DNA from: Clostridiales bacterium UBA1234
GTDB lineage: Bacteria > Bacillota > Clostridia > TANB77 > UBA1234
Length of the DNA: 64,000 nt
NCBI GenBank assembly: GCA_002308995.1
Contig: DBWQ01000009.1
Coordinates: 12,852 to 76,851 of the forward strand
Reading direction: 5' to 3'
In this document: in pieces, positions 1 to 64,000 of the stretch
Position numbering within the stretch: position 1 is the stretch's first letter
How the letters are laid out: every line of letters starts with the position of its first letter
The notes under the pieces: generated by a model
What the model saw: the letters and a program-made list of their open reading frames with translations, nothing else
The model's database searches: none
Told to the model about the DNA's origin: nothing
Position numbers and translations under genes: made by a program

Positions 1-8
1 GGCAAGAA

Positions 9-1328
9 ATGCTAGGGGTAAAAAACAAAAAATATGATCATGAAAAAGTTGAGATTTCTTTTTTCAATCGCATGATGACCTATATTTATTCTTTTTATGA
101 ACTAGCTAGCGTGCCGAAAAACATGGAAAAGTTGAATCAAAAATTTGTCACTATTTTTGATAATTTTTACGAAAAATTTAGTCCTGATTTAGACGAAAAG
201 GAAGTTATCGAATTATACAATCAAGTAGAAAAAGAAGTGCTTTCGTGTTGGGATATCACGCTTCTTAATGATACTTATGCGTTTATTTATACCGGTCTTT
301 TGAAAAAAAGATTAAAGAAAAAATATGACAACTATGAAGAAATGGCCAATCAATTAATTTCTGGGATTACCAATATTGAAAGTATGAAACCAATTCGAGA
401 ACTCATTACACTGGCGTATGAAAAAGATAATCATTCTCCAGAAGACTTTCAACATAAAGTGGAGGAATATATTCAGCAATATGGCGACAGAAATTTAGAA
501 GAACTAAAACTAGAAAGCCCAACGTTTCGAACAAATCCTGAAATTTTGCTAAAGAAAATAGAGGAATACAGGGAAGACCTCAATAGACTTTCAGAAATCT
601 ATCAAAATATGAATGCAAGTGAAAAACAGTTTGATAGGAAACTCGATGCTACCACCAAAAGAATTTTAAAAAAGTGTATGCTTGGCATTAAAAATCGTGA
701 GATTTCAAGGCTAAATCGAAGCCGTATTTTTGGTATGGTAAGAAGCATGATTTTAAGACTAGGCGAAATCTATCAAAGCCAAGGCTTGATTGAAAACCAA
801 AAAGATATTTTTTATTTAACTATCGAAGAAATAAAGCAGATGGTGACGCAAAAAGAAAATAAAATGGAGATCATCCAAAAACGAAAAGAAGATTATAGGT
901 TATACAAAAGCCTTCCTGCCTATACCAGAATTATTTTTATGGACAAAGAGTTTAACAAGCATCATACGAGTGTCAATACCAAATCGTTTTATCATCATAC
1001 AAACGAATTAAGGGGAATTCCTTGTTCGAACGGAAAAGTAACAGGAGAGGCACTCTTAATTACGAATATCCATGAGATAGGGAGTGTAAAAGATAAAATT
1101 TTGGTAACGAAGATGACGGATCCTGGCTGGGTATTTTTGCTAGCCACTGCCAAAGGAATTATCTCTGAAAAAGGCTCGCTATTATCACATACCGCTATTA
1201 TTTCAAGAGAGTTAAAAATTCCTTCTATCGTGGGGGTAAATCACGCACTATCTTCTATCCAAAATGGAGATATCATTGAAATGGATGGCTCTACGGGAGT
1301 CATCACCATCCTTCAAAAAAATAAATAG
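9..1328 (+). CDS. PEP-utilizing enzyme family protein; His-swivel (mobile) domain at the C-terminus. PEP-synthase or rifampin-phosphotransferase-like. The N-terminus may lie upstream of the window.
   Basis: The C-terminal region GSLLSHTAIISRELKIPSIVGV fits the PEP-utilizers phosphohistidine signature. The ORF starts 8 nt into the window. Confidence 0.6.
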   Translation: MLGVKNKKYDHEKVEISFFNRMMTYIYSFYELASVPKNMEKLNQKFVTIFDNFYEKFSPDLDEKEVIELYNQVEKEVLSCWDITLLNDTYAFIYTGLLKKRLKKKYDNYEEMANQLISGITNIESMKPIRELITLAYEKDNHSPEDFQHKVEEYIQQYGDRNLEELKLESPTFRTNPEILLKKIEEYREDLNRLSEIYQNMNASEKQFDRKLDATTKRILKKCMLGIKNREISRLNRSRIFGMVRSMILRLGEIYQSQGLIENQKDIFYLTIEEIKQMVTQKENKMEIIQKRKEDYRLYKSLPAYTRIIFMDKEFNKHHTSVNTKSFYHHTNELRGIPCSNGKVTGEALLITNIHEIGSVKDKILVTKMTDPGWVFLLATAKGIISEKGSLLSHTAIISRELKIPSIVGVNHALSSIQNGDIIEMDGSTGVITILQKNK

Positions 1329-1339
1329 GAAGTGAAAAA

Positions 1340-2404
1340 ATGAACTGTGTGCAGTTTGAAAACGAAGAAAAATATGTCAAGGATTTTATCAAGCTTTCTA
1401 AAAAAATCTATGGCAAAACTTGTTGTGAAGATGCCAAAGAAATCAAAAGCTTACTTCAAGGAACCCATCCACTTAGTAAGTATTTTAAGCTATATAAGTT
1501 TTTAATTTACGAAGAAAACGAAGTGGTTGGTAGATTTGCTATTACTATTTATCCAGAGGACGATACCGCCTATTTTGGATTTTTTGAATGCATCAATCAA
1601 AAAGAAGTGGCAAAGTGTATTTTTGATTCTGCTAGAAAATTTGCGAAAGAACATCACTTTCAAAAGCTGATAGGTCCTGTGAATGCGTCGTTTTGGCTAA
1701 AGTATCGCTTAAAAATTAATCTGTTCGAATTAGAACCTTATACGGGTGAGCCGTATAACAAGGAGTATTACTATCAAATGTTTTTAGATAATGGCTATCA
1801 TGTGGCAGAGCATTACACCTCCAATCGTTACAAAAGCATCGACGAGAGTTATCAAAACGAACTATTTTCTAGTCGTTATCAGACTTTTATTGAGCAGGGA
1901 TATCGCATTGAAAATTTGAATATGGATAATTTTGAAAATGAACTAAAAGAATTATATCGCTTGCTCAGTGAACTATATAGTGATTTTCCAATCTATAAGC
2001 CGGTTTCTCAAGAAGATTTTTCTCTGGTATTTCGTAGTTACAAAAAGATCATGAATCCCGAAATGACGAAGTTTGCCTATTTTAACAACAAGATGGTTGG
2101 CTTTTATGTGAGTGTGCCAAATTATCATGATTTGGTGGACAATGTGAACTTGCCGAAACTAATAAAAATATTGTCATTAAAAAAGAAGCCAAAAGAATAC
2201 GTAATGCTGTATATGGGAGTTGATCAAAATCATAGAGGACTAGGAAAGGCGATTGTGTATAGCATTATGACAGAGCTTATCAAAAGCAAATTACCAAGCA
2301 TTGGCGCACTTGCCAGAGATGGCAAAGTAACGCAAAACTATGCAGAAGAATTAATTGAGCAAAGATATGAATATGTATTGTTGGAGGAAAATTTAAATGA
2401 TTAA
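1340..2404 (+). CDS. Hypothetical protein, possibly a GNAT-fold acetyltransferase.
   Basis: The C-terminal HRGLGKAIV resembles GNAT motif A (R/QxxGxG/A). No other recognisable motif. Confidence 0.4.
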   Translation: MNCVQFENEEKYVKDFIKLSKKIYGKTCCEDAKEIKSLLQGTHPLSKYFKLYKFLIYEENEVVGRFAITIYPEDDTAYFGFFECINQKEVAKCIFDSARKFAKEHHFQKLIGPVNASFWLKYRLKINLFELEPYTGEPYNKEYYYQMFLDNGYHVAEHYTSNRYKSIDESYQNELFSSRYQTFIEQGYRIENLNMDNFENELKELYRLLSELYSDFPIYKPVSQEDFSLVFRSYKKIMNPEMTKFAYFNNKMVGFYVSVPNYHDLVDNVNLPKLIKILSLKKKPKEYVMLYMGVDQNHRGLGKAIVYSIMTELIKSKLPSIGALARDGKVTQNYAEELIEQRYEYVLLEENLND

Positions 2405-3827
2405 GATGAATGAAATCATGAAAAATGCCTATGAAAAATGGGCTGAGAAAGAGTACATTTTTGAAAAAAAGAATGGTGCATATCAAGCAATTACGATGGG
2501 AGATTTTTTAAGGAAGGTCAATAGCATCGCGCACGAATTAATCAAAAGGGGGCTACAAGACAAAAGAATCATTGTTTTTGGACCAAATTCTACTCATTAT
2601 ATGATGACAGATTTGGCGGTGTTTTCGTATGTTGGTACGAGCGTGAATGTGAACTGTCAAACCGAAAAAGAGGAGTTAGTCAAAATCGTCAAAGCACTTC
2701 AAATTGATGCTATTATCTATGATGAAAGATTAAAAGCTGTTTTTGACCAAATGAAAGAAGAAGTAGGAGAGATACAGTACCTTGGAATGCAGTCTTTTAT
2801 TGAAAGCTTAAGCACGGATGACGAGACATTCGATTTAGAGGGAAGAGACGAAAATCTATGTGCCAAAATCATTTATTCTAGCGGAACTACTTCCACCCCA
2901 AAAGGCATTATGCTTTCTATCAAAAATATTTTCTCTGGTTGGGAATCCCTTCAAAGAAGAACCCCTTTTACCGAAAAAGATGTAGTTTATTTATTCTTGC
3001 CACTTCATCATACATATGCCAATATCTATAATTTTATTTATTCGCTATTATCTGGCTTAAGTATTTATCTATGTAGTGGCATTGATAAGATTGAAGAAGA
3101 ATTACTAGAAGTCAATCCAACCATATTTTGTGGTGTTCCGCTTATCTATAAAAGGATTTATGAGAACCATAAAGAGAATTTAAACACGGTATTTGGTACG
3201 AGAATTAAATATATGTATTGTGGAGGGACAAGATTTGATCCTGAGATTCGCAAAGCATATAAACTATGTGGCTTACCAATGTTTGAAGCCTATGCTTTAA
3301 CAGAAACTGCCTCTTCGTTTAGCATTGAATATCCTAACAAAGATGATTATGAAAGTGCCGGAACGATTTTTGAAGATATTGATGTGAAGATTATCCATCA
3401 AGATGAAGAGGGAGTAGGAGAAATCATCGTTAAAGGCGATAATGTTTTTCTTGGCTATGCCAATAATGAAGAACTCACCAAAAGTGTCTTCACCGAAGAT
3501 GGCTATTTCATCACGGGAGATTATGGCTATATCAAAGATAATAAGCTATATCTTGTGGGCAGAAGAACGGATATCATCATTGGAGATAATGGTGAAAATG
3601 TCTATGTGAAAGAAATCGAAAAAGCATTAAAAGAGTATTGCCAAGATGTTTTAAAAATACAAGCATCTTTGGTAGATGGTAAAATTCATTATAAAATCTT
3701 TATTCATAAAGATAGCCAAGCTAATATTGATGCGATTATTGAAGAATACAATAGCAAAGCAACGAAAAAAGACTGCGTTAAATTCTATGAAAAAGAATAC
3801 ACGGAGCAAATGAATTTGAAAGGTTAA
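2397..3827 (+). CDS. AMP-dependent synthetase/ligase (acyl-CoA synthetase-like).
   Basis: The AMP-binding signature IIYSSGTTSTPKGIML is present, plus the downstream GDYGYI...LYLVGRRTD motif. GGAGG lies 9 nt upstream of the ATG. Confidence 0.8.
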   Translation: MIKMNEIMKNAYEKWAEKEYIFEKKNGAYQAITMGDFLRKVNSIAHELIKRGLQDKRIIVFGPNSTHYMMTDLAVFSYVGTSVNVNCQTEKEELVKIVKALQIDAIIYDERLKAVFDQMKEEVGEIQYLGMQSFIESLSTDDETFDLEGRDENLCAKIIYSSGTTSTPKGIMLSIKNIFSGWESLQRRTPFTEKDVVYLFLPLHHTYANIYNFIYSLLSGLSIYLCSGIDKIEEELLEVNPTIFCGVPLIYKRIYENHKENLNTVFGTRIKYMYCGGTRFDPEIRKAYKLCGLPMFEAYALTETASSFSIEYPNKDDYESAGTIFEDIDVKIIHQDEEGVGEIIVKGDNVFLGYANNEELTKSVFTEDGYFITGDYGYIKDNKLYLVGRRTDIIIGDNGENVYVKEIEKALKEYCQDVLKIQASLVDGKIHYKIFIHKDSQANIDAIIEEYNSKATKKDCVKFYEKEYTEQMNLKG

Positions 3828-3874
3828 ACATGGACGTCCTCATGTCCATAGAAATAATATTTAGGAGGAAACCA

Positions 3875-4987
3875 ATGGATAATCAAAGAGAAAAAGTAGT
3901 TGTTAAAACAAGTATTATTAGTATTATTGCCAATATTATCTTGGCAAGTTTTAAAGCTTTTGTGGGGTTACTTGCCCATTCCATCGCGATTGTTTCGGAT
4001 GCGGTAAATAACTTAACGGATGCACTTTCGAGCATCATTACGATTGTAGGAACTAAGCTTGCTGGTAAGAAGCCAGATAAAAAGCATCCTTATGGTTATG
4101 GCAGAATTGAATATATGACATCACTCATTGTTTCGGGAATCGTGCTTTATGCAGGTATTACCGCACTAGTGGAGTCGGTGAAGAAAATCATTCATCCAGA
4201 GGAGGCAGATTACAGCACCGTCACGCTAATAATTATTGTAGCAGGTATTTTAGTAAAATTTGCTTTAGGCTTGTATGTGAAGAAAAAGGGCAAAGAAGTC
4301 AATTCTGATTCGCTTGTTGCCAGTGGTTCCGATGCCTTTAACGATGCAATTCTTTCGATTTCCGTTTTGGCATCTGCTATTATTTATTTACTATTCCATA
4401 TTAGCCTAGAAGCTTTTGTGGGTGCGATTTTGGGCATCTTTATTATCAAAGCGGGCATAGAATTAATTAGAGAATCTGTCGATAATTTGCTTGGCGTGCG
4501 CATTGAAAGTGGCCTTGCAAAGCAAATTAAAAAGGAAGTCATGAAAGAAGAAAATGTGCAAGGTGCTTTTGATTTAACGCTTCACGATTACGGTCCAGAC
4601 CAGTATTCTGGTTCCATCCATATCGAAGTGCCAGATACCCTAAACGTCGCACAAATTGATAAAATTTCAAGACGTATTACCAAAAATATTAAAGAAAAAT
4701 TTGGTGTAACGTTACATACCGTTGGTGTGTATTCGGCCAATACTAAAGATCAAAAACTAAAAAAGGTGCTTTCCGAAATGCACGATATCGTCTTCAAACA
4801 TGATGGTATTTTGCAAATGCACGGCTTTTATTTTGATGAGCAAGATAAAATGATTCGCTTTGATATTGTGATGGACTTCAAAGTACCAGATAGAGAAAAG
4901 GTTTGCCAAGAAATTTACGATGCAGTACAGAAAAAATATCCGGGTTACGATATTAGTATCAATATGGATATTGATATTAGCGATTAA
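3875..4987 (+). CDS. Cation diffusion facilitator (CDF) family metal efflux transporter.
   Basis: HPYGYGRIEY motif and six predicted TM helices. Start chosen at the ATG 5 nt after the AGGAGG (ORF track begins at 3830). Confidence 0.85.
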   Translation: MDNQREKVVVKTSIISIIANIILASFKAFVGLLAHSIAIVSDAVNNLTDALSSIITIVGTKLAGKKPDKKHPYGYGRIEYMTSLIVSGIVLYAGITALVESVKKIIHPEEADYSTVTLIIIVAGILVKFALGLYVKKKGKEVNSDSLVASGSDAFNDAILSISVLASAIIYLLFHISLEAFVGAILGIFIIKAGIELIRESVDNLLGVRIESGLAKQIKKEVMKEENVQGAFDLTLHDYGPDQYSGSIHIEVPDTLNVAQIDKISRRITKNIKEKFGVTLHTVGVYSANTKDQKLKKVLSEMHDIVFKHDGILQMHGFYFDEQDKMIRFDIVMDFKVPDREKVCQEIYDAVQKKYPGYDISINMDIDISD

Positions 4988-5009
4988 GTTTAGAAAGGTA
5001 AATAAAGAT

Positions 5010-6116
5010 ATGGACGAAATGACGAATGATATCATGAAAGAAATTAAAAGCAGAAACATGGATTTGTCGGCGGAGTTCATTAAGGGATTATATCAAAAGC
5101 CTATTTTGAAAGATTTGTTTTTGGAGGTTACTTCTAGGTGCAATGCCAAATGCGAGCATTGTGGGAGTAACTGTGGCTATGATATTCCCGAAGATGAAAT
5201 TTCGGCGGAGCTTATCAAAAAGGCCTTAAAAGAAGTGGCGGAAAAGTATTGCGCTAACGATATCTTATTAAACATTACTGGCGGAGAGCCTTTAATGAGA
5301 AAAGATTTGTTTGAGATGATGGAATATGCAGATCAACTAGGATTTAGATGGGGCATGACGTCCAATGGTATGCTAATTACGGATGAAATACTGGAAAAGA
5401 TGAATCAAACGCATATGGAAACGATTTCGATTAGTTTAGATGGTTTAAGAGAAACGCATGAAAGCTTTAGAAAAGTGCCGGGTTCTTATGATATCATTAT
5501 TAAGAACATTCAAAAACTTCAAAAAGTCCCAAGCATTAAGATTGTTCAAGTTACCACTGTTGCGAATAAGAAGAACTTACATGAGTTAGAAGCAATCTAT
5601 CAGTTAATGAAGGATTTGCATGTGATTTCTTGGAGAGTGATTAATGTTGATCCGATAGGCAGAGCTAAAGGAAATTCAGATATTTTATTAAATCCAGAGG
5701 AATATCAGTATTTGTTCCAATTTATCAAGGAAAAAAGAGAAGAAGCAATCATGAATGTAGAGTATGGATGCTCTCACTATTTAGGATTAGACTTAGAAAA
5801 AGAACTAAGAGACAATTATTTCTTCTGTGGCACAGGGCTTTTTGTTGCTAGCATTCTAAGTAATGGTGATATTTTTGTATGCCCGAATGTGGAGAGGCGA
5901 AAAGAGTTTATCCAGGGAAATATCAAAGAAGATAACTTCGTAGACGTATGGGAAAACAGATTTCAATTTTTTAGAAATGAAAATAGAACTTCTTGTGATA
6001 CTTGTAAAAAGTGTGATAGCTGGAAACACTGTTTGGGAGATTCTTTCCACACATGGAATTTTGACGAAGGTAGACCAAATTTTTGTATTAAAATGATTGA
6101 TAAGGAGGATGTGTAA
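5010..6116 (+). CDS. Radical SAM protein with a C-terminal SPASM/twitch auxiliary cluster domain.
   Basis: CNAKCEHC (CX3CX2C) near the N-terminus, GGEPL motif, and a C-terminal Cys-rich block (CGTGLFVASILSNGDIFVCP ... CDTCKKCDSWKHC). Start chosen at the ATG after GAAAGG. Confidence 0.8.
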   Translation: MDEMTNDIMKEIKSRNMDLSAEFIKGLYQKPILKDLFLEVTSRCNAKCEHCGSNCGYDIPEDEISAELIKKALKEVAEKYCANDILLNITGGEPLMRKDLFEMMEYADQLGFRWGMTSNGMLITDEILEKMNQTHMETISISLDGLRETHESFRKVPGSYDIIIKNIQKLQKVPSIKIVQVTTVANKKNLHELEAIYQLMKDLHVISWRVINVDPIGRAKGNSDILLNPEEYQYLFQFIKEKREEAIMNVEYGCSHYLGLDLEKELRDNYFFCGTGLFVASILSNGDIFVCPNVERRKEFIQGNIKEDNFVDVWENRFQFFRNENRTSCDTCKKCDSWKHCLGDSFHTWNFDEGRPNFCIKMIDKEDV

Positions 6117-6117
6117 C

Positions 6118-6954
6118 ATGAAAGAAAAAGTGAAAGAATTGTTTGGACCAGACCCATATTTTGTGGAACTTGTATTGAGACATATAGAGGAGTATTACAT
6201 TTTTTTCCCAGGTATGCCAAAAGAGGACTTTGAAAATCTCACCATGATAGATTTAGTAAGGATTGCTTCTGATAAAGAAATCAAAAACGAATTCTTAAAA
6301 TGCTTATCGCAAAAAACGTTTGATTTGAAAGGCGCTATTGAGTTTAATGGTGTTAATGCTAAGTGGATTGCTGAGCACAGGGAAGGAGCAGAAACGGATC
6401 CTATCAGAATCTATGCCAGTTTTGTACCGATTAAAGAAAGAATGGAAAAGCGCAGGTATCAATTTGATCCAAACAGAGTATCCATCCAAAAGGTGTATGG
6501 AACACCACGAAGCATGGGAATGAATAATCTTCGTAAAGAGAATACTCCAGAGAAAAAGGAAGAAGAGCAAAAACAAATGATGGACGAAATAAAAAGTATC
6601 AAAGAAATGGAAACAAAGAAGAATTCAGAAGAAGTGAAGGAAAAAGTAAAAAAGATTGAAGAGGACCCAGCTTTTAAAGAAGAGATTATCAAGATGATTG
6701 TGGAACAAGATTTTAGAAACTGGGGAAGGGAGAAAGTAGAGTCATTTTTGACATCAAAACCTGGAGAGGAAGACTATTCTTCTTTATCGGATGACGAAAT
6801 TCGCGAAAAAATGGTAGAAAGCTACAAAAAAATGCCTCCATATATGGGCTATTGCCATTCATATTGGGCAATAGAAAAAAGATTACTAAAGGAAAAGTAT
6901 GATATTGACTGGTATACGCCACAAGAAGAAAATCCAAGAGCTCTCTTTGATTAA
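6118..6954 (+). CDS. Hypothetical protein (Lys/Glu-rich middle region).
   Basis: ORF with AAGGAGG 8 nt upstream of the ATG. No recognisable motif. Confidence 0.5.
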   Translation: MKEKVKELFGPDPYFVELVLRHIEEYYIFFPGMPKEDFENLTMIDLVRIASDKEIKNEFLKCLSQKTFDLKGAIEFNGVNAKWIAEHREGAETDPIRIYASFVPIKERMEKRRYQFDPNRVSIQKVYGTPRSMGMNNLRKENTPEKKEEEQKQMMDEIKSIKEMETKKNSEEVKEKVKKIEEDPAFKEEIIKMIVEQDFRNWGREKVESFLTSKPGEEDYSSLSDDEIREKMVESYKKMPPYMGYCHSYWAIEKRLLKEKYDIDWYTPQEENPRALFD

Positions 6955-6980
6955 ATGAAAAAGAAGGAAAGGAAGATACT

Positions 6981-7610
6981 ATGTCGGCACTTATTATCTT
7001 ATTAATAATACTCATTTTAATCATCGTAATTTTCGCTTACGTGAAAATAAAGCTATCCAAACTTTTTGAAGCTTGGTTTGGTAGTAGCAGTATTACCGAA
7101 GGACTAAAAATGATGAAACAGCAGCGTGAAGCTTTAGAAACTGAGCCAAAAACACCATACGGAATGGATAGCTTATTTATGCCTCAAATAGCAAGAGATT
7201 TTCCCAACATGAATGTAGAAGAAATGAAGAAGCTAGCTGAAGAGAAACTAATAGACTATTTGCACTCTCAAAAGGATAAAACCTATTCTGAGATTAACCT
7301 TCATAAAACAGTTATCAATCAATATTCTAAAAATAGTTCTACATGCAAATTAGTTTTTCAAACGGCACTAGGGTTTAAAGAGCACATAAAAGATGCCTCG
7401 CACTTCAAAGAAGTGCGCATGAACACAGAATTTATCTATATTTATGATAATTCTAAACTAAAAGCTGGCGAAGCCATTAGCCTAAACTGCCCTAATTGTG
7501 GAGCACCAATCAAAGGAATTGGCCATAAAACGTGTCCATATTGTCATACAGGGCTAATTGATTTGGCAACCAAAACGTGGAAATTTCAAAGAGTAAGCAT
7601 GCTTTCATAG
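6981..7610 (+). CDS. Membrane-anchored hypothetical protein with a C-terminal zinc ribbon.
   Basis: N-terminal hydrophobic helix (LIILLIILILIIVIFAYV) and CPNCG...CPYCH. Confidence 0.5.
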   Translation: MSALIILLIILILIIVIFAYVKIKLSKLFEAWFGSSSITEGLKMMKQQREALETEPKTPYGMDSLFMPQIARDFPNMNVEEMKKLAEEKLIDYLHSQKDKTYSEINLHKTVINQYSKNSSTCKLVFQTALGFKEHIKDASHFKEVRMNTEFIYIYDNSKLKAGEAISLNCPNCGAPIKGIGHKTCPYCHTGLIDLATKTWKFQRVSMLS

Positions 7611-7663
7611 TACAAAGTAAGGTCATCACTGAAAAAGTATCGAGATAGAAAAGGAGAATATAA

Positions 7664-8122
7664 ATGTATTTAAAAGAGTATCTAAAAAGGTATGAAAATC
7701 AAAAGGTAAAGCTATTGGTGGATATGGATGGCGTAATTGCTGATTATGATTTTGGTAAGCCAAAAGACTATGATAAAAAACGCCCACTTTATGATAGTAT
7801 CAAAAAACTAGAAGAAATTTCTCATATGGAAAATGTGGAACTATTTATCTTTTCGATTACAAGGCTTACAGAAGGCTTTGAGCAAAAGCAAAACTGGCTA
7901 GATGAATATGCTCCTTTCATTCAAAAAGACCATCGCATTATTATTTCAAGAGAAGATAATAACATGGAAAAATCAGAACTATTAAAAGCAAATTATTTAA
8001 AAACATTCCCGAGAGATGAAAGTATTTTAATCATGATTGATGATGATCCAAGGGTGCTTAAGGCAATTCATGCAGTTTGTGAAGATGTGATATTGCTAAA
8101 GGATACCGTTTTGGTGGACTAG
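7664..8122 (+). CDS. HAD-superfamily 5'(3')-deoxyribonucleotidase-like protein.
   Basis: N-terminal LLVDMDGVIADY (HAD motif I, DxDG) as in the NT5C-type deoxyribonucleotidase family. Confidence 0.55.
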   Translation: MYLKEYLKRYENQKVKLLVDMDGVIADYDFGKPKDYDKKRPLYDSIKKLEEISHMENVELFIFSITRLTEGFEQKQNWLDEYAPFIQKDHRIIISREDNNMEKSELLKANYLKTFPRDESILIMIDDDPRVLKAIHAVCEDVILLKDTVLVD

Positions 8123-8159
8123 CATAGATGTTTAAAGGGTGTCCTTACAGCTAAATTGA

Positions 8160-8199
8160 AAACCGAGAATTGTCTCATTGAAACAATTCTCGGTTTTTT
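8160..8199 (+). terminator. Rho-independent terminator.
   Basis: AAACCGAGAATTG / CAATTCTCGGTTTTT stem followed by a T-run. Confidence 0.7.
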
Positions 8200-8214
8200 A
8201 TGTCATAAACTTGT

Positions 8215-8345
8215 TATTCAAGTTCATGAAAGTAAACCAAATAGACGGGATAGCTGATGGTGATAGCTTCTTTTAAAGCTTCTTCCGTAATGTCAGATTT
8301 CTTTTTAGCTTTTACGATCGGACCTGGGGACGTCCATCAAAAGTT
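8215..8345 (-). pseudogene. Gene remnant: orphan C-terminal coding fragment with no intact upstream ORF.
   Basis: The minus strand reads ...PIVKAKKKSDITEEALKEAITISYPVYLVYFHELE* with protein-like composition, but the upstream frame is broken by stops. Confidence 0.25.
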
Positions 8346-8505
8346 CAGTCATAAATCAGACATTATAAAAAAATTGCTTTTTTCAAAAAGCTAGTATAAA
8401 ATGTTTTAAGAAAAAGATTTGGATTTTTAGTGAAAATTATGTTGTAAGACACCTCCTATTTATTGTGGTGTTCTATAGTTTAAGATTAATAGAGGAGGTT
8501 TTGGT

Positions 8506-9540
8506 ATGAACAACTCAAAAAGGAACTCAATGCATTTTATGAAAAAAAGAATTGGAAGATTGTTTTTCGTTTTTTGTGTGATATTGGCTTTATCGACGAT
8601 TACTTTTGCTGAATCTGATAGTATTTCTTCTATACCATCTGAAGAGGAAAAAAAGGATGCAAGAGAAGATTGGTGGATAGAGGCGTTTGCCTTTCAAATT
8701 GAGGAGCCTAAAGCTGGTGAAAAACCTAAAAAAGATGCGAAAGCTTTGCATGAAGGATATCATGTGACCAAAGTGGTGTGGACTCCCGCTGATAGCTTTT
8801 TTATTCCTGGCAAAGAATATAAGGTAGAAATATTTTTTGACTTGGAACAGAAGTATTATTTGTTAAACAGTATTCCAACTACTATCAATAATAAAGTTGC
8901 CATTCAGCAAGGGAGAAAAGATGGATTTCTTCAAGATGATTCATTATGTGCAGAATACACCTTCCCAGTATTAGAAGGAAAACTAAATAGCATGACGTGG
9001 TCAAAAGCATCTAACTGGGCTATGGAAGAATTAATCAGAGCAAATGATATGGAATTAATCCCAGAAATATTAAAGCAAGAAGATTTAACAACCGCCATTA
9101 CTAGAAAGGAATTTGCTCACATAGCGGTTAGATTATGGGAATCAATCACAGGGAAAACAGCGTCTCCTGTGAAAAATACTCCTTTTACAGACTGTGATGA
9201 TATTGAGGTTTTAAAAGCATATCGCCTTGAAATCACCAAAGGAACGTCTGATACCACCTTTTCACCTGATGCATTGATCACAAGAGAACAAGTTGCTACC
9301 ATGATGACAAGAGCACTTCAAAAAGCAGGAATTAATACCTCAGTAAATAGGAACACGACAAACCTATTTGAAGATGATGAACAGCTTCATTCTTGGGGCA
9401 AGGAATCTGTTTACTTTATGGCAGAGATAGGAATCATCAAAGGAACAGGAGGTAACAATTTTGGAGCAAGTGGAAATGCCTCTAGAGAACAAGCTATCGT
9501 CATTAGTTTCAGAAGTGTTGAAAAATTCAAATTAAACTAG
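8506..9540 (+). CDS. Secreted SLH-domain (S-layer homology) cell-wall-anchored protein.
   Basis: N-terminal signal peptide. Three C-terminal SLH repeats with ITREQ(V/M)ATM and F.D...W motifs. It is a paralog of the C-termini of 18132-19589 and 22995-25007. Confidence 0.8.
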   Translation: MNNSKRNSMHFMKKRIGRLFFVFCVILALSTITFAESDSISSIPSEEEKKDAREDWWIEAFAFQIEEPKAGEKPKKDAKALHEGYHVTKVVWTPADSFFIPGKEYKVEIFFDLEQKYYLLNSIPTTINNKVAIQQGRKDGFLQDDSLCAEYTFPVLEGKLNSMTWSKASNWAMEELIRANDMELIPEILKQEDLTTAITRKEFAHIAVRLWESITGKTASPVKNTPFTDCDDIEVLKAYRLEITKGTSDTTFSPDALITREQVATMMTRALQKAGINTSVNRNTTNLFEDDEQLHSWGKESVYFMAEIGIIKGTGGNNFGASGNASREQAIVISFRSVEKFKLN

Positions 9541-9717
9541 GGGATGTCTCATGAAATAAGTAAGGAGCAAAGGATAAGAAACAATGAAATAAACAGAAAA
9601 AGGCAGCCTATTTTAACCATATTATGGGTAAGAAGGGCTGTTTTTTCTATTTTATTAATATTTATATTGCGATATGGCTAATTTCCCAATAAACTAATAC
9701 CAAAGGAGGAGAATGCG

Positions 9718-10257
9718 ATGTCAATTTATGATTATTCAGTAAAAAATCGAAACGGAGAAGATGTTTCGATGGCAGATTTTAAAGGAAAGGTACTAATTGT
9801 GGTAAATACTGCAACAGGGTGTGGTTTTACACCTCAATACGAAGGGCTTGAAAAGCTATACAAAGAGTACCACGAAAAAGGGCTTGAAATCTTAGATTTT
9901 CCATGCAATCAATTTGGTAGCCAAGCACCTGGTACCGATGAAGAAATCCATCATTTTTGCACCCTAAAATATAACGCCACTTTTGATCAATTTTCTAAAA
10001 TCGATGTCAATGGCGAAAACGCTCATCCACTTTATACCTGCTTAAAAGAAGCTGTGCAAGAAGATATTGTGGAAGGGTTAAAAAACAAAATGGCCATGGC
10101 TGCCATTGAAAAAATTAGCACCACAGCCAAAGAGCCAAAGGATATTAAGTGGAACTTCACCAAGTTTTTGGTAGATAGAGAAGGAAACGTGGTAGCACGT
10201 TATTCACCAACCTTTAAGCCAGAAGATATGGAAGAAGAGATTAAAAAATTGATTTAG
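9718..10257 (+). CDS. gpx: Glutathione peroxidase.
   Basis: [16 protein letters not shown]...[20 protein letters not shown]...FPCNQFG is the classic GPx signature with the active-site Cys. Confidence 0.9.
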
Positions 10258-10305
10258 GGTTCTCGTTTAAAGATATCCTTAAAATCTCATGATGAGAGGA
10301 GAATC

Positions 10306-10518
10306 ATGATGAAAACAGAAGTAAGATATTATTCGAGAAGTGGTAATACCAAATTATTAGCAGAGGCAATTGTTATGCCAAAAACACGCCAAGTGAAGCT
10401 GATCTTAAAAAAGCAGAAGAATTTGCAAAATCGTTTGCAAGATAGGCAAGTGAGTGCACAAAAACTTCACAAGAATTTTTCAAGATGTTTCAAAAAGAAA
10501 CATCTTTTTTTCACTTAG
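10306..10518 (+). pseudogene. Flavodoxin-family gene remnant (frameshifted and truncated).
   Basis: The N-terminus VRYYSRSGNTKLLAEAI matches the flavodoxin phosphate-binding loop. After about 25 codons the plausible continuation (..SEADLKKAEEFAKSFAR..) is in another frame. Total length is far below a 150-aa flavodoxin. Confidence 0.4.
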
Positions 10519-10610
10519 AAAAGGTATGATATCCTTGTACTTCAAAAAGAAAGGAGGAAAACGTCATTTAACACAAGAAAACAAGGAGGAAGAATAGTGA
10601 TAGGAAAAAT

Positions 10611-10636
10611 GGAGCACAAAGTGCTCCATTTTTTTA
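10611..10636 (+). terminator. Rho-independent terminator.
   Basis: GGAGCAC aaa GTGCTCC followed by TTTTTTT. Confidence 0.6.
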
Positions 10637-10650
10637 GGATTAGCATAATT

Positions 10651-10680
10651 GCAATAGTGATACTTCTTTGATATAATAGC
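10651..10680 (+). promoter_or_regulatory. Sigma-A promoter with an extended -10 (TGATATAAT) for the PAP2 gene.
   Basis: TTGCAA, a 17-nt spacer, then TGATATAAT, about 40 nt upstream of the ATG at 10716. Confidence 0.5.
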
Positions 10681-10715
10681 CTCATATTTAGCCAAGGAAA
10701 AATAGGAGAAGAAAC

Positions 10716-11342
10716 ATGGAAACAATAAAAGAATTCTGGAAAAAGAACCATAGAAGCATTATTTTAGGAAGTTGTCTTTTTGTTTTAATCTTGCTCATCA
10801 TAGTGGTAAAAACAAATGCGGTAGAGGCATTCGATAAAGCATGTTATGAAGCTATATCAAGTCATATTTCAGAAGGAAATACGAAACTAGTCAAATGCAT
10901 TACCAATTTTGCTAATGCTTACTTTTTAATAGGATTATCACTTATTTTACTACTATGCATCAAAGACAAAATGATTGGAATGAGCATTTTTACCAATTTA
11001 GCATTATCATTTTTCACCAATTTTATCTTAAAACTTATCATGCACAGACCAAGACCAATGGAATATCAATTGGTGGAAGAGGGAGGATATAGCTTTCCTT
11101 CTGGTCATTCCATGGTTAGCATGGCGTTTTATGGATTTTTAATTTATTTGATTTTCAAAAACGTGCAAAACAAACATGTAAAACGCGTGTCAATTGCGTT
11201 GCTAAGCATACTGATTTTGTGCATAGGAACCACGAGAGTATATTTGGGAGTGCACTATGCCAGCGATGTGTTGGCAGGGTTTATGCTAGGAATTGCGTAT
11301 TTAGTGGTATTTACTTGGGGTTGGAAGAAGGCGTTAAAATAG
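10716..11342 (+). CDS. PAP2-family phosphatase (phosphatidic acid / undecaprenyl-diphosphate phosphatase-like).
   Basis: KLIMHRPRP ... SFPSGHS ... TRVYLGVHYASDV are PAP2 motifs 1 to 3. Multiple TM helices. Confidence 0.85.
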   Translation: METIKEFWKKNHRSIILGSCLFVLILLIIVVKTNAVEAFDKACYEAISSHISEGNTKLVKCITNFANAYFLIGLSLILLLCIKDKMIGMSIFTNLALSFFTNFILKLIMHRPRPMEYQLVEEGGYSFPSGHSMVSMAFYGFLIYLIFKNVQNKHVKRVSIALLSILILCIGTTRVYLGVHYASDVLAGFMLGIAYLVVFTWGWKKALK

Positions 11343-11366
11343 AAGTGGTGAAAGGAGGAATCAAAG

Positions 11367-11636
11367 ATGGAATATCGATACACACCAAACGGAGTATGTT
11401 CACAGGAAATGATTTTTGAAATAGACGAAGATGACATCATTCAAGATTTTCAAGTCATTGGCGGGTGTAATGGTAATTTAAAAGGCATTAGTCACCTGTT
11501 AAAAGGCATGAAAGTAGAAGATGTCATTGCAAAACTATCTGGTATTTTATGTGGCAGAAGAGCTACTTCTTGCCCAGACCAAATTGCCAAAGCACTTACC
11601 AAATACCAAGAAAGTAAAGCAAAAATCAGTGAGTGA
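11367..11636 (+). CDS. TSCPD-domain small protein (TIGR03905-like).
   Basis: GGCNGNLKGISHLLKGM...ILCGRRATSCPDQIAKAL carries the TSCPD motif. Confidence 0.7.
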   Translation: MEYRYTPNGVCSQEMIFEIDEDDIIQDFQVIGGCNGNLKGISHLLKGMKVEDVIAKLSGILCGRRATSCPDQIAKALTKYQESKAKISE

Positions 11637-11661
11637 GAGATTTTGAAAACACCAAGAAAGG

Positions 11662-12423
11662 GTGAATATGATGAAACAAACACTTACCATACCAAGTAGA
11701 ATCGATGATATCGAAATAGACATAGGTATTCCAGAAAACTGGGATGAGCAAAAGATGATGATTTTACATCATGGGTTTAATAGTGGAAAAAGTGGTGGAA
11801 CATACACCACGATAGGGGATAAGCTTTTAGAAAAAGGCATTGCTTATGCCAAGTTTTCGCTTCCGTATCATGCAGAGCGAAGACATGATGACCACGATTT
11901 TACCTTGGCCAATTGCTTAGAAGATTGTAATCTAGTAGAAAAAGCCGTGCGCGAAACATTTCCTCAAACACAAATTGGCATCGTTGGAAGAAGCTTTGGA
12001 GGGTATTTAACACTTCTTCGATTAAAAGAAGCACATCAACCATATTTTAAAGTGTTGTTATTATCTCCCGCCATTTATATGGCAGAGGTGTTTAAAAATA
12101 CACTAGCAGGTGATGCATTTGAAACATTTAAAGCACAAGGGTATGGAACTTTTCAAAACAAAGAAAATCCGATGATTATTCATTATGAACTGTATCAAGA
12201 ATTAGAAAATAACTCTATTTCTACGTTAGGAATATATGAAGACGCGATGACGATTTTCCATGGTACACAAGATGATACCGTTCCTTATAGTGATAGCGAA
12301 GAGTTTGTAAAAAATAATCCTAATACCACCCTTATCCCACTAGAAAATGAAACGCATAGGTATTCAGAAGAGGGATTATTAAAACTTTGTGAAGATATGA
12401 TTTGTTTCATCAAAAACTCATAA
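11662..12423 (+). CDS. Alpha/beta hydrolase (esterase/lipase-like).
   Basis: GRSFGG (GxSxG nucleophile elbow) and a length typical of the fold. Confidence 0.7.
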   Translation: MNMMKQTLTIPSRIDDIEIDIGIPENWDEQKMMILHHGFNSGKSGGTYTTIGDKLLEKGIAYAKFSLPYHAERRHDDHDFTLANCLEDCNLVEKAVRETFPQTQIGIVGRSFGGYLTLLRLKEAHQPYFKVLLLSPAIYMAEVFKNTLAGDAFETFKAQGYGTFQNKENPMIIHYELYQELENNSISTLGIYEDAMTIFHGTQDDTVPYSDSEEFVKNNPNTTLIPLENETHRYSEEGLLKLCEDMICFIKNS

Positions 12424-12437
12424 ATTAAAAAAGGAGA

Positions 12438-13193
12438 ATGACTATGAAAAAAATAATTTTTGGAATAGTGGCACTTACCAGCATACTTGCCCTTACAGGG
12501 TGTTTTCAAAAAGAAGCTGAGCCAACAGTAGCAAGAAATCCAGTAGAAATGAATGAAGTAGTTCCGTCAAATGAAGAAGAAACAAGCGAAACTGCTCTAT
12601 CAGCAATTAGAGAAAAGTTAAAAGATGAAGTTTGGGTAAAAGAAAATTTGTATCTTCAAAAAACTTGTTTTGGCGAAGAGGTAGCAGATGATTCTCAAAC
12701 AATCACCTTTAAAAAAGTTGGCAAAGATAAGGTGATTGTAGAAGCCTACGCATATGACGAAGCTTTTGGGATAGCTTGCACTCTTTTAACATATCAAGAT
12801 GGTAAGGTAGTAACCTATGGAAATCCAAGCGTAGAAGAGCCTGCTCATCCTGGCCATATGGGATTTGGTGTTATTCCAGAAGATGAACTATTTGTGGCAG
12901 CCTATATGCATATGGGGTATTATGATGACACCATTTATCAAATAAAAGATCATACGATGGTACAACTAGCAGATTTTAGAGCAAATGAGAGTGATGAGCA
13001 AGGGATACTTTTAGAAAACGAAGAGGGAGAGCCAGTGGTAGAGTATACCATTACCAAAGGAGAAAAGGAAGAAAAAGGTACTACCACTTTTGATGAATTT
13101 GAACAAATGTATTTTGATTATTTAGGCGGAAAAGAAATAGAAGGAATTGATATTCCGCTAACGGATGAAAATGTGGAGGAGTATGTGAGGTAA
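12438..13193 (+). CDS. Lipoprotein, function unknown.
   Basis: Signal peptide with lipobox LTGC. AAGGAG ribosome-binding site. Confidence 0.6.
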   Translation: MTMKKIIFGIVALTSILALTGCFQKEAEPTVARNPVEMNEVVPSNEEETSETALSAIREKLKDEVWVKENLYLQKTCFGEEVADDSQTITFKKVGKDKVIVEAYAYDEAFGIACTLLTYQDGKVVTYGNPSVEEPAHPGHMGFGVIPEDELFVAAYMHMGYYDDTIYQIKDHTMVQLADFRANESDEQGILLENEEGEPVVEYTITKGEKEEKGTTTFDEFEQMYFDYLGGKEIEGIDIPLTDENVEEYVR

Positions 13194-13433
13194 AAAAATG
13201 AGAAAAGTAATACTGATGAAGCACTAAGACAAAAATTAATGGCATTTCGTAAGGCTAGATGCAAAGAGAAAAACATCCCTGCTTATTATATTTTTAAAAA
13301 TGATGAATTGGAGAATCTTGTTAAGTTGAAACCTAAAACAATAGAAGAATTAAAAAAGTTGAAAATATTAGATGATGTTAAGATAAAATGTCATGGAGAA
13401 GAGATTATTAAAATGATTAATAGTAAAGAATAA
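13194..13433 (+). CDS. Stand-alone HRDC-like domain mini-protein (possible fragment of a RecQ/RNase D-type gene).
   Basis: ALRQKLMAFRKARCKEKNIPAYYIFKNDELENLVKLKPKTIEELKKL..GEEIIKMI matches the HRDC consensus (..PayvIfsd.tL.ema...P.t.eeL..i.G). The ORF track starts at ATG 13239. The frame is open from the stop codon of the upstream gene. Confidence 0.35.
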   Translation, partial: KNEKSNTDEALRQKLMAFRKARCKEKNIPAYYIFKNDELENLVKLKPKTIEELKKLKILDDVKIKCHGEEIIKMINSKE

Positions 13434-13445
13434 TGAAAGCCCGCA

Positions 13446-13495
13446 AGAACGTTTATGATTTGTTCAAATAACGCAAAATCATAGACGTTCTTATG
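13446..13495 (+). promoter_or_regulatory. 16-bp inverted repeat (candidate operator, or terminator of the HRDC ORF) immediately upstream of an extended -10 promoter for the flavin reductase gene.
   Basis: AAGAACGTTTATGATT-N16-AATCATAGACGTTCTT (one mismatch) ends 9 nt before TGATATAAT at 13503-13511. Confidence 0.4.
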
Positions 13496-13528
13496 GTTTC
13501 GTGATATAATCATGCCAAAGGAGGAATT

Positions 13529-14083
13529 ATGATGAAAAAAGAATTAAAAATTGCGCCTGGTATTTTTCCAATGCCAGTGTTAATTATTGCAACATATAAT
13601 GAGGATGGTACGGTAAATGTAATGAATGCAGCGTGGGGAATGGCTCAAGAAATGAATCAACTAAAACTTTGTTTATCGGAAACACATAAAACTTTTGAAA
13701 ATTTAAAAAGAACCAAAGCTTGCACGGTAGCACTTGGCACCAAAGATTTAATGGTTGAATCAGATTATTTTGGCATTACTTCAGGAAATACGGTAAAAGA
13801 TAAATTTGCCAAAACAAATTTACATGCTACTAAATCAAGTAAAGTTGAGGCACCTATCATTGAAGAATATCCAATTTGCATGGAGTGTAAGGTGCTTGGC
13901 TTTGAAGATGATGGTACTTTAGTAGAAGTAGTTGGTGTATCAGCAGAAGAACAATATGTGGGAGCTGATGGTGCTATTAATTTAACTGATATGGGAATTC
14001 TTTCATTTGATCCATATAACAACCAATACTATGTAGTTGGCGAAAAAGTGGGAAAAGCATTCGAAGAGGGAAGAAAACTATAG
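13529..14083 (+). CDS. Flavin reductase-like FMN-binding domain protein.
   Basis: PMPVLIIATYNEDGTVNVMNAAWGM is typical of the flavin reductase-like domain family. Confidence 0.7.
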   Translation: MMKKELKIAPGIFPMPVLIIATYNEDGTVNVMNAAWGMAQEMNQLKLCLSETHKTFENLKRTKACTVALGTKDLMVESDYFGITSGNTVKDKFAKTNLHATKSSKVEAPIIEEYPICMECKVLGFEDDGTLVEVVGVSAEEQYVGADGAINLTDMGILSFDPYNNQYYVVGEKVGKAFEEGRKL

Positions 14084-14096
14084 ACTTTGAAGAATG

Positions 14097-14131
14097 GTAA
14101 GACTTGGGCAATCCCCAAGTCTTACTTTTTA
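14097..14131 (+). terminator. Rho-independent terminator.
   Basis: GTAAGACTTGGG caat CCCAAGTCTTAC followed by TTTTT. Confidence 0.7.
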
Positions 14132-14232
14132 CCTTTTTTCTTTGAAACGTTCACAAAACGTCCACATTTTCTAGGTATACTAAGAATAGTACATGAGGTG
14201 ACGTCCCTCGTGTTACGATAAAAGGAGGAGTT

Positions 14233-14937
14233 ATGAAGAAAGTTTTTCGAAATGAATGGAAATACCTGCTTTCAAATCAACAACTGTCGGAGCTAAAAAG
14301 TAGGGTGTCACAAGTGCTAGAGCTTGACCCACACACCCCGCCAAATGGAAGCTATTTGATTCATTCCTTGTATTTTGATGACCACCAAAACACATCATTA
14401 AAAACAACCAATTCTGGTTTATCCAAGCGCTTTAAATGGCGTATTCGCTACTATGGTGATGATTTAAGCTATATGGTTTTGGAAAAGAAGGAAAAGCTAG
14501 AAGGCAGAGGCAATAAAAAATCGTGTCGCTTAACGATTGATGAGTATACGGCAATTACTTCTGGGAATGTTTTAAATATCGCGTACGATACGGAAAAGCC
14601 TCTGATAAAAGAACTTGCGGCAGATATGCTTATGCATCATTACCATCCACAAATCATCATAGATTACGAACGTATTGCTTATGTAGAGCCCATTACCAAT
14701 GTGCGTATCACCTTTGATACCAAGATTTCTGCATCATACGAACTCGATAAATTCTTGGAGGGTGATTACTTAAAATTTTATGTAATGCCAAGTGGGATGA
14801 ATTTATTAGAAGTTAAATTTGACGATATTTTGCCATCGCATATTAGGCATTTGGTGGAGTCATATGGCTACAAGCAAACGTCATTTTCCAAGTACATGTA
14901 TGGAAGAAAAATTTTAAACAATTATATGAATATATAA
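14233..14937 (+). CDS. VTC-domain (CYTH-like, polyphosphate-polymerase-domain) protein.
   Basis: EWKYLLSNQQL...YLIHSLYFDD...RIRYYGDD..MVLEKKEK..GRGNKKSCRL matches the bacterial VTC domain pattern. Confidence 0.65.
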   Translation: MKKVFRNEWKYLLSNQQLSELKSRVSQVLELDPHTPPNGSYLIHSLYFDDHQNTSLKTTNSGLSKRFKWRIRYYGDDLSYMVLEKKEKLEGRGNKKSCRLTIDEYTAITSGNVLNIAYDTEKPLIKELAADMLMHHYHPQIIIDYERIAYVEPITNVRITFDTKISASYELDKFLEGDYLKFYVMPSGMNLLEVKFDDILPSHIRHLVESYGYKQTSFSKYMYGRKILNNYMNI

Positions 14938-15087
14938 AAACCAAGTTTTGTCAAATGTGGTATATGACAAGGAACCTAGAACTTTCAAACCGGAGGCGTG
15001 CTTAGTGCACGTTGAGGATTTGAAAAGTTCGTAGTGACGAAGTAAGATGCCATATTTCACAAAACTGATAGAAAGGAAAAAAGAAAA

Positions 15088-15750
15088 ATGTCAAACTTTT
15101 TAGAAAATTTAATGAGTACCTATTCCAGTGAAAGTATTACTACCACTACAATTGTTACCATGCTTTTGATGGTAGGCTTTTTAGCAGTGTATGAATTTTT
15201 AGTATATCGTTTTGTATCGCACAGGTCATTTTACAACAAATCATTTAACATTACGGTGGCAGTTTTGCCATTCTTTATTGCAGCCATTATTCTATGCTTG
15301 CAATCGAATGTGGTTATCACGCTTGGTACGATTGGTGCGCTTGCTATCATTCGTTTTAGAACGGCTGTGAAGGATCCGGTGGATATGATGTATCTACTTT
15401 GGAGTGTGTTTATTGGTATTATTTGTGGATGCCAATTATACGAAGTAGGCATTTTAACCAGCATTGTAGTAACGCTTGTGCTTTTACTTCTTGAGAATGT
15501 AGCATTTGGCCGTAAGCCTTATGTGCTTATTTTACATAGCGAGAAAGATATCGAAGAAGAGCTTACTAAACTATTTGATGCGAAAAAGATTAGTTATCGA
15601 TTCAAATCAAGAAACTTTACTTCTAAAGGCTTTGATTATGCCGTTGAGTTTACTTACAAAGATGTGAAAGAATTGAACCAAGAATTATCTAAAAACGAAA
15701 GGGTTAGCAAATATTCGATTATCGAATATGATGCTGATGATATTGTTTAA
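15088..15750 (+). CDS. DUF4956-family membrane protein.
   Basis: Four TM helices and the conserved ALAIIRFRTAVKDP motif. It is the usual partner of VTC-domain genes. Confidence 0.65.
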   Translation: MSNFLENLMSTYSSESITTTTIVTMLLMVGFLAVYEFLVYRFVSHRSFYNKSFNITVAVLPFFIAAIILCLQSNVVITLGTIGALAIIRFRTAVKDPVDMMYLLWSVFIGIICGCQLYEVGILTSIVVTLVLLLLENVAFGRKPYVLILHSEKDIEEELTKLFDAKKISYRFKSRNFTSKGFDYAVEFTYKDVKELNQELSKNERVSKYSIIEYDADDIV

Positions 15751-15751
15751 T

Positions 15752-16576
15752 ATGAATAGAAAAATAGTTTTAGGATTCATTATTTGTTTTACAGCGATGG
15801 GAATCTTCATGACGCTAAAGTTTAATCAGGCAACTGGGTTTAGTAAATTAAATATTTCTGAGGATACGTGGAATGAGATTATATCTAGCCGAAGCGAAAA
15901 TGGTATCTCGTTTAGTAGCCTAAAATTCAACGATTATGATTTGGTCATTGATGATACCAATAGCAAATTATATTATTCGGTAGTGCAGAGTAGTCCAAAT
16001 AAATTCACACCGCAGGTTAGCTTCTTGGCAAGTGCGGCTAATGCCAAAATGGCGATTTTAGAGGACGAAATCACGGAGGATAAAATTCAAAACAACCATG
16101 CATTCCAGGTGCTTTTGTATAACGAAGAGGCATATCATATTTATCGTTTATACTGCACGAGTTTTCCTATGTTAAACATTGTGTATAGCGAGCAGGATAA
16201 GACGGATAATTTTAATATTCCAATGAGCATGTATTTATTTAATAACCAAGATAATGGCATTAATCGAATTGCTCGTTCTGATGGGACTCTTAATATGGTG
16301 GAGATGGAAGATGGTACCACCAATTACAGATTTTCGCTTACGATGACTACCACTGGCAATAACGAAAGGGATAATGTGATTTCGCTTCTTAATATGAGGC
16401 AAAGTAATGAGTACTTTTTGAATGCCATTCATATGGGGGAAAACTTGGGTAATCGTCCCATGAATAGGCAAGAGGATAATCATCAAAGAGTAGAACTCTT
16501 TGTGAATCATGAATATATTGGCCTTTATTCAATAAGTTACAACCCAGATATTAGGATAAGGCCTAGAAATCGATAA
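15752..16576 (+). CDS. Hypothetical membrane-anchored protein, possibly CotH-related (low confidence).
   Basis: N-terminal TM helix. The CotH call rests only on its position after VTC and DUF4956; no kinase motif could be verified by eye. Start chosen at the ATG after the DUF4956 stop (ORF track starts at 15728). Confidence 0.4.
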   Translation: MNRKIVLGFIICFTAMGIFMTLKFNQATGFSKLNISEDTWNEIISSRSENGISFSSLKFNDYDLVIDDTNSKLYYSVVQSSPNKFTPQVSFLASAANAKMAILEDEITEDKIQNNHAFQVLLYNEEAYHIYRLYCTSFPMLNIVYSEQDKTDNFNIPMSMYLFNNQDNGINRIARSDGTLNMVEMEDGTTNYRFSLTMTTTGNNERDNVISLLNMRQSNEYFLNAIHMGENLGNRPMNRQEDNHQRVELFVNHEYIGLYSISYNPDIRIRPRNR

Positions 16577-16581
16577 GGAAG

Positions 16582-18027
16582 GTGAAAAAGATGGATAAGA
16601 AAAAAATAATCATTATGGCAGTAGTGCTGATTGCCATATTAATTGCATTAGTAGCAGGAACAGAAAGCTTTCGCAGTAGCACATCATCAGAAACTGTGCA
16701 AAATAATACAGGCACAACTAGCAAAAATGGAAGTACGGAAAGTACTACAATTAGTACTACAACAGTGGCAAATGCCAAAATCAATGCATCAGATATTTTT
16801 ACAACAAGAGACTTAAAGCAAGAAGCAGATTTGACGGGTGCTACTAAGTATACAGTAAGCGATAACACGGATATTGAAATTAACAAAGAGGGTGTATATG
16901 TTATCTCTGGAAGTGCAAAAAATGCTACCATCAATGTCACGGCAGGTGAGGAAGATAAAGTGCAATTGGTACTAGATCATGTAACAATAGAAAACCAAGA
17001 TAAGGAATGCATTCATGTAGAAACCGCAGACAAAGTATTTGTAACCACTAGTGCGCAAAGTAGTTTAACATACAAGACAACCGATGTTGAAAATGCAACT
17101 GGTGCCATTCTTTCAAGAAGTGATTTAATCTTAAATGGAACTAGCACGTTAACGATTAATTCTGAGAACAATGGTATTGTTGGAAAAGATGATGTCAAAA
17201 TTACGGGTGGAACCTACAACATTACCACAAGCAAAAATGCGATTCGTGCGAATGATTCGATTGCAATAGCAGAGGGAACGTTAACCTTAAAAGCTGGCAC
17301 AGATGGACTTCATGCCGAAAACAACGATGATGATACCAAAGGTTATATTTATGTAGGTAGTGGCACTATCAATATTAATGCAGCAGACGATGCGATTCAT
17401 GCGGTATCAGTGGTACAAATCGATGGTGGAACAATTGATATCACGGCAGCAGAAGGCGTGGAAGGAACGTATATTCAAATCAATGATGGTACTATCTCGA
17501 TGAAAGCAACCGATGATGGAATTAATGCAGCAAGAAAATCTACTGCGTATACGCCAACTGTTGAAATCAATGGTGGCAGTATTAAAATTGATATGGGGCA
17601 AGGAGATACTGATGGTATTGATTCCAATGGTGATATTATTGTTAATGGTGGAACCATTGAAGTAACAGGAAACTCCACATTTGATTATGACGGCAAAGCA
17701 GAAAAAAATGGTGGAACGATTATTATTAATGGAGTAGAAACGGATACCATTCCTAACCAGATGATGGGTGGTGGTATGCGTGGTGGTAGAGGCCAAATGT
17801 TTCAGCAAGGTGCTGATGGAACTACGATGCCAAATGATTTGGGAGGCGGTGAATTTCCCAGGGATATGAGTGGTGATTTTGGTGGCATGCGCGGAGGTAG
17901 AGGTTTTCGTCAAGAAAATATGGAAAACTTGAATGGAGAGTTTCCACCTGAGTTTAATGGACAAAAACCAATGAAAGGAAATAGACAGCAAACTACAGAA
18001 CAAACAAGTGAGGAAAATGTCATTTAA
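16582..18027 (+). CDS. Membrane-anchored right-handed beta-helix protein (carbohydrate-binding, Cthe_2159-like) with a Gly/Arg/Met-rich C-terminal tail.
   Basis: N-terminal TM helix, repetitive beta-helix rungs (xINGGTIxIT / DDAIHA repeats), and a GGGMRGGRG tail. Confidence 0.6.
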   Translation: MKKMDKKKIIIMAVVLIAILIALVAGTESFRSSTSSETVQNNTGTTSKNGSTESTTISTTTVANAKINASDIFTTRDLKQEADLTGATKYTVSDNTDIEINKEGVYVISGSAKNATINVTAGEEDKVQLVLDHVTIENQDKECIHVETADKVFVTTSAQSSLTYKTTDVENATGAILSRSDLILNGTSTLTINSENNGIVGKDDVKITGGTYNITTSKNAIRANDSIAIAEGTLTLKAGTDGLHAENNDDDTKGYIYVGSGTININAADDAIHAVSVVQIDGGTIDITAAEGVEGTYIQINDGTISMKATDDGINAARKSTAYTPTVEINGGSIKIDMGQGDTDGIDSNGDIIVNGGTIEVTGNSTFDYDGKAEKNGGTIIINGVETDTIPNQMMGGGMRGGRGQMFQQGADGTTMPNDLGGGEFPRDMSGDFGGMRGGRGFRQENMENLNGEFPPEFNGQKPMKGNRQQTTEQTSEENVI

Positions 18028-18037
18028 TCAGATAAAA

Positions 18038-18072
18038 AAAGACAAGAAGGGGTAACCTTTCTTGTCTTTTTT
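18038..18072 (+). terminator. Rho-independent terminator.
   Basis: AAGACAAGAAGG ggtaacc TTTCTTGTCTTTTTT. Confidence 0.7.
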
Positions 18073-18131
18073 CTTGTAGTATGCACCCATTACTGGTATA
18101 ATGAAATCGAAACAAAAAGGGGGAGTTTTTT

Positions 18132-19589
18132 ATGAAAATGGCACAGAAAGTTGTTTTTCTACTTACACTTGTAATGGCTATTTCAGCATTTTCGGTTTGC
18201 TTGGCAGCGGATAAAGTGATTAGACAAATCAAAGTTACCGTTCCGCCTGTTACGATTGGTGGCGCGAGAATTGAATCAGGTGAGATTAAAATTTCAAATA
18301 GCGGTAAGCATGCAGGTTCTACGTGGGTAAACCGCTCAGAACACAGGTTTATGGTGGATACTGAAACGTATGAAGAGGGAGTAGAGTACGAGCTTAGATT
18401 ATTTTTTGTTCCTGCAGATGGCTGTACTTTTGAAGATACGCCTAATGTCATTTTGAATGGAGAATCGGTTAAAGCAGAAAAGGTTGCAGAGCCAAATCAG
18501 TATAAGATTATTAAAGTGTTTACCCCTGTAGAGAAGGGTAGTGTAACACAAGAAGTAGAAGAGCCTGAAGAACAAGAGGAAGAAGAGGAAGAAGAACCAA
18601 AAGAAGCGCAAAGATTCTTAGAGTGGATGAAAATAAAGATTGAGGAACCTGTATCAGGGGAAGAATTACCTATCACGTACCAAATTAAAACCAATTTTGA
18701 TGAGAAGTATATCACCTATCGATTTTGCAAGCAAGAAGGTACCGTTTGCAAATGGAGTCCAGAAACAAGATATGTTCTTAACGAGCAAGAGTATAAATTT
18801 GGGTTTCAATTTAATATCAAAGCCTATAAAGCAGAATTAGCAGAGGATTTTAAAACTAGCATCAATGGGGAAGAAGTAGACTGGGAACGACACCATGAGG
18901 ATTTTGTTTCTTTCGGTACCGTAATTCCTGTCATTGGAAAAGTTTCTGAGGCAACTCCAACCCCTACTCCAACTCCAACACCTACCCCAACTCCAACCAC
19001 AACAAAAGAAAACGTAGAAGAAACAACAGAGGCACCAAAGAAAGTTACTTGGACCAAAGCTTCTAAATGGGCAGTGGAGGAGCTAAACAAAGCAAACGAA
19101 AAAGAATTAATTCCATCTGTATTTGAGCAAGTTGATTTAACCACCAATATTACTAGAAGAGAATTTGCACATGTAGTGGTAAAACTATATGAAAATCTTT
19201 CTGGTAGGGAAGTGCCAACCAACACAGATAACCCATTTAGCGATACGGATGATGAAGAGGTGCTTAAGGCATACCAGTTGGAAATCACCAAAGGCGTATC
19301 GGAGCACAGCTTTTCACCAGATGCCAAAATAACTAGAGAGCAAATGGCAACCATGCTTGCAAGAACCTTAGAAAAAGCAGGAATTGATACGACGGTAGAT
19401 TTAGCAAATGTAACCAAGTTTGCAGATGATGCCCAAATGCATGATTGGGGAAGAGAGGCTATTTACTACATGGCTAGCATTGATTTAATTAAGGGGGTAG
19501 GCAATAACAATTTTGGTGTTGTTGGCGATGCTTCGAAAGAGCAATCGATTGTCATTAGTGTAAGAAGTGCCAATCAGTTTGCTAAATAA
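18132..19589 (+). CDS. Secreted SLH-domain protein with a Glu-rich segment and a (TP)n linker.
   Basis: Signal peptide, EEQEEEEEEE, TPTPTPTPTPTP, and a C-terminal SLH triplet homologous to 8506-9540 and 22995-25007. Confidence 0.8.
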   Translation: MKMAQKVVFLLTLVMAISAFSVCLAADKVIRQIKVTVPPVTIGGARIESGEIKISNSGKHAGSTWVNRSEHRFMVDTETYEEGVEYELRLFFVPADGCTFEDTPNVILNGESVKAEKVAEPNQYKIIKVFTPVEKGSVTQEVEEPEEQEEEEEEEPKEAQRFLEWMKIKIEEPVSGEELPITYQIKTNFDEKYITYRFCKQEGTVCKWSPETRYVLNEQEYKFGFQFNIKAYKAELAEDFKTSINGEEVDWERHHEDFVSFGTVIPVIGKVSEATPTPTPTPTPTPTPTTTKENVEETTEAPKKVTWTKASKWAVEELNKANEKELIPSVFEQVDLTTNITRREFAHVVVKLYENLSGREVPTNTDNPFSDTDDEEVLKAYQLEITKGVSEHSFSPDAKITREQMATMLARTLEKAGIDTTVDLANVTKFADDAQMHDWGREAIYYMASIDLIKGVGNNNFGVVGDASKEQSIVISVRSANQFAK

Positions 19590-19593
19590 AACA

Positions 19594-19627
19594 AAAAATC
19601 TCATGTGAGTTCACATGAGATTTTTTG
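19594..19627 (+). terminator. Rho-independent terminator (perfect palindrome).
   Basis: AAAAATCTCATGTGA gt TCACATGAGATTTTTT. Confidence 0.75.
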
Positions 19628-19746
19628 CTTAAATAGCCTACTAAAAACGCGCACTTCAATTGACAGGAACCTTAAGAAAGAATATACTAAATACTATAGT
19701 AGGGGGTGCTGTATGGAAATTGATCAATTAAAAGAAAGTCAAGACC

Positions 19747-28057: not shown

Positions 28058-30007
28058 GTGAAAACAAAAGTAATTTTTGTAGTATTGGCAATTATCATTT
28101 TGATGGGTACTTTGGTAGGCTGCAATCATCGTTCAAAAGAAGAGGAATCTGTGAAACAAGTGAAAGTTGAAAAAATGACTACGCCAGTGGAAGGTACTTG
28201 GCAAGGTGAGGTAACTTTCCCAGATTGGAAAGGTTATGTGGATGATACGCTTGCCATGAATAGTATGTATAGTTTTGATGGAAGAAAAGGACAGGGAACC
28301 ATTTATTTAACTGTGGAACCTGAAGTAGAAAGCTTTGATTTGTTTATCAATCATGTGAAGGTAGATACGAAGGACATGAATGATGGCACTTTTCAAATTG
28401 ACATGAAAGCGCTTACAAAAACAGGAATGAATACGGTGCAAGTAAGCAATATTACTCCAACTAGTCTAGAAAAAGCAATTACATTAAAAGTACCTTATCC
28501 AACTGTTCAAGAAGGCACCTTAGAAGAAGTGGGGCTTAGCCAAAAGCCGTTGGAATTAATTAATAACATTATTACTACTGACGTTCAATATGGTTTCACA
28601 AGTGCACAACTTGCAGTGGTGAAAGACGGAAAGCTCGTGTATCAAAATGCATGGGGCAATGTAAATGCCTATACCAAAGAGGGGAAAAGAATAGAAAATG
28701 GCACGAAAGTAACCAATGATACGCTTTATGATTTAGCGTCTAACACCAAAATGTATGCAGTGGCTTATGGGATACAGTATTTGATGGATCAAGGAAAAAT
28801 GAAACTAGAAGATACCATTGTAGATATTATGGGGAGTGAATTTGTGGATAACACCATAGAAATTAAGTATTCATCGTGGGGAGAAAAATATCCAGGACTT
28901 TCACAAATCAAAGAATGGAAATCTAAAATTACCGTCAAAGATGTGCTAATGCACCAAGCAGGTTTCCCAGATAGCGGACATTACCACAACCAAAAATTTG
29001 ATGTGGTAAATCAAAAATTAGATGCTAGTATAGATAATTTGCTGTTTGTTGAAGATGCAACGAAAGAAAAAACACTAAGCGAAGGTATTTTTAAAACACC
29101 TCTGATTTATGAGCCAAGAACAAAAACGCTTTATTCCGATATAGATTATATGCTATTAGGTATGGTTATTGAAAAAATTACCCAAAAAGATTTAAACACC
29201 TTCTTAAAAGAAACTTATTGGGAGCCAATGGGCTTAACGCATATTACTTATAATCCACTTCAAAATGGCTTTGCCAAAGAAGACTGTGCAGCAACGGAGC
29301 TAAATGGCAACACGAGAGATGGTTTAGTGGATTTCCCACACATACGTAAAGATACTATTCAAGGAGAGGTACATGATGAAGAAGCGTATTACATGATGGA
29401 AGGCATTTCCGGCCATGCAGGACTATTTGCCAGTGCAACGGACCTTGCAAAACTTGCCTCTGTCATGCTAACAGGAGGCTATGGAAATCATAAATTCTTT
29501 AGCAAAAATATCCGTGATTTATTCATCGCTCCACAAAGTAGTAGTGCAATTAGTTACGGCATTGGTTGGTGGCGAGAAGCGGATGATAAACGTGTATGGT
29601 ATTTTGGCACACAGGCACCAGAAAGTACGGTGGGGCATCAAGGCTGGACAGGTACACTAACAATGATAGATTTTGAAAACAACATGGTGGTGGTATACTT
29701 AACAAATGCAATTAACACACCAATTGCCGATACCTCTAGTATAGATACTGCCAATGATTTTAGTGGCAGATATTACACATCTTCTACCTTAGGCTTTGTA
29801 CCACAAATCATCTATATGGGGCTTGATACTGACGAAAAAGAACTAGATAAAGCTCTAGCATCGCTGATAAAAGATATGGTAGCGGAGAAACAAAAACATG
29901 TAATAGGAAAAGAAAAGAATCGAGAAGTGCCATTCCCAGAAGAACACGCCATTAAGAAAGCAAAAAAGGCACTAGAAGATGTGAAAGAAAAATGGAACAC
30001 ATGGTGA
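28058..30007 (+). CDS. Lipoprotein serine hydrolase of the class C beta-lactamase / PBP4-like family with an N-terminal accessory domain.
   Basis: GTG start after AGAGGGGGAG. Lipobox LVGC. SxxK active-site motif (YDLASNTKMY). It is a paralog of 42688-44652 and shares FPDWKGYVDDTLAMN. Confidence 0.8.
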   Translation: MKTKVIFVVLAIIILMGTLVGCNHRSKEEESVKQVKVEKMTTPVEGTWQGEVTFPDWKGYVDDTLAMNSMYSFDGRKGQGTIYLTVEPEVESFDLFINHVKVDTKDMNDGTFQIDMKALTKTGMNTVQVSNITPTSLEKAITLKVPYPTVQEGTLEEVGLSQKPLELINNIITTDVQYGFTSAQLAVVKDGKLVYQNAWGNVNAYTKEGKRIENGTKVTNDTLYDLASNTKMYAVAYGIQYLMDQGKMKLEDTIVDIMGSEFVDNTIEIKYSSWGEKYPGLSQIKEWKSKITVKDVLMHQAGFPDSGHYHNQKFDVVNQKLDASIDNLLFVEDATKEKTLSEGIFKTPLIYEPRTKTLYSDIDYMLLGMVIEKITQKDLNTFLKETYWEPMGLTHITYNPLQNGFAKEDCAATELNGNTRDGLVDFPHIRKDTIQGEVHDEEAYYMMEGISGHAGLFASATDLAKLASVMLTGGYGNHKFFSKNIRDLFIAPQSSSAISYGIGWWREADDKRVWYFGTQAPESTVGHQGWTGTLTMIDFENNMVVVYLTNAINTPIADTSSIDTANDFSGRYYTSSTLGFVPQIIYMGLDTDEKELDKALASLIKDMVAEKQKHVIGKEKNREVPFPEEHAIKKAKKALEDVKEKWNTW

Positions 30008-30053
30008 GATTTAATCTTAAAGGAATATGAAGTAACCGGAGAATGTGAAGAGT

Positions 30054-30087
30054 AAAAAAAGGAGAGCATAGTAGCTCTCCTTTTTGT
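30054..30087. terminator. Bidirectional terminator.
   Basis: AAAAAAGGAGAGC atagta GCTCTCCTTTTTG. Confidence 0.75.
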
Positions 30088-30097
30088 GCCTTTATCA

Positions 30098-30652
30098 TTA
30101 CCAACCAGTACCAAAAGCATCTAATGTATAGCCATTTTCACCAGTTCTGGCAATTCCAAGGTTGTATTTATTTCTAATCCATTGACCATCAATTTCGCCA
30201 GTAGCAGCGGTGAATTGATTTAAATCCTCTACTCCTTCTGCAATTCTTAAATCATAACTTGCTTCAAAAACAATGTCGCCTTCATTAATTTGATGATCTT
30301 TGATGGCTTCGTTGGCATCAATTTCTTCTTGTGTATATACTTTGATGTTGGTTGGAACCACTTCTTCTACAACACCTGGAAAATTATCTTTAAAGTGTTG
30401 CTCTAAAACAAGAACTACCATACCTTCATCGGTGTTGCCAACGCCCACCTGCTCTTCGGTTGTTTCAGTAGTTTCTTCAGTCACCTCTGCTTGTTCCTCT
30501 GGAGTTGTTTCTGGAGCTGTTTGTTCGGTTGTAGTTGTTTGTGTGTTTGTTTCTACAGGAGCTGGAGTAGGACCATTTACCTCTTTCTTACCACAAGCAG
30601 CAAGTGAAAAAACAGAAACAACAGCCAAAATACCAATTACAAATTTTTTCAT
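30098..30652 (-). CDS. Lipoprotein with a Thr/Glu-rich linker, function unknown.
   Basis: Signal peptide with lipobox LAAC. Confidence 0.6.
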   Translation of the reverse strand: MKKFVIGILAVVSVFSLAACGKKEVNGPTPAPVETNTQTTTTEQTAPETTPEEQAEVTEETTETTEEQVGVGNTDEGMVVLVLEQHFKDNFPGVVEEVVPTNIKVYTQEEIDANEAIKDHQINEGDIVFEASYDLRIAEGVEDLNQFTAATGEIDGQWIRNKYNLGIARTGENGYTLDAFGTGW

Positions 30653-30803
30653 ATTTAAAACCTCCTCTTAATTTTAAACTGCACTCTTTAAACGATAGCA
30701 CTTTTCCATCGATTTGTCAAAAAAATATTGAAAAAAACGCATAGTATCGATACAATAATGTTGAGATAGTTTAGAGTATTACAAATAGGTAGGAGGCATT
30801 GAT

Positions 30804-31577
30804 ATGCTAGAAAAAAGGTTAGAAGATGTATTATATCGATTTCAAGAAGAGACCAAAAAAAATTGCGTTTCCATGGAAATAGAAGAGGGAAAACCAGATA
30901 TCGAAGATACCAAACTTGGTGGGTTACCATGTTTGCCGAGAAGAGAAAGCTATCCGCATGACCATTTGGGGAGAGAAATGCCACTATTAATTCAAATCAA
31001 TTTTTCTCAATTCCATCTAGAAAATTACCCAGAAAAAGGATTACTACAAATCTACATGGGACGAGAACTTAATTATCCTACCGATTACAAAATCCGTTAT
31101 TACGAGGACGTGCCACTTCTTCGTAATGATCAATTACAAGAAATCACAGAATTAGAATACTTTGTGGTACAAAGAGAATATAGACTTCGCTTATACGAAA
31201 CACAAACCTATATGTCACTGGGAGACTACCGCTTTGAACAAACCTTTTCAGAAATATTTAATGACAGATATGGCACCAATATTAGTAGCATTTGGGATAT
31301 AGATACTATTTTAAGAGACAAAAACGCTTCTGAAGAATTCTTAGCAGCACTCAAAATTCAACCAGGCTTAATAGGAGGTTATGCCGACTTTACCCAAGAA
31401 GATCCAAGAAATCAAATGCAAAATCCACCCAAAGAGTGCCTTGTTAAAATCGATAGCCAAATGGACGAGAAAAAAATACACATCGGAGACGCCGGCATCA
31501 TCTCTGTCGTCATCTCAGAAGAGGACATCAAAAAGAGAAACTTTACCAAAGCAAAACTTGAGTGGGACTGCTTGTAA
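30804..31577 (+). CDS. DUF1963 (YwqG-like) family protein.
   Basis: KLGGLPCLP near the N-terminus and HIGDAGIISVVI near the C-terminus fit the DUF1963 pattern. Confidence 0.5.
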   Translation: MLEKRLEDVLYRFQEETKKNCVSMEIEEGKPDIEDTKLGGLPCLPRRESYPHDHLGREMPLLIQINFSQFHLENYPEKGLLQIYMGRELNYPTDYKIRYYEDVPLLRNDQLQEITELEYFVVQREYRLRLYETQTYMSLGDYRFEQTFSEIFNDRYGTNISSIWDIDTILRDKNASEEFLAALKIQPGLIGGYADFTQEDPRNQMQNPPKECLVKIDSQMDEKKIHIGDAGIISVVISEEDIKKRNFTKAKLEWDCL

Positions 31578-31580
31578 AGA

Positions 31581-31688
31581 GGCCAAGAGCGGCCGAGAGG
31601 GACGCTCGATTTTGGTCGCACCACCCTAACGCAACCCCTTCTCGCACAAGGACTTTCAAAACACGTTAGCGACCAAAAGGGACAGACG
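31581..31688 (+). repeat. GC-rich structured repeat element, copy A (homologous to 35711-35831).
   Basis: About 75% identity with copy B. Shared nested stems: GAGCG..CGCTC, TTGGTCGC..GCGACCAA (8 bp) and CTAACG..CGTTAG, with a conserved tail CGACCAAAAGGGACAGAC. Confidence 0.55.
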
Positions 31689-31750
31689 TTGTGAAACGCT
31701 TCTGCGAGAACTATTTGAAAATTGAAAAAACAAGAAAAAAGGGGATAAAA

Positions 31751-32164
31751 ATGACTTCTATATTACTACTGTTGTCAGGTATTTTTTATGCGGTTCTTTG
31801 CATTTTTAGCATTGTAACTGGTATTATCTATATGACAGGAAAGAAAGAACTAAATCCGATAGAGTTATCTGATAGCTTTATGCAAAGGTTATCAGACGAA
31901 GAAAAGAAAAAAGCGTTTACCAAGAAAATGGGATTGGTTACGTTTATTGTGGGAGTAGCTCAAGGGATTACATCGTTTGCTATTTTGAAAGCAGGGACGA
32001 AGGCATTTTACGGAATTGCGTTAGGATTTACCATTTTTTCAATTGCTTCTGTTTCAGTAAAATTAAAAGGAAAGGTAAATGCATTTCCTATCATCAAATT
32101 TGTCTTTTATATGGCGATTTTAGTGATTCTTTTATTAGCACGAACGAGAGCGTTGTTCTTTTAA
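31751..32164 (+). CDS. Small membrane protein (four TM helices), function unknown.
   Basis: Start chosen at ATG 31751 after AAAAAGGGGA (the ORF track begins upstream, inside repeat A). Confidence 0.5.
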   Translation: MTSILLLLSGIFYAVLCIFSIVTGIIYMTGKKELNPIELSDSFMQRLSDEEKKKAFTKKMGLVTFIVGVAQGITSFAILKAGTKAFYGIALGFTIFSIASVSVKLKGKVNAFPIIKFVFYMAILVILLLARTRALFF

Positions 32165-32188
32165 AATAGGAGAATGAAGGAGGTTTTT

Positions 32189-32587
32189 ATGGGATTATTG
32201 GATGATTTAAAAAATTTGGGAAAAGATGTGTTGGATGGGCTTCAAACGATTTCAAAGGATGTGGCAGGAGAAGTATCTAAAATGGAGGAAAACAGACGTG
32301 CAGAAGTGGAAAAATCAAAAATTCTTCCAGAAAAATATGAGAGTTTTCCTCAATTTATGAAAACATATTCTAGCATGGAAGAGAAGAAGACTTTTCAGTA
32401 TCAAAGATGTACGATGGATTTTTACGGCGTGACAGAACAAGAGATAAAAGACTATCGTAACCAAATTTGGGAAGCAGGGTACATACAAAGTACGAATGTG
32501 CGTTATGATAAAGATAATACGTACATTATTGTGGATTATCATGAAGCAAGTCAAAAGTTAAATTTAGTATTTCATATTAAAAAATAA
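32189..32587 (+). CDS. Hypothetical protein.
   Basis: GAAGGAGG ribosome-binding site 6 nt upstream of the ATG. Confidence 0.5.
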   Translation: MGLLDDLKNLGKDVLDGLQTISKDVAGEVSKMEENRRAEVEKSKILPEKYESFPQFMKTYSSMEEKKTFQYQRCTMDFYGVTEQEIKDYRNQIWEAGYIQSTNVRYDKDNTYIIVDYHEASQKLNLVFHIKK

Positions 32588-32616
32588 AAGCGTCTTATTG
32601 ATGAAGGGGTATAAAA

Positions 32617-33675
32617 ATGAATTTGAGCTTTCAAAACTATATTGTGCAATTGATACATAGTTTGCCGCTTTGTATCATCTCTGTTTTGATGATTGCAGTG
32701 ATTTTAGTAAATGGTTGGACGGATGCGCCCAATGCGATTGCTACATGCGTATCCACAAGAAGTATCAAGCCGAAAAAAGCCATTATGATGGCAGCGATTT
32801 GCAACTTCTTAGGGGTACTGGTCATGACGCTGTTAAGTGCCCATGTTGCCGAAACGCTATTTCGTATTGCCAATTTTGGCAATAACTCACAAAGTGCGTT
32901 GATTGCGCTTTGCTCAGGACTTTTTGCAATTGTGATTTGGGCTGTACTTGCTTGGCTGTTTGGAATTCCAACCAGCGAAAGTCATGCGTTAATTGCAGGA
33001 ATCTCGGGGGCAGCAATTGCACTACAGCATGGCTTTTCTGGCATTAGCATAGCGGAGTGGAAAAAAGTATTATTTGGACTTGTTTTATCCGTTGTTTTGG
33101 GATTCGTTTTTGGATATATCATTACGAGAGTGATTCAAATGATATGTAGAAGAATGGATCGCAGGAGAACGCTTCCTGTGTTTAAAAAATTGCAAGTATT
33201 CAGTGGTGGCGCGATGGCATTCATGCATGGAGCACAGGATGGCCAAAAGTTTATGGGTATCTTTTTGTTGGGAGTAGCTCTTGCAGGTGGAAGCATGAGT
33301 GCAGGAAGTGTTGAAATTCCATTTTGGTTAATGCTTTTATGCTCAGTGGTAATGTCTCTTGGTACATCCATTGGAGGCTATAAAATCATCAAAACTGTGG
33401 GAATGAAAATGGTAAAACTAGAGCCGTATGAAGGAACTTCAGCCGATTTGGGAAGTGCACTATGTTTATTGTTTGCAACAATGTTTGGTATTCCTGTTAG
33501 TACCACACAAGTGAAAACAACGGCAATTATGGGAGTGGGAGCCTCTAAAAGGCTTTCTAATGTAAATTGGGACATTGTAAAAAATATGGGACTTGCATGG
33601 GTGATTACCTTCCCAGCATGTGGAATCTTAAGCTTCTTACTAACGAGTAGTTTTATGAAAATTTTTAGTATATAG
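32617..33675 (+). CDS. Inorganic phosphate transporter, PiT family.
   Basis: GWTDAPNAIAT (a variant of the GANDVANAIAT PiT signature), repeated in the second half (HGAQDGQK). Multiple TM helices. Confidence 0.8.
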   Translation: MNLSFQNYIVQLIHSLPLCIISVLMIAVILVNGWTDAPNAIATCVSTRSIKPKKAIMMAAICNFLGVLVMTLLSAHVAETLFRIANFGNNSQSALIALCSGLFAIVIWAVLAWLFGIPTSESHALIAGISGAAIALQHGFSGISIAEWKKVLFGLVLSVVLGFVFGYIITRVIQMICRRMDRRRTLPVFKKLQVFSGGAMAFMHGAQDGQKFMGIFLLGVALAGGSMSAGSVEIPFWLMLLCSVVMSLGTSIGGYKIIKTVGMKMVKLEPYEGTSADLGSALCLLFATMFGIPVSTTQVKTTAIMGVGASKRLSNVNWDIVKNMGLAWVITFPACGILSFLLTSSFMKIFSI

Positions 33676-33687
33676 GAGAGAAAAACG

Positions 33688-34308
33688 ATGAAAAACGAAG
33701 GACTAAATTATTATGATGAATTTATCAAAAATGCAGAGATTGCGCTAGAAATGGCGAGAATTTTAAAGGAGTACACGGCTTCTTTTGATTATCAAAAGTC
33801 AATTGAAATTGAAGAAAAGGTGCATAAGCTAGAAAACGATGCGGATAAAAACTTACATCGCACCCTAAACTTTTTAATCAAAGATTTTTTGCCACCATTT
33901 GAACGAGAGGATATTGTGATGCTTGCTAACAAAATGGATGATACGATTGATGAAATTGACGAAATAGTGATTGATTTAGATATTTTAAATGTGACAACGC
34001 TTCGACAAGACTTTCCAGATTTTATTGAGCTAATCTATCAGACCAGTTTAAAGCTAAAAGATATGATGGATTCTTTTAAAACAGCTAAAAAATATGAGGA
34101 TGTCAAATCTCTTATTGTGGATATTAATGCCATGGAGGAATCAGGGGATAGGTTATATGCGAGTGCCATTCGTAAATTATACCAGACAGAACAAAATGCC
34201 ATTGAAATATCAAAGTGGCATACCATTTATAATAACTTAGAGTCTTGTGTAGACATGTGTGAGGATATAGCTAATTGCGTGGATGAGATTTTATTGAAGA
34301 ATTCATAA
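33688..34308 (+). CDS. DUF47 (PhoU-like, PiT-associated) protein.
   Basis: Helical DUF47-type sequence in the usual pairing with a PiT gene. Confidence 0.7.
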   Translation: MKNEGLNYYDEFIKNAEIALEMARILKEYTASFDYQKSIEIEEKVHKLENDADKNLHRTLNFLIKDFLPPFEREDIVMLANKMDDTIDEIDEIVIDLDILNVTTLRQDFPDFIELIYQTSLKLKDMMDSFKTAKKYEDVKSLIVDINAMEESGDRLYASAIRKLYQTEQNAIEISKWHTIYNNLESCVDMCEDIANCVDEILLKNS

Positions 34309-34346
34309 AAAAATAGGAAACATGTTTTGCATGTTTCCTATTTTGA
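34309..34346. terminator. Bidirectional terminator between the convergent DUF47 and RT genes.
   Basis: AAAAAATAGGAAACATG tttt gCATGTTTCCTATTTT. Confidence 0.75.
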
Positions 34347-35537
34347 ATTTTGTGCATAGTATTCATTTACTAGTGACCTATACCCACATTTTTTGAGCAT
34401 GTCATAAGGAACTTTTTCATAATTTTTTTTGTTGTGTTTTCCGGTGACTAAATAGCGTTCTTGTTCTTGTAGGTATTGGTCGATGATTTTTAAACTCTCA
34501 GCAGTAGTGATCGTAGGGAAGAACCAGTACTTCCAAGAAAGCTCTTCTTTTTCAGCTTTCCCAAAAAACTTGCGATTATATTTACGATTCATGGCTTTTA
34601 AGGCAATCTCAGGAGTTGAGTTTTTCTTTAACATCCACCTTCTGATGCCACGAGCGCTTCTTCGAATTTTTCCTTTAATTTTTCGAAGAGAGTTTTTAGA
34701 TAAATCAATGGTTTTCTCATGAAACGAAAAGCCTAAAAACTCCCATTCATCGGTAGGAGCAAAGAAATATTCTTTTTCGTGGTTTACCTTTAAGTGATAT
34801 TTTTCTAAAAATTGCATCAGCATTTGCTGGTGCTTTTTTAATTCTTCTTCGTTATGACAAAACAAAATAATATCATCAGCATAGCGGGCGTATACTACAG
34901 GCTGATTCCAAAAGTATTCATCCATTTCTTTAATATAGTAATTGGCTAAAAATGCAGAAATAGGCGTACCTGCCATCACACCTTTTTGCTCCGTTAAAAG
35001 CTCACCATGATAGGTAGCGACATTACTTTGAAGCAAGGAAACAAATAGATTGAGGAGCTTCTGGTCAGTAATATCGTATTGTAAATGTGCGATGAGAATA
35101 GAGGTGTCAATACTATTAAAGTAGTTGGAAATATCCACTTTATAGCCATGCATTTTAGAAATATTTTTAATATTACTGATATTTCTAATTGCGGTTTTCA
35201 CACTGCTATTTTTACGAAAAGAATAAAGATTTGGCGCAAATAAATAGTCGTAATCATAAAGCAAATAAGAAAGAAGCTTAAGAGCCATCATTTCGTTTTT
35301 AGAAAAGGTATAAACAGTGCGCTTTTTACCAGAATGTCCTTTAGAAATTAAGTGCTTTTGTGGAATAGAAAAAGAGTAGGTTTCATTGGCGATTTGCGCG
35401 CAAATATCCACATACTCTTTTTTTTGAATAAACTCCTCTAACTCTTTTTTTTCCTTTTGAGGAACAAAATCTTTCTCCATTTTGTAGGCTAAAAATTCAT
35501 CCCATTTTTCTTTACTCGCAATATCCTCTAAAATCAT
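34338..35537 (-). CDS. Stand-alone reverse transcriptase (retron-like / defense-associated RT; not a group II intron maturase).
   Basis: RT motifs 1 to 7 are present: RTVYTFS, YSFRKNSS, YKVDISNYFNSI, GTPISAFLANYY, YARYADDIILFC and LGFSF. A VTG triplet (ERYLVTGKH) of the kind conserved in retron RTs is present. There is no maturase X or endonuclease domain. GGAGGA ribosome-binding site. Confidence 0.85.
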   Translation of the reverse strand: MILEDIASKEKWDEFLAYKMEKDFVPQKEKKELEEFIQKKEYVDICAQIANETYSFSIPQKHLISKGHSGKKRTVYTFSKNEMMALKLLSYLLYDYDYLFAPNLYSFRKNSSVKTAIRNISNIKNISKMHGYKVDISNYFNSIDTSILIAHLQYDITDQKLLNLFVSLLQSNVATYHGELLTEQKGVMAGTPISAFLANYYIKEMDEYFWNQPVVYARYADDIILFCHNEEELKKHQQMLMQFLEKYHLKVNHEKEYFFAPTDEWEFLGFSFHEKTIDLSKNSLRKIKGKIRRSARGIRRWMLKKNSTPEIALKAMNRKYNRKFFGKAEKEELSWKYWFFPTITTAESLKIIDQYLQEQERYLVTGKHNKKNYEKVPYDMLKKCGYRSLVNEYYAQNSK

Positions 35538-35540
35538 ACA

Positions 35541-35682
35541 TCCTCCATAAAAAGGGGAAAGAACAAATTGAGAATCGATTTATCGATTACGACAAGATCA
35601 TATATATTACAGCCACCTGCCAGACTATAACACGTAATATACGAAATCCCACTGCAGATGTTTCAAAAACATCTTTCCCCTT
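35541..35682 (-). ncRNA. Structured 5' leader / candidate msr-msd-like ncRNA of the RT, bracketed by an 11-bp perfect inverted repeat.
   Basis: On the transcribed strand, 5'-AAGGGGAAAGA (+35672-35682) pairs with 3'-UCUUUCCCCUU (+35552-35562), 3 nt before the ribosome-binding site. Internal hairpins include GATGTTT ttg AAACATC and CGTATATTACG. The transcription start is predicted at the first repeat. Confidence 0.4.
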
Positions 35683-35688
35683 ACGGCG

Positions 35689-35716
35689 ATTATATCATAT
35701 TCATCCTCACGGTCAA
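35689..35716 (-). promoter_or_regulatory. Strong sigma-A promoter for the RT leader.
   Basis: On the minus strand: TTGACC, a 16-nt spacer, then TGATATAAT (extended -10). Confidence 0.6.
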
Positions 35717-35831
35717 GAGCGACCAAGAGAGGCCGACCAAGAGGGACGCTCCTTTTTGGTCGCTAGCCAATTTTCAATTCCTTCTCTCAGAACACTTTCC
35801 GGTCCCTCTTTCCGACCAAAAGGGACAGACC
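35711..35831 (+). repeat. GC-rich structured repeat element, copy B (homologous to 31581-31688). It contains an internal 14-nt duplication.
   Basis: GGTCAAGAGCGACCAAGAGAGGCCGACCAAGAGGGACGCTCCTTTTTGGTCGC...CCGACCAAAAGGGACAGACC. Stems are conserved with compensatory changes relative to copy A. Confidence 0.55.
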
Positions 35832-35925
35832 TTCCAAACCTCTTGATGCTCTAGCTTTTTCTTGCTTGCTTTTTTAGAGTATTTTTGTTATACTTTCTTT
35901 GATTTTATTTTAAGGAGGTGTCGGT

Positions 35926-36375
35926 ATGGGCTACATTAGTGATATTCGTAAGATGGTGGGACATGCACCGCTGATGTGCTGTGCTGCGGGTGCTCTCATT
36001 ATGAATGATCAGGGTCAGGTGCTTTTGCAAAGAAGAAGCGATGATGGTCTCTGGGGGAATCCTGGTGGTTCGATGGATTTAGGTGAGTCGGCTGAGGAGA
36101 CGCTAAAAAGGGAAATCTTTGAGGAAACGGGTCTTTCTATTACGCATTCGAAGTTTTTTAAACTGTATAGTGGTAAGGATGGTTATGTGAAATATCCTAA
36201 TGGTGATGAAGTTTACTATGTGAATGTTATCTACATTGTGGATGGCTTCGAAGGCACAGTGAAGGTGAATGATGAGGAAAGTCTTGAACTTAAGTTTTTT
36301 GATATCGATGCAATTCCTGAAAAGAGGACGGATCTTTTGAGTTTAATTGTGAGGGATTTGAAAAAAGGGGAGTGA
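35926..36375 (+). CDS. NUDIX hydrolase.
   Basis: Nudix box GNPGGSMDLGESAEETLKREIFEETGL. GGAGGTG ribosome-binding site. Confidence 0.8.
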   Translation: MGYISDIRKMVGHAPLMCCAAGALIMNDQGQVLLQRRSDDGLWGNPGGSMDLGESAEETLKREIFEETGLSITHSKFFKLYSGKDGYVKYPNGDEVYYVNVIYIVDGFEGTVKVNDEESLELKFFDIDAIPEKRTDLLSLIVRDLKKGE

Positions 36376-36423
36376 CAAATGTCACTCCTTTTGATATAAC
36401 ATTAGTTGGAGGATGCGATTAAC

Positions 36424-36963
36424 ATGAAAGTGAAGATTTTTAATGAGGATAATTTGAAGGAAAGTGAAATTGATGAAAAGGTTACCAGAGTGAAGGTGTT
36501 TCTTGTGAATGAGCAAAAGCAGGTTTTGGTAGCTTATTCTGGTGGTGGTATTCAGCTAGTTGGTGGTCATGTGGAAGCTGGGGAAAAGATGACGGATACC
36601 ATTAAAAGAGAGGTGTTAGAGGAAGCAGGCATTGATATTACCGACGAGATGATTACCAGCCCATTTTTTGAAATTATTTACTATACGAAAAATTACAAGA
36701 ATTCCGAGAAAAATAGGCTTTCGAATATTTATTACTACAGGATTCTAACTGAAAAAACTCCTAATTTGGATAAAATGAATTTGACAGAAGATGAGAAAAA
36801 GAAAGGCTTTCAGTTGAATTGGCTTTCTTTAGATGAGTATGAAGATCATGTGAGAAAGTTTTTAGATAGTGATAAAGAGATTAGTAGAAATGTGGCAAAC
36901 GAGATGCTTCTTGCTTTTGATGAGTATAATCAAGTGATGAAGGATGATAAGGAATCTTCATAA
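36424..36963 (+). CDS. NUDIX hydrolase (second, divergent copy).
   Basis: Nudix box VGGHVEAGEKMTDTIKREVLEEAGI. Start chosen at the ATG after GGAGGATG. Confidence 0.7.
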   Translation: MKVKIFNEDNLKESEIDEKVTRVKVFLVNEQKQVLVAYSGGGIQLVGGHVEAGEKMTDTIKREVLEEAGIDITDEMITSPFFEIIYYTKNYKNSEKNRLSNIYYYRILTEKTPNLDKMNLTEDEKKKGFQLNWLSLDEYEDHVRKFLDSDKEISRNVANEMLLAFDEYNQVMKDDKESS

Positions 36964-37029
36964 TTTCTTGATTTTTTGTGAGATTATGATAAGATGAGTT
37001 TGAACTTATTTTTTGAAAGGAGAAAAGAT

Positions 37030-37674
37030 ATGGGAAAGAGACTGATTATTTTGGCGGTTGTTTTAGTGGTAATCATTGGTGGATTGATTGTTATTAAAAG
37101 TCATTCTTCTAAGAATCCATCAGAACCTGCCAAGGGAACTTCTTTAGAAGATAATTCTTCGACTTCTGAAGAAAACAAACCGAATGATATCAAGCAGGAG
37201 GAAGAATCGGGAGATATTATTAAAATTAACAAGATTGATGATTTTGCAAGCTCCAAACTTTTGGTAGAAAGCAAGAGTATTACAAGTAGTGAGTTGCCAA
37301 GTGATATTCGATATTTGGCAAGTGTATATACTAGGGAAAACATGAATTTAAGTAGTATTTCTGCTTATTATACCAAGAGCAATCAATCTGCTGATGCCTA
37401 TGATATTCTTCATGATTATGTGCTTTTGTTCTTTGATGAGGTGAATGATGGAAGTGTTAAGATTAGTGCTTCGAAAGAGGGAAATCCTCTAAGAGATTAT
37501 CATTTTAACTCTGCAAAGGAAATGTCAAAAATCAAAGGCGTCGATGTGCTGATTTCACAGTATGAGGATAAATACATTATTACTTTCTCTCAGGGAAGAT
37601 TTCAATTTGATATTGAAACCAATGGCGTAGCAGAATTTGAGATGTTAACTTTAGTTGGAAATTCTATTAAATAA
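37030..37674 (+). CDS. Membrane-anchored hypothetical protein.
   Basis: N-terminal TM helix. GAAAGGAG ribosome-binding site. Confidence 0.5.
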   Translation: MGKRLIILAVVLVVIIGGLIVIKSHSSKNPSEPAKGTSLEDNSSTSEENKPNDIKQEEESGDIIKINKIDDFASSKLLVESKSITSSELPSDIRYLASVYTRENMNLSSISAYYTKSNQSADAYDILHDYVLLFFDEVNDGSVKISASKEGNPLRDYHFNSAKEMSKIKGVDVLISQYEDKYIITFSQGRFQFDIETNGVAEFEMLTLVGNSIK

Positions 37675-37683
37675 GAGGTTGAA

Positions 37684-37732
37684 AAAGCACTTCAAACAGC
37701 AGGAATTATTCCTATGTTTGAAGTGCTTTTTT
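37684..37732 (+). terminator. Rho-independent terminator.
   Basis: AAAGCACTTCAAACA ... TGTTTGAAGTGCTTTTTT. Confidence 0.7.
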
Positions 37733-37844
37733 ATGGAGAAAAGATGATAGAAATAGTGGAAAATTCATCTGGTTTGTGGTATCCTTATAAAGTAAATACA
37801 GTATACTTGATGCAAGAGTAAGTAACGACAAGGAGTGAGGAATA

Positions 37845-39293
37845 ATGATAAAATGCCCTAGTTGTGGCGGTGAAATGCAATATGACCCTAAAAATCAAAA
37901 AGTAAAATGTCAGTATTGTGGGAGTTTATTTGATACACAAGAACTAGAAAAGAATATGAAAGAATCTAAAGCGCAGGAGGATACGTACGAGGGAAAGCAA
38001 TACCAGTGTACGGAGTGTGGAGCAACGCTATTAAATTTTGATGATACCGCCATTACTTTTTGTAGTTATTGTGGCTCGCAAGCAATGCTAGAAGATAAAA
38101 TGATAACACAAAATAATCCAGATGTGGTTATCCCTTTTCAAAAGACAAAAGAAGAGTGCATTGAAGCGTACCGTCAAAAGGTTTCTCAGTTTGTTTTTGC
38201 ACCTAGCTATATGAAATCGGATACGGTTGTCGATCGCTTTAGGGGAATTTATATGCCGTATGGTATTTATGATTTAAAGTATGAAGGAAGTGCTACTTCG
38301 ATAGGTCAAAAATATTCTTGTCGCAGAGGGGATTATAATTATTATGATGATTATAGTATCGTTGCTGAAGACGTGAATACTTCCTATCATGGTGTTTCTT
38401 TTGATTTGGTTTCTAAGTTCTATGATAATTTTAGTACCTCCATTCCTTTTTTAATTAAGGATGCGGTTCCGTTTAATCCTGCTTATTTAGCAGGGTACTA
38501 TGCGGATTGTTTAGATGTCAAAAAAGAAGTATATGATAACATGGCCAAAAGTATTGTTATGCCAGATTTACAAAAACGTTTTCAAAGCCACAAGGAGTAT
38601 GCTAGATATGGCTGCACCGCCCCTAACATTATACTTAAAACAGAGCCTAAAGTTGGAATGTTTCCGGTTTATTTCTTGGCAATTCGTAATCAAAAAAATG
38701 ATGCGATTCATTATGCAGTTGTGAATGGCCAAACAGGAAAGGTTGCCATTGAGATTCCAATCGATTTTAAAAAATACTTTTTGCTTTCCGTTATCATTGC
38801 GATGGTTATTTTTGTATTACTCAACATGAGTACAACACTAAAACCTACCACTGTTTTGGTCTTTTCTTTGGTGGCAAGTATCATTAGCTTTTTCTTTTCT
38901 AAAGCTCAGCTTCGTAGAATTAAAGAAAAAGTGGAGCATTCTACGGATATAGGGTATACCAGTGTGCATCGCAATGCGCCATTGAAAGGGGATAAACCTT
39001 CAGAAATGGGGATGAATGCAGCGTTGAAAGCAGCTGCTCAAGATAAAAAACAAAAGCAAAAGGAAGACAAAAAGCTTAGTCGTAAGTTTTTGTTTAAAGA
39101 AATCTTGGCAATCTTGATTTCGGCAATTGTTCTTTGTATGCATATGGTGGAAGATACATACTATTACGTAGCAGCGATTACAGCCCTTGTTTTAGTAGTG
39201 TTGTCTTTTAGCGATTTGGTAAAAGAACATAATTTGATGGTTTCTAATAAACTACCACAGTTTGAAAAACGTGGAGGTGATTTCAGTGGCTAA
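37845..39293 (+). CDS. Zinc-ribbon-containing membrane protein, function unknown.
   Basis: Two CxxC...CxxC zinc ribbons at the N-terminus and C-terminal TM helices. Confidence 0.5.
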   Translation: MIKCPSCGGEMQYDPKNQKVKCQYCGSLFDTQELEKNMKESKAQEDTYEGKQYQCTECGATLLNFDDTAITFCSYCGSQAMLEDKMITQNNPDVVIPFQKTKEECIEAYRQKVSQFVFAPSYMKSDTVVDRFRGIYMPYGIYDLKYEGSATSIGQKYSCRRGDYNYYDDYSIVAEDVNTSYHGVSFDLVSKFYDNFSTSIPFLIKDAVPFNPAYLAGYYADCLDVKKEVYDNMAKSIVMPDLQKRFQSHKEYARYGCTAPNIILKTEPKVGMFPVYFLAIRNQKNDAIHYAVVNGQTGKVAIEIPIDFKKYFLLSVIIAMVIFVLLNMSTTLKPTTVLVFSLVASIISFFFSKAQLRRIKEKVEHSTDIGYTSVHRNAPLKGDKPSEMGMNAALKAAAQDKKQKQKEDKKLSRKFLFKEILAILISAIVLCMHMVEDTYYYVAAITALVLVVLSFSDLVKEHNLMVSNKLPQFEKRGGDFSG

Positions 39294-40161
39294 AAAAATA
39301 CAGTTAATCGGTATGATTACAATCATTTTTGTATTCACATTTTCACAAGTCTTTGCAGCAGAGGTACAATTAGAAGAAACTCACATTGGTACTGAAACGT
39401 CAGTATTAACTAGCGAAGAAAGTGAAGTTTCTTTGCCTGCAAGTATAGAGACAAAAGAAGGAGAATACTTTGATAAAGAAACCAATCACACCTTGCTGAT
39501 TTTAGATGATGCCAATTTGCTTTCTGATACAGAAAAAGACTTACTCATGAGCGATATGATGCCACTTCTTCGTTACGGTAATGTGGTATTCTTATCGGTT
39601 GATCAGAATGAATCAACGGCAGATGCCTTGGCTCGAAATACCTATCACGATAAGTTTCAATCAACAAGCGGTGTTTTGTTTTTGATTGATATGGACAATC
39701 GAGAAATCATTCTATTTTCAGATGGGGAAGTCGAAAAACAAGTGACGGCAGATAAAGAGGATAGTATCACTGATAATGCGTATCGTTATGCTTCTAATGG
39801 GGATTATTATACCTGTGCTTCTTCAGTTTTTCAACAAGTGGATAAGGTATTAAAAGGCCAAAAAATTAGCGAGCCGATGAAATATATTAGCAATGCACTC
39901 ATTGCGTTAACACTTGGATTTTTCATCAGCTTTTTATTTGTTTGGAAACATTCAGATATTAAGAGGGCTTCTTCACAAGAGATTGTGAAAAATTGCGCTG
40001 TTGCCTTTAGCGTAGGTGCGATTACTGCTACTAAAATTGGGCAGCATAGGGTATATTCACCACCAAGTAGTAGTAGTTCGTCTGGCTACCATTCTAGCGG
40101 TGGTGGTGGTGGCTTCTCGGGAGGCCATTCTTCAGGTAGTAGTGGCGGACACCGCTTTTAA
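39286..40161 (+). CDS. TPM-domain (YgcG-like) secreted or membrane protein with a Gly/Ser-rich C-terminus.
   Basis: GTG start after GGAGGTGA. Signal peptide. TPM-like core. C-terminal GYHSSGGGGGFSGGHSSGSSGGHRF. Confidence 0.65.
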   Translation: MAKKIQLIGMITIIFVFTFSQVFAAEVQLEETHIGTETSVLTSEESEVSLPASIETKEGEYFDKETNHTLLILDDANLLSDTEKDLLMSDMMPLLRYGNVVFLSVDQNESTADALARNTYHDKFQSTSGVLFLIDMDNREIILFSDGEVEKQVTADKEDSITDNAYRYASNGDYYTCASSVFQQVDKVLKGQKISEPMKYISNALIALTLGFFISFLFVWKHSDIKRASSQEIVKNCAVAFSVGAITATKIGQHRVYSPPSSSSSSGYHSSGGGGGFSGGHSSGSSGGHRF

Positions 40162-40187
40162 TAAAAGGATAGAGAAGGGGAAGAAAC

Positions 40188-40904
40188 GTGAAAAAAATAA
40201 TCATGTTGCTTTTGGGATGCTTTATCATGAGTTCTCTTTGTCTTGCAAGTTCTGAAAGAACAAAGGTTAAGTATCTAAAAACATCTGATGGTGATACGAT
40301 GAGGGCTGTGATAGACGGAGAAAATGTCCGCATCCGCTTTTTGGGAATTAATACGCCAGAAGTTTCTGGAGAAAATAAAGTAGAAGAACCATGGGGAAAT
40401 GAAGCCCTAGCTTATACCCAAAAACGTTTAGATGAAGCTCAAAAGATTGAAATTGAATTTGATGATGTGGCAGATCATGAAGATCGTTTTGGAAGAAAAC
40501 TTGCTTGGATTTGGGTGGATGATGAGCTTTTTGAAGTAGAACTATTAGAGCAAGGAATGGCCAAAACCTATATGCTTCAAAATGATTACAAATATGCCAA
40601 GGAGCTAAAAGAAGCAGAACAAAAGGCTAAAAAAGAAAAGCTTGGTGTATGGAGTGGAAAAACACCAGAGGAGTATATGGCCTCTAAGCAAGCGTCGACC
40701 ATAGAAAACACCAGTGATAGTGCTAAGAAGATATCACAAGATACCTTAAAAGAACCAGAACTTGAATGGACTTACGAAGGTGATGAAGAGGGATTTTCTT
40801 GGGGAACAATTCTGGCTGCATTGTTGATCATTATTATCATTGTAATCGTTTCACAAAAAAAGTCGAAATATGGTCAAAAACAAGCCAAGAATAGGAAAAA
40901 ATAA
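40188..40904 (+). CDS. Thermonuclease (staphylococcal nuclease-like, SNase) with a C-terminal membrane anchor.
   Basis: Signal peptide. SDGDTMRAVIDGENVRIRFLGINTPE is the SNase signature. C-terminal TM helix. Confidence 0.8.
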   Translation: MKKIIMLLLGCFIMSSLCLASSERTKVKYLKTSDGDTMRAVIDGENVRIRFLGINTPEVSGENKVEEPWGNEALAYTQKRLDEAQKIEIEFDDVADHEDRFGRKLAWIWVDDELFEVELLEQGMAKTYMLQNDYKYAKELKEAEQKAKKEKLGVWSGKTPEEYMASKQASTIENTSDSAKKISQDTLKEPELEWTYEGDEEGFSWGTILAALLIIIIIVIVSQKKSKYGQKQAKNRKK

Positions 40905-40928
40905 TCTTGGAAAGTAGGGGGGAAAACC

Positions 40929-41471
40929 GTGAAACAGTACTTCATAACGATCGCTATTTTTCTACTGGTGATTGCTGTATGGAATTATAAAAATGCGTCA
41001 ACGCACTCTTCTGGTGGGGCATCTTCTAGCAATGCAGAAACATCTACGACGAATAATGAAGTAGAGGAAAGTGCCTTTACTTTAGAGGTAAAAAAATCAT
41101 TGAATCTAGATTACTTAAAATCATTTCATCTTCCTATTATCATAGATTTTGGTGCAGATTGGTGTCCTCCTTGTAGGCAAATGAAACCCAATTTTGAAAA
41201 GATATATAAAACTTATCAAAAGAAAGCGATTATTAAGTATACCGATACAGATAAAGCACCACAGGTGGCTAGGCAGTTTCCTACCCAATATATTCCGACA
41301 CAAGTGTTTTTTAATAGCGATGGAACTCCTTATGCGCCACAAAATGCTAAGGAGAGAGGCTTAGAGTTTCATTATAATAGTAACAATGAACATATTTTAA
41401 CGACGCATGTAGGAGCTCTTTCGTTTGAACAAATGGAGCAAATGTTAAAGGAGATGGGGATGAATGGATAG
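40929..41471 (+). CDS. Membrane-anchored thioredoxin-fold thiol-disulfide oxidoreductase.
   Basis: N-terminal TM helix and a WCPPC active site. Confidence 0.75.
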   Translation: MKQYFITIAIFLLVIAVWNYKNASTHSSGGASSSNAETSTTNNEVEESAFTLEVKKSLNLDYLKSFHLPIIIDFGADWCPPCRQMKPNFEKIYKTYQKKAIIKYTDTDKAPQVARQFPTQYIPTQVFFNSDGTPYAPQNAKERGLEFHYNSNNEHILTTHVGALSFEQMEQMLKEMGMNG

Positions 41472-41503
41472 GATGCTACTAGATATGGCAACATCAATTT
41501 CTC

Positions 41504-42151
41504 ATGTGCGGATGGCTTGCTCCTATCTTGTGTTTTTTAGCGGGAGTTCTCACTTCGCTTACTCCATGCTCGTTATCTACTGTTCCCTTGGTGATTGGTT
41601 TTGTTGGTGGATATGGGGAAAAGAGTGCCCAAAAAGCTTTTCGCATGTCAGTTTTATTTGCGATTGGAATGACCATCACATTTACTTTGTTAGGGTTAAT
41701 GAGTTCTCTTTTAGGAGCATACTTGATAAGAGGACAGAGGTATTGGTTTTTATTCTTGGGAGCACTCATGATTTTGATGGCACTTCAAACATTTGAAGTA
41801 GTTACATTGATTAAGCCAACTTATTTACAGTCGAAAAATAAGAAAACAGGTTATTTAGGTGCTTTGATAGCGGGAGTTTTAGCGGGATTTTTCTCTTCGC
41901 CGTGTGCTACTCCTGTACTAGTGGTTATTTTAGCCATGGTCTCGAATAGTAGCGTTGGCTGGGGAACACTTTTACTATTTCTTTACGCAGTGGGAAATAG
42001 TATTTTGGTGATTTTGGTGGGGACATCGATGGGACTTGCTTCGAAAATTACCAAAAGCAAACAATATGGAAAATTGAGTACTTTCATTCAATATTTGTTG
42101 GGTACAGTGATTTTACTATTGGGACTTTATCTATTATATCTTGGATTTTAA
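41504..42151 (+). CDS. ccdA: Cytochrome c biogenesis / thiol-disulfide transporter CcdA (DsbD family).
   Basis: LTSLTPCSLSTVPLVIGFVGG ... FFSSPCATPVL carry the two conserved Cys in TM helices. Confidence 0.8.
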   Translation: MCGWLAPILCFLAGVLTSLTPCSLSTVPLVIGFVGGYGEKSAQKAFRMSVLFAIGMTITFTLLGLMSSLLGAYLIRGQRYWFLFLGALMILMALQTFEVVTLIKPTYLQSKNKKTGYLGALIAGVLAGFFSSPCATPVLVVILAMVSNSSVGWGTLLLFLYAVGNSILVILVGTSMGLASKITKSKQYGKLSTFIQYLLGTVILLLGLYLLYLGF

Positions 42152-42162
42152 ATCAACTGGGT

Positions 42163-42220
42163 CCCTCATCACTATTTTGGTGGATGATTTACCAAAATAG
42201 TGATGAGGGGCTCTTTTTGT
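42163..42220 (+). terminator. Strong rho-independent terminator (18-bp stem).
   Basis: CCCTCATCACTATTTTGG ... CCAAAATAGTGATGAGGG followed by GCTCTTTTTG. Confidence 0.8.
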
Positions 42221-42434
42221 TCTTGTTTTCCATAATTTAGGAATCATATATAGCTTAAATGGAATTAATTGGATAGTTTTGCAGAAAACCTCTTAAATCG
42301 TTTTACATTTTACTATCTTTATGATATAGTGAAAATTGACGAAAAATAGTGAAAAAAGAATCTAATCTCCAAAGGAGGAAAATTCTGGAGAAAAGAATGA
42401 AATTCTTCCCGATGCAGGTGATTTAGATATTGCT

Positions 42435-42686
42435 GTGACACAAAAAGGCTTAGCAGGGTTAACACAGAATGATTCACTACAGTATAAAGAGAATGGTTGG
42501 TTCATCGTAAACAAATCAGTAGAAGACGTGCTTGACGAAAAAGAAAACAGCGAGATTGAAGAATGCGATGGCGTATTACTTCAAGGAATCAACAAGTACT
42601 ACCAACATCTTTTAAAAAGCGAAAGAGAAAAAGATAAAGTAAGAATTCCTTTGGTAGAGGAATATATTAAAAACCACACAAATTAG
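42435..42686 (+). CDS. Doubtful small ORF or remnant upstream of the serine hydrolase paralog.
   Basis: GTG start with no ribosome-binding site. A 9-codon ORF with a good ribosome-binding site (MKFFPMQVI*) sits just upstream in another frame. Confidence 0.2.
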   Translation: MTQKGLAGLTQNDSLQYKENGWFIVNKSVEDVLDEKENSEIEECDGVLLQGINKYYQHLLKSEREKDKVRIPLVEEYIKNHTN

Positions 42687-42687
42687 T

Positions 42688-44652
42688 GTGAAGAGCTTGG
42701 AGTTGGTAATAATGAGTGTAGATGCAAATGGAGTAGAGGTAAGCAAAGTAAAACTTCCTAAGGGGGATTTTGAGGCGGAGCTTCAATTCCCAGATTGGAA
42801 AGGGTATGTAGATGATACGCTTGCCATGAATAATATGTATAGTTTTTTGGCATATCATAACCAAGGAACTTTATATGTCACCGTATCCAAAAAAGTGAAG
42901 AGTTTTGTGATGCTCATCAATCATCGCAAAATCAATACCAAAAAAATGCAAGATGGCACGTTTTTGGTGGATTTTTCAAGCATTGCTGTTGATGGCAAAA
43001 ATGTGTTGCAGATTAATAGCATTGTTCCGAGTACCATCAAAAATGGAATTAAGATATCCATTCCTTATCCTACGGTAATTGAGGGAAGTATCAAAGAATC
43101 TGGAATCAATAAGGATGCTTTTGATACTATAAATGATATCATTATGCAAGATATTAACCATGGTTTTACTAGTAGCCAACTTGCCATTGTTAAAAATGGA
43201 GCTTTGGTTTATCAAAATGCATGGGGTAAGGTAAATACTTATCTTCCAGATGGTAGTATAAATCCGAAAGCTAAAAAAGTGACGAATGAAACAATGTACG
43301 ATTTGGCGTCGGTTACCAAGATGTATTCGGTAATATATGCCGTTCAGTATTTGGTACAAAATGGCGTTTTAAGAATGGATGACAGAATTGCCGATTTGGT
43401 AGGCAAAGAATTCGTAGACAAGACCATCGAAATCATTTTTGATGGATATGATAAAATTCCATTAGAAAAAAACAAAGAGTGGAAGAAGAGGATTACTTTA
43501 AAAGATGTTTTGATGCATCGTGCTGGTTTCCCAAAGAGTGGACATTACCATATTGAATACTATGATGCCAAAAAACAACAACTAAGTAGCAAGATAAAAA
43601 ATGTTTTGTATGTACCTTATGAGGGAAAAGAAACGAAAAAGAAAACTTTGGTAGAGGGAATTTGTAAAACACCTCTTATGTATAAACCAAGAAGTAAAAC
43701 ATTATATTCTGATATTGATTATCAACTACTTGGATTTATTATTGAAAAGGTGACGAAAAAAGATTTAAATACTTTCTTAAAGGAAACCTTCTGGGATCCA
43801 CTTGGATTAGAACATATTACCTATTGTCCATTGGAACACGGCTTTACCAAAGAGGATTGTGCAGCAACAGAATTAAATGGCAACACGAGAGATGGGCAAA
43901 TTCACTTTGAGCAAATTCGTACAGAAACGATACAAGGTGAAGTTCACGATGAAGAAGCGTATTATACAATGGGTGGTGTTGCAGGGCATGCAGGGCTATT
44001 TGCCAGTGCCACAGATCTTGCGATTCTTTCCTCTTTGATGCTAACAGGTGGCATCGAAACGCAAAAATTCTTTGACCAAAATATCATTGATTATTTTACT
44101 TCGCCTCAAACACCATCAGTGAGTGGATGGGGAATTGGTTGGTGGCGTGTTGGTAATAATGACCGTGTATGGTATTTTGGATCACATGCGCCAAGTAACG
44201 CCATCGGTCATGAAGGCTGGACAGGTACGCTAACGATGATTGATTTTGAAAATCAAATGGTGCTTGTTTATTTGACGAATAGAAAGAACACTTTATTGAC
44301 AGATGCGCAAGATATTGAAAAAATTAGTCGCTTTAATGGGGATTGGTATACCTCGGCATCTCTTGGGTTTGTTCCTCAGCTTATTTATATGGGGCTTATG
44401 AAGTCATCAAAATCGAAAGAGGCGTTTGATTATTTGCTATATGACATGGCCTTCGAAAAGCAAAAATTAGTCCGTTCAGAGAAGAGAATTACACGAGAGC
44501 ATCCAATTTATGGGGCATGGTACGCTCTACTAGAGGTATGTGCTAAACGTGCTAAAAAGAGTGCAACTATGAAAAAGCTAACAGCAGAACTTATTAAAGA
44601 GTTAGATAAAGAAAAGGATAAAGAAGAAATCAAAATCATCAAGAGCTTATAG
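42688..44652 (+). CDS. Serine hydrolase (class C beta-lactamase / PBP4-like), paralog of 28058-30007, without an obvious signal peptide.
   Basis: SxxK motif YDLASVTKMY and shared N-terminal domain FPDWKGYVDDTLAMN. Start is uncertain (GTG 42688 or ATG 42712). Confidence 0.75.
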   Translation: MKSLELVIMSVDANGVEVSKVKLPKGDFEAELQFPDWKGYVDDTLAMNNMYSFLAYHNQGTLYVTVSKKVKSFVMLINHRKINTKKMQDGTFLVDFSSIAVDGKNVLQINSIVPSTIKNGIKISIPYPTVIEGSIKESGINKDAFDTINDIIMQDINHGFTSSQLAIVKNGALVYQNAWGKVNTYLPDGSINPKAKKVTNETMYDLASVTKMYSVIYAVQYLVQNGVLRMDDRIADLVGKEFVDKTIEIIFDGYDKIPLEKNKEWKKRITLKDVLMHRAGFPKSGHYHIEYYDAKKQQLSSKIKNVLYVPYEGKETKKKTLVEGICKTPLMYKPRSKTLYSDIDYQLLGFIIEKVTKKDLNTFLKETFWDPLGLEHITYCPLEHGFTKEDCAATELNGNTRDGQIHFEQIRTETIQGEVHDEEAYYTMGGVAGHAGLFASATDLAILSSLMLTGGIETQKFFDQNIIDYFTSPQTPSVSGWGIGWWRVGNNDRVWYFGSHAPSNAIGHEGWTGTLTMIDFENQMVLVYLTNRKNTLLTDAQDIEKISRFNGDWYTSASLGFVPQLIYMGLMKSSKSKEAFDYLLYDMAFEKQKLVRSEKRITREHPIYGAWYALLEVCAKRAKKSATMKKLTAELIKELDKEKDKEEIKIIKSL

Positions 44653-44712
44653 ACATTTGTTAAGAAATATGTTAATCTAAATGTATCAAAAAATATCAAA
44701 GGAGAGAATATT

Positions 44713-45288
44713 ATGAAAAAACTATTGTATGGCGTTTTAGCATTAGTTACGGTTTTTGCACTTGCTGGTTGTAAAGGAAAGGAAACAAACGAACCAACAC
44801 AAACTCCAGAAACTACGGTTACAGAAACGACAACTAGTGGCACAGAAACATCAGAAACACCAGAAACTTCTACGCAAGAGACAAAAACAAGCACAGAAGA
44901 AACGGGTAATGAAAATTACGAAGAACTAGTAGAACAATTGCCAGAAGAAGCTTTAAATAAAGCTAAAGAAAATGTAAAGGAGTTAGAAGTATCAGAAGAA
45001 GACAATAAAATTGTGTTTAAGCAAAGTGATATTATGACAGCAATTTATTATCATGATGGAGAAAAATTAACAGGGTATGAAGTATATATTGATTACGAAT
45101 CTCCAGAATTGGCAGCAGCTGCCAAAGCTGAAGCAGAAGCGGATGTTGAGGCTGATCAAGCAGAATCAATTACAATAGAGGGGAATCGACTTCATGTTGT
45201 TTTCAAAGAGGAAGCTTATCAAGATACCTCTTTAGATGAAGTAAGACAATCTGTTCAATTATTACAAGCAATACAAGGTGCTGAATAG
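44713..45288 (+). CDS. Lipoprotein with a Thr/Glu-rich linker, function unknown.
   Basis: Lipobox LAGC and a TE-rich low-complexity linker. Confidence 0.6.
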   Translation: MKKLLYGVLALVTVFALAGCKGKETNEPTQTPETTVTETTTSGTETSETPETSTQETKTSTEETGNENYEELVEQLPEEALNKAKENVKELEVSEEDNKIVFKQSDIMTAIYYHDGEKLTGYEVYIDYESPELAAAAKAEAEADVEADQAESITIEGNRLHVVFKEEAYQDTSLDEVRQSVQLLQAIQGAE

Positions 45289-45306
45289 TGGTTCATTTAA
45301 TGTAAG

Positions 45307-45344
45307 AAAAAACCTCAAAATGGTCTCATTTTGAGGTTTTTTTT
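45307..45344 (+). terminator. Rho-independent terminator.
   Basis: AAAAACCTCAAAATG gtct CATTTTGAGGTTTTTTTT. Confidence 0.75.
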
Positions 45345-45420
45345 GCGTGAAAAACATGTTTGAAGTGTTGAAAAATCAACATTATAAGTACAACTTATAT
45401 AAAACATAAGAATAATAAAT

Positions 45421-45517
45421 TTTACAAGAAAATCAAATTATGTTAATATCTGAGCCGTAGGGCAAAAAACAAGTACTTGAGATTAAGTTTAAGAGATTTT
45501 TTCTCAAGTATTTTTTG
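45421..45517 (+). promoter_or_regulatory. Promoter plus leader with an intrinsic-terminator hairpin (candidate attenuator) upstream of the AAA+ cluster.
   Basis: TTTACA, a 17-nt spacer, then TAATAT. The leader hairpin AAGTACTTGAGA-N20-TCTCAAGTATTT is followed by TTTTTTG about 35 nt before the ribosome-binding site of 45551. Confidence 0.4.
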
Positions 45518-45550
45518 CGCCGATTTTTTAAGGATTAAAGGAGTAAAAAA

Positions 45551-47608
45551 ATGAAAAAGAATGTATTTGGTTTAGAGGGATTAGAAGAATATGAGGACAA
45601 AAGTGCTACAGCAAAAATCAAAAGCTGCATGAAAGCAAATATTTCGGTATTCCTACATGGTAAACCTGGTACTGGAAAATCGCAAAGAGTAAAAGAATTA
45701 GATCCGGATTGTACCACCATAGAAATGAATTTAAGTCCGATTGAAGATTTTGCTGGAATGAACGTGGTGCTAAACGGCGAGATAAAAAAAGTAATGCCAG
45801 AGTGGCTTCGCTCACTCAAAGAAAAATGTGAAAAAGAGCCACACAAAAATCATATCTTATTTTTAGATGAATTTACAAATGCGCCAGAAAGTATTCAAAA
45901 ACTTGCCTATTCCATTGTGCTGGATAGAAGAGTAGGAAACCAATGGAAACTTCCTCAAAATGTTAGAGTCATTGCTGCTGGAAATGAAGTGGAAGACTCT
46001 ATTGTAGCAACAGAATTACTAGAACCTATGAAAGATAGAGTAGCACATATTACGGTAGAAGATGATTATTCTGAGTGGAGAGAGTGGGCATATTATCATA
46101 GAATTCATCCAGAAATTTTACGCTATCTAGATAAGAACCCTTCATTAAGATTTAGCTATTATGATGAATTAACAGGACTAAATAGGAAAATAACACCAAG
46201 AACTTGGGAAAGAGCTTCAAAGATGCTTTATCAAACGGGAAGCTTTGGTGACTTAATTAGCATTCTTCCTGCTAGTACAGTCTCTTCGATGGTAACGAAT
46301 CATATGCTGGATGGTTTTCCTTATGAAGACATTAGTATATACACACCTGAAAGACATATGAAAGCGTGTATTGAGGCGGACATCCCTGTATTCTTACATG
46401 GAAAACCTGGGGAAGGAAAATCAAGTCGAGTAGAGGCATTAGACCCAAATGCACAAGTATTAGAAATAAACTTACTCCCTGTAGAAGACTTATCTGGAAT
46501 GGTGGTATGTGACAATGGAACTTTAGAAAAGAAAAAGCCAATGTGGCTCACACGCTTAGAAGAAACATGTGCCAAAGAACCAAATAAAAACCATATTTTG
46601 TTTTTGGACGAACTCACCAATGCTATGCCGGTTGTGCAAGGTCTTGCTTATTCTTTGGTACTAGATAGAACGGTGGGAAATACGTGGAAACTACCTCAAA
46701 ATGTGCGTATTGTGGCAGCGGGAAATAGTACAGAAGATTCGATTGCAGCTACCGAAATACCAGAACCGCTTGTGGACCGATTTGCTCACGTCAAAGTAGA
46801 AACAGATATTCATCAGTGGTTAGAGTGGGCTGCCAAAAATGATATCCATCCTGCTATTATGAGTTATTTAGCAGAAAATCATGAGATGGCATTTAAATGC
46901 CAAGAAAACGGAAAAATTGTGACAACGCCAAGAACATGGGAGAGAGCGTCAAATCAATTATGGTATTCTTACAATTTGGATACCCTTACGGGAATTATTG
47001 GTGAAAATTTTACCAATGACTTTTTAGAGTTTTGTTCGACAAGAGTCATGAGTAAAGAAGAAATCCTATCCAATAATGGAACTTTTGATATCCATCAAGT
47101 GGCACATCCTTTTGCATTAATCCCTAACTTATTATCTACAGAGGATTTTGAAGTAGAAAAGGTAAGAGATTTTTTGAGCGAAAACTTCCCACAGGTTGTG
47201 AACTTGTTTGAATCTTTATGGATCAATCGTTCCCCCGAAAAAGATGAAAGAAAGCATATTATTGAAAAATTAAGAAAAAAAGATAGATACGTAAGAAAAG
47301 ATATAAGGCCAAGTAAAGCTTACACATTATTGGAAAATGGTGAAGAATATCAACTAAATGAAAACATGCAAGTCATCAACCCATATCGTTATCATAAAGG
47401 AATAGATTTTGAGGAGGAAGAAGAAATACTACCAAGCGAAGAAGAGGAAAACTATTTGGGAGAAGATATTGCAGAAGAATGGGACTATATGGTGGGGAAG
47501 CAAGGAAAAAATGCCATTATTCGACCTAACTTAACAGTGAAAAGTTTAAGAAAATCTCCAGGAAAATATGAGAAGAAAAAGAAAGCATATGACCTTATGA
47601 GCAGATAA
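45551..47608 (+). CDS. Tandem-duplicated MoxR-like AAA+ ATPase (two AAA_5-type modules in one polypeptide).
   Basis: Two Walker A motifs (FLHGKPGTGKS and FLHGKPGEGKS) and two Walker B motifs (ILFLDEFTNA and ILFLDELTNA). The modules are about 60% identical, and each ends with TPRTWERAS. Confidence 0.8.
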   Translation: MKKNVFGLEGLEEYEDKSATAKIKSCMKANISVFLHGKPGTGKSQRVKELDPDCTTIEMNLSPIEDFAGMNVVLNGEIKKVMPEWLRSLKEKCEKEPHKNHILFLDEFTNAPESIQKLAYSIVLDRRVGNQWKLPQNVRVIAAGNEVEDSIVATELLEPMKDRVAHITVEDDYSEWREWAYYHRIHPEILRYLDKNPSLRFSYYDELTGLNRKITPRTWERASKMLYQTGSFGDLISILPASTVSSMVTNHMLDGFPYEDISIYTPERHMKACIEADIPVFLHGKPGEGKSSRVEALDPNAQVLEINLLPVEDLSGMVVCDNGTLEKKKPMWLTRLEETCAKEPNKNHILFLDELTNAMPVVQGLAYSLVLDRTVGNTWKLPQNVRIVAAGNSTEDSIAATEIPEPLVDRFAHVKVETDIHQWLEWAAKNDIHPAIMSYLAENHEMAFKCQENGKIVTTPRTWERASNQLWYSYNLDTLTGIIGENFTNDFLEFCSTRVMSKEEILSNNGTFDIHQVAHPFALIPNLLSTEDFEVEKVRDFLSENFPQVVNLFESLWINRSPEKDERKHIIEKLRKKDRYVRKDIRPSKAYTLLENGEEYQLNENMQVINPYRYHKGIDFEEEEEILPSEEEENYLGEDIAEEWDYMVGKQGKNAIIRPNLTVKSLRKSPGKYEKKKKAYDLMSR

Positions 47609-47626
47609 AAGAAAGGATGAAAGAAA

Positions 47627-48031
47627 ATGAAAAGTAAAGTAGAAATCATTGATCATTTAATTGAGCATTATACTTGTCCTATTTTGATTAGTAATGAAAC
47701 ATTTAAAGGATATCGAAATGCGGTGTATATTGATGCTAATTGTAGTGACGAAGAATTAAAGTGCTCTTACAAAGAAGGGGGAGAAAAAGTTCTTCCTAAA
47801 TGGTATCAAGAATTACAACAGAAAAGTAAAAATCGTTATTGCTTGCTTGTCATCCAAAACTTAAATGAAGTGGAGGATAAAAAGCAATTACGCTTTAAAG
47901 AAATGATTAAATATGGACAAATCAATCGTATGAAATTGCCAGAAAACTGCATTATTTTTGTCACGCATTCTTATTTAAAAGAAAACAAGATGATGGATAT
48001 GATGATGTGTTTAATGAATCGAGTAGATTAG
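47627..48031 (+). CDS. Degenerate (Walker A/B-less) single AAA-module protein homologous to the neighbouring ATPase modules.
   Basis: KVLPKWYQELQQKSKNRYCLLVIQNLNEVEDKKQL aligns to KVMPEWLRSLKEKCEKEPHKNHILFLDEFTNAPESIQKL. The GKS P-loop is replaced by ILISNETFKG, and the Walker B DE is replaced by QN. Confidence 0.45.
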   Translation: MKSKVEIIDHLIEHYTCPILISNETFKGYRNAVYIDANCSDEELKCSYKEGGEKVLPKWYQELQQKSKNRYCLLVIQNLNEVEDKKQLRFKEMIKYGQINRMKLPENCIIFVTHSYLKENKMMDMMMCLMNRVD

Positions 48032-48041
48032 GAGGGATAAC

Positions 48042-49799
48042 ATGATAAAGGTAGATATTCCAACGATGGAGGAAGTTGCAAGGTTTGGAAGAATTGAGGA
48101 AGTTAATCCTACAGAATTTGCCACCAAAAATGGACAAGATTTTATTAGAGGGTTTCTTGTTCGTCAGAAAAAGGATGGAAAAAAGAGACTTCTTGGATTT
48201 GAACCATGTAAAAATCGATTTGTTGCGTTTGATGAAAATTATGATTATGGTTTGAAACCTATTATTCGTTTAAATGAATGTGAAGAGGATGAAAAGAAAA
48301 AATTGCTGTATATCATTAATAATTGCAATTCTTATAGAGTTCCCATTACACTAGGCGCGATGAGAATGACATTTAAGAATGAAGTTTTGAAGCAAGAATA
48401 CCACAATTTTTGTGAGAAACATTCATGGTATGGAAATGGTGTTTTGATAGGGAAGAAAAAAGAAGACCTTTTATCACTTTCTCATGATGCACTTGCAGAT
48501 GATTACTTGAAAATGTGTTTGCTTCATAAGGCTATCATGAATAAGGAGTATTATAATTCAAATTGTATCCAATGGGACTATGATGCAAAACAGCAGATTC
48601 TTTTTTGTAAAGACACCGTGTTAGGAGTACCTTTGCAAAGAAAGCAAAATAAAAGGGGAGCTTTAACTTTTCCACATAATATTGAATTAGAAGGCTTACA
48701 GTCTATTATCAATCAGGCGGTTGAAAAGATTTCATTGTATCAACCAGAGCGTTATGACCAAAAAGACCTTGCATCTGCTTGTCACTTTGAAGTAAAGAAA
48801 AATCTTTCGGCAGAAGAAAAAATGGAGTATGCATTAGAGGCGGGTCTCCCAGTTTTTTTACATGGTAAACCAGGAGAGGGAAAATCAGCAAGAGCCAAAG
48901 CAATTGACCCAGACTACACTATGCTAGAGCTATGTCTTTCTCCCATGGAAGATTTGGCAGGGATGAATGAGTATGTAAATGGAAAGCTGATCAAAAGAAA
49001 GCCAGAGTGGCTTGTGGAATTAGAACAAAAATGTCAGAAAGAACCTTTTCAAACGCATATCTTATTTTTAGATGAACTGACGAATGCAGAGGAATCGATT
49101 CAAAGTTTGGCCTATTCTCTTGTGCTAAAGAGAACCGTTGCTAACGAGTGGAAACTTCCAGCAAATGTGGGAATTATTGCCACAGGAAACGAGGTAGAAG
49201 ATTCTGCTGCTGCTACCGAAATGCCAGAGCCACTTCGCGATCGTTTTGTTCACATCAATGTGCATACTTCACTAGAAGAATGGCTTGATTGGGCGGGAAA
49301 AAATGAGATTCATCCAGCTATTATTTCGTACCTTACGTTTAGGGGAGAAAGTGCTTTAAGAAGCCAAAAAAAGGAAGGCGAAATTTACACTACCCCAAGA
49401 ACGTGGGAGAGAGCCTCTAAGATGCTAAATGCTACTAATGACGTGAGAGATTTGTTCCCAGTGATTGGGGATTATCAAGCAACGGATTTTATCGCTTTTT
49501 GCAATATGATGACGATAGATAAAGAAGATATAATAAATGGAAATGTGGATAGTTATGTGTTTGATGATATGGACATTGCCATGAAGATGGCGATGGTAAG
49601 AAGCTTAAATGATGTGACGATAGAGGAATTTGAAACAGTAAGAAATTTTGTCAAAACAGCTGGAAAAGAACCACTAGCCTTATTTGAAAACTTATGGATT
49701 TCTGGTGCAAAAGAGGAAAAGTATGAAAGACTAGAAAAAGTGGCAGAGATACATATGGAAGAGGAAGAACAAGAAGGAGTTGGTACCTATGAATACTAA
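48042..49799 (+). CDS. AAA+ ATPase (third active MoxR-like module) with a 270-aa N-terminal domain of unknown function.
   Basis: FLHGKPGEGKS, ILFLDELTNA and TPRTWERASKML. The C-terminal half is about 60% identical to the modules of 45551-47608. Confidence 0.8.
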   Translation: MIKVDIPTMEEVARFGRIEEVNPTEFATKNGQDFIRGFLVRQKKDGKKRLLGFEPCKNRFVAFDENYDYGLKPIIRLNECEEDEKKKLLYIINNCNSYRVPITLGAMRMTFKNEVLKQEYHNFCEKHSWYGNGVLIGKKKEDLLSLSHDALADDYLKMCLLHKAIMNKEYYNSNCIQWDYDAKQQILFCKDTVLGVPLQRKQNKRGALTFPHNIELEGLQSIINQAVEKISLYQPERYDQKDLASACHFEVKKNLSAEEKMEYALEAGLPVFLHGKPGEGKSARAKAIDPDYTMLELCLSPMEDLAGMNEYVNGKLIKRKPEWLVELEQKCQKEPFQTHILFLDELTNAEESIQSLAYSLVLKRTVANEWKLPANVGIIATGNEVEDSAAATEMPEPLRDRFVHINVHTSLEEWLDWAGKNEIHPAIISYLTFRGESALRSQKKEGEIYTTPRTWERASKMLNATNDVRDLFPVIGDYQATDFIAFCNMMTIDKEDIINGNVDSYVFDDMDIAMKMAMVRSLNDVTIEEFETVRNFVKTAGKEPLALFENLWISGAKEEKYERLEKVAEIHMEEEEQEGVGTYEY

Positions 49800-51213
49800 T
49801 TTAAAAAGTGTGATTCGAAAAATACTAGTGAAATTTCCGTCTTTTGGACATACTCTTGCCAATATCCAAATCAAAGAAAATGCATTGATTCAAACAGCTT
49901 GTACCAATGGACAAGTATTATACTATAATCCTAACTTCATTGATAGTTTGTCAGAAAGTCAAAAAGTGTTTTTATTATCGCATGAAATATGCCATGTGGA
50001 GCTAGAACACATGGAACGAGGAAAGGATAAAAACCCTAGATTATGGAACATTGCAACAGATGCGGTGATTAATGCCTATTTAGAGCATGCTGGATTAGAG
50101 CCCATTGAAGGATGTGTCCAAATGCCTGATGCCTATCAAATGCGAGCAGAAGATATGTATGATACACTACTAAAAGAAGCAGAAGCTTCTCAAGAAAAAC
50201 AAGATCAGTCAAATGAAGAAACATCATCCAATGAGCAAGAAGAAACTGCTCAGAAACAAAAAGAATCCACTCAGGAGCCAGAAGAAACTACTCAAAAGCA
50301 ACAAGAAACTATGAATGCAAAGGAGCAAGAAAAACTTGCCAAAAGAATTCAAGAATTGGAAGAAAAATATGGCAAAGGCCATGCCTCTCATGAAGAGTGG
50401 AAAGAGGCTCCTCACCATCAAGTACCTTCATCTGCCAAAGATGAAAAAGCATTTTTTGAAGAAAACGAAGCAGAAAAACAAAAAAAGCTAGAAGACATGA
50501 GAAAACAAATTATTGCAGAAAGTACCCAAGGAGTTGGACAGGAGAGTTTTGGTCAAACATTTAAAGTTGAAATGGAAGAAGAAAAAAAGAAGGTAGTAGA
50601 TTGGAAAAAAATCTTAAAAGCAACGCTAGTAGGCAATCAATATGATTGGCGTTTAAGCCATCGTGTGAGAAATGGTGTGGTGCCTTATGAACTAAAAAAA
50701 GTTCCTCATCCTGTCACAGAGATTTTGCTTGATACAAGTGGCTCCATCAGCGACGTACTTCTTAGAAACTTTTTGAATGAATGTATGGGTGTTTTAAAAA
50801 CTTCTCGTTTAAAAGTAGGTTGTTTTGATACTAGGTTTTATGGTTTTCATGAAATTCGCTCCAAAAGAGATATTGAAAATATGACTTTTGAAGGACGAGG
50901 AGGGACCGATTTTAATGCTGCAGTGAATGCATTCTCGAAAAGTGCGGATAATCGCATTGTCTTTACAGATGGCTGTGCAAATACCCCTGAAAAAACTTGC
51001 AGAGCCACATGGGTAATCTTTGATGATGGTGATAATTATTCGCGAGGTTATGCTGAGGAACTAAACCCTCCTGGAGGGAAAAAGATAATGATTCCTTACG
51101 ATGCCTACTGCGAATTGACACAAGAAAGCCCAAGAGAGTGTGATGATTATGATGATTATGATGACTATAATGATTATGATGACTATAATGATTATGATAC
51201 CCTTGCTGAGTAA
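49789..51213 (+). CDS. Putative metallopeptidase (DUF2201_N, HExxH) plus VWA-like domain protein; the usual partner of MoxR-type ATPases.
   Basis: FLLSHEICHVELEH (HExxH) and the VWA MIDAS motif ILLDTSGSIS ... GRGGTDF ... VFTDG. Asp/Tyr-rich C-terminal tail. Start at ATG 49789 after AAGGAG. Confidence 0.8.
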   Translation: MNTNLKSVIRKILVKFPSFGHTLANIQIKENALIQTACTNGQVLYYNPNFIDSLSESQKVFLLSHEICHVELEHMERGKDKNPRLWNIATDAVINAYLEHAGLEPIEGCVQMPDAYQMRAEDMYDTLLKEAEASQEKQDQSNEETSSNEQEETAQKQKESTQEPEETTQKQQETMNAKEQEKLAKRIQELEEKYGKGHASHEEWKEAPHHQVPSSAKDEKAFFEENEAEKQKKLEDMRKQIIAESTQGVGQESFGQTFKVEMEEEKKKVVDWKKILKATLVGNQYDWRLSHRVRNGVVPYELKKVPHPVTEILLDTSGSISDVLLRNFLNECMGVLKTSRLKVGCFDTRFYGFHEIRSKRDIENMTFEGRGGTDFNAAVNAFSKSADNRIVFTDGCANTPEKTCRATWVIFDDGDNYSRGYAEELNPPGGKKIMIPYDAYCELTQESPRECDDYDDYDDYNDYDDYNDYDTLAE

Positions 51214-51273
51214 AATGAAGAAAAAAATGCCCAAATGTTCGTCAAGACGTTCACATAAAATTCACAGTATTTT

Positions 51274-51315
51274 TAGCACTCTCTACTTGACTTTGCTAAT
51301 AAAAGTGGTATAACT
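51274..51315 (+). promoter_or_regulatory. hsp20 promoter overlapping a degenerate CIRCE-like inverted repeat.
   Basis: TTAGCACTC-N9-CTTTGCTAA (left arm perfect, right arm 6/9). TTGACT, a 16-nt spacer, then TATAAC. Confidence 0.35.
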
Positions 51316-51421
51316 ATAATTGTAATAAGAAAAAACATATATGCATACCCTACAAAAAGAGTATCAACATGTATGAACTTTCCTATTAAAGTAATCATAT
51401 ATTTTAAAAGGAGTGGTTTTT

Positions 51422-51844
51422 ATGTTGATGGTACCAAGAAAAAGAAACGAGTTTGATTTATTTAATGATTTTTTCGGAGGCGACGATTTCTTTACGAGAA
51501 GAGAAAGCACTATTATGAAGACAGATATTAAGGAAAAGAAGGATAGCTATGTCATCGAGATGGATCTTCCAGGCTACGAAAAAGAAAACATTAACCTAGA
51601 ACTTAAGGATGGATACCTAAATGTATCGGCTAAAGTTGAAAAAGAAGAAAAGAACGATGAAAATGAAAAGTTTGTACACAAAGAAAGATTCTATGGACAT
51701 TGTGCAAGAAGCTTTTATGTAGGTGAGCAAATCACAGAGGAAGACATTAAGGCTGAGTTTAAGAACGGTACCTTAAAGGTTAGTGTTCCAAAGAAAGAAG
51801 AGAAGAAAGAACTTCCAGAAGCAAAGCATATTCAAATTCAATAA
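51422..51844 (+). CDS. Hsp20 / alpha-crystallin family small heat shock protein.
   Basis: Alpha-crystallin domain (MDLPGYEKENINLELKDGYLNVSAK ... GTLKVSVPK). AAGGAG ribosome-binding site. Confidence 0.85.
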   Translation: MLMVPRKRNEFDLFNDFFGGDDFFTRRESTIMKTDIKEKKDSYVIEMDLPGYEKENINLELKDGYLNVSAKVEKEEKNDENEKFVHKERFYGHCARSFYVGEQITEEDIKAEFKNGTLKVSVPKKEEKKELPEAKHIQIQ

Positions 51845-51851
51845 AAAAGAA

Positions 51852-51917
51852 GGCTCCCTGAAAAGGGAGCTTTTTTTTTCGGCCAAAAAGGGACAACCTT
51901 TTTTGTCCGATTTTTTG
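51852..51917 (+). terminator. Tandem rho-independent terminators. The second carries a partial copy (C) of the GACCAAAAGGGACA repeat motif.
   Basis: GGCTCCCT gaaa AGGGAGC T9, then CGGCCAAAAAGGGACAACC ttttt TGTCCG T6. Confidence 0.7.
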
Positions 51918-51984
51918 TTGAATTGCCATTTTTTTTGCGATACAATAATATTAGATTAAATGGATGACGAAGGAGGATAATAAG

Positions 51985-52539
51985 ATGGAGTTTTGGAGTC
52001 AAAATAAGGTTTGGATTGTTGTGGTTTCGGTAGTGATGATTTGCATCATCATTTATAACATGATGTTCAAAAAAAGAAACAAGGTAAAAACTGCGTTTTC
52101 AAGTTTGGATGTGATGCTGAAGAAAAGATATGATGTGATGCCTAATTTAGTATCGATGGTTCAAAACTACATGACGCACGAAAGTGAACTTTTAACCAAA
52201 CTAACTAGCTTGAGAGAAAGAGCGCAAAGTGCAAGTTCTATAGAAGAAAATATAGATCTTAATAACGAAATTGATGCCAATATGAGAAAACTAAAAGTAT
52301 CGTTTGAAGCATACCCAGATTTAAAAGCAAATCAAAACTTTTTGCATATGCAAGCAGTTTTAAATGATATCGAAGAGCAAATTTCGGCTGCCAGAAGAAC
52401 CTATAATGCACATGTGGAAGACTATAATAATTTAATTGGCATCATCCCAATGAATTTGTTTGCGCTTTTATTCAGATTTAAACCATATAAACTATTTGAA
52501 ATCACCAATGAAGAAAGAGAGAGTAAAAAATGGATGTAA
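51985..52539 (+). CDS. lemA: LemA family protein.
   Basis: N-terminal TM helix and the LemA core (SSLDVMLKKRYDVMPNLV ... AARRTYNA). Confidence 0.8.
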   Translation: MEFWSQNKVWIVVVSVVMICIIIYNMMFKKRNKVKTAFSSLDVMLKKRYDVMPNLVSMVQNYMTHESELLTKLTSLRERAQSASSIEENIDLNNEIDANMRKLKVSFEAYPDLKANQNFLHMQAVLNDIEEQISAARRTYNAHVEDYNNLIGIIPMNLFALLFRFKPYKLFEITNEERESKKWM

Positions 52540-53603
52540 CCGTAAAAAGTTTAGAAGATTTTGAAAAATACTATCAAAGTAACTATCAAGAGGTTGTATC
52601 TCAGTTTTATGAAAGAATTAAAAGCAAAAAAGGAGAAATTATTGGATTAAGAGTAGCCATTGGAGTGATTCTATGCCTTTTAGTCCCAACACTTTGTGAG
52701 ACTCTTCATTTGAAAGAGATTTTGGGGAGCCGTTATAGTGTGCTCTTATATTGTGCGTATGCACTGATTTTGCTTGGAACCTTTTTTGCCATTAAAACAT
52801 CTTTAGCAAAGTTATTTCAAGAACAAAGTGAAACAATGATCAAAGACATCATTGCCTTTATTTGTTCTAAGAATAAAGACGAAGTTATGTTTGAGCCGAA
52901 ACTGATGATAAGCACTGAAGCATTGGAAAAAATGGAGCTATTTAATTTGGACGTTGTTAAGTATACGGGAAAAAACTATATCAAAGCACCATTTTTTAAG
53001 AATAACATGGTATTTGCAGATATGAAAACCTACACGGTTGAAATTGTAGAAACCAAAAAGACAATCTATAAAAAAGGCAAGAAATATATTAGAACCATTC
53101 GCAAAAGGAAGAAAAAGACATTTTTTGAGGGCGTTTATGTTGGGGCCACCTTAAATAAAAAGAATACCAATCAAATCTATTTAATTCCCAACAATTTTAA
53201 CGATACCGTACTACAAAGCAAAATCATGAGTTATATCAAATTTCACGGAGTGCCAGTAGAATTAGAAAATTTGGAGTTTTCTAAAAAGTACAGAGTTTTT
53301 TGTGATGATGAGGTTCAAGCAAGGTATATTTTATCACTGGGACTTATGGAAAGAATCAATCAATTAGACAAACTCTTTGCGGGTAAAAAGTATATTGTTT
53401 TTAAAGAAGGAAAAAGATTTGCAATTTGCTTAGAGGGAGTTTCTATTCGAGAAATTAAAAACTTAACCCTTCCTGTATTTAGAAATGAGAAAAAAGAAGC
53501 TGCCATTCTTCGTAAGATGTATGAAAAACTAAGCAGATTTTTTGAAATTTATGATGTGTTAGACTTGGGAAATGACTTATATACAAAGTATTTAGAAAAA
53601 TAG
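52530..53603 (+). CDS. Membrane protein; a possible DUF3137-type partner of LemA.
   Basis: Two TM helices near the N-terminus and its position downstream of lemA. Domain identity not verified. Confidence 0.45.
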   Translation: MDVTVKSLEDFEKYYQSNYQEVVSQFYERIKSKKGEIIGLRVAIGVILCLLVPTLCETLHLKEILGSRYSVLLYCAYALILLGTFFAIKTSLAKLFQEQSETMIKDIIAFICSKNKDEVMFEPKLMISTEALEKMELFNLDVVKYTGKNYIKAPFFKNNMVFADMKTYTVEIVETKKTIYKKGKKYIRTIRKRKKKTFFEGVYVGATLNKKNTNQIYLIPNNFNDTVLQSKIMSYIKFHGVPVELENLEFSKKYRVFCDDEVQARYILSLGLMERINQLDKLFAGKKYIVFKEGKRFAICLEGVSIREIKNLTLPVFRNEKKEAAILRKMYEKLSRFFEIYDVLDLGNDLYTKYLEK

Positions 53604-53616
53604 AGAAGGAGAATGG

Positions 53617-54681
53617 ATGAGAGTACAAAAGATTGAAAAAGATGAATTTAGCACGAAATTATATTGCCTTTTAACATTTCGCGTTTCTTGGGAACAATTG
53701 GTATGTATGATTGATGCAATTATTCAGCGTGACTTTAAAGAAAATATTTACGATTTATATGTTAGTGATTCTAATGGAAAAGAGACACCAGTAGTTGGAG
53801 AAATTAGACAACATCATTTTCAAATTCATGAATGTCCTTTTTATCAAAGAGAAAGTGGCTCTATTACTATTTACGGTGCTTCAAGTATTTGGGGAGTGGA
53901 TATTTCATTTACGATATGGAATCAACTGGATAAATGTTTGGTTAAAATATACAAAGATCCCTTTATAGAAAAAGAGGGGGAGCAAGTGTATGATAGGTAT
54001 TTAGATAGTATTGAAATTGAAGGATTTGTCAATTATACGAGAAGGCAATATGAGAATAAAACCGCGGAAAAGACAAAGGTTCCCCAAAAAGAAGAACCAC
54101 AAAATGGCATGATGAATGCGGAATGCTTTGCATGTCATACGAAATTTCAAATAGATGGCACGCAGATTCCTAAAACCCAAAAGACATTTTATTTTACGTG
54201 TCCAAAATGTGGCATGGAGCTAAAACTTGGCAATCCAAACTTTCAAGAACAAACATCAAATGAACCGGCGTCACCAAAGAATGACATAAAAAAAGAAGCA
54301 TCTACAGAAAATACGGTATCAGAAAGAGAACAATTACTTAATGTTATGGTGTTGCCAAAGGACATTAGAAGTAGATCTTTGGAAGAACAAGTAAAAATGA
54401 TTGGATTGCAAATCAACGAAATTAAAAAAGTGCTAAATGAAATCAAAAGTAATCCATCGACATATATGCTAAGCAAAAGGCAAGAAGCCACACAAAAAAA
54501 TGTCCTTAATCGCATCAATGAGAAAAATTACATAGAGGCATTTTTTGAGCTTGCTGATTTTGTGGATGATTACGGTAATCGACATGAGGGAAAAGTATTT
54601 GAGGAAGAAAAAAAGCTGGTAAGCGATATGGTTAATAGGATTTTGATTGCCATATCAAACAATACGAAATCAAATGGTTAA
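53617..54681 (+). CDS. Hypothetical protein with a zinc ribbon.
   Basis: CFACH...CPKCG and GGAGAA ribosome-binding site. Confidence 0.5.
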   Translation: MRVQKIEKDEFSTKLYCLLTFRVSWEQLVCMIDAIIQRDFKENIYDLYVSDSNGKETPVVGEIRQHHFQIHECPFYQRESGSITIYGASSIWGVDISFTIWNQLDKCLVKIYKDPFIEKEGEQVYDRYLDSIEIEGFVNYTRRQYENKTAEKTKVPQKEEPQNGMMNAECFACHTKFQIDGTQIPKTQKTFYFTCPKCGMELKLGNPNFQEQTSNEPASPKNDIKKEASTENTVSEREQLLNVMVLPKDIRSRSLEEQVKMIGLQINEIKKVLNEIKSNPSTYMLSKRQEATQKNVLNRINEKNYIEAFFELADFVDDYGNRHEGKVFEEEKKLVSDMVNRILIAISNNTKSNG

Positions 54682-54723
54682 GGTACACTTTGTGAGAAAA
54701 TAAGTAACTTGCAAAATAACAAT

Positions 54724-54771
54724 AAAAGCCCCTATTGAGCCAAAAGATGATGGCACAATAGGGGTTTTTTT
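54724..54771. terminator. Bidirectional terminator.
   Basis: AAAAGCCCCTATTG ... CAATAGGGGTTTTTTT. Confidence 0.75.
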
Positions 54772-54781
54772 ACGTGTATTT

Positions 54782-55738
54782 TTAGTTTCCTTCAAAATCT
54801 GGTTCTACATCATAATAAACAGGTTCATCAAAGTTTTCATCTTCCACCGTACAATTTGTCATCGTATATGCTTCCTTATCGCCAAACGCTGGGTAAGTGT
54901 TATCTTTAAAAGTACAATGCTCCAAGATAATATCAGAGCAAGAATAAGTGGAAAACAAAGAAGTATACTCTTTGCATAAGTTTTCATACACATCACAGTT
55001 TTTAAGAGTAAATCTATGGCAGTTTTCTAGCACAAAACCGGAGTATTCTTGGTTGTTGTGAAAAGAACTATCTTCAAAACTAAAATCATTGCAACTATGT
55101 AACTCCAAAATACCTTCTGTGCAATCATAGATTTCAGAGTTGGTAACAGTAACATGAGAAGTGTCATTTGCGATGATGCCATAAGTACCACAGCCATATA
55201 AATGGCAATCATCTACAGTGATATTTTGACAATCTTCTAAATGAAGGACACCACCAAAGCAGGTTCCCTTTTCCACTTCGTGACCTAGGGTAAGGCCGCT
55301 TAATTTGATATCGTGACACTTTTTAAAATTGAGAACATTGACGTGACCAGAAGAAACAACCAGTGTTGTCGGTGCTTTTTCTGCCACAATCTCTATATGA
55401 TCCACATCATGAATCGTGTATTCATTTCCAATAAACCAATCATCGGTTTCAACCCATTCATTTGTGATGGGAGAAGGAATAGAAGATAGGTTATACATAG
55501 TTTCTGTTAAGATGAATCTTGTATATGGTTTGATATTTTCTAATAAATCTTTAGGAGTAGAAACTTTGATTTCCGTATAGTTTGGCTCATTTTTAACCTC
55601 ATTTTTTTCTTCTAATTCAGTTACGGTAGTGGCTTCAGTATCTACGGGTTTGTTAGTTTCCTTTTCCCTAGCAGTTTGACAACCAGTTAGCACCAATAAC
55701 ATGATGACTAGTAAGATAATAAGAGTTATTTTTTTCAT
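54782..55738 (-). CDS. Lipoprotein with right-handed parallel beta-helix repeats.
   Basis: Lipobox LTGC. Repetitive Cys/His-containing beta-helix rungs (VDDCHLYGCGTYGIIANDTSHVTVTNSEIYDC). Confidence 0.6.
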   Translation of the reverse strand: MKKITLIILLVIMLLVLTGCQTAREKETNKPVDTEATTVTELEEKNEVKNEPNYTEIKVSTPKDLLENIKPYTRFILTETMYNLSSIPSPITNEWVETDDWFIGNEYTIHDVDHIEIVAEKAPTTLVVSSGHVNVLNFKKCHDIKLSGLTLGHEVEKGTCFGGVLHLEDCQNITVDDCHLYGCGTYGIIANDTSHVTVTNSEIYDCTEGILELHSCNDFSFEDSSFHNNQEYSGFVLENCHRFTLKNCDVYENLCKEYTSLFSTYSCSDIILEHCTFKDNTYPAFGDKEAYTMTNCTVEDENFDEPVYYDVEPDFEGN

Positions 55739-55839
55739 GATTCATCCCTCCATTTTTATCTTAAGATAGAATATCATAGAAAAATGATTTTTTCAAGTTA
55801 ACGAAGGAAGAAACGATTGGTGTTTGTCATGGATAGGCA

Positions 55840-55875
55840 CATTACTCTTGACAGAACAGATTCTTTTGCTATGAT
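55840..55875 (+). promoter_or_regulatory. Sigma-A promoter for the FNT-like gene.
   Basis: TTGACA, a 16-nt spacer, then TATGAT. Confidence 0.5.
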
Positions 55876-55903
55876 AATGTTAGAGTGAAAAGGGGAGAAA
55901 AGG

Positions 55904-57022
55904 ATGAAAACAAACATAGAATTAGTGAACAAGAGTATTGCAGCATCTTTATTAATCGCTTTGGGAGACTTTGCTTTATTAAAGCTTGGAACACCAATTG
56001 GTCCTGTGATTTTTGCTCTGGGACTTTTAGGTGTTTGTTACATGAATCTAAACTTATTTACAGGGAAATGTGGTTTTGTGTTTTCAGATAAAATCAAATG
56101 GGAAGACTTGCTGACGATACTTATCGTTAATTTGGTAGCAGGATATATGATGGGTCTTGTGTTTTCTATTACCGATTATGATGTATATAAAAATGCAATT
56201 GCCAAGGTGGCAACATGGGATGTATCGATTGCTTTTTTCGTTAGGTCTATTTTGTGTGGCGTTATTATGTATGTGGCAGTATTACTATACAAAAAGGGAA
56301 CACCTCTTGGAATTTTATATGGCATTCCATTATTTATTTTTTGTGGATTTCAACACTGTATTGCTAATATTATCACGCTAGGGGCAGCTAGAACCTTTCA
56401 TCTTTCTATTTATGTGTGTGTACTAGGTAATTTGATAGGTTCACTTCTCATTTGGTATCTTTCGAAAGAAAGAGAAACTGTAATCATCCAAGAAAAACCG
56501 CAAGTGTTAGCACTTAGTCAAATTTCGACTATTTCTCAAGACGAAGTTCAAAATGCATTTGCAGTTTCTTCTCAAAACGTTATCAAGGGACTTGGCAAAA
56601 AAATAAAACCTTCTGAAGCATTTTTTAAAGTGATTTTGAAAAATGAAGGAGAAGAAATAGTCGAAAACATTTCCTTTTATTCATTTCACAATGGTAAACA
56701 GTGTGAAAATGTGAAAAAAGAGAACACAAAACATCTTAAAATCATAGCAAATCAAGAATTAGAAATTGATTTTGATGTGAAATATTTTGTCAAAAAAGAA
56801 GAACAAGGAGTTTTAAAAGCTGACTGCGTTCATTTACTTTGTGAGTACGAGGATAGTAAGAAACAGAAGCATCAAATGATTTTAGGGATTGTCATCAAGG
56901 ATGAAAAAGAGAAAATTCCTGTTTTTGAAAGCTTTGTGAGAGTAGAAAAGTCAAGTGAGTTTAAAGAAGCACTTAAGCAATACCAAGAAGTGTATGAGAA
57001 AATTCAAAAGAAAATAGTCTAA
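55904..57022 (+). CDS. Formate/nitrite transporter (FNT) family-like membrane protein fused to a roughly 180-aa cytoplasmic C-terminal domain.
   Basis: FCGFQHCIANII resembles the FNT signature (GFEHSIANM). N-terminal TM helices. C-terminal domain unknown. Confidence 0.55.
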   Translation: MKTNIELVNKSIAASLLIALGDFALLKLGTPIGPVIFALGLLGVCYMNLNLFTGKCGFVFSDKIKWEDLLTILIVNLVAGYMMGLVFSITDYDVYKNAIAKVATWDVSIAFFVRSILCGVIMYVAVLLYKKGTPLGILYGIPLFIFCGFQHCIANIITLGAARTFHLSIYVCVLGNLIGSLLIWYLSKERETVIIQEKPQVLALSQISTISQDEVQNAFAVSSQNVIKGLGKKIKPSEAFFKVILKNEGEEIVENISFYSFHNGKQCENVKKENTKHLKIIANQELEIDFDVKYFVKKEEQGVLKADCVHLLCEYEDSKKQKHQMILGIVIKDEKEKIPVFESFVRVEKSSEFKEALKQYQEVYEKIQKKIV

Positions 57023-57034
57023 ATAAAAAGCCAA

Positions 57035-57065
57035 AAGCAAGTGATTGAAAAGTCACTTGCTTTTA
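57035..57065 (+). terminator. Rho-independent terminator.
   Basis: AAGCAAGTGATTG aaa AGTCACTTGCTTTT. Confidence 0.65.
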
Positions 57066-57095
57066 TGGTATGATAGTACCAAAGGGGAGAAGAAT

Positions 57096-58451
57096 ATGCT
57101 AGAAAAACTATTTCATTTAAAAGAAAATAATACGACAGTGGGCCAAGAGTGCATGGCGGGCTTGACCACTTTTTTTGCCATGGCTTATATTATTTTTGTC
57201 ATTCCTTCCATTTTAAGTGGAACGGGAATGGATTATAATGCTGTATATGCTGCTACCATTTTTGCATCCATTGTAGGAACCTTAATTATGGGGCTCTATG
57301 CCAATGTTCCTTATGCACAAGCATCAGGGTTGGCACTGGCAAGTTTATTTGCTTATACCATTTGTGGTAACCTAGGTTACACGTGGCAACAAGCCTTAGC
57401 GATGATTTTTATGTGTGGTGTCATTAATGTGATTGTCACGATTACATCACTTCGCAAAAGAATCATCAAAGCGATTCCTGGGTTTATGCAAGAAGCAATT
57501 ACTGTGGGAATAGGATTATTTATCACTTATATTGGATTAACAAATGCCAAAATCATTGAATTTGGCGCAAGTAGTATCACAGGCGGTATTGCCAATGATG
57601 TGGTGCCAAGAATATCTGGATTTACGAGTGCAGGCGTCGTTTTGGCCATTATCGGGTTACTAATTACCACGGTGTTATTAGTCAAAAAAGTAAAAGGTGC
57701 GTATCTTATGAGTATTATCCTAACTACTTTGATTGGGATTCCGATGGGGGTAACAAGCCTTCCTGATTTCTCAAATGGCATGCATCTTCCATCCGTTGCA
57801 CCAACTTTTTTACAAATGGATTTTGAGGGGATTTTTACAGCGGGTTCTGGTTTGTTAGTGGTATTGATGACGATATTTACACTATCAGTATCAGACTTAT
57901 TTGATACGATTGGCGTATTTATTGGCACGGGAAAAAAGAGTGGAATTTTTCACCTTGATGAAAATGGAAACATGCCAAAGAATTTAGAAAGAGCATTAAT
58001 TGCTGATTCGGTAAGTACGGTTGTTGCCTCTGTTTTGGGAACCAGTAATATCACCACTTATATCGAATCAAGTGCGGGCATTGAGGCTGGTGGAAGAACA
58101 GGACTTACTTCGGTGACGGTGGCGCTTTTGTTTTTCTTATCACTATTTTTAGCACCTATCATTAGCTGTGTACCTATGGCAGCAGTAGCTCCTGTACTTA
58201 TCATGATTGGATTGTCCATGCTTGCTAATATTGCAAAAATTGATTTTAAAGATTACGTGATTGCTATCCCAGCTTTCTTTATTATTGTGTTAATGCCTTT
58301 ATCGTATTCGATAACTACTGGGATTGAATTTGGCTTTATTGCCTATAGTGTTACGAGTTTGTTAACGGATAAGAAAAAGGAAGTTTCACCAATGATTTAT
58401 TTCTTTGCTATATTCTTTGTAATCAAGTATGTGTACCAGGCAATAGGGTAG
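57096..58451 (+). CDS. NCS2 family purine permease (guanine/hypoxanthine permease, PbuG/AzgA-like).
   Basis: Conserved N-terminus EKLFHLKENNTTVGQECMAGLTTFFAMAYIIFV and 12 or more TM helices. AAGGGGAG ribosome-binding site. Confidence 0.85.
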   Translation: MLEKLFHLKENNTTVGQECMAGLTTFFAMAYIIFVIPSILSGTGMDYNAVYAATIFASIVGTLIMGLYANVPYAQASGLALASLFAYTICGNLGYTWQQALAMIFMCGVINVIVTITSLRKRIIKAIPGFMQEAITVGIGLFITYIGLTNAKIIEFGASSITGGIANDVVPRISGFTSAGVVLAIIGLLITTVLLVKKVKGAYLMSIILTTLIGIPMGVTSLPDFSNGMHLPSVAPTFLQMDFEGIFTAGSGLLVVLMTIFTLSVSDLFDTIGVFIGTGKKSGIFHLDENGNMPKNLERALIADSVSTVVASVLGTSNITTYIESSAGIEAGGRTGLTSVTVALLFFLSLFLAPIISCVPMAAVAPVLIMIGLSMLANIAKIDFKDYVIAIPAFFIIVLMPLSYSITTGIEFGFIAYSVTSLLTDKKKEVSPMIYFFAIFFVIKYVYQAIG

Positions 58452-58482
58452 AAAAGGGTTGACTTTTGAAGTATGAAGAGAT

Positions 58483-58519
58483 ATACTTGTACTAGTAGAG
58501 CTAGTACAAGTATTTTTTT
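58483..58519 (+). terminator. Rho-independent terminator.
   Basis: ATACTTGTACTAG tagag CTAGTACAAGTATTTTTTT. Confidence 0.75.
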
Positions 58520-58566
58520 AAATGATAAAACTTTAAAATTGAATCATACTAAGTAAAAAGGAATTA

Positions 58567-59278
58567 GTGATCATTATGAAAATCGTAAAAAGAATCATCA
58601 AATTCATAATTCTCGTTGCAATCGTTGCGGTGCTTATTTTTGTACAGCGAGGGCATGAACTATATATGGAGGCCATATTAGAAACACCCATTGCTGAAAA
58701 AGTAGCCAGTATCAAAGAAAAGAACAATTATACGTATTTGGATGAGATACCAGAAATCTATAAAAAAGCAGTGATTGCAGTAGAGGATAACCGCTTTTAT
58801 GCACATACACGGCATTGACCCTATTTCAGTAATTAGGGCTGTTGTACATGATATACAGGCACTTTCGCCAGTAGAAGGAGGAAGCACCATCACCCAACAG
58901 CTTGCCAAAAATATATACTTTACCCAAGAAAAGAAAATGACTAGAAAAATAGCAGAGGCGTTTATGGCGGTGGCATTAGAACAAGAACTAGAAAAGGACG
59001 ATATCTTAGAATTATACATTAATACTTGCTATTTTGGTGATGGGTATTACAACATCAAAGACGCTTGCAAAGGATATTTTAAAAAGGAATTAAATGAAAT
59101 GACAGATTACGAAGCAACGATGCTTGCCGGCATTCCTAATGCACCAAGTGTTTATGCACCAACCAAAAATTTAGAGCTTGCAAAGCAAAGGCAAGAGCAA
59201 GTATTAGATAGCATGGTAAGGTTTAACACGATTACCAAAAAAGAAGCAGAAGAGATCTTAAAAGAAGGGGAAACTTAA
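58567..59278 (+). pseudogene. mtgA: Monofunctional peptidoglycan glycosyltransferase (GT51, MtgA-like) interrupted by a 1-nt frameshift near 58805-58815.
   Basis: ORF 58567-58818 ends ..EDNRFYAHTRH*. ORF 58799-59278 continues ..GIDPIS...GGSTITQQLAKN...RKIAEA. The consensus EDxRFxxHxGID is restored if one base is removed from CATACACGGCATT. Confidence 0.7.
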
Positions 59279-59528
59279 ACTCTGGAACGTCCTTATTAGA
59301 CCAAAGCTTTTATGACAGAATAGAAATATAGTACTTCAAATAAAAAATGTATTCCATTTTGCACGGGACTACGCTCATAAGAAAAGACACGTGAAAGCTT
59401 CGTACAGCATACAAAAATTTTTACAAGGAATCCGGCTGACGCACTCCTTATAAAAATTTTTTTTGCTGTAAACATAGCTTTCACGGCTTTTCTAATTCAC
59501 TCCGTATGTGCTTAAATGGAATACATTT

Positions 59529-62123
59529 TTATTTGACAATTAGTTCTGTTTTGTTAAAATCAACCGTTATTTCTGAGTTCGGCTTTACCTTTTCCTCCAA
59601 AATACTTCTGGCAATTAATGTTTCTAGCTTTCTTTGCACAAATCTCTTTAAAGGTCTTGCACCATAAACTGGGTCGTAGCCGTTATCGATTAAATAATCT
59701 TTGGCGCTATCTGTTAAGGTAAGGGATAGGTGCTTTTCCGTAAGTCTATTTTCTAAGTCTTTGATTAATAAGTCTAAAATCTTTCTAATTTGCTCTTTTT
59801 GTAATGGCTTGTAGAAGACGATTTCATCGAGCCTATTTAAAAATTCTGGTCGAAAACTTTGCTTTAATAGTTTTTCAACTTTTTCTTTGGCATCTGGTGA
59901 AATTTCTCCATTTTCTGTGATTCCTTCTAAGATGTAATCAGAGCCTAAGTTAGAAGTCAAGATAATAATCGTATTTTTAAAATCAACGGTTCTACCTTGA
60001 GAATCGGTGATTCTTCCGTCATCTAATACTTGAAGAAGTACGTTAAATACATCTGGATGGGCTTTTTCAATTTCATCAAATAGAATGACACTATATGGTT
60101 TTCTACGAACTGCCTCGGTAAGTTGACCGCCTTCTTCATAACCAACATACCCTGGAGGAGCTCCAATTAAACGAGAAACACTAAATTTCTCCATGTATTC
60201 CGACATATCAATTCTTACGATATTATGCTCATCATCAAATAAGCTTTCGGCAAGTGCTTTGGCAAGCTCTGTTTTACCAACACCTGTAGGACCTAAAAAT
60301 AAGAAGGAACCAATGGGTCTTTTCTCATCTTGTATGCCAGCGCGAGAGCGGATAATAGCTTCGGTAACTTTTTGGACAGCTTCGTCTTGACCAATCACTC
60401 TTTGATGTAGTATTTTATCTAAGTTTAAGATTTTATTTCTTTCACTTTCCATTAACTTTGTAACAGGAATGCCAGTCCATTTGGCAACGATTTTAGATAT
60501 TTCATCTTCAGTAACTTTGTTACGAAGTAGGGAAGGGGTGCTATCTTTTTTCTCTGCTTTTTCTTCTTCTTCTTTTAACTGTTTTTGAAGTTCTGGAAGA
60601 CGACCATATTTTAATTCTGCTGCCTTATCTAGTTTGTAATCACGTTCTGCGGCTTCCATTTGGGCGTTGACTGATTCAATTTCTTCACGAAGTTTTTGCA
60701 CCTTGCCAATCGAGTCTTTTTCACTTTCCCATTTTGCTTTTAAGGTGTTAAACTTATCTTTTAATTCTGCTTTTTCTTTTTGAATTTCCTCCAAACGCTT
60801 TAAGGAGAATTCATCATTTTCTTTCTTTAATGCCGTTTCTTCAATTTCGCATTGCATGATTTTATGAGAGATTTCATCAAGCTCTGTTGGCATGGATTCG
60901 AGTTCTGTTTTGATTAAAGCGCAGGCTTCATCAATTAAATCGATAGCTTTATCTGGTAGAAAACGATCGGTAATGTAACGATGGGAGAGAGTAGCGGCTG
61001 CAATGATGGCACTATCGGCAATTTTCACACCATGATAAACTTCATATCTTTCTTTTAGTCCTCTTAAAATAGAAATGGTATCTTCAACACTTGGTTCATC
61101 TACCAAGACTGGCTGGAACCTTCTTTCTAGCGCAGCATCTTTTTCAATATATTCACGATATTCATTTAAAGTGGTGGCACCAATGCAGTGAAGCTCTCCT
61201 CTGGCAAGCATTGGCTTTAAGATGTTTCCAGCATCCATGGCACCATCCGTTTTGCCAGCACCTACAATTAAATGAAGCTCATCTATAAACAAGATGATTT
61301 TTCCTTCACTCTTTTTCACTTCTTGTAGAACTGCTTTTAATCTCTCTTCAAATTCACCACGATACTTGGCACCGGCAACTAAGGCACCCATATCCAAAGA
61401 GAAAATGGTGCAATCTTTTAAGCCTTCTGGCACATCACCACGCACAATTCTAAGAGCCATACCTTCTGCAATCGCTGTTTTACCAACACCTGGCTCACCA
61501 ATTAGCACAGGATTATTTTTGGTTTTTCTGGAAAGAATACGAATCACATTTCGAATTTCATCATCTCTACCAATCACGGGATCTAGCTTTTGTTTTCTTG
61601 CCATATCCACTAAATCGGTACCATATTTTTTAAGGACATCGTAAGTGGATTCTGGGTTATCTGTGGTAACTCTCGCGTTGCCACGTACCTCTGCCAAAAC
61701 CTTCAAAAACTTTTCGTAGGTAATTTGGAAAGTTTTGAAAAGGTTTGCAAGTCCTTGGCTTGGTTTATTGATGATACCAAGCATAATGTGCTCCACTGAA
61801 ACATATTCGTCCTTCATTTTCTTCATCACTTTTTCGGCTTCCACAAGCGCCATATCCAAATCTCCAGAAACATAAATGTTGCCACTTTGTCTTGGCGTAC
61901 CTACAATGCGAGCTTTTTGACTTACTAATTGTTCCACTTGACTTTCAAATGTATCCGGCACATTCATTTTGTGAAGAAGTTCCTTAATTAAACTATCTTC
62001 CCCTCTTAATAAAGCCAAAAGTACATGCTCCTGACCAACCTCCGTATGTTGATACTCGATAGCAATGTTTTGTGCCTCTTGCACTGCCTCGATTGATTTT
62101 TGAGTAAATTGATTCAAATTCAT
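59529..62123 (-). CDS. clpB: ATP-dependent chaperone ClpB.
   Basis: Two AAA modules (GEPGVGKT ... and GPTGVGKTE), a long middle coiled-coil, and the N-terminal Clp_N repeats. Start at the ATG after AAAGGAGG. Confidence 0.95.
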   Translation of the reverse strand: MNLNQFTQKSIEAVQEAQNIAIEYQHTEVGQEHVLLALLRGEDSLIKELLHKMNVPDTFESQVEQLVSQKARIVGTPRQSGNIYVSGDLDMALVEAEKVMKKMKDEYVSVEHIMLGIINKPSQGLANLFKTFQITYEKFLKVLAEVRGNARVTTDNPESTYDVLKKYGTDLVDMARKQKLDPVIGRDDEIRNVIRILSRKTKNNPVLIGEPGVGKTAIAEGMALRIVRGDVPEGLKDCTIFSLDMGALVAGAKYRGEFEERLKAVLQEVKKSEGKIILFIDELHLIVGAGKTDGAMDAGNILKPMLARGELHCIGATTLNEYREYIEKDAALERRFQPVLVDEPSVEDTISILRGLKERYEVYHGVKIADSAIIAAATLSHRYITDRFLPDKAIDLIDEACALIKTELESMPTELDEISHKIMQCEIEETALKKENDEFSLKRLEEIQKEKAELKDKFNTLKAKWESEKDSIGKVQKLREEIESVNAQMEAAERDYKLDKAAELKYGRLPELQKQLKEEEEKAEKKDSTPSLLRNKVTEDEISKIVAKWTGIPVTKLMESERNKILNLDKILHQRVIGQDEAVQKVTEAIIRSRAGIQDEKRPIGSFLFLGPTGVGKTELAKALAESLFDDEHNIVRIDMSEYMEKFSVSRLIGAPPGYVGYEEGGQLTEAVRRKPYSVILFDEIEKAHPDVFNVLLQVLDDGRITDSQGRTVDFKNTIIILTSNLGSDYILEGITENGEISPDAKEKVEKLLKQSFRPEFLNRLDEIVFYKPLQKEQIRKILDLLIKDLENRLTEKHLSLTLTDSAKDYLIDNGYDPVYGARPLKRFVQRKLETLIARSILEEKVKPNSEITVDFNKTELIVK

Positions 62124-62165
62124 CACATAACCTCCTTTATCATTTTCCAAAAGTAGTATCTACTT

Positions 62166-62192
62166 TTAGCACTCTTTATATTCGACTGCTAA
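62166..62192. promoter_or_regulatory. CIRCE element (HrcA operator) in the clpB leader.
   Basis: TTAGCACTC-N9-GACTGCTAA matches TTAGCACTC-N9-GAGTGCTAA at 17/18 positions and lies between the clpB promoter and ribosome-binding site. Confidence 0.7.
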
Positions 62193-62193
62193 T

Positions 62194-62223
62194 ATCATAT
62201 TACAAAGGTCAGAGAAAGTCAAT
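62194..62223 (-). promoter_or_regulatory. clpB sigma-A promoter overlapping a CtsR-like tandem heptad.
   Basis: On the minus strand: TTGACT, a 17-nt spacer, then TATGAT. The + strand reads AGGTCAGAGAAAGTCAA, compared with the CtsR consensus GGTCAAAnanGGTCAAA. Confidence 0.55.
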
Positions 62224-62239
62224 ATGTTTTTAAAAAATA

Positions 62240-62276
62240 AATACCCCACTACCATTTTGATTTGGTAGAGGGGTGT
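62240..62276 (-). terminator. Terminator for the MBL-fold gene (minus strand).
   Basis: The minus strand reads CCCCTCTACCA aatcaaaa TGGTAGTGGGG followed by TATTTATTTTTT. Confidence 0.55.
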
Positions 62277-62279
62277 TTG

Positions 62280-62957
62280 TTACATTTCAATGGATGTTCC
62301 CTGAATCAGTTTTTGAATTTTTTCTTTGTCATCTAGGTGCATCAAAACTACATGAGCACCAGTATTGGCAATCTTTTGTAAGTATTCTAAATGCTCGTCG
62401 AGCTTTAAGTGTACTTCACCACTGTTTGCCGAAACATCCACAAAGAGATAGAAGTTTTCGCCTTTATCGATGTAGTAGGCAAAAGGGGCAAGCGTTCTGG
62501 TATCACCAGTGTACACAATATTGGCATTAACGATAACGGTATAAAAGCCATAGCAGTCCATGCCGGCGGCGTGAGTGGTCTGAATAAACTGAATCTTGCG
62601 GTTAAAGTTTCGTGTGTAAAGCTCTGTGCCAGAGGCATCTTTTCTAGGGGCACCACGCATAGCAAGACAAGCTTCAATGTCTTTGCAAGCACTCATTAAA
62701 TTGATGTTTTTCTTTAGCACAAAATGGCACCAAAGGATAAATTGGGCAAGGCTTCCGGCATGGTCATCGTGAAGGTGAGTAATGATCACGTCAATGCCAT
62801 CCACGCTTTCTAAAAGATCTTTCATTTTTTGAAGCTTTGGAAACACGGTAATACCGCAATCGATTAGCACAAAGCGGTTGTTTTCGATGAAGTAGGCGGA
62901 ATTATTGTTTTCGCCAAAGCCAGCATCTTTGCCCAAAAAGGTGAGAACATTCTGCAT
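62280..62957 (-). CDS. MBL-fold metallo-hydrolase.
   Basis: IITHLHDDHAG (HxHxDH motif). Confidence 0.8.
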   Translation of the reverse strand: MQNVLTFLGKDAGFGENNNSAYFIENNRFVLIDCGITVFPKLQKMKDLLESVDGIDVIITHLHDDHAGSLAQFILWCHFVLKKNINLMSACKDIEACLAMRGAPRKDASGTELYTRNFNRKIQFIQTTHAAGMDCYGFYTVIVNANIVYTGDTRTLAPFAYYIDKGENFYLFVDVSANSGEVHLKLDEHLEYLQKIANTGAHVVLMHLDDKEKIQKLIQGTSIEM

Positions 62958-63073
62958 AGATAGAACCTTCCTTTCAAAAAAATTAAAATTTGCTTCATTA
63001 TAATATGATTAACATAAAAATGCAAGGGAGAAGCTGAATTTTCATAAATAGGGTTGCAAGAAGTTATGCTTGT

Positions 63074-63754
63074 TTACGACTCAATAGAGGAGAGATATGA
63101 TTTAAAATATTCTTCCCACTCTGGTACATTTTCTTCCTCAAATAAATGATGAAGCATCTCCACCACAATTTGATGCCTATTTTGTGCCTCTTGTTTTCCA
63201 GCTGTAGTCAGCATTAAACCTTTTAATTTTAAGATTTTTTCAAATAAATGACATACGGAGGTGGAAGAAGTATTTTTCATATAATTTGTAGCATCTAAGA
63301 TTTCACGAGGAAAAATGGTTTTATCAAAAAATGAATCTCCATGTTTTAGGCTATATTGATAGGTACGAATAACACCTGTTACTCCTAAGGCATCGCACAT
63401 ATCGGCATCCGAAACAATTTTTCCTTCTAGAGTATTTGGTACTAATCCTTTTAAACGTGTGCTATAACCAAGTTTTGTCAGTTCTGAACAAATCAGCTCC
63501 TGTTTTTCTTGTGATACTTTGCATTCTTTCAAAATCTTTCTGGCATGAGGAAGCTTTTTGGCATTCTCCATGCCAAATAATTTATAATCATCCACATCGT
63601 GCAAAAGCGCAATGTAGGAAACTATTTCAAAATCAGCATGTTCTTTTTTAGCAAAGTCGGTAGCAAGACGAAGCACACGCATCACATGATCCATATTGTG
63701 GCCAGAATCATCAGCCATTAATAAATCCGAAACTTTTGAAATCAACTCATCCAT
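63074..63754 (-). CDS. HD-domain phosphohydrolase.
   Basis: H...HDVDD (HD motif). Start chosen at the ATG (MDELISK) after GAGGTG. The ORF track extends further upstream without a ribosome-binding site. Confidence 0.7.
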   Translation of the reverse strand: MDELISKVSDLLMADDSGHNMDHVMRVLRLATDFAKKEHADFEIVSYIALLHDVDDYKLFGMENAKKLPHARKILKECKVSQEKQELICSELTKLGYSTRLKGLVPNTLEGKIVSDADMCDALGVTGVIRTYQYSLKHGDSFFDKTIFPREILDATNYMKNTSSTSVCHLFEKILKLKGLMLTTAGKQEAQNRHQIVVEMLHHLFEEENVPEWEEYFKSYLSSIES

Positions 63755-63892
63755 CAAAAAACACCTCAAGAAAATTGTAACAAAAAATAGAGCATGATAC
63801 AACAAAAAAGAATGACCAAAAAATAGCCATTCTTTTTTATTTGTGAAAACAAATTCATCACAATCAATCATCAATTAAACAATCGTTATTTA

Positions 63893-64000
63893 GACATATT
63901 GCTTTCAGCTTGATGGATAAGTTTTTTAACCATATAACCACCGATAGTACCAGCTTGCTTAGAAGTTAAGTCACCATTATAACCTTGCTTTAGGTTAACA
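63893..64000 (-). CDS. Alpha/beta-type small acid-soluble spore protein (partial; the 5' end lies beyond the window).
   Basis: The minus strand reads ..NLKQGYNGDLTSKQAGTIGGYMVKKLIHQAESNMSK*, which resembles the SASP C-terminal region GSVGGEITKRLV..AE. Confidence 0.55.

Follow-up and report, generated by a model that had tools for sequence, protein, structure and literature searches.

The BOX elements of pneumococci, RUP and the Correia elements of Neisseria are modular, MITE-like repeats, about 100-200 nt long, non-coding and intergenic. Their short modules come in varying number, they are predicted to form strong secondary structure, and they can adjoin promoters. PATEs have subterminal hairpins in place of simple inverted repeats, insert into intergenic DNA and leave no target-site duplication; they are hairpin-ended derivatives of IS200/IS605, moved by Y1 transposases (see also PMC6006769). 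REP elements, 20-40 nt long, are imperfect palindromes with a higher GC content than the DNA around them; they lie outside genes, in many cases between co-directional genes of one operon. Both singlets and inverted doublets (REPINs) occur, the sequence varies with the species, and the elements are thought to act as hairpins of single-stranded DNA or of RNA. They fall into GTAG- and CGTC-tagged families (PMC3733652). By the abstract of this survey tagged REPs belong mainly to Proteobacteria, and its text makes no mention of 'Firmicutes' or 'Clostridi' (PMC3733652).

The window analysed here, 64,000 nt of Clostridiales bacterium UBA1234 (GCA_002308995.1, contig DBWQ01000009.1, positions 12,852-76,851, forward), contains two copies of a repeat that resembles these systems. 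Copy A (31581..31688, 108 nt, plus strand) occupies the spacer 31578-31750, downstream of a DUF1963 gene (stop at 31577) and ahead of a gene for a 137-aa membrane protein (start at 31751). Copy B (35711..35831, 121 nt, plus strand) is found in the spacer 35538-35925, with the promoter of a reverse transcriptase (RT) and its RT-5 RNA on one side and, divergently, that of a NUDIX gene on the other. Both are supported by their mutual alignment and by profile match (E = 3.9e-29 for A against the A/B profile). An earlier note on this DNA had described a GC-rich pair of direct repeats with some 75% identity; the pair is genuine, with 79-80% column identity. GC content is 57% in A and 53% in B, compared with 36% in the window as a whole. 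The exact blocks CGACCAAAAGGGACAGAC and GAGGGACGCTCnnTTTTGGTCGC were found in A and B only, and two matches were seen in none of 100 shuffles. The same note rightly saw that B overlaps the -35 box of the RT promoter, a promoter which is the best tool match of the region; it is the left end of B that supplies or overlaps this box (TTGACC, 35716-35711, minus strand). Neither copy has coding potential, and searches of plasmids and phages returned no match to the repeat.

The building block of both copies is a 14-nt unit, CGACCAAnnGGGAC. Two such units in inverted orientation, U1 and U2, make a 13-bp hairpin, and a third, U3, oriented as U1 and followed by AGAC, is located downstream, giving U2 two possible partners, U1 or U3. 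Some 45-50 nt separate hairpin and U3 in the host copies, and extra tandem units may be present at the 5' end. The internal duplication that had been noticed in B is real: the 14-nt stretch 35716-35729, a 14-column gap in the alignment with A, holds one additional unit, CGACCAAGAG (35720..35729, plus strand). In copy B the hairpin of U1 and U2, CGACCAAGAGGGA-CGC-TCCTTTTTGGTCG (35734..35762, plus strand), has 13 pairs and a 3-nt loop and appears in both DNA and RNA folds (DNA fold -7.5 kcal/mol, z = -3.4; family profile E = 2.3e-9); 27 of its 29 bases are identical to those of an element between accB and fabZ (L043). A second hairpin of B, GTCCCTCTTT-CCGACC-AAAAGGGAC (35802..35830, plus strand), emerges in the minus-strand fold and contains U3 with its tail (35813-35830). 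In copy A the U1/U2 hairpin, CGGCCGAGAGGGAC / GCTCGATTTTGGTCG (31590..31618, plus strand), is decayed. It requires G-T or G-U wobbles, and the full hairpin does not form in the DNA fold (z = -0.5), while the family profile still finds it (E = 2.7e-6). U3 and tail of A, CGACCAAAAGGGAC AGAC (31670..31687, plus strand), make an exact 18-mer common to A and B, and here U3 pairs with U2 over 10 bp, TTTTGGTCGC/GCGACCAAAA, in the centroid and consensus folds alike. The fold energies of entire copies are unremarkable (plus strand, z = -0.5 for A and -2.65 for B; minus strand, -0.2 and -1.2). A 35-nt version of the hairpin in gut genomes reaches z = -6.5 as DNA, and in 14 distinct family copies 82% of the cells are paired: judged from these copies, the hairpin is maintained across the family.

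The family was collected from other genomes with patterns derived from copy B, so that its composition is biased by the search. Scanning 185,579 species genomes, a collection without the host genome, for the 18-mer gave one true relative, L013, a Clostridia metagenome-assembled genome, in which the full hairpin precedes the 18-mer by 5 nt and another copy, inverted, is found about 180 nt away. The hairpin pattern gave about 19 loci, on gut contigs of 26-33% GC. Compact elements were located in the pgk-tpiA, groES-groEL and accB-fabZ spacers, after polC and before addA. All copies examined are intergenic. Their placement varies: some precede a promoter, others stand between a promoter and the ribosome-binding site or follow a stop codon. 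Both orientations occur, even within a single spacer, and the adjoining genes – for glycolysis, chaperonins, fatty-acid synthesis, polC, addA, NUDIX, SASP – share no pathway. Such unrelated housekeeping contexts are typical of REPs. In gut relatives the hairpin or the three-unit module forms inverted ends of 29-52 nt around an AT-rich core. Inverted doublets were seen in L013, L029, L017, L040, L047 and L025, those of L013, L029 and L047 enclosing such a core, and the span varies between samples with core length (129, 156 and 221 nt). Presence varies as well. The pgk-tpiA spacer is 10 nt long and free of the element in four strains (L055-L058) with pgk in the same 90% identity cluster, and about 190 nt long, with the element, in L017, L040 and L047; filled and empty spacers differ beyond the element itself, leaving no clean junction.

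On this evidence we favour, with a probability of roughly 0.6, the view that A and B belong to a family of short palindromic repeats, non-coding and rich in GC, of the REP/REPIN or MITE type; the family is apparently new to description. A small MITE-like family was one of the proposals of the earlier note, and it is supported: a further copy in the host, the copy that precedes the membrane-protein gene in a related contig (L059), compact relatives in Clostridia and a filled/empty polymorphism all agree with it. From the sequences collected, the family is one of scattered intergenic copies in the host and in related low-GC Firmicutes of gut and rumen, present at given sites in some related genomes and absent from them in others. 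It adds a REP/MITE-like family for uncultured organisms where such elements are little catalogued. When inside core operons, as in pgk-tpiA and groES-groEL, these repeats may affect mRNA processing.

How close is the resemblance to known systems? With REPs and REPINs the repeat shares the imperfect palindrome, here the 29-nt U1/U2 hairpin, the GC content above that of the surroundings, the extragenic position, often between co-directional genes, the species-specific variants and the supposed action as a hairpin; inverted doublets are seen in the gut relatives, the host copies being single and in direct orientation. It departs from them in its ends, which carry neither a GTAG nor a CGTC tag in unpaired form: the 5' sequence is CG(A/C/G/T)C or CAAC – CGAC, CGGC, CGCC, CAAC or TGCC, all paired, with CGTC only in diverged copies of L016. 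It is found in Firmicutes of low GC content, nothing in REPs corresponds to U3 or to the 45-50 nt insert of the host copies, and copy number is so far low, three in about 33 kb, where REPs count tens to hundreds per genome. No RAYT gene, the Y1 transposase gene that REPs flank in their genomes, is known here, and a Pfam scan of 30 window proteins revealed no transposase family. The repeat resembles BOX, RUP and Correia elements in its length and its non-coding, intergenic nature, in the modules of varying number (A is one unit shorter than B, and doublet cores vary), in the strong predicted structure and in the proximity to promoters. They differ in that A and B have neither terminal inverted repeats nor a visible target duplication, and in that no parent insertion sequence was identified; we know of no sequence similarity between them and the repeat. 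PATEs are similar in their subterminal hairpins, intergenic insertion and lack of target-site duplication (no duplicated flank was found at A, B, L013, L029 or L047), and dissimilar in that neither a TnpA gene, nor a conserved cleavage tetranucleotide, nor a defined target sequence was identified here.

We propose that the repeat spreads as a non-autonomous mobile element, which would be moved in trans by a hairpin-recognising enzyme. Given the hairpin ends and the absence of visible target duplication, a single-strand transposase of the Y1/HUH type would be the natural candidate. What is recognised would be the hairpin, whether in single-stranded DNA or in the RNA of a transcript, and this would keep persisting copies palindromic. 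Copy A would be transcribed as part of an operon, folding into a stem-loop in its transcript, and copy B would reside in untranscribed spacer DNA, abutting the RT promoter.

The copy in L059 (1257-1349) complicates this picture. It is of A type and is placed ahead of the same membrane-protein gene as copy A, 60-110 nt upstream of it, despite a different upstream neighbour gene. Identical blocks of 7-12 bases are kept between the two while the flanking spacer cannot be aligned, and the units changed in concert: G to C in U2, C to G in both U1 and U3, with pairing preserved. Such a pattern is what one would expect of a binding protein that co-evolves with its sites, or of two alternative helices, and the concerted change is a small, testable handle on what recognises the element. 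One may therefore think of a conserved, immobile cis-acting element of the host, with the 14-nt units, direct and inverted, as sites of one DNA- or RNA-binding protein, or with U1:U2 and U2:U3 as the two states of an RNA switch in the leader of the downstream gene. The retention of copy A in a second species fits host function as well as mobility, and A and B, solitary and in direct orientation, are not the inverted doublets of the gut relatives. The shared orientation, plus, of A, B and the third host copy speaks for a cis-acting role, as do the G-U pairs, which favour a plus-strand transcript; the L059 copy is in plus orientation too, and A, B and the L059 copy are all oriented as the gene after them. 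We nevertheless hold this explanation to be unlikely. The adjoining genes have no pathway in common, the copies stand in no constant relation to promoters, ribosome-binding sites or stop codons, both orientations coexist in one spacer, and the pgk-tpiA element is missing from related strains. The element is missing at most genes homologous to that of the membrane protein (69-74% identical). On either strand copy B precedes a promoter-like sequence, that of the NUDIX gene having been read by eye, and it is probably not transcribed if both promoters are real.

Covariation is weak too. The compensatory stem changes which the earlier note had perceived between A and B come down to one double change, and 240 of 500 shuffles do as well. 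No variation is seen in the outer stem TTTTGGTCG/CGACCAAAA, GAGCG/CGCTC differs by one wobble and one break only, and four of the five pairs of the "inner stem" of A are broken in B. In the family hairpin two pairs show double changes, a result matched by 20 of 500 shuffles; with the L059 ortholog, that is with three sequences only, there are three in U1:U2 and one in U2:U3 (164 of 500). A cis-regulatory RNA family, one of the proposals of the earlier note, is left with the concerted change in L059 on its side, and with no Rfam match for the repeat, inconsistent placement and this weak covariation against it.

The mobile-repeat reading that we prefer can be pushed further, in a form we regard as rather doubtful: the three-unit element, with its alternative pairings, might be the Firmicute counterpart of the Proteobacterial REP/RAYT system, co-evolving with a putative dedicated single-strand DNA transposase or a host protein that recognises it. 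Some copies, A among them, might then have served in operon leaders and been retained there over tens of millions of years. A co-evolving recogniser would then explain why three units changed together in L059.

The RT located between A and B is of the UG26 class, and its leader, RT-5 (Rfam RF03026; 35560-35663, minus strand), shares the spacer of copy B. It is a separate entity. RT-5 precedes every UG26 RT examined and is present in L004, L005 and L008, whereas the repeat is absent from all RT homologue loci (L004-L009); homologues 84%, 71% and 64% identical all have RT-5 and none has the repeat, and RT homologues are also met in unrelated contexts without it. In the closest relative, L004 (RT 84% identical), promoter, RT-5, RT and DUF47 are in synteny at about 80% nucleotide identity, yet the orthologous promoter has no copy B and homology ends at the -35 box, a comparison blurred by gene rearrangement on the NUDIX side. 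As far as these loci tell, the repeat is unrelated to the UG26 RT and its leader. That B touches the RT promoter, and that this RT has a structured leader, could have hinted at a retroelement part: a template/variable repeat pair as in DGRs (TR/VR), flanking repeats as in retrons, or another non-coding RNA belonging to the UG26 RT besides its leader. We find this extremely improbable, for copy B is upstream of the promoter and outside the RT-5 transcript, and the enzyme is neither a DGR nor a retron RT. Against a DGR template/variable pair in particular speak this class, the 35 A/B mismatches, which are of all types and not restricted to adenines of one copy, and the position of copy A, which begins only once the upstream gene has ended (stop codon at 31577).

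The two direct repeats do physically bracket a 4-kb block (membrane protein, PiT, DUF47, RT), and it had been suggested that they could be att-like ends of an island. This is highly improbable in our view. The syntenic segment of L004 does without copy B, the A-type copy of L059 adjoins another upstream gene, RT homologues dwell elsewhere without the repeat, block and flanks have the same GC content, and Pfam detected no integrase or recombinase family among the five block products. The repeats mark no mobile island around the UG26 RT block, and a false lead is removed; being neither island marks nor part of the RT system, they leave the RT and its RT-5 leader standing alone.

A third host copy, CGACCAAGAGGGACGCTCCATTTTGGT, also runs against a boundary role, as it lies some 28 kb beyond the A/B block. 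It was recovered outside the window, some 200 nt from its end (window-equivalent ~64195-64235), and brings the count to three within about 33 kb of the 64-kb window and its short flanks. Three independent assemblies (L052-L054) all end at its site. Repeats are typical points at which assemblies break, and here are three cases of it. The "third partial copy" that the earlier note had placed at 51880-51908 is another matter: against the A/B profile it scores E = 2.5, no better than chance. What holds of that observation is the GC-rich repeats, the extra unit of B and the -35 overlap; the compensatory stems and this copy fall away. The short unit pattern has four sites in the window, three of them within A and B, with 0.59 expected by chance, which puts the extra one at chance level; 51880-51908 is a terminator-like hairpin.

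The two GC-rich copies of the repeat, A (31581-31688) and B (35711-35831), are genuine direct repeats, as the earlier note had proposed: 79-80% of their alignment columns are identical, and their GC content (57% in A, 53% in B) stands well apart from that of the window (36%). The longest blocks that they have in common are CGACCAAAAGGGACAGAC and GAGGGACGCTCnnTTTTGGTCGC. With 3 mismatches permitted, the matches to these blocks are confined to A and B, and no shuffle of the window contained two of them. The 14 nt that B has in excess consist of one additional CGACCAAGAG unit, while the left end of B overlaps, as had been noticed, the -35 hexamer of the predicted promoter of the reverse transcriptase (RT) gene. 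This promoter (35716-35689, minus strand) is the best match of the region and close to consensus, with TTGACC, 16 nt and an extended TATAAT. A search of the window with an A/B profile found no additional copy. What had been read as a third partial copy at 51880-51908 scores E = 2.5 against this profile, and is a terminator-like hairpin located just past the hsp20 terminator. A short pattern derived from the repeat unit occurs at four sites of the window, three of them inside A and B; with 0.59 expected by chance, the single site outside is at chance level.

The hsp20 gene (51413-51844) is followed by two consecutive terminator-like hairpins (51853-51911), the second of which includes CGGCCAAAAAGGGAC, unit-like at chance level. 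It is preceded by a CIRCE-type operator (TTAGCACTC-N9-GAGTGCTAA, 3 mismatches) at 51273-51299. Another operator of this type, with 1 mismatch, is found at 62166-62192, before a gene coding for an 873-aa protein (59529-62150, minus strand). The pattern was present in none of the shuffles.

It had also been claimed that A and B differ by compensatory changes in three stems. We counted these stems on the A/B alignment and compared them with 500 shuffles. The outer helix is invariant between the two copies, hence uninformative for or against structure. The GAGCG/CGCTC stem shows one wobble and one break, and four of the five pairs of the inner stem of A are broken in B. All three stems together display 1 double change, a number equalled by 240 of the 500 shuffles. 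Folded as single sequences, A differs from B and neither is unusually stable, while their consensus fold keeps nothing but the invariant TTTTGGTCG/CGACCAAAA helix and two tiny stems. These counts and unremarkable folds leave the claim unsupported. Comparison of A, B, a third host copy (C) lying beyond the window end, an A-type copy in a related contig (L059) and further relatives identifies a 14-nt unit, CGACCAAnnGGGAC, as the building block. A first unit, U1, and an inverted one, U2, make a hairpin, which has 13 pairs in B (z = -3.4) and is decayed in A. A third unit, U3, oriented like U1 and followed by AGAC, is an alternative pairing partner for U2.

The segment between A and B encodes a membrane protein of 137 aa, a small product unmatched in Pfam, PiT, DUF47 and, from the minus strand, the 399-aa RT (34338-35537). 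PADLOC assigns the latter to the UG26 class (E = 3.7e-152), which has been placed in Class 2 of the UG/Abi RTs, with a defence prediction reported as inconclusive (PMC9226505). Directly upstream of the RT is an RT-5 RNA (35560-35663, minus strand; Rfam, 59 bits). Copy B precedes the promoter of this RNA and is therefore outside it. Three contigs with relatives of the RT (84%, 71% and 64% identical) carry RT-5, again directly upstream of the RT, a position that suggests a role as the leader, or a non-coding RNA, of RTs of the UG26 class. These contigs display unrelated gene contexts, with no repeat in any of them. The RT gene is a stand-alone, very widespread one: it has 3050 homologues at E <= 1e-30, the best 120 of which are 56-84% identical. 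The closest of the three contigs, L004, with a nucleotide identity of about 80% to the window, conserves RT, leader and promoter as far as the -35 hexamer, beyond which unrelated AT-rich DNA replaces copy B. Its DUF47 gene still adjoins the RT, with one extra ATP-grasp gene intervening; its NUDIX gene is 93% identical, and a paralogous 221-aa gene is located between NUDIX and RT. The earlier note had envisaged A and B as att-like boundaries of an inserted island. With RT and DUF47 kept in L004 without copy B, a GC content of the block equal to that of its flanks, and no integrase among its products in Pfam searches, the block does not qualify as an island with A and B for its ends. The repeat is independent of the RT. 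That it marks the edges of an island is highly improbable, and that it belongs to a retroelement is no less so. Adenine mutagenesis of the DGR type was ruled out by the spectrum of A/B mismatches. A perfect 16-bp hairpin at 34310-34344, where the DUF47 and RT genes converge, is likely a two-way terminator.

The repeat is dispersed in other genomes. An exact 18-mer scan of species genomes gave six matches, five of which are due to chance; a match in coding sequence of an Actinomyces MAG was discarded on these grounds. In the sixth, a Clostridia MAG of 27% GC, CGACCAATGGGGACGCCCCTTTTTGGTCG is followed by aagcc, then by CGACCAAAAGGGACAGAC, with a second, inverted copy about 180 nt away. The hairpin pattern matched 36 metagenome loci. 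Approximately half of these were rejected as chance matches in what appears, read by eye, to be the gene of ribosomal protein L14 (...GTRIFGP...). The remaining ones are (TTT)CGCCCAATAGGGACGCCCCTTTTTGGKCG(AAA) palindromes in contigs of 26-33% GC, several labelled human gut; two of them encode named proteins that carry the labels Clostridia bacterium and Clostridium sp. The palindromes sit in the pgk/tpiA, groES/groEL and accB/fabZ spacers, after polC and before addA (flanking proteins were identified by eye, and the names of GroEL, Pgk and FabZ confirmed). They are often paired and inverted, with an AT-rich core between them; such a pair spans 129, 156 or 221 nt, depending on the sample. Empty sites exist as well: in four strains the pgk-tpiA spacer is 10 nt long and holds no element, and the pgk of these strains share one 90% identity cluster. 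Among 14 distinct hairpins, a sample biased by the search pattern, pairing is kept in 82% of cells, and covariation is modest. Dispersed copies in unrelated gene contexts, together with filled and empty sites, bear out the small, MITE-like repeat family that the earlier note had listed among its options. We therefore consider, with a probability of roughly 0.6, that the repeat belongs to a family of palindromic elements resembling REPs/REPINs or MITEs. It would spread via a trans-acting enzyme recognising the hairpin, and might have some effect on transcripts.

Two observations were made at these loci. A 172-aa ORF with no family assigned (3972-4490 of its contig) starts about 240 nt past the single hairpin of the family that follows polC. 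A gut Clostridia strain, L056, has an unrelated insertion with inverted ends (GTTGAAAAATAATTACAATTTTGG...) in its gap-pgk spacer (~2850-2980, about 130 nt), absent from two of the other strains with an empty pgk-tpiA site (L055, L057). These genomes thus contain another kind of small mobile element.

The history of the host copies must also be weighed. Copy C, CGACCAAGAGGGACGCTCCATTTTGGT on the window plus strand, would be equivalent to ~64195-64235, ahead of a divergently oriented SASP gene. It was recovered from 3-4 kb contigs matched via the last protein of the window (the first protein gave no record). It occupies their positions 41-1: the organism was assembled three times independently, and each assembly stops at the identical base inside copy C, an effect expected of a repeat. 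In L059, an A-type element (1257-1349) is found before the same membrane-protein gene, the product of which is 81-83% identical to that of the window (81% by tblastn), the upstream neighbour being a different gene. The element retains identical blocks of 7-12 nt, while the spacer outside it cannot be aligned. One base of U2 has changed there from G to C, and both its possible partners, U1 and U3, from C to G (CGACC to CGACG, GGTCG to CCGTCG). As one event in three sequences, this concerted change is suggestive of maintained pairing, statistically not strong. Retention of copy A and this change would favour the main alternative, a host cis-element either bound by a protein or acting as an RNA switch; yet gene contexts are heterogeneous and most homologous loci are devoid of the element, which makes this explanation rather unlikely. 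An empty site for copy A was sought: homologues of the DUF1963 neighbour reach 53% identity at most, and membrane-protein homologues 69-74% identical are without the element, in a different gene order. The 137-aa protein has named homologues in Solobacterium sp., Erysipelotrichaceae and Lachnospiraceae MAGs.

As a palindromic repeat family, how does it compare with known kinds? It shares with REPs a palindrome and an extragenic location; inverted doublets occur in relatives, the host copies being single and in direct orientation. It is without the GTAG/CGTC tag of the REP super-families (PMC3733652). Like MITEs it has filled and empty sites, yet it shows no target duplication, and host copies are without terminal inverted repeats. 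It is probably of a known kind (REP/MITE-like), yet assigned to no named family. Above threshold, Rfam scans of the window, the copy A region and the family loci detected nothing beyond RT-5, a SAM riboswitch and a tRNA; one doublet gave sub-threshold matches to plant-miRNA hairpins. Viral contigs searched with the hairpin pattern, and plasmid and phage collections searched with copy B, had no match, and no paper matched diagnostic sequence strings of the repeat. Likeness to a CtsR or Pho-box operator was considered and dropped, with no match worth testing. The RT locus is cleared of a supposed mobile boundary, and an uncatalogued repeat family is flagged in Firmicutes of the gut and rumen; for the host, run and sample names suggest the rumen.

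The window holds further repeated sequences. Two paralogues of the beta-lactamase family (28058-30007 and 42688-44652), in direct orientation and 14.6 kb apart, flank the region studied here; they are 74-75% identical over long stretches, and 95% over one stretch of 60 nt. Three SLH-domain surface-protein paralogues (8506-9540, 18132-19589 and 22995-25007) have 3' parts with 64-71% nucleotide identity. Finally, tandem 9-nt repeats (GATTATGAT and variants) at 51136-51198, within a DUF2201 metallopeptidase-like gene, would encode an Asp/Tyr-rich repeat.

Follow-up and report, generated by a model that had tools for sequence, protein, structure and literature searches.

We found that the reverse transcriptase (RT) gene in a 64,000-nt stretch of DNA from Clostridiales bacterium UBA1234 (contig DBWQ01000009.1; "the window" in the following) encodes a member of the UG26 family of Class 2 UG/Abi RTs and not a retron RT, and that it adjoins a pseudoknotted RNA of about 135 nt, which extends the RT-5 RNA of Rfam (RF03026). 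The fold of this RNA, its universal pairing with the RT and its modularity emerge directly from the comparison of homologous loci. We propose, with a probability of roughly 60%, that the UG26 RT and its non-coding RNA (ncRNA) form a two-part ribonucleoprotein that makes ncRNA-templated DNA, possibly in a protein-primed manner.

Locus architecture

The RT is the sole gene of its own transcription unit (Table 1). The promoter, with TTGACC at 35716-35711, TATAAT at 35694-35689, a spacer of 16 nt and a TG at 35697-35696 in front of the TATAAT, agrees with the consensus at 11 of 12 positions and is the sole such site in the region 33600-36500. From the end of TATAAT it is 6 nt to AAGGGGAAAGA, the 5' arm of the helix designated P1 here, and the transcription start predicted from the sequence would be the first base of the ncRNA, at this arm. 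The arrangement recurs: TATAAT lies 1-9 nt upstream of the start of the RNA model in 33 out of 35 bacterial homologous loci, 27 of those 33 having the TGn as well. On the other side of the RNA, whose 3' end is 12 nt away from the RT start codon, the ribosome-binding site (35546-35541) follows the 3' arm of P1 after 5 nt. The terminator hairpin overlaps the stop codon of the RT gene, and on the minus strand a T run comes after the hairpin.

Table 1. Features of the UG26 locus (positions refer to the window)
Feature	Position	Strand	Remarks
UG26 RT gene	34338..35537	-	399 aa, Class 2 UG/Abi RT
RT C-terminal tail	34341..34373	-	SLVNEYYAQNSK; family-conserved E-[YF]-[YH]; candidate protein-priming site
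Intrinsic terminator hairpin	34310..34344		bidirectional, common to RT gene and DUF47 gene; 15-nt arms, 100% complementary
Ribosome-binding site of RT gene	35541..35546	-	GGAGGA, 3 nt upstream of ATG at 35537
Sigma-70-type promoter	35689..35716	-	extended -10
Full ncRNA	35549..35684	-	about 135 nt; P1, P2, pseudoknot, P3, P4; RT-5 RNA as extended here
RF03026 (RT-5 RNA) match	35560..35663	-	P3, P4 and flanking single strands, without P1 and P2
P1, 5' arm (earlier a1)	35672..35682	-	AAGGGGAAAGA; 11-nt arm
P1, 3' arm (earlier a2)	35552..35562	-	UCUUUCCCCUU; then UUU at 35551-35549
P2 hairpin	35657..35673	-	GAUGUUU-UUG-AAACAUC; covariation
Pseudoknot, 5' strand	35652..35658	-	UCUGCAG; partner is the P3 terminal loop
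Pseudoknot, 3' strand	35616..35622	-	UGGCAGG; inside the P3 terminal loop
P3 hairpin	35593..35651	-	long, interrupted (P3a/b/c); invariant G-C pair and invariant G-U pair
P4 hairpin	35573..35588	-	AAUCGA-UAAA-UCGAUU; covariation
J4/1	35563..35572	-	CUCAAUUUGU; largest conserved single-stranded segment; candidate template
Family-linked small protein	32189..32587	+	132 aa from conserved MGLLDD start (listed ORF begins at 32174); candidate accessory partner

An initial annotation of this DNA, made from the letters only, had listed several of these elements. The 399-aa ORF with its motifs (YKVDISNYFNSI at residues 132-143, AGTPISAFLAN at 189-199, YADD at 219-222 and VTG at 364-366), the strong promoter at the P1 5' arm, the terminator with perfect 15-bp arms at the RT stop and the convergence with a DUF47 gene (PhoU_div match) were all recovered. 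It had also seen no room for group II intron domains, in agreement with our searches, which showed neither a group II intron RNA nor a DGR: group II ribozymes gave no matches in Rfam, the leader measures only 150 nt and the terminator leaves no space behind the RT stop, which it overlaps; no TR/VR repeat pair, or other long direct repeat pair, was found at or near the locus, and none of the flanking genes tested resembled a DGR accessory protein such as Avd. The only long repeat near the locus is a 115-nt intergenic element, which matched nothing in Rfam and for which none of the shared folds was convincing.

The reverse transcriptase belongs to the UG26 family

In a profile HMM classification, RT_UG26 of PADLOC was the best model for the RT (E = 3.7e-152, 504.7 bits) and matched it over its full length, residues 2-397 aligning with positions 3-396 of the 398-position profile. 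The runner-up PADLOC models reached at most 134 bits, UG17 being the best named UG group after UG26 (128 bits) and the Drt9 profile scoring 102 bits. The RT stayed under the cut-off of all retron, group II, Drt2, Drt3a and Drt4 models, with 66.7 vs 235 bits for the NCBIfam retron St85 model, 135.3 vs 300 bits for the group II RT/maturase equivalog TIGR04416 and 71 vs 390 bits for the Drt2 model; the PADLOC retron RT models gave 55-68 bits. RVT_1 is its only Pfam domain and, at a length of about 400 aa, no other known domain is fused to it, as is the rule in Class 2 (PMC9226505).

The structure predicted by AF2 (pLDDT 84.6) is a single compact RT fold. Closest among the solved structures were those of the GsI-IIC RT (TM 0.77), DRT9 (in second place, TM 0.61), G2L4 (TM 0.69) and DRT2, whereas retron RTs gave TM values of about 0.45. 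Sequence relatives among solved structures include the GsI-IIC RT (E = 1.9e-23) and TERT (E = 1.5e-7). For the C-terminal 120 residues a helical, thumb-like domain is predicted, and the superposition of the model extends over the entire group II intron RT GsI-IIC. The earlier statement that a maturase X domain is lacking has to be qualified accordingly, although an intron RNA is absent. A VTG triplet, which had been counted as a retron-type feature, cannot be the domain-7 VTG of retrons because it is not part of the stretch alignable with retron RTs: query residues 146-293 align with residues 117-269 of Ec86, and the triplet follows YADD only after about 140 residues. The C-terminal tail carries an aromatic/hydroxyl motif placed in the predicted terminal helix. 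Most homologs have YY here; FY or YH occurs in the GC-rich archaeal-type loci, and locus L018 has FH-S.

A conserved pseudoknotted RNA adjoins the gene

The leader of the RT gene matches RF03026 over the entire model (positions 1-104 of 104) with 59.2 bits, the gathering score being 45.7 (E = 2.6e-10), and RT-5 scored above the gathering score in all of the 11 homologous loci tested. Our own covariance model R1, which covers the extended RNA, gave 138 bits (E = 1e-28) for the ncRNA of the window. The arms of P1 are fully complementary over 11 nt and enclose 109 nt; when the 151-nt leader was simulated 2000 times with a first-order Markov model, a perfect inverted repeat of such length arose 3 times. 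The fold of the leader has an MFE of -39.4 kcal/mol (z = -2.6 vs shuffles). The decisive evidence that the inverted repeat noticed in the initial annotation is real is comparative, since it was found again as a covarying helix in 41 homologous loci.

These 41 loci (40 distinct sequences) formed the covariation set. Over all pairs of the RNA, 93.6% of the cells in the 40 distinct sequences were paired, vs 36-50% when the partners were slid against each other, and 42 of 48 pairs showed changes on both sides; none of 500 shuffles reached the observed values. The outer helix, the three inner helices and the pseudoknot all covary. For P1, both-side changes occurred in each of the 11 pairs (93.9% of cells paired), for P2 in all four modelled pairs (92.5%), for P3 in 15 of 20 pairs (93-94%) and for P4 in all six (94%). 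The last two pairs of P1 and the first two of P2 are in competition. Although the model used to build the alignment contained no pseudoknot, six of the seven pseudoknot pairs changed on both sides and 93.6% of the cells were paired, vs 39% in the register that was considered initially and then corrected; in the window, five of the pseudoknot positions form Watson-Crick or G-U pairs, one is an A-G mismatch and the remaining one is a G-U pair. P1, P3 and P4 were also obtained in an independent MAFFT/RNAalifold run with nine sequences. A T-rich run follows P1 in 27 out of 36 bacterial loci, and P1 together with the U run may help to form the 3' end of the RNA.

The ncRNA adjoins the RT gene in 47 of the 48 loci that have the respective flank present. 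In five loci (L011, L015, L018, L058 and L059) it is found on the same strand 22-37 nt downstream of the RT, where it is upstream of no conserved gene. These loci have a GC content of 52-58%, three of them are labelled Methanomassiliicoccaceae, and their RNAs keep the fold by compensatory changes. Because of this downstream position, we regard the ncRNA as an autonomous partner RNA rather than a 5' leader.

J4/1 is conserved in its 5' part, UCUCAAUU, and variable in its 3' part. The tetranucleotide UUCU at 35574-35571 recurs at 35563-35560, and the spacing of 11 nt is kept in most loci, where the resulting UUCU-N7-UUCU pattern behind P4 resembles the A-B-A' arrangement of DRT10. The A' copy would be base-paired within P1, and permuting 5' and 3' parts among 38 homologs yielded no sign of A-B-A' co-evolution (repeat length k, 4.03 observed vs 4.11 in the null, p = 0.8). 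J4/1 is U-rich in only some homologs; in a sub-family comprising L010, L012, L014, L030 and L031, the 3' arm of P4 is repeated in J4/1. Our hypothesis is that J4/1 could be the template.

Genomic neighbourhood and distribution

The neighbours of the locus in the window are of housekeeping type (PiT, DUF47 (PhoU_div), two NUDIX genes, a beta-lactamase-fold protein and DUF1963), and mostly housekeeping functions were also encountered upon reading the translations of 144 neighbouring proteins. Flanking genes vary from locus to locus, except for the RT, the RNA and a small protein. The latter, with a helix at its N-terminus and a Mog1/PsbP-like beta-alpha-beta domain at its C-terminus, had no match in Pfam or PADLOC; in about 30 loci it is linked to the RT in convergent orientation. 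The claim that an adjacent effector gene is missing is true for the operon, but the family-linked small protein is encoded 1.75 kb away on the opposite strand. Among the flanking genes of the window we detected no SLATT domain, and no YcjD-like gene is present in the window. Pfam searches with neighbours from other loci (86 aa in L012, 267 aa in L026, 142 aa in L018 and 183 aa in L027) and with a 235-aa methyltransferase-like protein of a Bacilli subclade gave no significant match.

The distribution of UG26 is patchy and includes Bacillota, one Muribaculaceae MAG, one deltaproteobacterial MAG and Methanomassiliicoccaceae, with clear transfer among them. UG26 homologs were not found in the viral contigs of IMG/VR, and a viral origin was dismissed on this basis.

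Proposed mechanism and alternative explanations

The steps of templating and priming, the product and its biological role are inferred as follows. Transcription would start from the strong promoter at the first base of the ~135-nt ncRNA and include the RT gene on the same transcript; in part of the transcripts, the ncRNA would be released or terminated after P1 and the U run. The pseudoknotted RT-5 RNA would bind the RT and is probably scaffold as well as template for it. The segment copied would be short and internal, most plausibly the single-stranded J4/1 just 3' of P4, with P4 as the 5' template boundary. By analogy with DRT9 and DRT10, the RT may itself provide the primer for DNA synthesis, in the form of a hydroxyl residue of its conserved C-terminal tail (E-Y-Y). 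As UUCU...UUCU would permit re-alignment, the product may be repetitive. With or without the small protein, this DNA might then be directed against an invader or serve some other function in conflicts. Several points have to be counted against the mechanism. The YY motif is not strictly invariant (F-H in L018); neighbours are of housekeeping type and IMG/VR contained no homolog; the RNA could act only in cis because no terminator separates it from the RT ORF; and group II intron RTs come closest to the RT in sequence and fold, a non-templating, host-directed role like that of G2L4 being conceivable.

A more far-reaching version of the ribonucleoprotein model, which we regard as rather doubtful, would see in UG26 a fourth mechanistic type of ncRNA-templated Class 2 UG RT. 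It would be a compact telomerase-like particle, in which enclosing helix, pseudoknot and P4 boundary present an 11-nt template, UUCUCAAUUNN, with UUCU as alignment site, and a C-terminal Tyr primes the synthesis of tandem-repeat DNA. The Mog1/PsbP-like small protein, whose N-terminal helix would be amphipathic, would then be an unrecognised sensor or effector, and the system would have spread between gut Bacillota and methanogenic archaea.

The initial annotation had favoured a retron-like reading, possibly a minimal retron. In such a retron, the P1 arms would be a1/a2, the enclosed RNA would be msr-msd, and the RT would make a branched msDNA from the 2'-OH of a G beside a1. The succession of promoter, inverted repeat, structured RNA, inverted repeat and RT is indeed like that of retrons, to which many RT-n motifs have been speculated to belong (Weinberg et al. 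2017, PMC5737381). The RT, however, is placed outside the retron clade by scores far under the retron cut-off and far under UG26 as well as by its distant fold, the VTG is outside the part alignable to retron RTs, the operon lacks a retron-type effector, and the interior of the RNA is a highly conserved pseudoknotted fold with three helices instead of a variable msd-type hairpin. In addition, the RNA comes after the RT in the archaeal-type loci, an order that to our knowledge does not occur among retrons. A retron is highly improbable in our view; what has stood is the fallback of that annotation, a UG/DRT-type RT with its own ncRNA, which agrees with the RT_UG26 score of 505 bits and the RT-5 RNA. 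P1 also joins both ends of the enclosed RNA, as the template jumping of a DRT2-like rolling-circle reverse transcription would require, and DRT2 is a Class 2 relative; the product would then be a concatemer with a stop-free 'Neo'-type gene. We find this hardly credible, given the low Drt2 score and the stops that interrupt every frame, on both strands, of concatemers of the enclosed or full RNA in the window and in the majority of homologs. In the window, where the 109-nt unit is not a multiple of 3, three copies contain 3-7 stops in each frame.

Could the RNA be just a cis-acting 5' leader, either an attenuator (P1 plus U run) or a translational autoregulator near the ribosome-binding site, and neither template nor scaffold? 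In favour of this, RNA and RT mRNA form one continuous stretch in bacteria, the distance from the end of P1 to the SD is 5 nt, and the T run is present after P1 in 27 of 36 loci. Against this, we consider that the RNA is located behind the RT stop and before no conserved gene in the five GC-rich loci, that a 135-nt pseudoknotted fold kept from Clostridia to Methanomassiliicoccaceae exceeds the needs of an attenuator and that all characterised Class 2 UG RTs template on a neighbouring RNA in trans (10.1101/2025.10.16.682844; PMC12483538), so that a mere leader appears improbable. Another explanation would be that a group II intron-like RT has been domesticated and serves the host, for example in repairing DNA or tolerating damage, as has been proposed for G2L4; the RNA would be its cofactor and the locus would not be a defence system. 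It would account for the closest solved relatives being the GsI-IIC RT and G2L4, for the housekeeping-type neighbourhoods, for the absence of copies from the IMG/VR viral contigs and for the inconclusive defence score (PMC9226505). On the other hand, the patchy distribution with clear transfer between Bacillota, the Muribaculaceae and deltaproteobacterial MAGs and Methanomassiliicoccaceae, the flanking genes that differ among loci apart from RT, RNA and small protein, and the group II RT/maturase score of 135 vs 300 bits make it unlikely. Also, we know of no dedicated structured RNA for G2L4.

Implications

The Class 2 UG RTs studied so far have each been unexpected in what they do, with gene synthesis by DRT2, poly-dA by DRT9 and telomerase-like repeats by DRT10; unlike these, UG26 has been catalogued but is functionally unstudied. 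In our literature search, UG26 was treated substantively only in Mestre et al. 2022, and no paper naming RF03026 or the RT-5 motif was found. The present analysis ties UG26 to a specific structured RNA that was catalogued in 2017 without a known partner family. It provides a covariation-supported fold with a closing helix and a pseudoknot, the latter identified here, shows that the RNA is a module in its own right, present in archaeal genomes too, and identifies a linked small protein. If the product were templated repeat DNA, the link between bacterial RTs and telomerase would gain a second lineage and reach the archaea. As to annotation, "retron-type RT" labels on UG26 genes are wrong; one JGI homolog (P0017) is so labelled.

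Comparison with known systems

The UG26 RT shares the compact layout of fingers, palm and thumb plus C-terminal domain with its best solved-structure matches, the GsI-IIC RT and G2L4. The difference to group II intron RTs is in the RNA: intron RNA domains are absent here, and a dedicated 135-nt RNA is present instead. The core of telomerase RNA comprises a template, a template-boundary helix, a pseudoknot and a core-enclosing helix (cf. 10.1101/2025.10.16.682844). A similar inventory can be drawn up for the UG26 RNA: P1 encloses it, a pseudoknot is present, and immediately 5' of a single-stranded stretch, which carries a short repeat at its end, there is a hairpin. The likeness is topological only and implies neither homology of the RNAs nor repeat synthesis.

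In the Class 2 systems DRT2, DRT9 and DRT10, the cognate ncRNA is the template (10.1101/2025.10.16.682844; PMC12483538), and in DRT9 and DRT10 priming occurs from a C-terminal Tyr or Ser (PMC12483538; 10.64898/2026.06.29.735271). It is by analogy to these that we consider priming from the C-terminal tail of the UG26 RT. DRT9, which consists of a UG28 RT and an ncRNA, performs protein-primed poly-dA synthesis (PMC12483538); it resembles UG26 in having an RT with an upstream ncRNA, no obligatory effector and a C-terminal tail in which two conserved aromatic/Tyr residues stand side by side, whereas the UG26 RT is 100 aa shorter, matches the Drt9 profile with only 102 bits and has an RNA without a universally conserved poly-U tract. 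The ncRNA of DRT10 has its 5' and 3' ends paired shut and a stem that sets the template boundary (10.64898/2026.06.29.735271). Like DRT10 (UG17), UG26 combines a Class 2 UG RT with an ncRNA of ~135 nt, whose 5' and 3' ends pair with each other and thereby close it and in which a hairpin stands directly 5' of a partly variable single-stranded loop; a conserved C-terminal helix/tail with hydroxyl residues is also common to both. In contrast to DRT10, there is no SLATT gene here, the RNA fold is a different one that includes a pseudoknot, UUCU-N7-UUCU is without covariation support, and the UG17 score is 128 vs 505 bits for UG26.

The RT-5 motif was described without an RT family and, as to function, only as one that "may participate in retrons" (Weinberg et al. 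2017, PMC5737381). Our leader matches positions 1-104 of 104 of RF03026 and adjoins an RT gene, the criterion by which this class of motifs had been set up; it differs in that P1 and P2 are outside the match and that pseudoknots are absent from the covariance model. For UG26, 35 members were reported, with an inconclusive association with defence, no ncRNA described and a YcjD/Vsr-like neighbour in 9 of the 35 (Mestre et al. 2022, PMC9226505). The RT studied here is the same with respect to the full-length profile match, the size of ~400 aa without an extra known domain and the inconclusive defence context, but it has the RT-5 RNA as a partner and, in about 30 loci, another, Pfam-less small protein at its side.

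Assignment of the reverse transcriptase

By their defining profile tests, the reverse transcriptase (RT) is a member of UG26 and the adjoining RNA a member of Rfam RT-5. RVT_1 was the sole Pfam match of the RT. The PADLOC profile RT_UG26 matched it from end to end (505 bits, E 3.7e-152), the remaining PADLOC profiles, including UG17 (the DRT10 RT), UG4, UG27, Drt9, Drt3a, Drt2 and the retron RTs, giving at most 134 bits. UG26, an "unknown group" RT, has been placed in UG/Abi Class 2; its published account lists 35 members, nine of them with a YcjD/Vsr-like neighbour, gives an inconclusive defence prediction and describes no ncRNA (Mestre et al. 2022, PMC9226505). The generic JGI label "retron-type reverse transcriptase", carried by the homolog P0017, is misleading for UG26.

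None of the NCBIfam models reached its cut-off: group II RT/maturase scored 135 of 300 bits, retron St85 67 of 235, Drt2 71 of 390 and Drt3a 76 of 200. The nearest solved structures by sequence were the GsI-IIC group II intron RT (1.9e-23), DRT9 (1.2e-14), DRT2 (3e-9) and TERT (1.5e-7), and the AlphaFold2 model (pLDDT 84.6) superposed best on GsI-IIC RT (TM 0.77), G2L4 (0.69), DRT9 (0.61) and DRT2 (0.56), retron RTs reaching about 0.45. The low St85 score and the poor fit to the retron fold argue against the retron reading of the initial annotation, while its fallback, a UG/DRT-type RT with its own ncRNA, agrees with the RT_UG26 match and the adjoining RT-5 match. The VTG triplet (residues 364-366), which had been taken for a retron motif, is conserved across UG26 homologs, but it is not a retron motif, since it lies far past the part of the RT that aligns with retron RTs (146-293, on Ec86 residues 117-269). 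Retron, group II intron, DGR, DRT2, DRT9 and DRT10 were each considered, and the locus failed defining features of each.

Three homologs have variant RT genes: that of L031 is split into three ORFs beside an intact RNA and is probably a pseudogene, the L021 ORF of 564 aa carries a C-terminal extension, and the L065 gene is truncated.

Features of the window and of homologous loci (L handles)
Feature	Location	Strand	Remark
Extended -10 promoter	from 35716	-	TTGACC, 16 nt, TGnTATAAT; 11/12 consensus positions
P1 5' arm AAGGGGAAAGA	35682-35672	-	6 nt after -10 box
Rfam RT-5 match	35663-35560	-	full length
Pseudoknot, 5' strand UCUGCAG	35658-35652	-	after P2
Pseudoknot, 3' strand UGGCAGG	35622-35616	-	P3 terminal loop
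P1 3' arm UCUUUCCCCUU	35562-35552	-	109 nt from 5' arm; then UUU, GGAGGA and ATG at 35537
RT ORF	35537 to 34338	-	399 aa
Hairpin overlapping RT stop codon	down to 34310	-	15-bp perfect arms, then T run
Small protein	32189-32587	+	window
Small protein	L001 7189-7599	-
Small protein	L191 3501-3908
GC-rich element, two copies	31585-31695; 35715-35845		direct orientation
~235-aa protein	L020 7243-7959; L022 7236-7946; L024 7219-7926; L064 5072-5794; L185 3800-4507
183-aa protein	L027 5265-5816	+	Lachnospiraceae
Downstream RNA	L011 4226-4357; L015 5879-6008; L018 7219-7348; L058 1370-1508; L059 1474-1607
RNA with P4 arm repeat	L010 5828-5967
Split RT	L031 5983-7205
Extended RT	L021 6001-7695
Truncated RT	L065 3534-4571		RNA not detected
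UPF0236-family transposase gene	L190 2028-3428

The RT-5 RNA

RT-5 (RF03026) matched with 59.2 bits against a gathering score of 45.7 (E 2.6e-10), and exceeded that score in 11 of 11 homologous loci tested. It is one of nineteen "RT" motifs adjoining RT genes, the only further assignment being the suggestion that many of these might belong to retrons (Weinberg et al. 2017, PMC5737381). UG26 homologs were collected from species-representative genomes (L001-L031) and metagenomes (L050-L065); none were found in viral contigs. The regions upstream of the RT align strikingly well, and for nine of them RNAalifold predicted an outer helix, a long and a short hairpin, with compensatory changes in 20 of 35 pairs. 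R1, the four-helix covariance model built here, had matches to the RNA in 41 sources out of 48 and, with filters off, in five further loci, together with a weak match upstream of L026, which has the most divergent RT. Where the relevant flank was present, the RNA was missing solely in L065, whose RT is truncated.

In an alignment of 41 sequences (40 distinct rows), changes on both sides were seen for all 11 pairs of P1 (93.9% of cells paired), all four of P2 (92.5%), 15 of the 20 of P3 (93-94%) and all six of P4 (94%). None of 500 shuffles reached the observed values, and sliding the partners by 1-3 columns lowered pairing to 36-50%. The inverted repeat a1/a2, noted initially as bracketing the leader, is thus a real helix, P1; an 11-bp perfect repeat arose by chance in 3 of 2000 simulations of a 151-nt leader of the same composition, and the leader fold has a z of -2.6. 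A pseudoknot between the strand after P2 and the P3 terminal loop was spotted by eye; although the model behind the alignment did not contain it, 6 of its 7 pairs have changes on both sides (93.6% of cells paired). As the Rfam match spans neither P1 nor P2, the closing helix P1 extends the catalogued motif.

Directly 3' of hairpin P4 comes J4/1, the largest of the conserved single-stranded segments, made up of UCUCAAUU and a variable stretch. In a sub-family (L010, L012, L014, L030 and L031) the 3' arm of P4 is repeated in J4/1, reading TCGATTCTC-AAA-TCGATTCTC in L010, and TCG/TCG of L031 corresponds to TTG/TTG in L030. This repetition suggests alternative pairing with the P4 5' arm or a longer template repeat.

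All sequence elements quoted in the initial annotation are present in the window (35716 to 34310, minus strand). Its predicted transcription start at P1 is supported by a TATAAT box 1-9 nt before the RNA model start in 33 of 35 bacterial loci, 27 of these 33 having the TGn extension. In 27 of 36 bacterial loci a T-rich run comes after P1 and could cause partial termination of the transcript; no terminator was found between RNA and RT ORF in bacterial loci.

In five GC-rich loci, three labelled Methanomassiliicoccaceae (L011, L015, L018) and two related to them (L058, L059), the RNA follows the RT on its strand, 22-37 nt past the stop codon. These RNAs have 52-58% GC and keep the fold through compensatory changes; no conserved feature follows them. 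That structure and partner gene are kept while the RNA switches sides marks it as a module and partner RNA, more than a leader and not a 5'-UTR control element. A possible archaeal TATA box, the conserved AAATAAATA, overlaps the RT stop codon 20-26 nt before the downstream RNA.

Neighbouring genes

Clustering of all ORFs lying up to 4.5 kb from the RT in 41 loci gave a single family besides the RT that recurred widely: a small protein of 93-160 aa, convergent with the RT and mostly 0-50 nt past its stop (24 loci). With tblastn it was found in about 30 loci, including the window, where 1.75 kb, with a PiT phosphate transporter and the transporter's DUF47 partner, separate it from the RT. The reverse look-up led to a convergent 390-400-aa RVT_1 gene within 1.6 kb in 4 of 4 long contigs, all four with the RNA. 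The small protein carries an MGLFDxLKK helix at its N-terminus and a Mog1/PsbP-like domain at its C-terminus, which closes with ...NTYIIVD...LVFHIKK; Pfam and PADLOC gave no match, and no mention of the protein was found where PMC9226505 describes UG26. Several bacterial loci lack it, as do those GC-rich archaeal-type loci whose flanks were usable, and it is therefore accessory rather than core.

The 183-aa protein upstream of the RNA in L027, on the same strand and without Pfam match, has the N-terminal motif MGLLDKLFG in common with the small protein and a different C-terminal domain, a hint that one N-terminal module may be combined with exchangeable C-terminal domains. A ~235-aa protein lies between RT and small protein in one subclade of Bacilli MAGs (in L064 upstream of the RNA instead); its LEVGGGFFP resembles methyltransferase motif I, Pfam gave no match, and it may reflect lineage-specific synteny. 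In L190 a transposase gene is inserted beside the small protein's neighbour gene, where the related L189 has the RT.

The two copies of the GC-rich ~115-nt element (~70% identity) flank a 4.2-kb block of small protein, PiT, DUF47, RT and RNA. One abuts the RT promoter, ahead of the NUDIX gene at 35926, and the other stands in front of the operon with the small protein. Internal inverted repeats contain GTCCCTYTTGGTCG / CGACCAAAA, and the 14-mer is found six times in the window, 0.36 being expected. The element has no match in Rfam and could be an operator, a leader or an insertion-boundary remnant.

No defence genes were found near the RT in the window, and neighbours across loci are of housekeeping type. 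UG26 is patchily distributed across domains of life, a spread typical of accessory, conflict-related systems. UG26 (2022) and RT-5 (2017) are each already catalogued; what may be new is the link between them, the extended pseudoknotted fold, the permuted order in archaeal-type loci and the linked small protein. The field is moving fast, and experiments on UG26 are an obvious next step.

Comparison with known RT systems

DRT2 acts by rolling-circle synthesis of a gene; a concatemer ORF of this type is ruled out for the window and most homologs, where every frame contains stop codons. The characterised ncRNA-associated Class 2 UG RTs all template on a neighbouring RNA (10.1101/2025.10.16.682844; PMC12483538). 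DRT9 produces protein-primed poly-dA from a poly-U tract (PMC12483538); DRT10 synthesis is likewise protein-primed and yields tandem repeats, the template being an A-B-A' loop with a stem as its 5' boundary (10.1101/2025.10.16.682844); the DRT10 ncRNA is closed by 5'/3' end pairing, and priming uses a C-terminal Ser or Tyr after a conserved helix (10.64898/2026.06.29.735271). Like DRT10, UG26 has a closing helix (P1) and a hairpin (P4) directly 5' of a single-stranded segment, J4/1, and the C-terminal Ser/Tyr would have its counterpart in the tail SLVxE-[YF]-[YH], which falls within a predicted terminal helix, 5-15 residues short of the C-terminus.

Based on the general design common to UG26 and its Class 2 relatives, we propose that RT and RNA would form a particle in which a short internal template of the RNA is copied, DNA synthesis perhaps being protein-primed. 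UUCU-N7-UUCU after P4, with an 11-nt period in most loci, archaeal-type ones included, fits DRT10 logic and might, as a hypothesis by analogy, be a template repeat of that kind; its second copy sits within P1, and the copies show no co-variation beyond the separate conservation of each (p 0.8). Nothing at the locus as yet points to a mechanism beyond the known range, and analogy and anatomy suggest that the UG26 system would work most like the DRT9/DRT10 kind.

Follow-up and report, generated by a model that had tools for sequence, protein, structure and literature searches.

The operon formed by genes A to D, in the 64-kb stretch of DNA analysed here (the window), appears to be a rearranged variant, free of a diversity-generating retroelement (DGR), of a cassette that joins a sensor, a MoxR-like ATPase and a VWA-protease. 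For this reading as a whole, including its mechanism and its role in conflict, we consider the chances to be about even. By analogy with described systems, a conflict or immunity-type sensor-protease system is the most likely biological role.

All four genes are encoded on the plus strand, and their boundaries agree with those of an earlier sequence-only reading: A at 45551–47608 (685 aa), B at 47627–48031 (134 aa), C at 48042–49799 (585 aa) and D at 49780 or 49789–51213 (477 or 474 aa), with the ATG at 49789 as the probable start of D. Spacers of 18 nt (A–B) and 10 nt (B–C) and the confirmed overlap of C and D, in which an AAGGAG and the ATG at 49789 precede the C stop codon at 49797–49799, indicate that the genes form a single tight operon, as had been suggested. 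A terminator-like hairpin of the preceding gene (approximately 45312–45345, read from the sequence) lies 5′ of a promoter-like site with a TG extension, TTTACA-17-TAATAT (45421–45449, plus strand), which was found upstream of A by consensus scan only. The leader contains a terminator- or attenuator-like hairpin followed by a U-tract (45473–45517, plus strand), located just 5′ of the ribosome binding site AAGGAG at approximately 45538. Folding of the leader RNA (45450–45553) gave a ΔG of −26.4 kcal/mol (z = −3.76), and none of 200 shuffled sequences was as stable. The promoter and leader previously assigned to the operon are thus both present, but as consensus and energy predictions only. Two Logan contigs break at about residue 272 of C; a nucleotide repeat shared by A and C was rejected as the cause, as their longest exact match is 21 nt.

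Gene A encodes a tandem double AAA_5 ATPase without an N-domain. Module 1 extends from approximately 45584 to 46285 (Walker A 45659–45682, Walker B 45854–45871) and module 2 from approximately 46325 to 47275 (Walker A 46400–46423, Walker B 46595–46612), followed by a 110-aa tail (47276–47605). The AAA_5 module of C, together with a C-terminal helical region, is encoded at 48792–49799 (Walker A 48864–48887, Walker B 49059–49076). The Walker A motif GKPGxGKS is located at aa 37 and 284 of A and aa 275 of C, and the Walker B motif ILFLDE at aa 102, 349 and 340, respectively. Furthermore, AAGNE or ATGNE with the sensor-1 Asn and DR[VF]xH with the Arg finger occur in all three modules as well as in the family consensus. 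The Pfam model AAA_5 (PF07728, gathering cut-off 22) was matched by A with 48.9 bits over two stretches and by C with 23.0 bits. These scores and the Walker motifs confirm the three intact AAA_5-type modules that had been recognized in A and C. Their identity had been overestimated at about 60%; we obtained 55% (A1/A2), 53% (A1/C) and 50% (A2/C).

The earlier designation as MoxR-like holds at the level of AAA_5 and of the fold, but neither a MoxR-specific model nor a solved MoxR was reached by sequence. The bpMoxR model gave 17 bits against a cut-off of 27, no NCBIfam MoxR model matched, and the family ATPase profile found no PDB chain at E ≤ 0.01, including solved RavA, CbbQ and NorQ. AAA_5 itself is reached at E ≤ 0.001 by only 14 of 41 family members, so that the family represents a divergent branch. 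A match to phrog_1297, annotated as ATPase, was obtained for A (E 3.8e-103 over two stretches) and C (E 3.3e-55), and full-length homologs of A (P0002–P0004) show 42–54% identity.

The product of gene B is a stand-alone AAA alpha/beta core whose P-loop is absent owing to a 7-residue deletion and which lacks the Walker B Glu, the sensor-1 Asn, the Arg finger and the lid. No Pfam model matched B, and BLAST identities to the AAA core were 21–26%. With a B profile built from small ORFs only, hhalign against the AAA profile gave probabilities of 97–98% (E 4e-10 to 2e-12). The AF2 model of B (pLDDT 78, pTM 0.76) has exclusively AAA+ neighbours in the PDB according to Foldseek, with NorQ as the best (TM 0.55) besides McrB, MCM and sigma54 activators. 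At sequence level, B is genuinely but distantly related to the AAA core, and both hhalign and Foldseek support the view that B is a catalytically dead AAA-core paralog that has lost both Walker motifs. Stand-alone relatives of B comprise 1,214 proteins and 262 clusters at 50% identity, all of approximately 120–140 aa, and B is present in 69 of the cassette loci. B represents a small protein family not recognized before, an AAA core devoid of a P-loop, which goes with the ATPase.

Protein D had been described as a putative DUF2201_N metallopeptidase with a VWA MIDAS domain. Pfam matches above the gathering score bear this out for both DUF2201_N (113.2 bits, E 2e-32; approximately 49795–50400) and DUF2201 VWA (44.3 bits, E 2e-11; approximately 50722–51024), as does the HEICH motif at aa 68 (HEICHVELEH, 49981–50010). 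The two domains, the second with the MIDAS motif DTSGS at 50731–50745, are separated by an acidic low-complexity linker, and an acidic D/Y-rich tail follows. D also matched phrog_1314 (E 2e-67). Residues H68, E69, H72 and H77 as well as the MIDAS residues D318, S320, S322, T376 and D397 are invariant in all 64 full-length family members. Judged by these features, D is a predicted zinc metallopeptidase joined to VWA/MIDAS by a disordered acidic linker.

In front of its AAA_5 module, C carries an N-terminal domain (48042–48791, aa 1 to approximately 250). This part had been taken for a 270-aa domain of unknown function; such a domain exists, but it is homologous to the N-domain of the family. 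Compared alone with the family N-domain profile, the window sequence gave a marginal, non-significant match. When aligned together with its clade relatives L117 and L118 to a family profile that excluded the window sequence, hhalign yielded a probability of 94.5% (E 7.8e-8, 205 columns). The N-terminal domain of C is, by profile comparison, a divergent copy of the family N-domain. It lacks the variable-region signature, its WWTxS motif is deleted, and its AF2 model (pLDDT 52) is unusable. Among the family members, 4 of 41 match Pfam DUF6273, and in two members the variable-region segment coincides with the match to the C-terminal end of DUF6273. Six confirmed DGR targets, each compared alone with Pfam, did not reach this model. 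In the literature, DUF6273 is described as a C-lectin-like domain that DGRs target (PMC10743442, PMC11792537); its C-lectin fold is taken here from PMC10743442.

Among uncultured gut Bacilli, in which the family is widespread, 77 genomic loci were surveyed. The basic cassette consists of an N-domain-AAA ATPase, B and D, and this version with a single ATPase gene is the commonest (32 of 77 loci). The locus in the window, with three modules, a dead AAA core and D, indeed differs from the textbook pair of one ATPase and one VWA protein, but its four-module layout is not the rule. Between one and five ATPase genes occur per locus, paralogous or fused and in many variants, and fusions arose independently several times. 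As the number of ATPase genes varies in this way, a fixed hetero-oligomeric design cannot be deduced from copy number. The gene for the VWA/MIDAS partner adjoins the ATPase gene in nearly all complete loci. With one genome per species, at least 306 cassette matches were confirmed, almost all of them from poorly known gut Bacilli.

The gene layout of the window is repeated in three further assemblies, with identities of 42–54%, which shows that the multi-module arrangement is maintained, and the A1/A2 duplication is older than the split from the 54%-identical homolog. A pseudogene array that arose recently by local duplication and contains premature stops, named earlier as a possible objection, was rejected on the grounds of the conserved B family, the old duplication and the recurring layout. 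The flanking genes are mostly housekeeping genes and differ between loci; the surroundings are therefore not those of a typical defence island. In the PADLOC-DB v2 defence models, no significant match was obtained for the four proteins: A matched only a generic P-loop (best E 5e-7, to the AAA region of RtcR), C and D did not match, and B gave a chance-level match to Csn2 (E 0.002). Existing annotation names the cassette genes only 'hypothetical' or 'sigma-54 interacting', and no description of the family was found in the open-access literature searched.

The argument for a putative sensory function comes from DGRs in the relatives of the window cassette. In 13 loci, a reverse transcriptase gene of the same orientation immediately precedes the cassette; where 2.5 kb or more of upstream sequence is available (49 loci), this applies to 10. 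The DGRs comprise an accessory gene, a template repeat and a reverse transcriptase, and their templates, which are rich in Asn codons, match a variable region within the ATPase N-domain. Mismatches between template and variable region fall on template adenines in 132 of 169 cases overall and without exception in three loci (14/14, 12/12 and 12/12). Adenine-specific pairs of template and variable region were identified in L008, L020, L021, L022, L036, L046, L071 and L019, and a single template of L019 matches four ATPase paralogs. Rewriting of the ATPase N-domain by DGRs, as read from these sequence pairs, suggests that the relatives possess a programmable sensor-protease system. In the 64-kb window, a DGR-RT profile found no match, the sole reverse transcriptase (34338–35537, minus strand) belongs to the UG26/DRT class, and no template repeat of the region coding for the C N-domain was detected. 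Hence, the sensor argument is transferred to the window from relatives at 30–45% identity.

We propose the following mechanism. The family ATPase would combine an N-terminal ligand-binding domain (DUF6273-related, of C-type-lectin type) with a divergent MoxR-like AAA_5 module. The N-domain may sense a ligand and, in about a fifth of the relatives, would be reprogrammed by the DGR. D is laid out like NorD, with an N-domain, a disordered linker and a VWA. MoxR proteins bind a finger of their VWA partners in the pore, and linkers are remodelled (PMC9976466, PMC13036017). Similarly, the ATPase ring could grip the VWA domain of D, as MoxR hexamers take up a finger of their VWA partners in the central pore, and ATP-driven remodelling of the D linker might switch on the metallopeptidase or position it against a substrate held by the MIDAS. 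B, which lacks a lid and can neither bind nor hydrolyse ATP, might serve as a structural ring subunit, a cap or an adaptor. In the lineage of the window, a second AAA module would have replaced the sensor domain of A, and the sensor domain left on C would have diverged and would no longer be addressed by a DGR. With one sensor lost and the other diverged beyond DGR access, recognition would be fixed or reduced.

CLec sensors that are diversified by DGRs and connected to MoxR ATPases, vWA proteins and peptidases have been described (PMC7159879, PMC10907252). The closest comparison is offered by the DGR-associated MoxR-vWA 'ternary' conflict systems of VMAP type (Kaur et al. 2020, PMC7159879; Doré et al. 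2024, PMC10907252), which likewise hold a MoxR-like AAA+ protein, a vWA/MIDAS protein and a peptidase per locus. They have a C-lectin-type domain diversified by an adjacent DGR, to which the DGR-targeted, putatively C-lectin-type N-domain in the relatives of the window cassette would correspond, and in both, paralogs have diversified and inactive enzyme copies occur. There are differences, however. The variable domain resides at the N-terminus of the ATPase here and on the vWA protein there, and as peptidase the cassette has a DUF2201_N zincin, fused to VWA, and not a trypsin- or caspase-like effector. A Pfam search of the four proteins found neither a VMAP domain nor another described third component, the third conserved protein being B. 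The hosts are unicellular gut Bacilli with small genomes, whereas VMAP-type systems occur in multicellular cyanobacteria, actinobacteria and Chromatiales, and the window copy has no DGR. CLec-AAA ATPases are also DGR targets in CPR bacteria (PMC10907252, citing Paul et al. 2017); the summary of them given in PMC10907252 does not mention B or a DUF2201 partner.

Extending the proposal, we tentatively raise the possibility that the family is an undescribed intracellular immune or conflict system. In this system, a DGR-programmable lectin-type sensor on a MoxR-like motor would license a VWA-tethered zinc protease, the obligatory B would break ring symmetry or couple the motor to its partner, and the window would hold a hard-wired hetero-oligomeric derivative with one specificity fixed after loss of the DGR. 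Discussion of DGR-targeted MoxR/vWA/peptidase systems has hitherto centred on multicellular bacteria, and that of CLec-AAA fusions on CPR bacteria. Our data give an anatomy to a conserved cassette hitherto annotated as 'hypothetical' or 'sigma-54 interacting' and place a related design, in which the motor itself carries the variable domain, in unicellular gut Bacilli with small genomes. This compact four-gene system lends itself to testing, and the family offers natural comparisons between loci with and without a DGR, with one to five ATPase paralogs and with single or tandem modules.

Alternatively, the operon might encode a MoxR-VWA machine of the classical type that acts as a chaperone or in the maturation of a housekeeping client, with the extra modules as client-tuned paralogs. 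NorQD, CbbQO and RavA-ViaA provide the precedent for such remodelling, for insertion of metals or cofactors and for assembly of complexes (PMC9976466, PMC13036017). As in the cassette, an AAA_5-class ATPase is paired there with a protein composed of an N-domain, a disordered linker and a C-terminal VWA with full MIDAS. The chromosomal site among ordinary genes, the Hsp20 gene immediately 3′ of the window cassette, the absence of a PADLOC match and the retention of the cassette in small genomes, e.g. the 1.46 Mb chromosome CP091726.1, would fit a chaperone. However, the cassette matches no solved MoxR (profile against PDB), and it differs from these chaperones by its multiple or tandem modules, the dead AAA core, the N-terminal sensor-type domain and the peptidase site on the VWA partner. 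HExxH is invariant in D, whereas to our knowledge none of NorD, CbbO and ViaA has been described as a peptidase. Across the loci, no conserved client gene adjoins the cassette, the number of copies varies greatly and fusions have arisen repeatedly. A fixed client is difficult to square with relatives whose ATPase N-domain is hypermutated by a DGR. Taken together, we regard a housekeeping chaperone as unlikely.

Descent from phages was also considered, that is, a domesticated phrog_1297 and phrog_1314 module for DNA replication or host takeover that acts on replication proteins. The PHROG matches are strong: N4-like Schitoviridae and PA5oct-like jumbo phages encode homologs of the ATPase module, C-terminal extension included (E 4e-103), and of the DUF2201_N/VWA protein (E 2e-67), in the same gene order of ATPase, small ORF and VWA. 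In N4-type phages these genes lie beside a DNA helicase gene, the cassettes of L001 and L003 are followed by a dnaB-type loader, dnaI and dnaE, and SSB is found nearby in three loci. Yet the phages have one single-module ATPase, the relatives are only approximately 25–36% identical and lack the N-domain and B, and only 1 of 33 matches on viral contigs is family-like. Replication genes accompany only few of the 77 loci and do not flank the cassette of the window, and a phage origin of this kind is quite improbable. In the phages, a 135-aa ORF separates the ATPase gene from the VWA gene; it was rejected as a relative of B (probability 0.3%), being unrelated to B and the AAA core. The phage VWA protein is misnamed 'HNH endonuclease' in records.

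A decaying relic that has lost its DGR and sensor, is undergoing pseudogenisation and has no current function would agree with the missing N-domain of A, the strongly diverged and poorly modelled N-domain of C and the lack of a DGR in the window, but is scarcely credible in view of the four intact frames, in which A, C and D keep every catalytic motif, the identical cassette copies in two independent read sets and the recurrence of the layout in three further assemblies with protein identities of 42–54%, which points to long-term purifying selection.

The cassette of the window comprises four genes on the + strand. Gene A (45551-47608; ORF of 685 aa) is followed after 18 nt by gene B (47627-48031; 134 aa) and, after a further spacer of 10 nt, by gene C (48042-49799; 585 aa), which overlaps gene D (49780 or 49789-51213). 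These ORFs and the overlapping junction agree with the sequence-only reading. Walker A and Walker B motifs each occur twice in A and once in C, and both products matched AAA_5 of Pfam above the cut-off (48.9 bits for A, 23.0 bits for C). The identity among AAA modules, previously put at about 60%, was 50-55%. D carries the motif HEICH and the MIDAS sequence DTSGS and matched DUF2201_N (E 2e-32) and the DUF2201 VWA domain (E 2e-11). Its peptidase and VWA domains are separated by a long, E/Q/K-rich linker of low complexity (50170-50700), and the protein ends in an acidic D/Y repeat tail (DDYDDYDDYNDYDDYNDYD; 51150-51210). Across the family, linker length varies widely, with D ranging from 374 to 761 aa. 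A promoter-like site is predicted upstream of A, whose leader contains a predicted terminator-like hairpin (dG -26 kcal/mol, z -3.8). Downstream of the cassette (51413-54681) lie genes for Hsp20, a LemA-like protein, a DUF3137 protein and a zinc-ribbon protein. The hsp20 gene has its own promoter-like site (51293-51320); since the interval from D to hsp20 showed no terminator on the + strand, read-through is possible.

When one genome per species was scanned with a pattern, 306 matches to the family were confirmed. The best 77 of these were analysed as loci, their ORFs being classified with locally built profiles. Almost all of these 77 loci are from metagenome-assembled genomes labelled as uncultured Bacilli, Tenericutes, Mollicutes or, wrongly, 'Clostridium'. 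They derive from human, rabbit, mouse and ruminant guts and include a chromosome of 1.46 Mb. The commonest cassette (32 of the best 77 loci) has the order [N-domain-AAA]/B/D, where N-domain stands for the ATPase's N-terminal domain; seven loci have two ATPase genes followed by B and D. Many further variants carry two to five paralogous ATPase genes, have them placed on either side of B or D, or include gene fusions of the types N-AAA-AAA and AAA-AAA. The window order, AAA-AAA/B/N-AAA/D, is unique among the best 77 loci, its relatives being the three loci of proteins P0002, P0003 and P0004. The HExxH…H site of D and its five MIDAS residues show no variation among the 64 full-length members.

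B is a conserved protein. It had no match in Pfam or NCBIfam, and the 1,214 relatives that a profile search recovered all lack Pfam domains and informative names. An exhaustive HMMER search grouped the family into 262 clusters at 50% identity, essentially all of them stand-alone proteins of 120-140 aa. A profile built solely from 69 small ORFs matched the ATPase modules, each time in the same register, and hhalign placed it end-to-end on the ATPase profile's alpha/beta core (probability 97-98%, E 4e-10 to 2e-12). In this alignment, seven residues are deleted at the P-loop site, and the Walker B Glu, the sensor-1 Asn, the Arg finger and the lid domain are absent. The PDB neighbours of the AF2 model of B (pLDDT 78, pTM 0.76) were AAA+ proteins only: NorQ (TM 0.55), McrB, MCM, dynein and sigma-54 activators. 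Their probabilities were 0.9-1.0 and their E-values modest. The description of B as a fourth copy that has lost both Walker motifs was therefore right, and this copy is an old dedicated component rather than a recent product of decay. It might form part of the ring, cap it or work as an adaptor.

Full-length double-module homologs of A (P0002, P0003 and P0004) share 42-54% identity with it, and each is followed by a B homolog of 133-136 aa and then by a third gene. The P0004 contig and the window also have an upstream DsbD-type gene in common. In a neighbour-joining tree, modules 1 and 2 of A paired with modules 1 and 2 of P0002, respectively; hence the tandem duplication is older than the divergence of the two proteins. 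Other tandem fusions (the L001/P0005/P0006/P0011 clade and loci L049 and L067) arose independently according to the tree. The identical A-B-C arrangement was found in two independent read sets. Together with the B-associated homologs and the module tree, this rules out a local accident, and the recent duplication raised as an objection in the sequence-only reading does not hold. The Logan contigs SRR5324850_27 and SRR094926_13568, which are independent assemblies of this locus, both stop at about codon 272 of C (near 48860), exactly where its AAA module starts. A simple repeat does not account for this break, as A and C share no exact nucleotide match longer than 21 nt.

We clustered the flanking ORFs across all loci. 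The most recurrent neighbour, encoded directly upstream and on the same strand, was a reverse transcriptase of about 350 aa (Pfam RVT_1). It was present in 13 loci; of the 49 loci with at least 2.5 kb of sequence upstream, 10 had it. It is often preceded by a 195-aa protein, which matched nothing in Pfam or PADLOC. The gene for this conserved protein (L008:3538-4122; homologs in nine loci, e.g. L062:7000-7581) immediately precedes the template repeat and the reverse transcriptase, the usual place of an Avd-like accessory protein of diversity-generating retroelements (DGRs), but the protein is larger than Avd (about 130 aa). The 80-100-nt intergenic segment between the two genes recurs about 70-105 codons into the ATPase N-domain. 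Mismatches fell on template adenines in 14/14 (L020), 12/12 (L022), 12/12 (L046), 15/17 (L008), 14/17 (L021) and 14/16 (L036) cases, and in 132 of 169 overall, although just 31% of the template positions are adenines. The template-encoded peptides are Asn-rich (AAC/AAT codons), and the repeat ends in a G+C-rich block. These adenine-biased repeats are the standard DGR signature. In locus L019, a single template (2189-2266) matches four paralogous N-AAA genes (at 3810-3887, 7446-7523, 9413-9490 and 11380-11457). These four variable regions are mutually identical, with only 11 of 18 mismatches at template adenines. Possible causes are that the targets have recently been duplicated or have undergone gene conversion, that the assembly has collapsed, or that the DGR is inactive.

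A conserved G-[AVI]-R-P-A-L motif marks the end of the variable region. The variable segment of P0021 and P0024 (aa 56-98) matched positions 127-168 of the 172 of DUF6273 (Pfam), which has been described as a C-type-lectin-like DGR target with variable regions at its C-terminus (PMC10743442, PMC11792537). Only 4 of 41 family members reached DUF6273, and none of six confirmed DGR targets did so when searched individually. The first 110 or so residues of the family N-domain match the C-terminal end of DUF6273 (P0021 aa 56-98), and a later segment (P0026 aa 203-263, WxEVxPIKWxVD region) matches its N-terminal part. The N-domain therefore resembles a DUF6273 that has been split or circularly permuted, its two pieces being separated by an insert containing YGEYPQ.

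The window contains neither a DGR-type reverse transcriptase nor a template copy of the N-domain coding region. Its only reverse transcriptase (34338-35537, - strand, 398 aa) is a UG26-class 'DRT' (PADLOC RT_UG26 E 4.6e-152; Pfam RVT_1), preceded on the same strand by an RT-5 RNA (Rfam RF03026, 59 bits; 35560-35663). The two form a separate candidate RT-based defence element, not of DGR type, about 10 kb from the cassette. Gene A has no N-domain at all. The N-domain of C alone gave a marginal match to the family N-domain and an AF2 model with pLDDT 52. Combined with two clade relatives, and with the window sequence left out of the target profile, it was co-linear with the N-domain of the family (probability 94.5%, E 7.8e-8). 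It retains GLKPIIRL and IQWDYD…LGV but has lost WWTxS, together with any Asn-rich stretch. Lacking a DGR, with no N-domain in A and a very diverged one in C, the window cassette is a DGR-free, sensor-reduced derivative.

The established elements of the system are the parts list and its conservation, a B that is dead beside A, C and D with intact sites, and, in relatives, targeting by a DGR. In MoxR-VWA structures, one VWA partner is bound per hexamer with a VWA finger in the pore, the target is held by the MIDAS site and remodelling of the partner's linker is driven by ATP (PMC9976466, PMC13036017). By analogy, the ATPase ring would engage the VWA domain of D and remodel its long acidic linker. 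This remodelling may control the N-terminal zinc peptidase or feed MIDAS-bound substrate to it. The N-domain would act as the sensor, as suggested by DGR-linked MoxR/vWA/peptidase conflict systems (PMC7159879, PMC10907252). A hetero-oligomeric ring of A, B and C is possible in the window but cannot be the family rule, because the commonest cassette has a single ATPase gene.

DGR-linked MoxR/vWA/peptidase systems and CLec-AAA fusions are an already known kind; no description of the present family was found in the open-access literature searched. It differs from the known systems in having an ATPase that bears the variable domain at its N-terminus, a DUF2201_N peptidase-VWA partner, an obligatory dead AAA-core protein and small-genome gut Bacilli as hosts. 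The window copy is a DGR-free architectural variant of this family.

A housekeeping MoxR-type chaperone would suit the chromosomal setting and the absence of defence-model matches, but fits poorly with DGR targeting, copy-number flux and an invariant protease site. Alternatively, the cassette might be a domesticated, replication-associated phage module: the ATPase and D strongly match PHROG, N4-like phages have an ATPase, a small ORF and a VWA gene beside a helicase, and dnaB, dnaI and dnaE genes adjoin a few cassette loci. However, the phage forms are distant and have neither the N-domain nor B, and viral contigs contain almost no members of the family. Intact reading frames and motifs and clade-wide conservation argue against a decaying relic. 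The DUF2201_N/VWA protein of phages (phrog_1314) commonly bears the name 'HNH endonuclease', as in Acinetobacter phage XC38 (NC_055823.1, 5420-6631) and many N4-like phage records. This looks like an annotation error, passed on between records, for what is an HExxH metallopeptidase/VWA protein.
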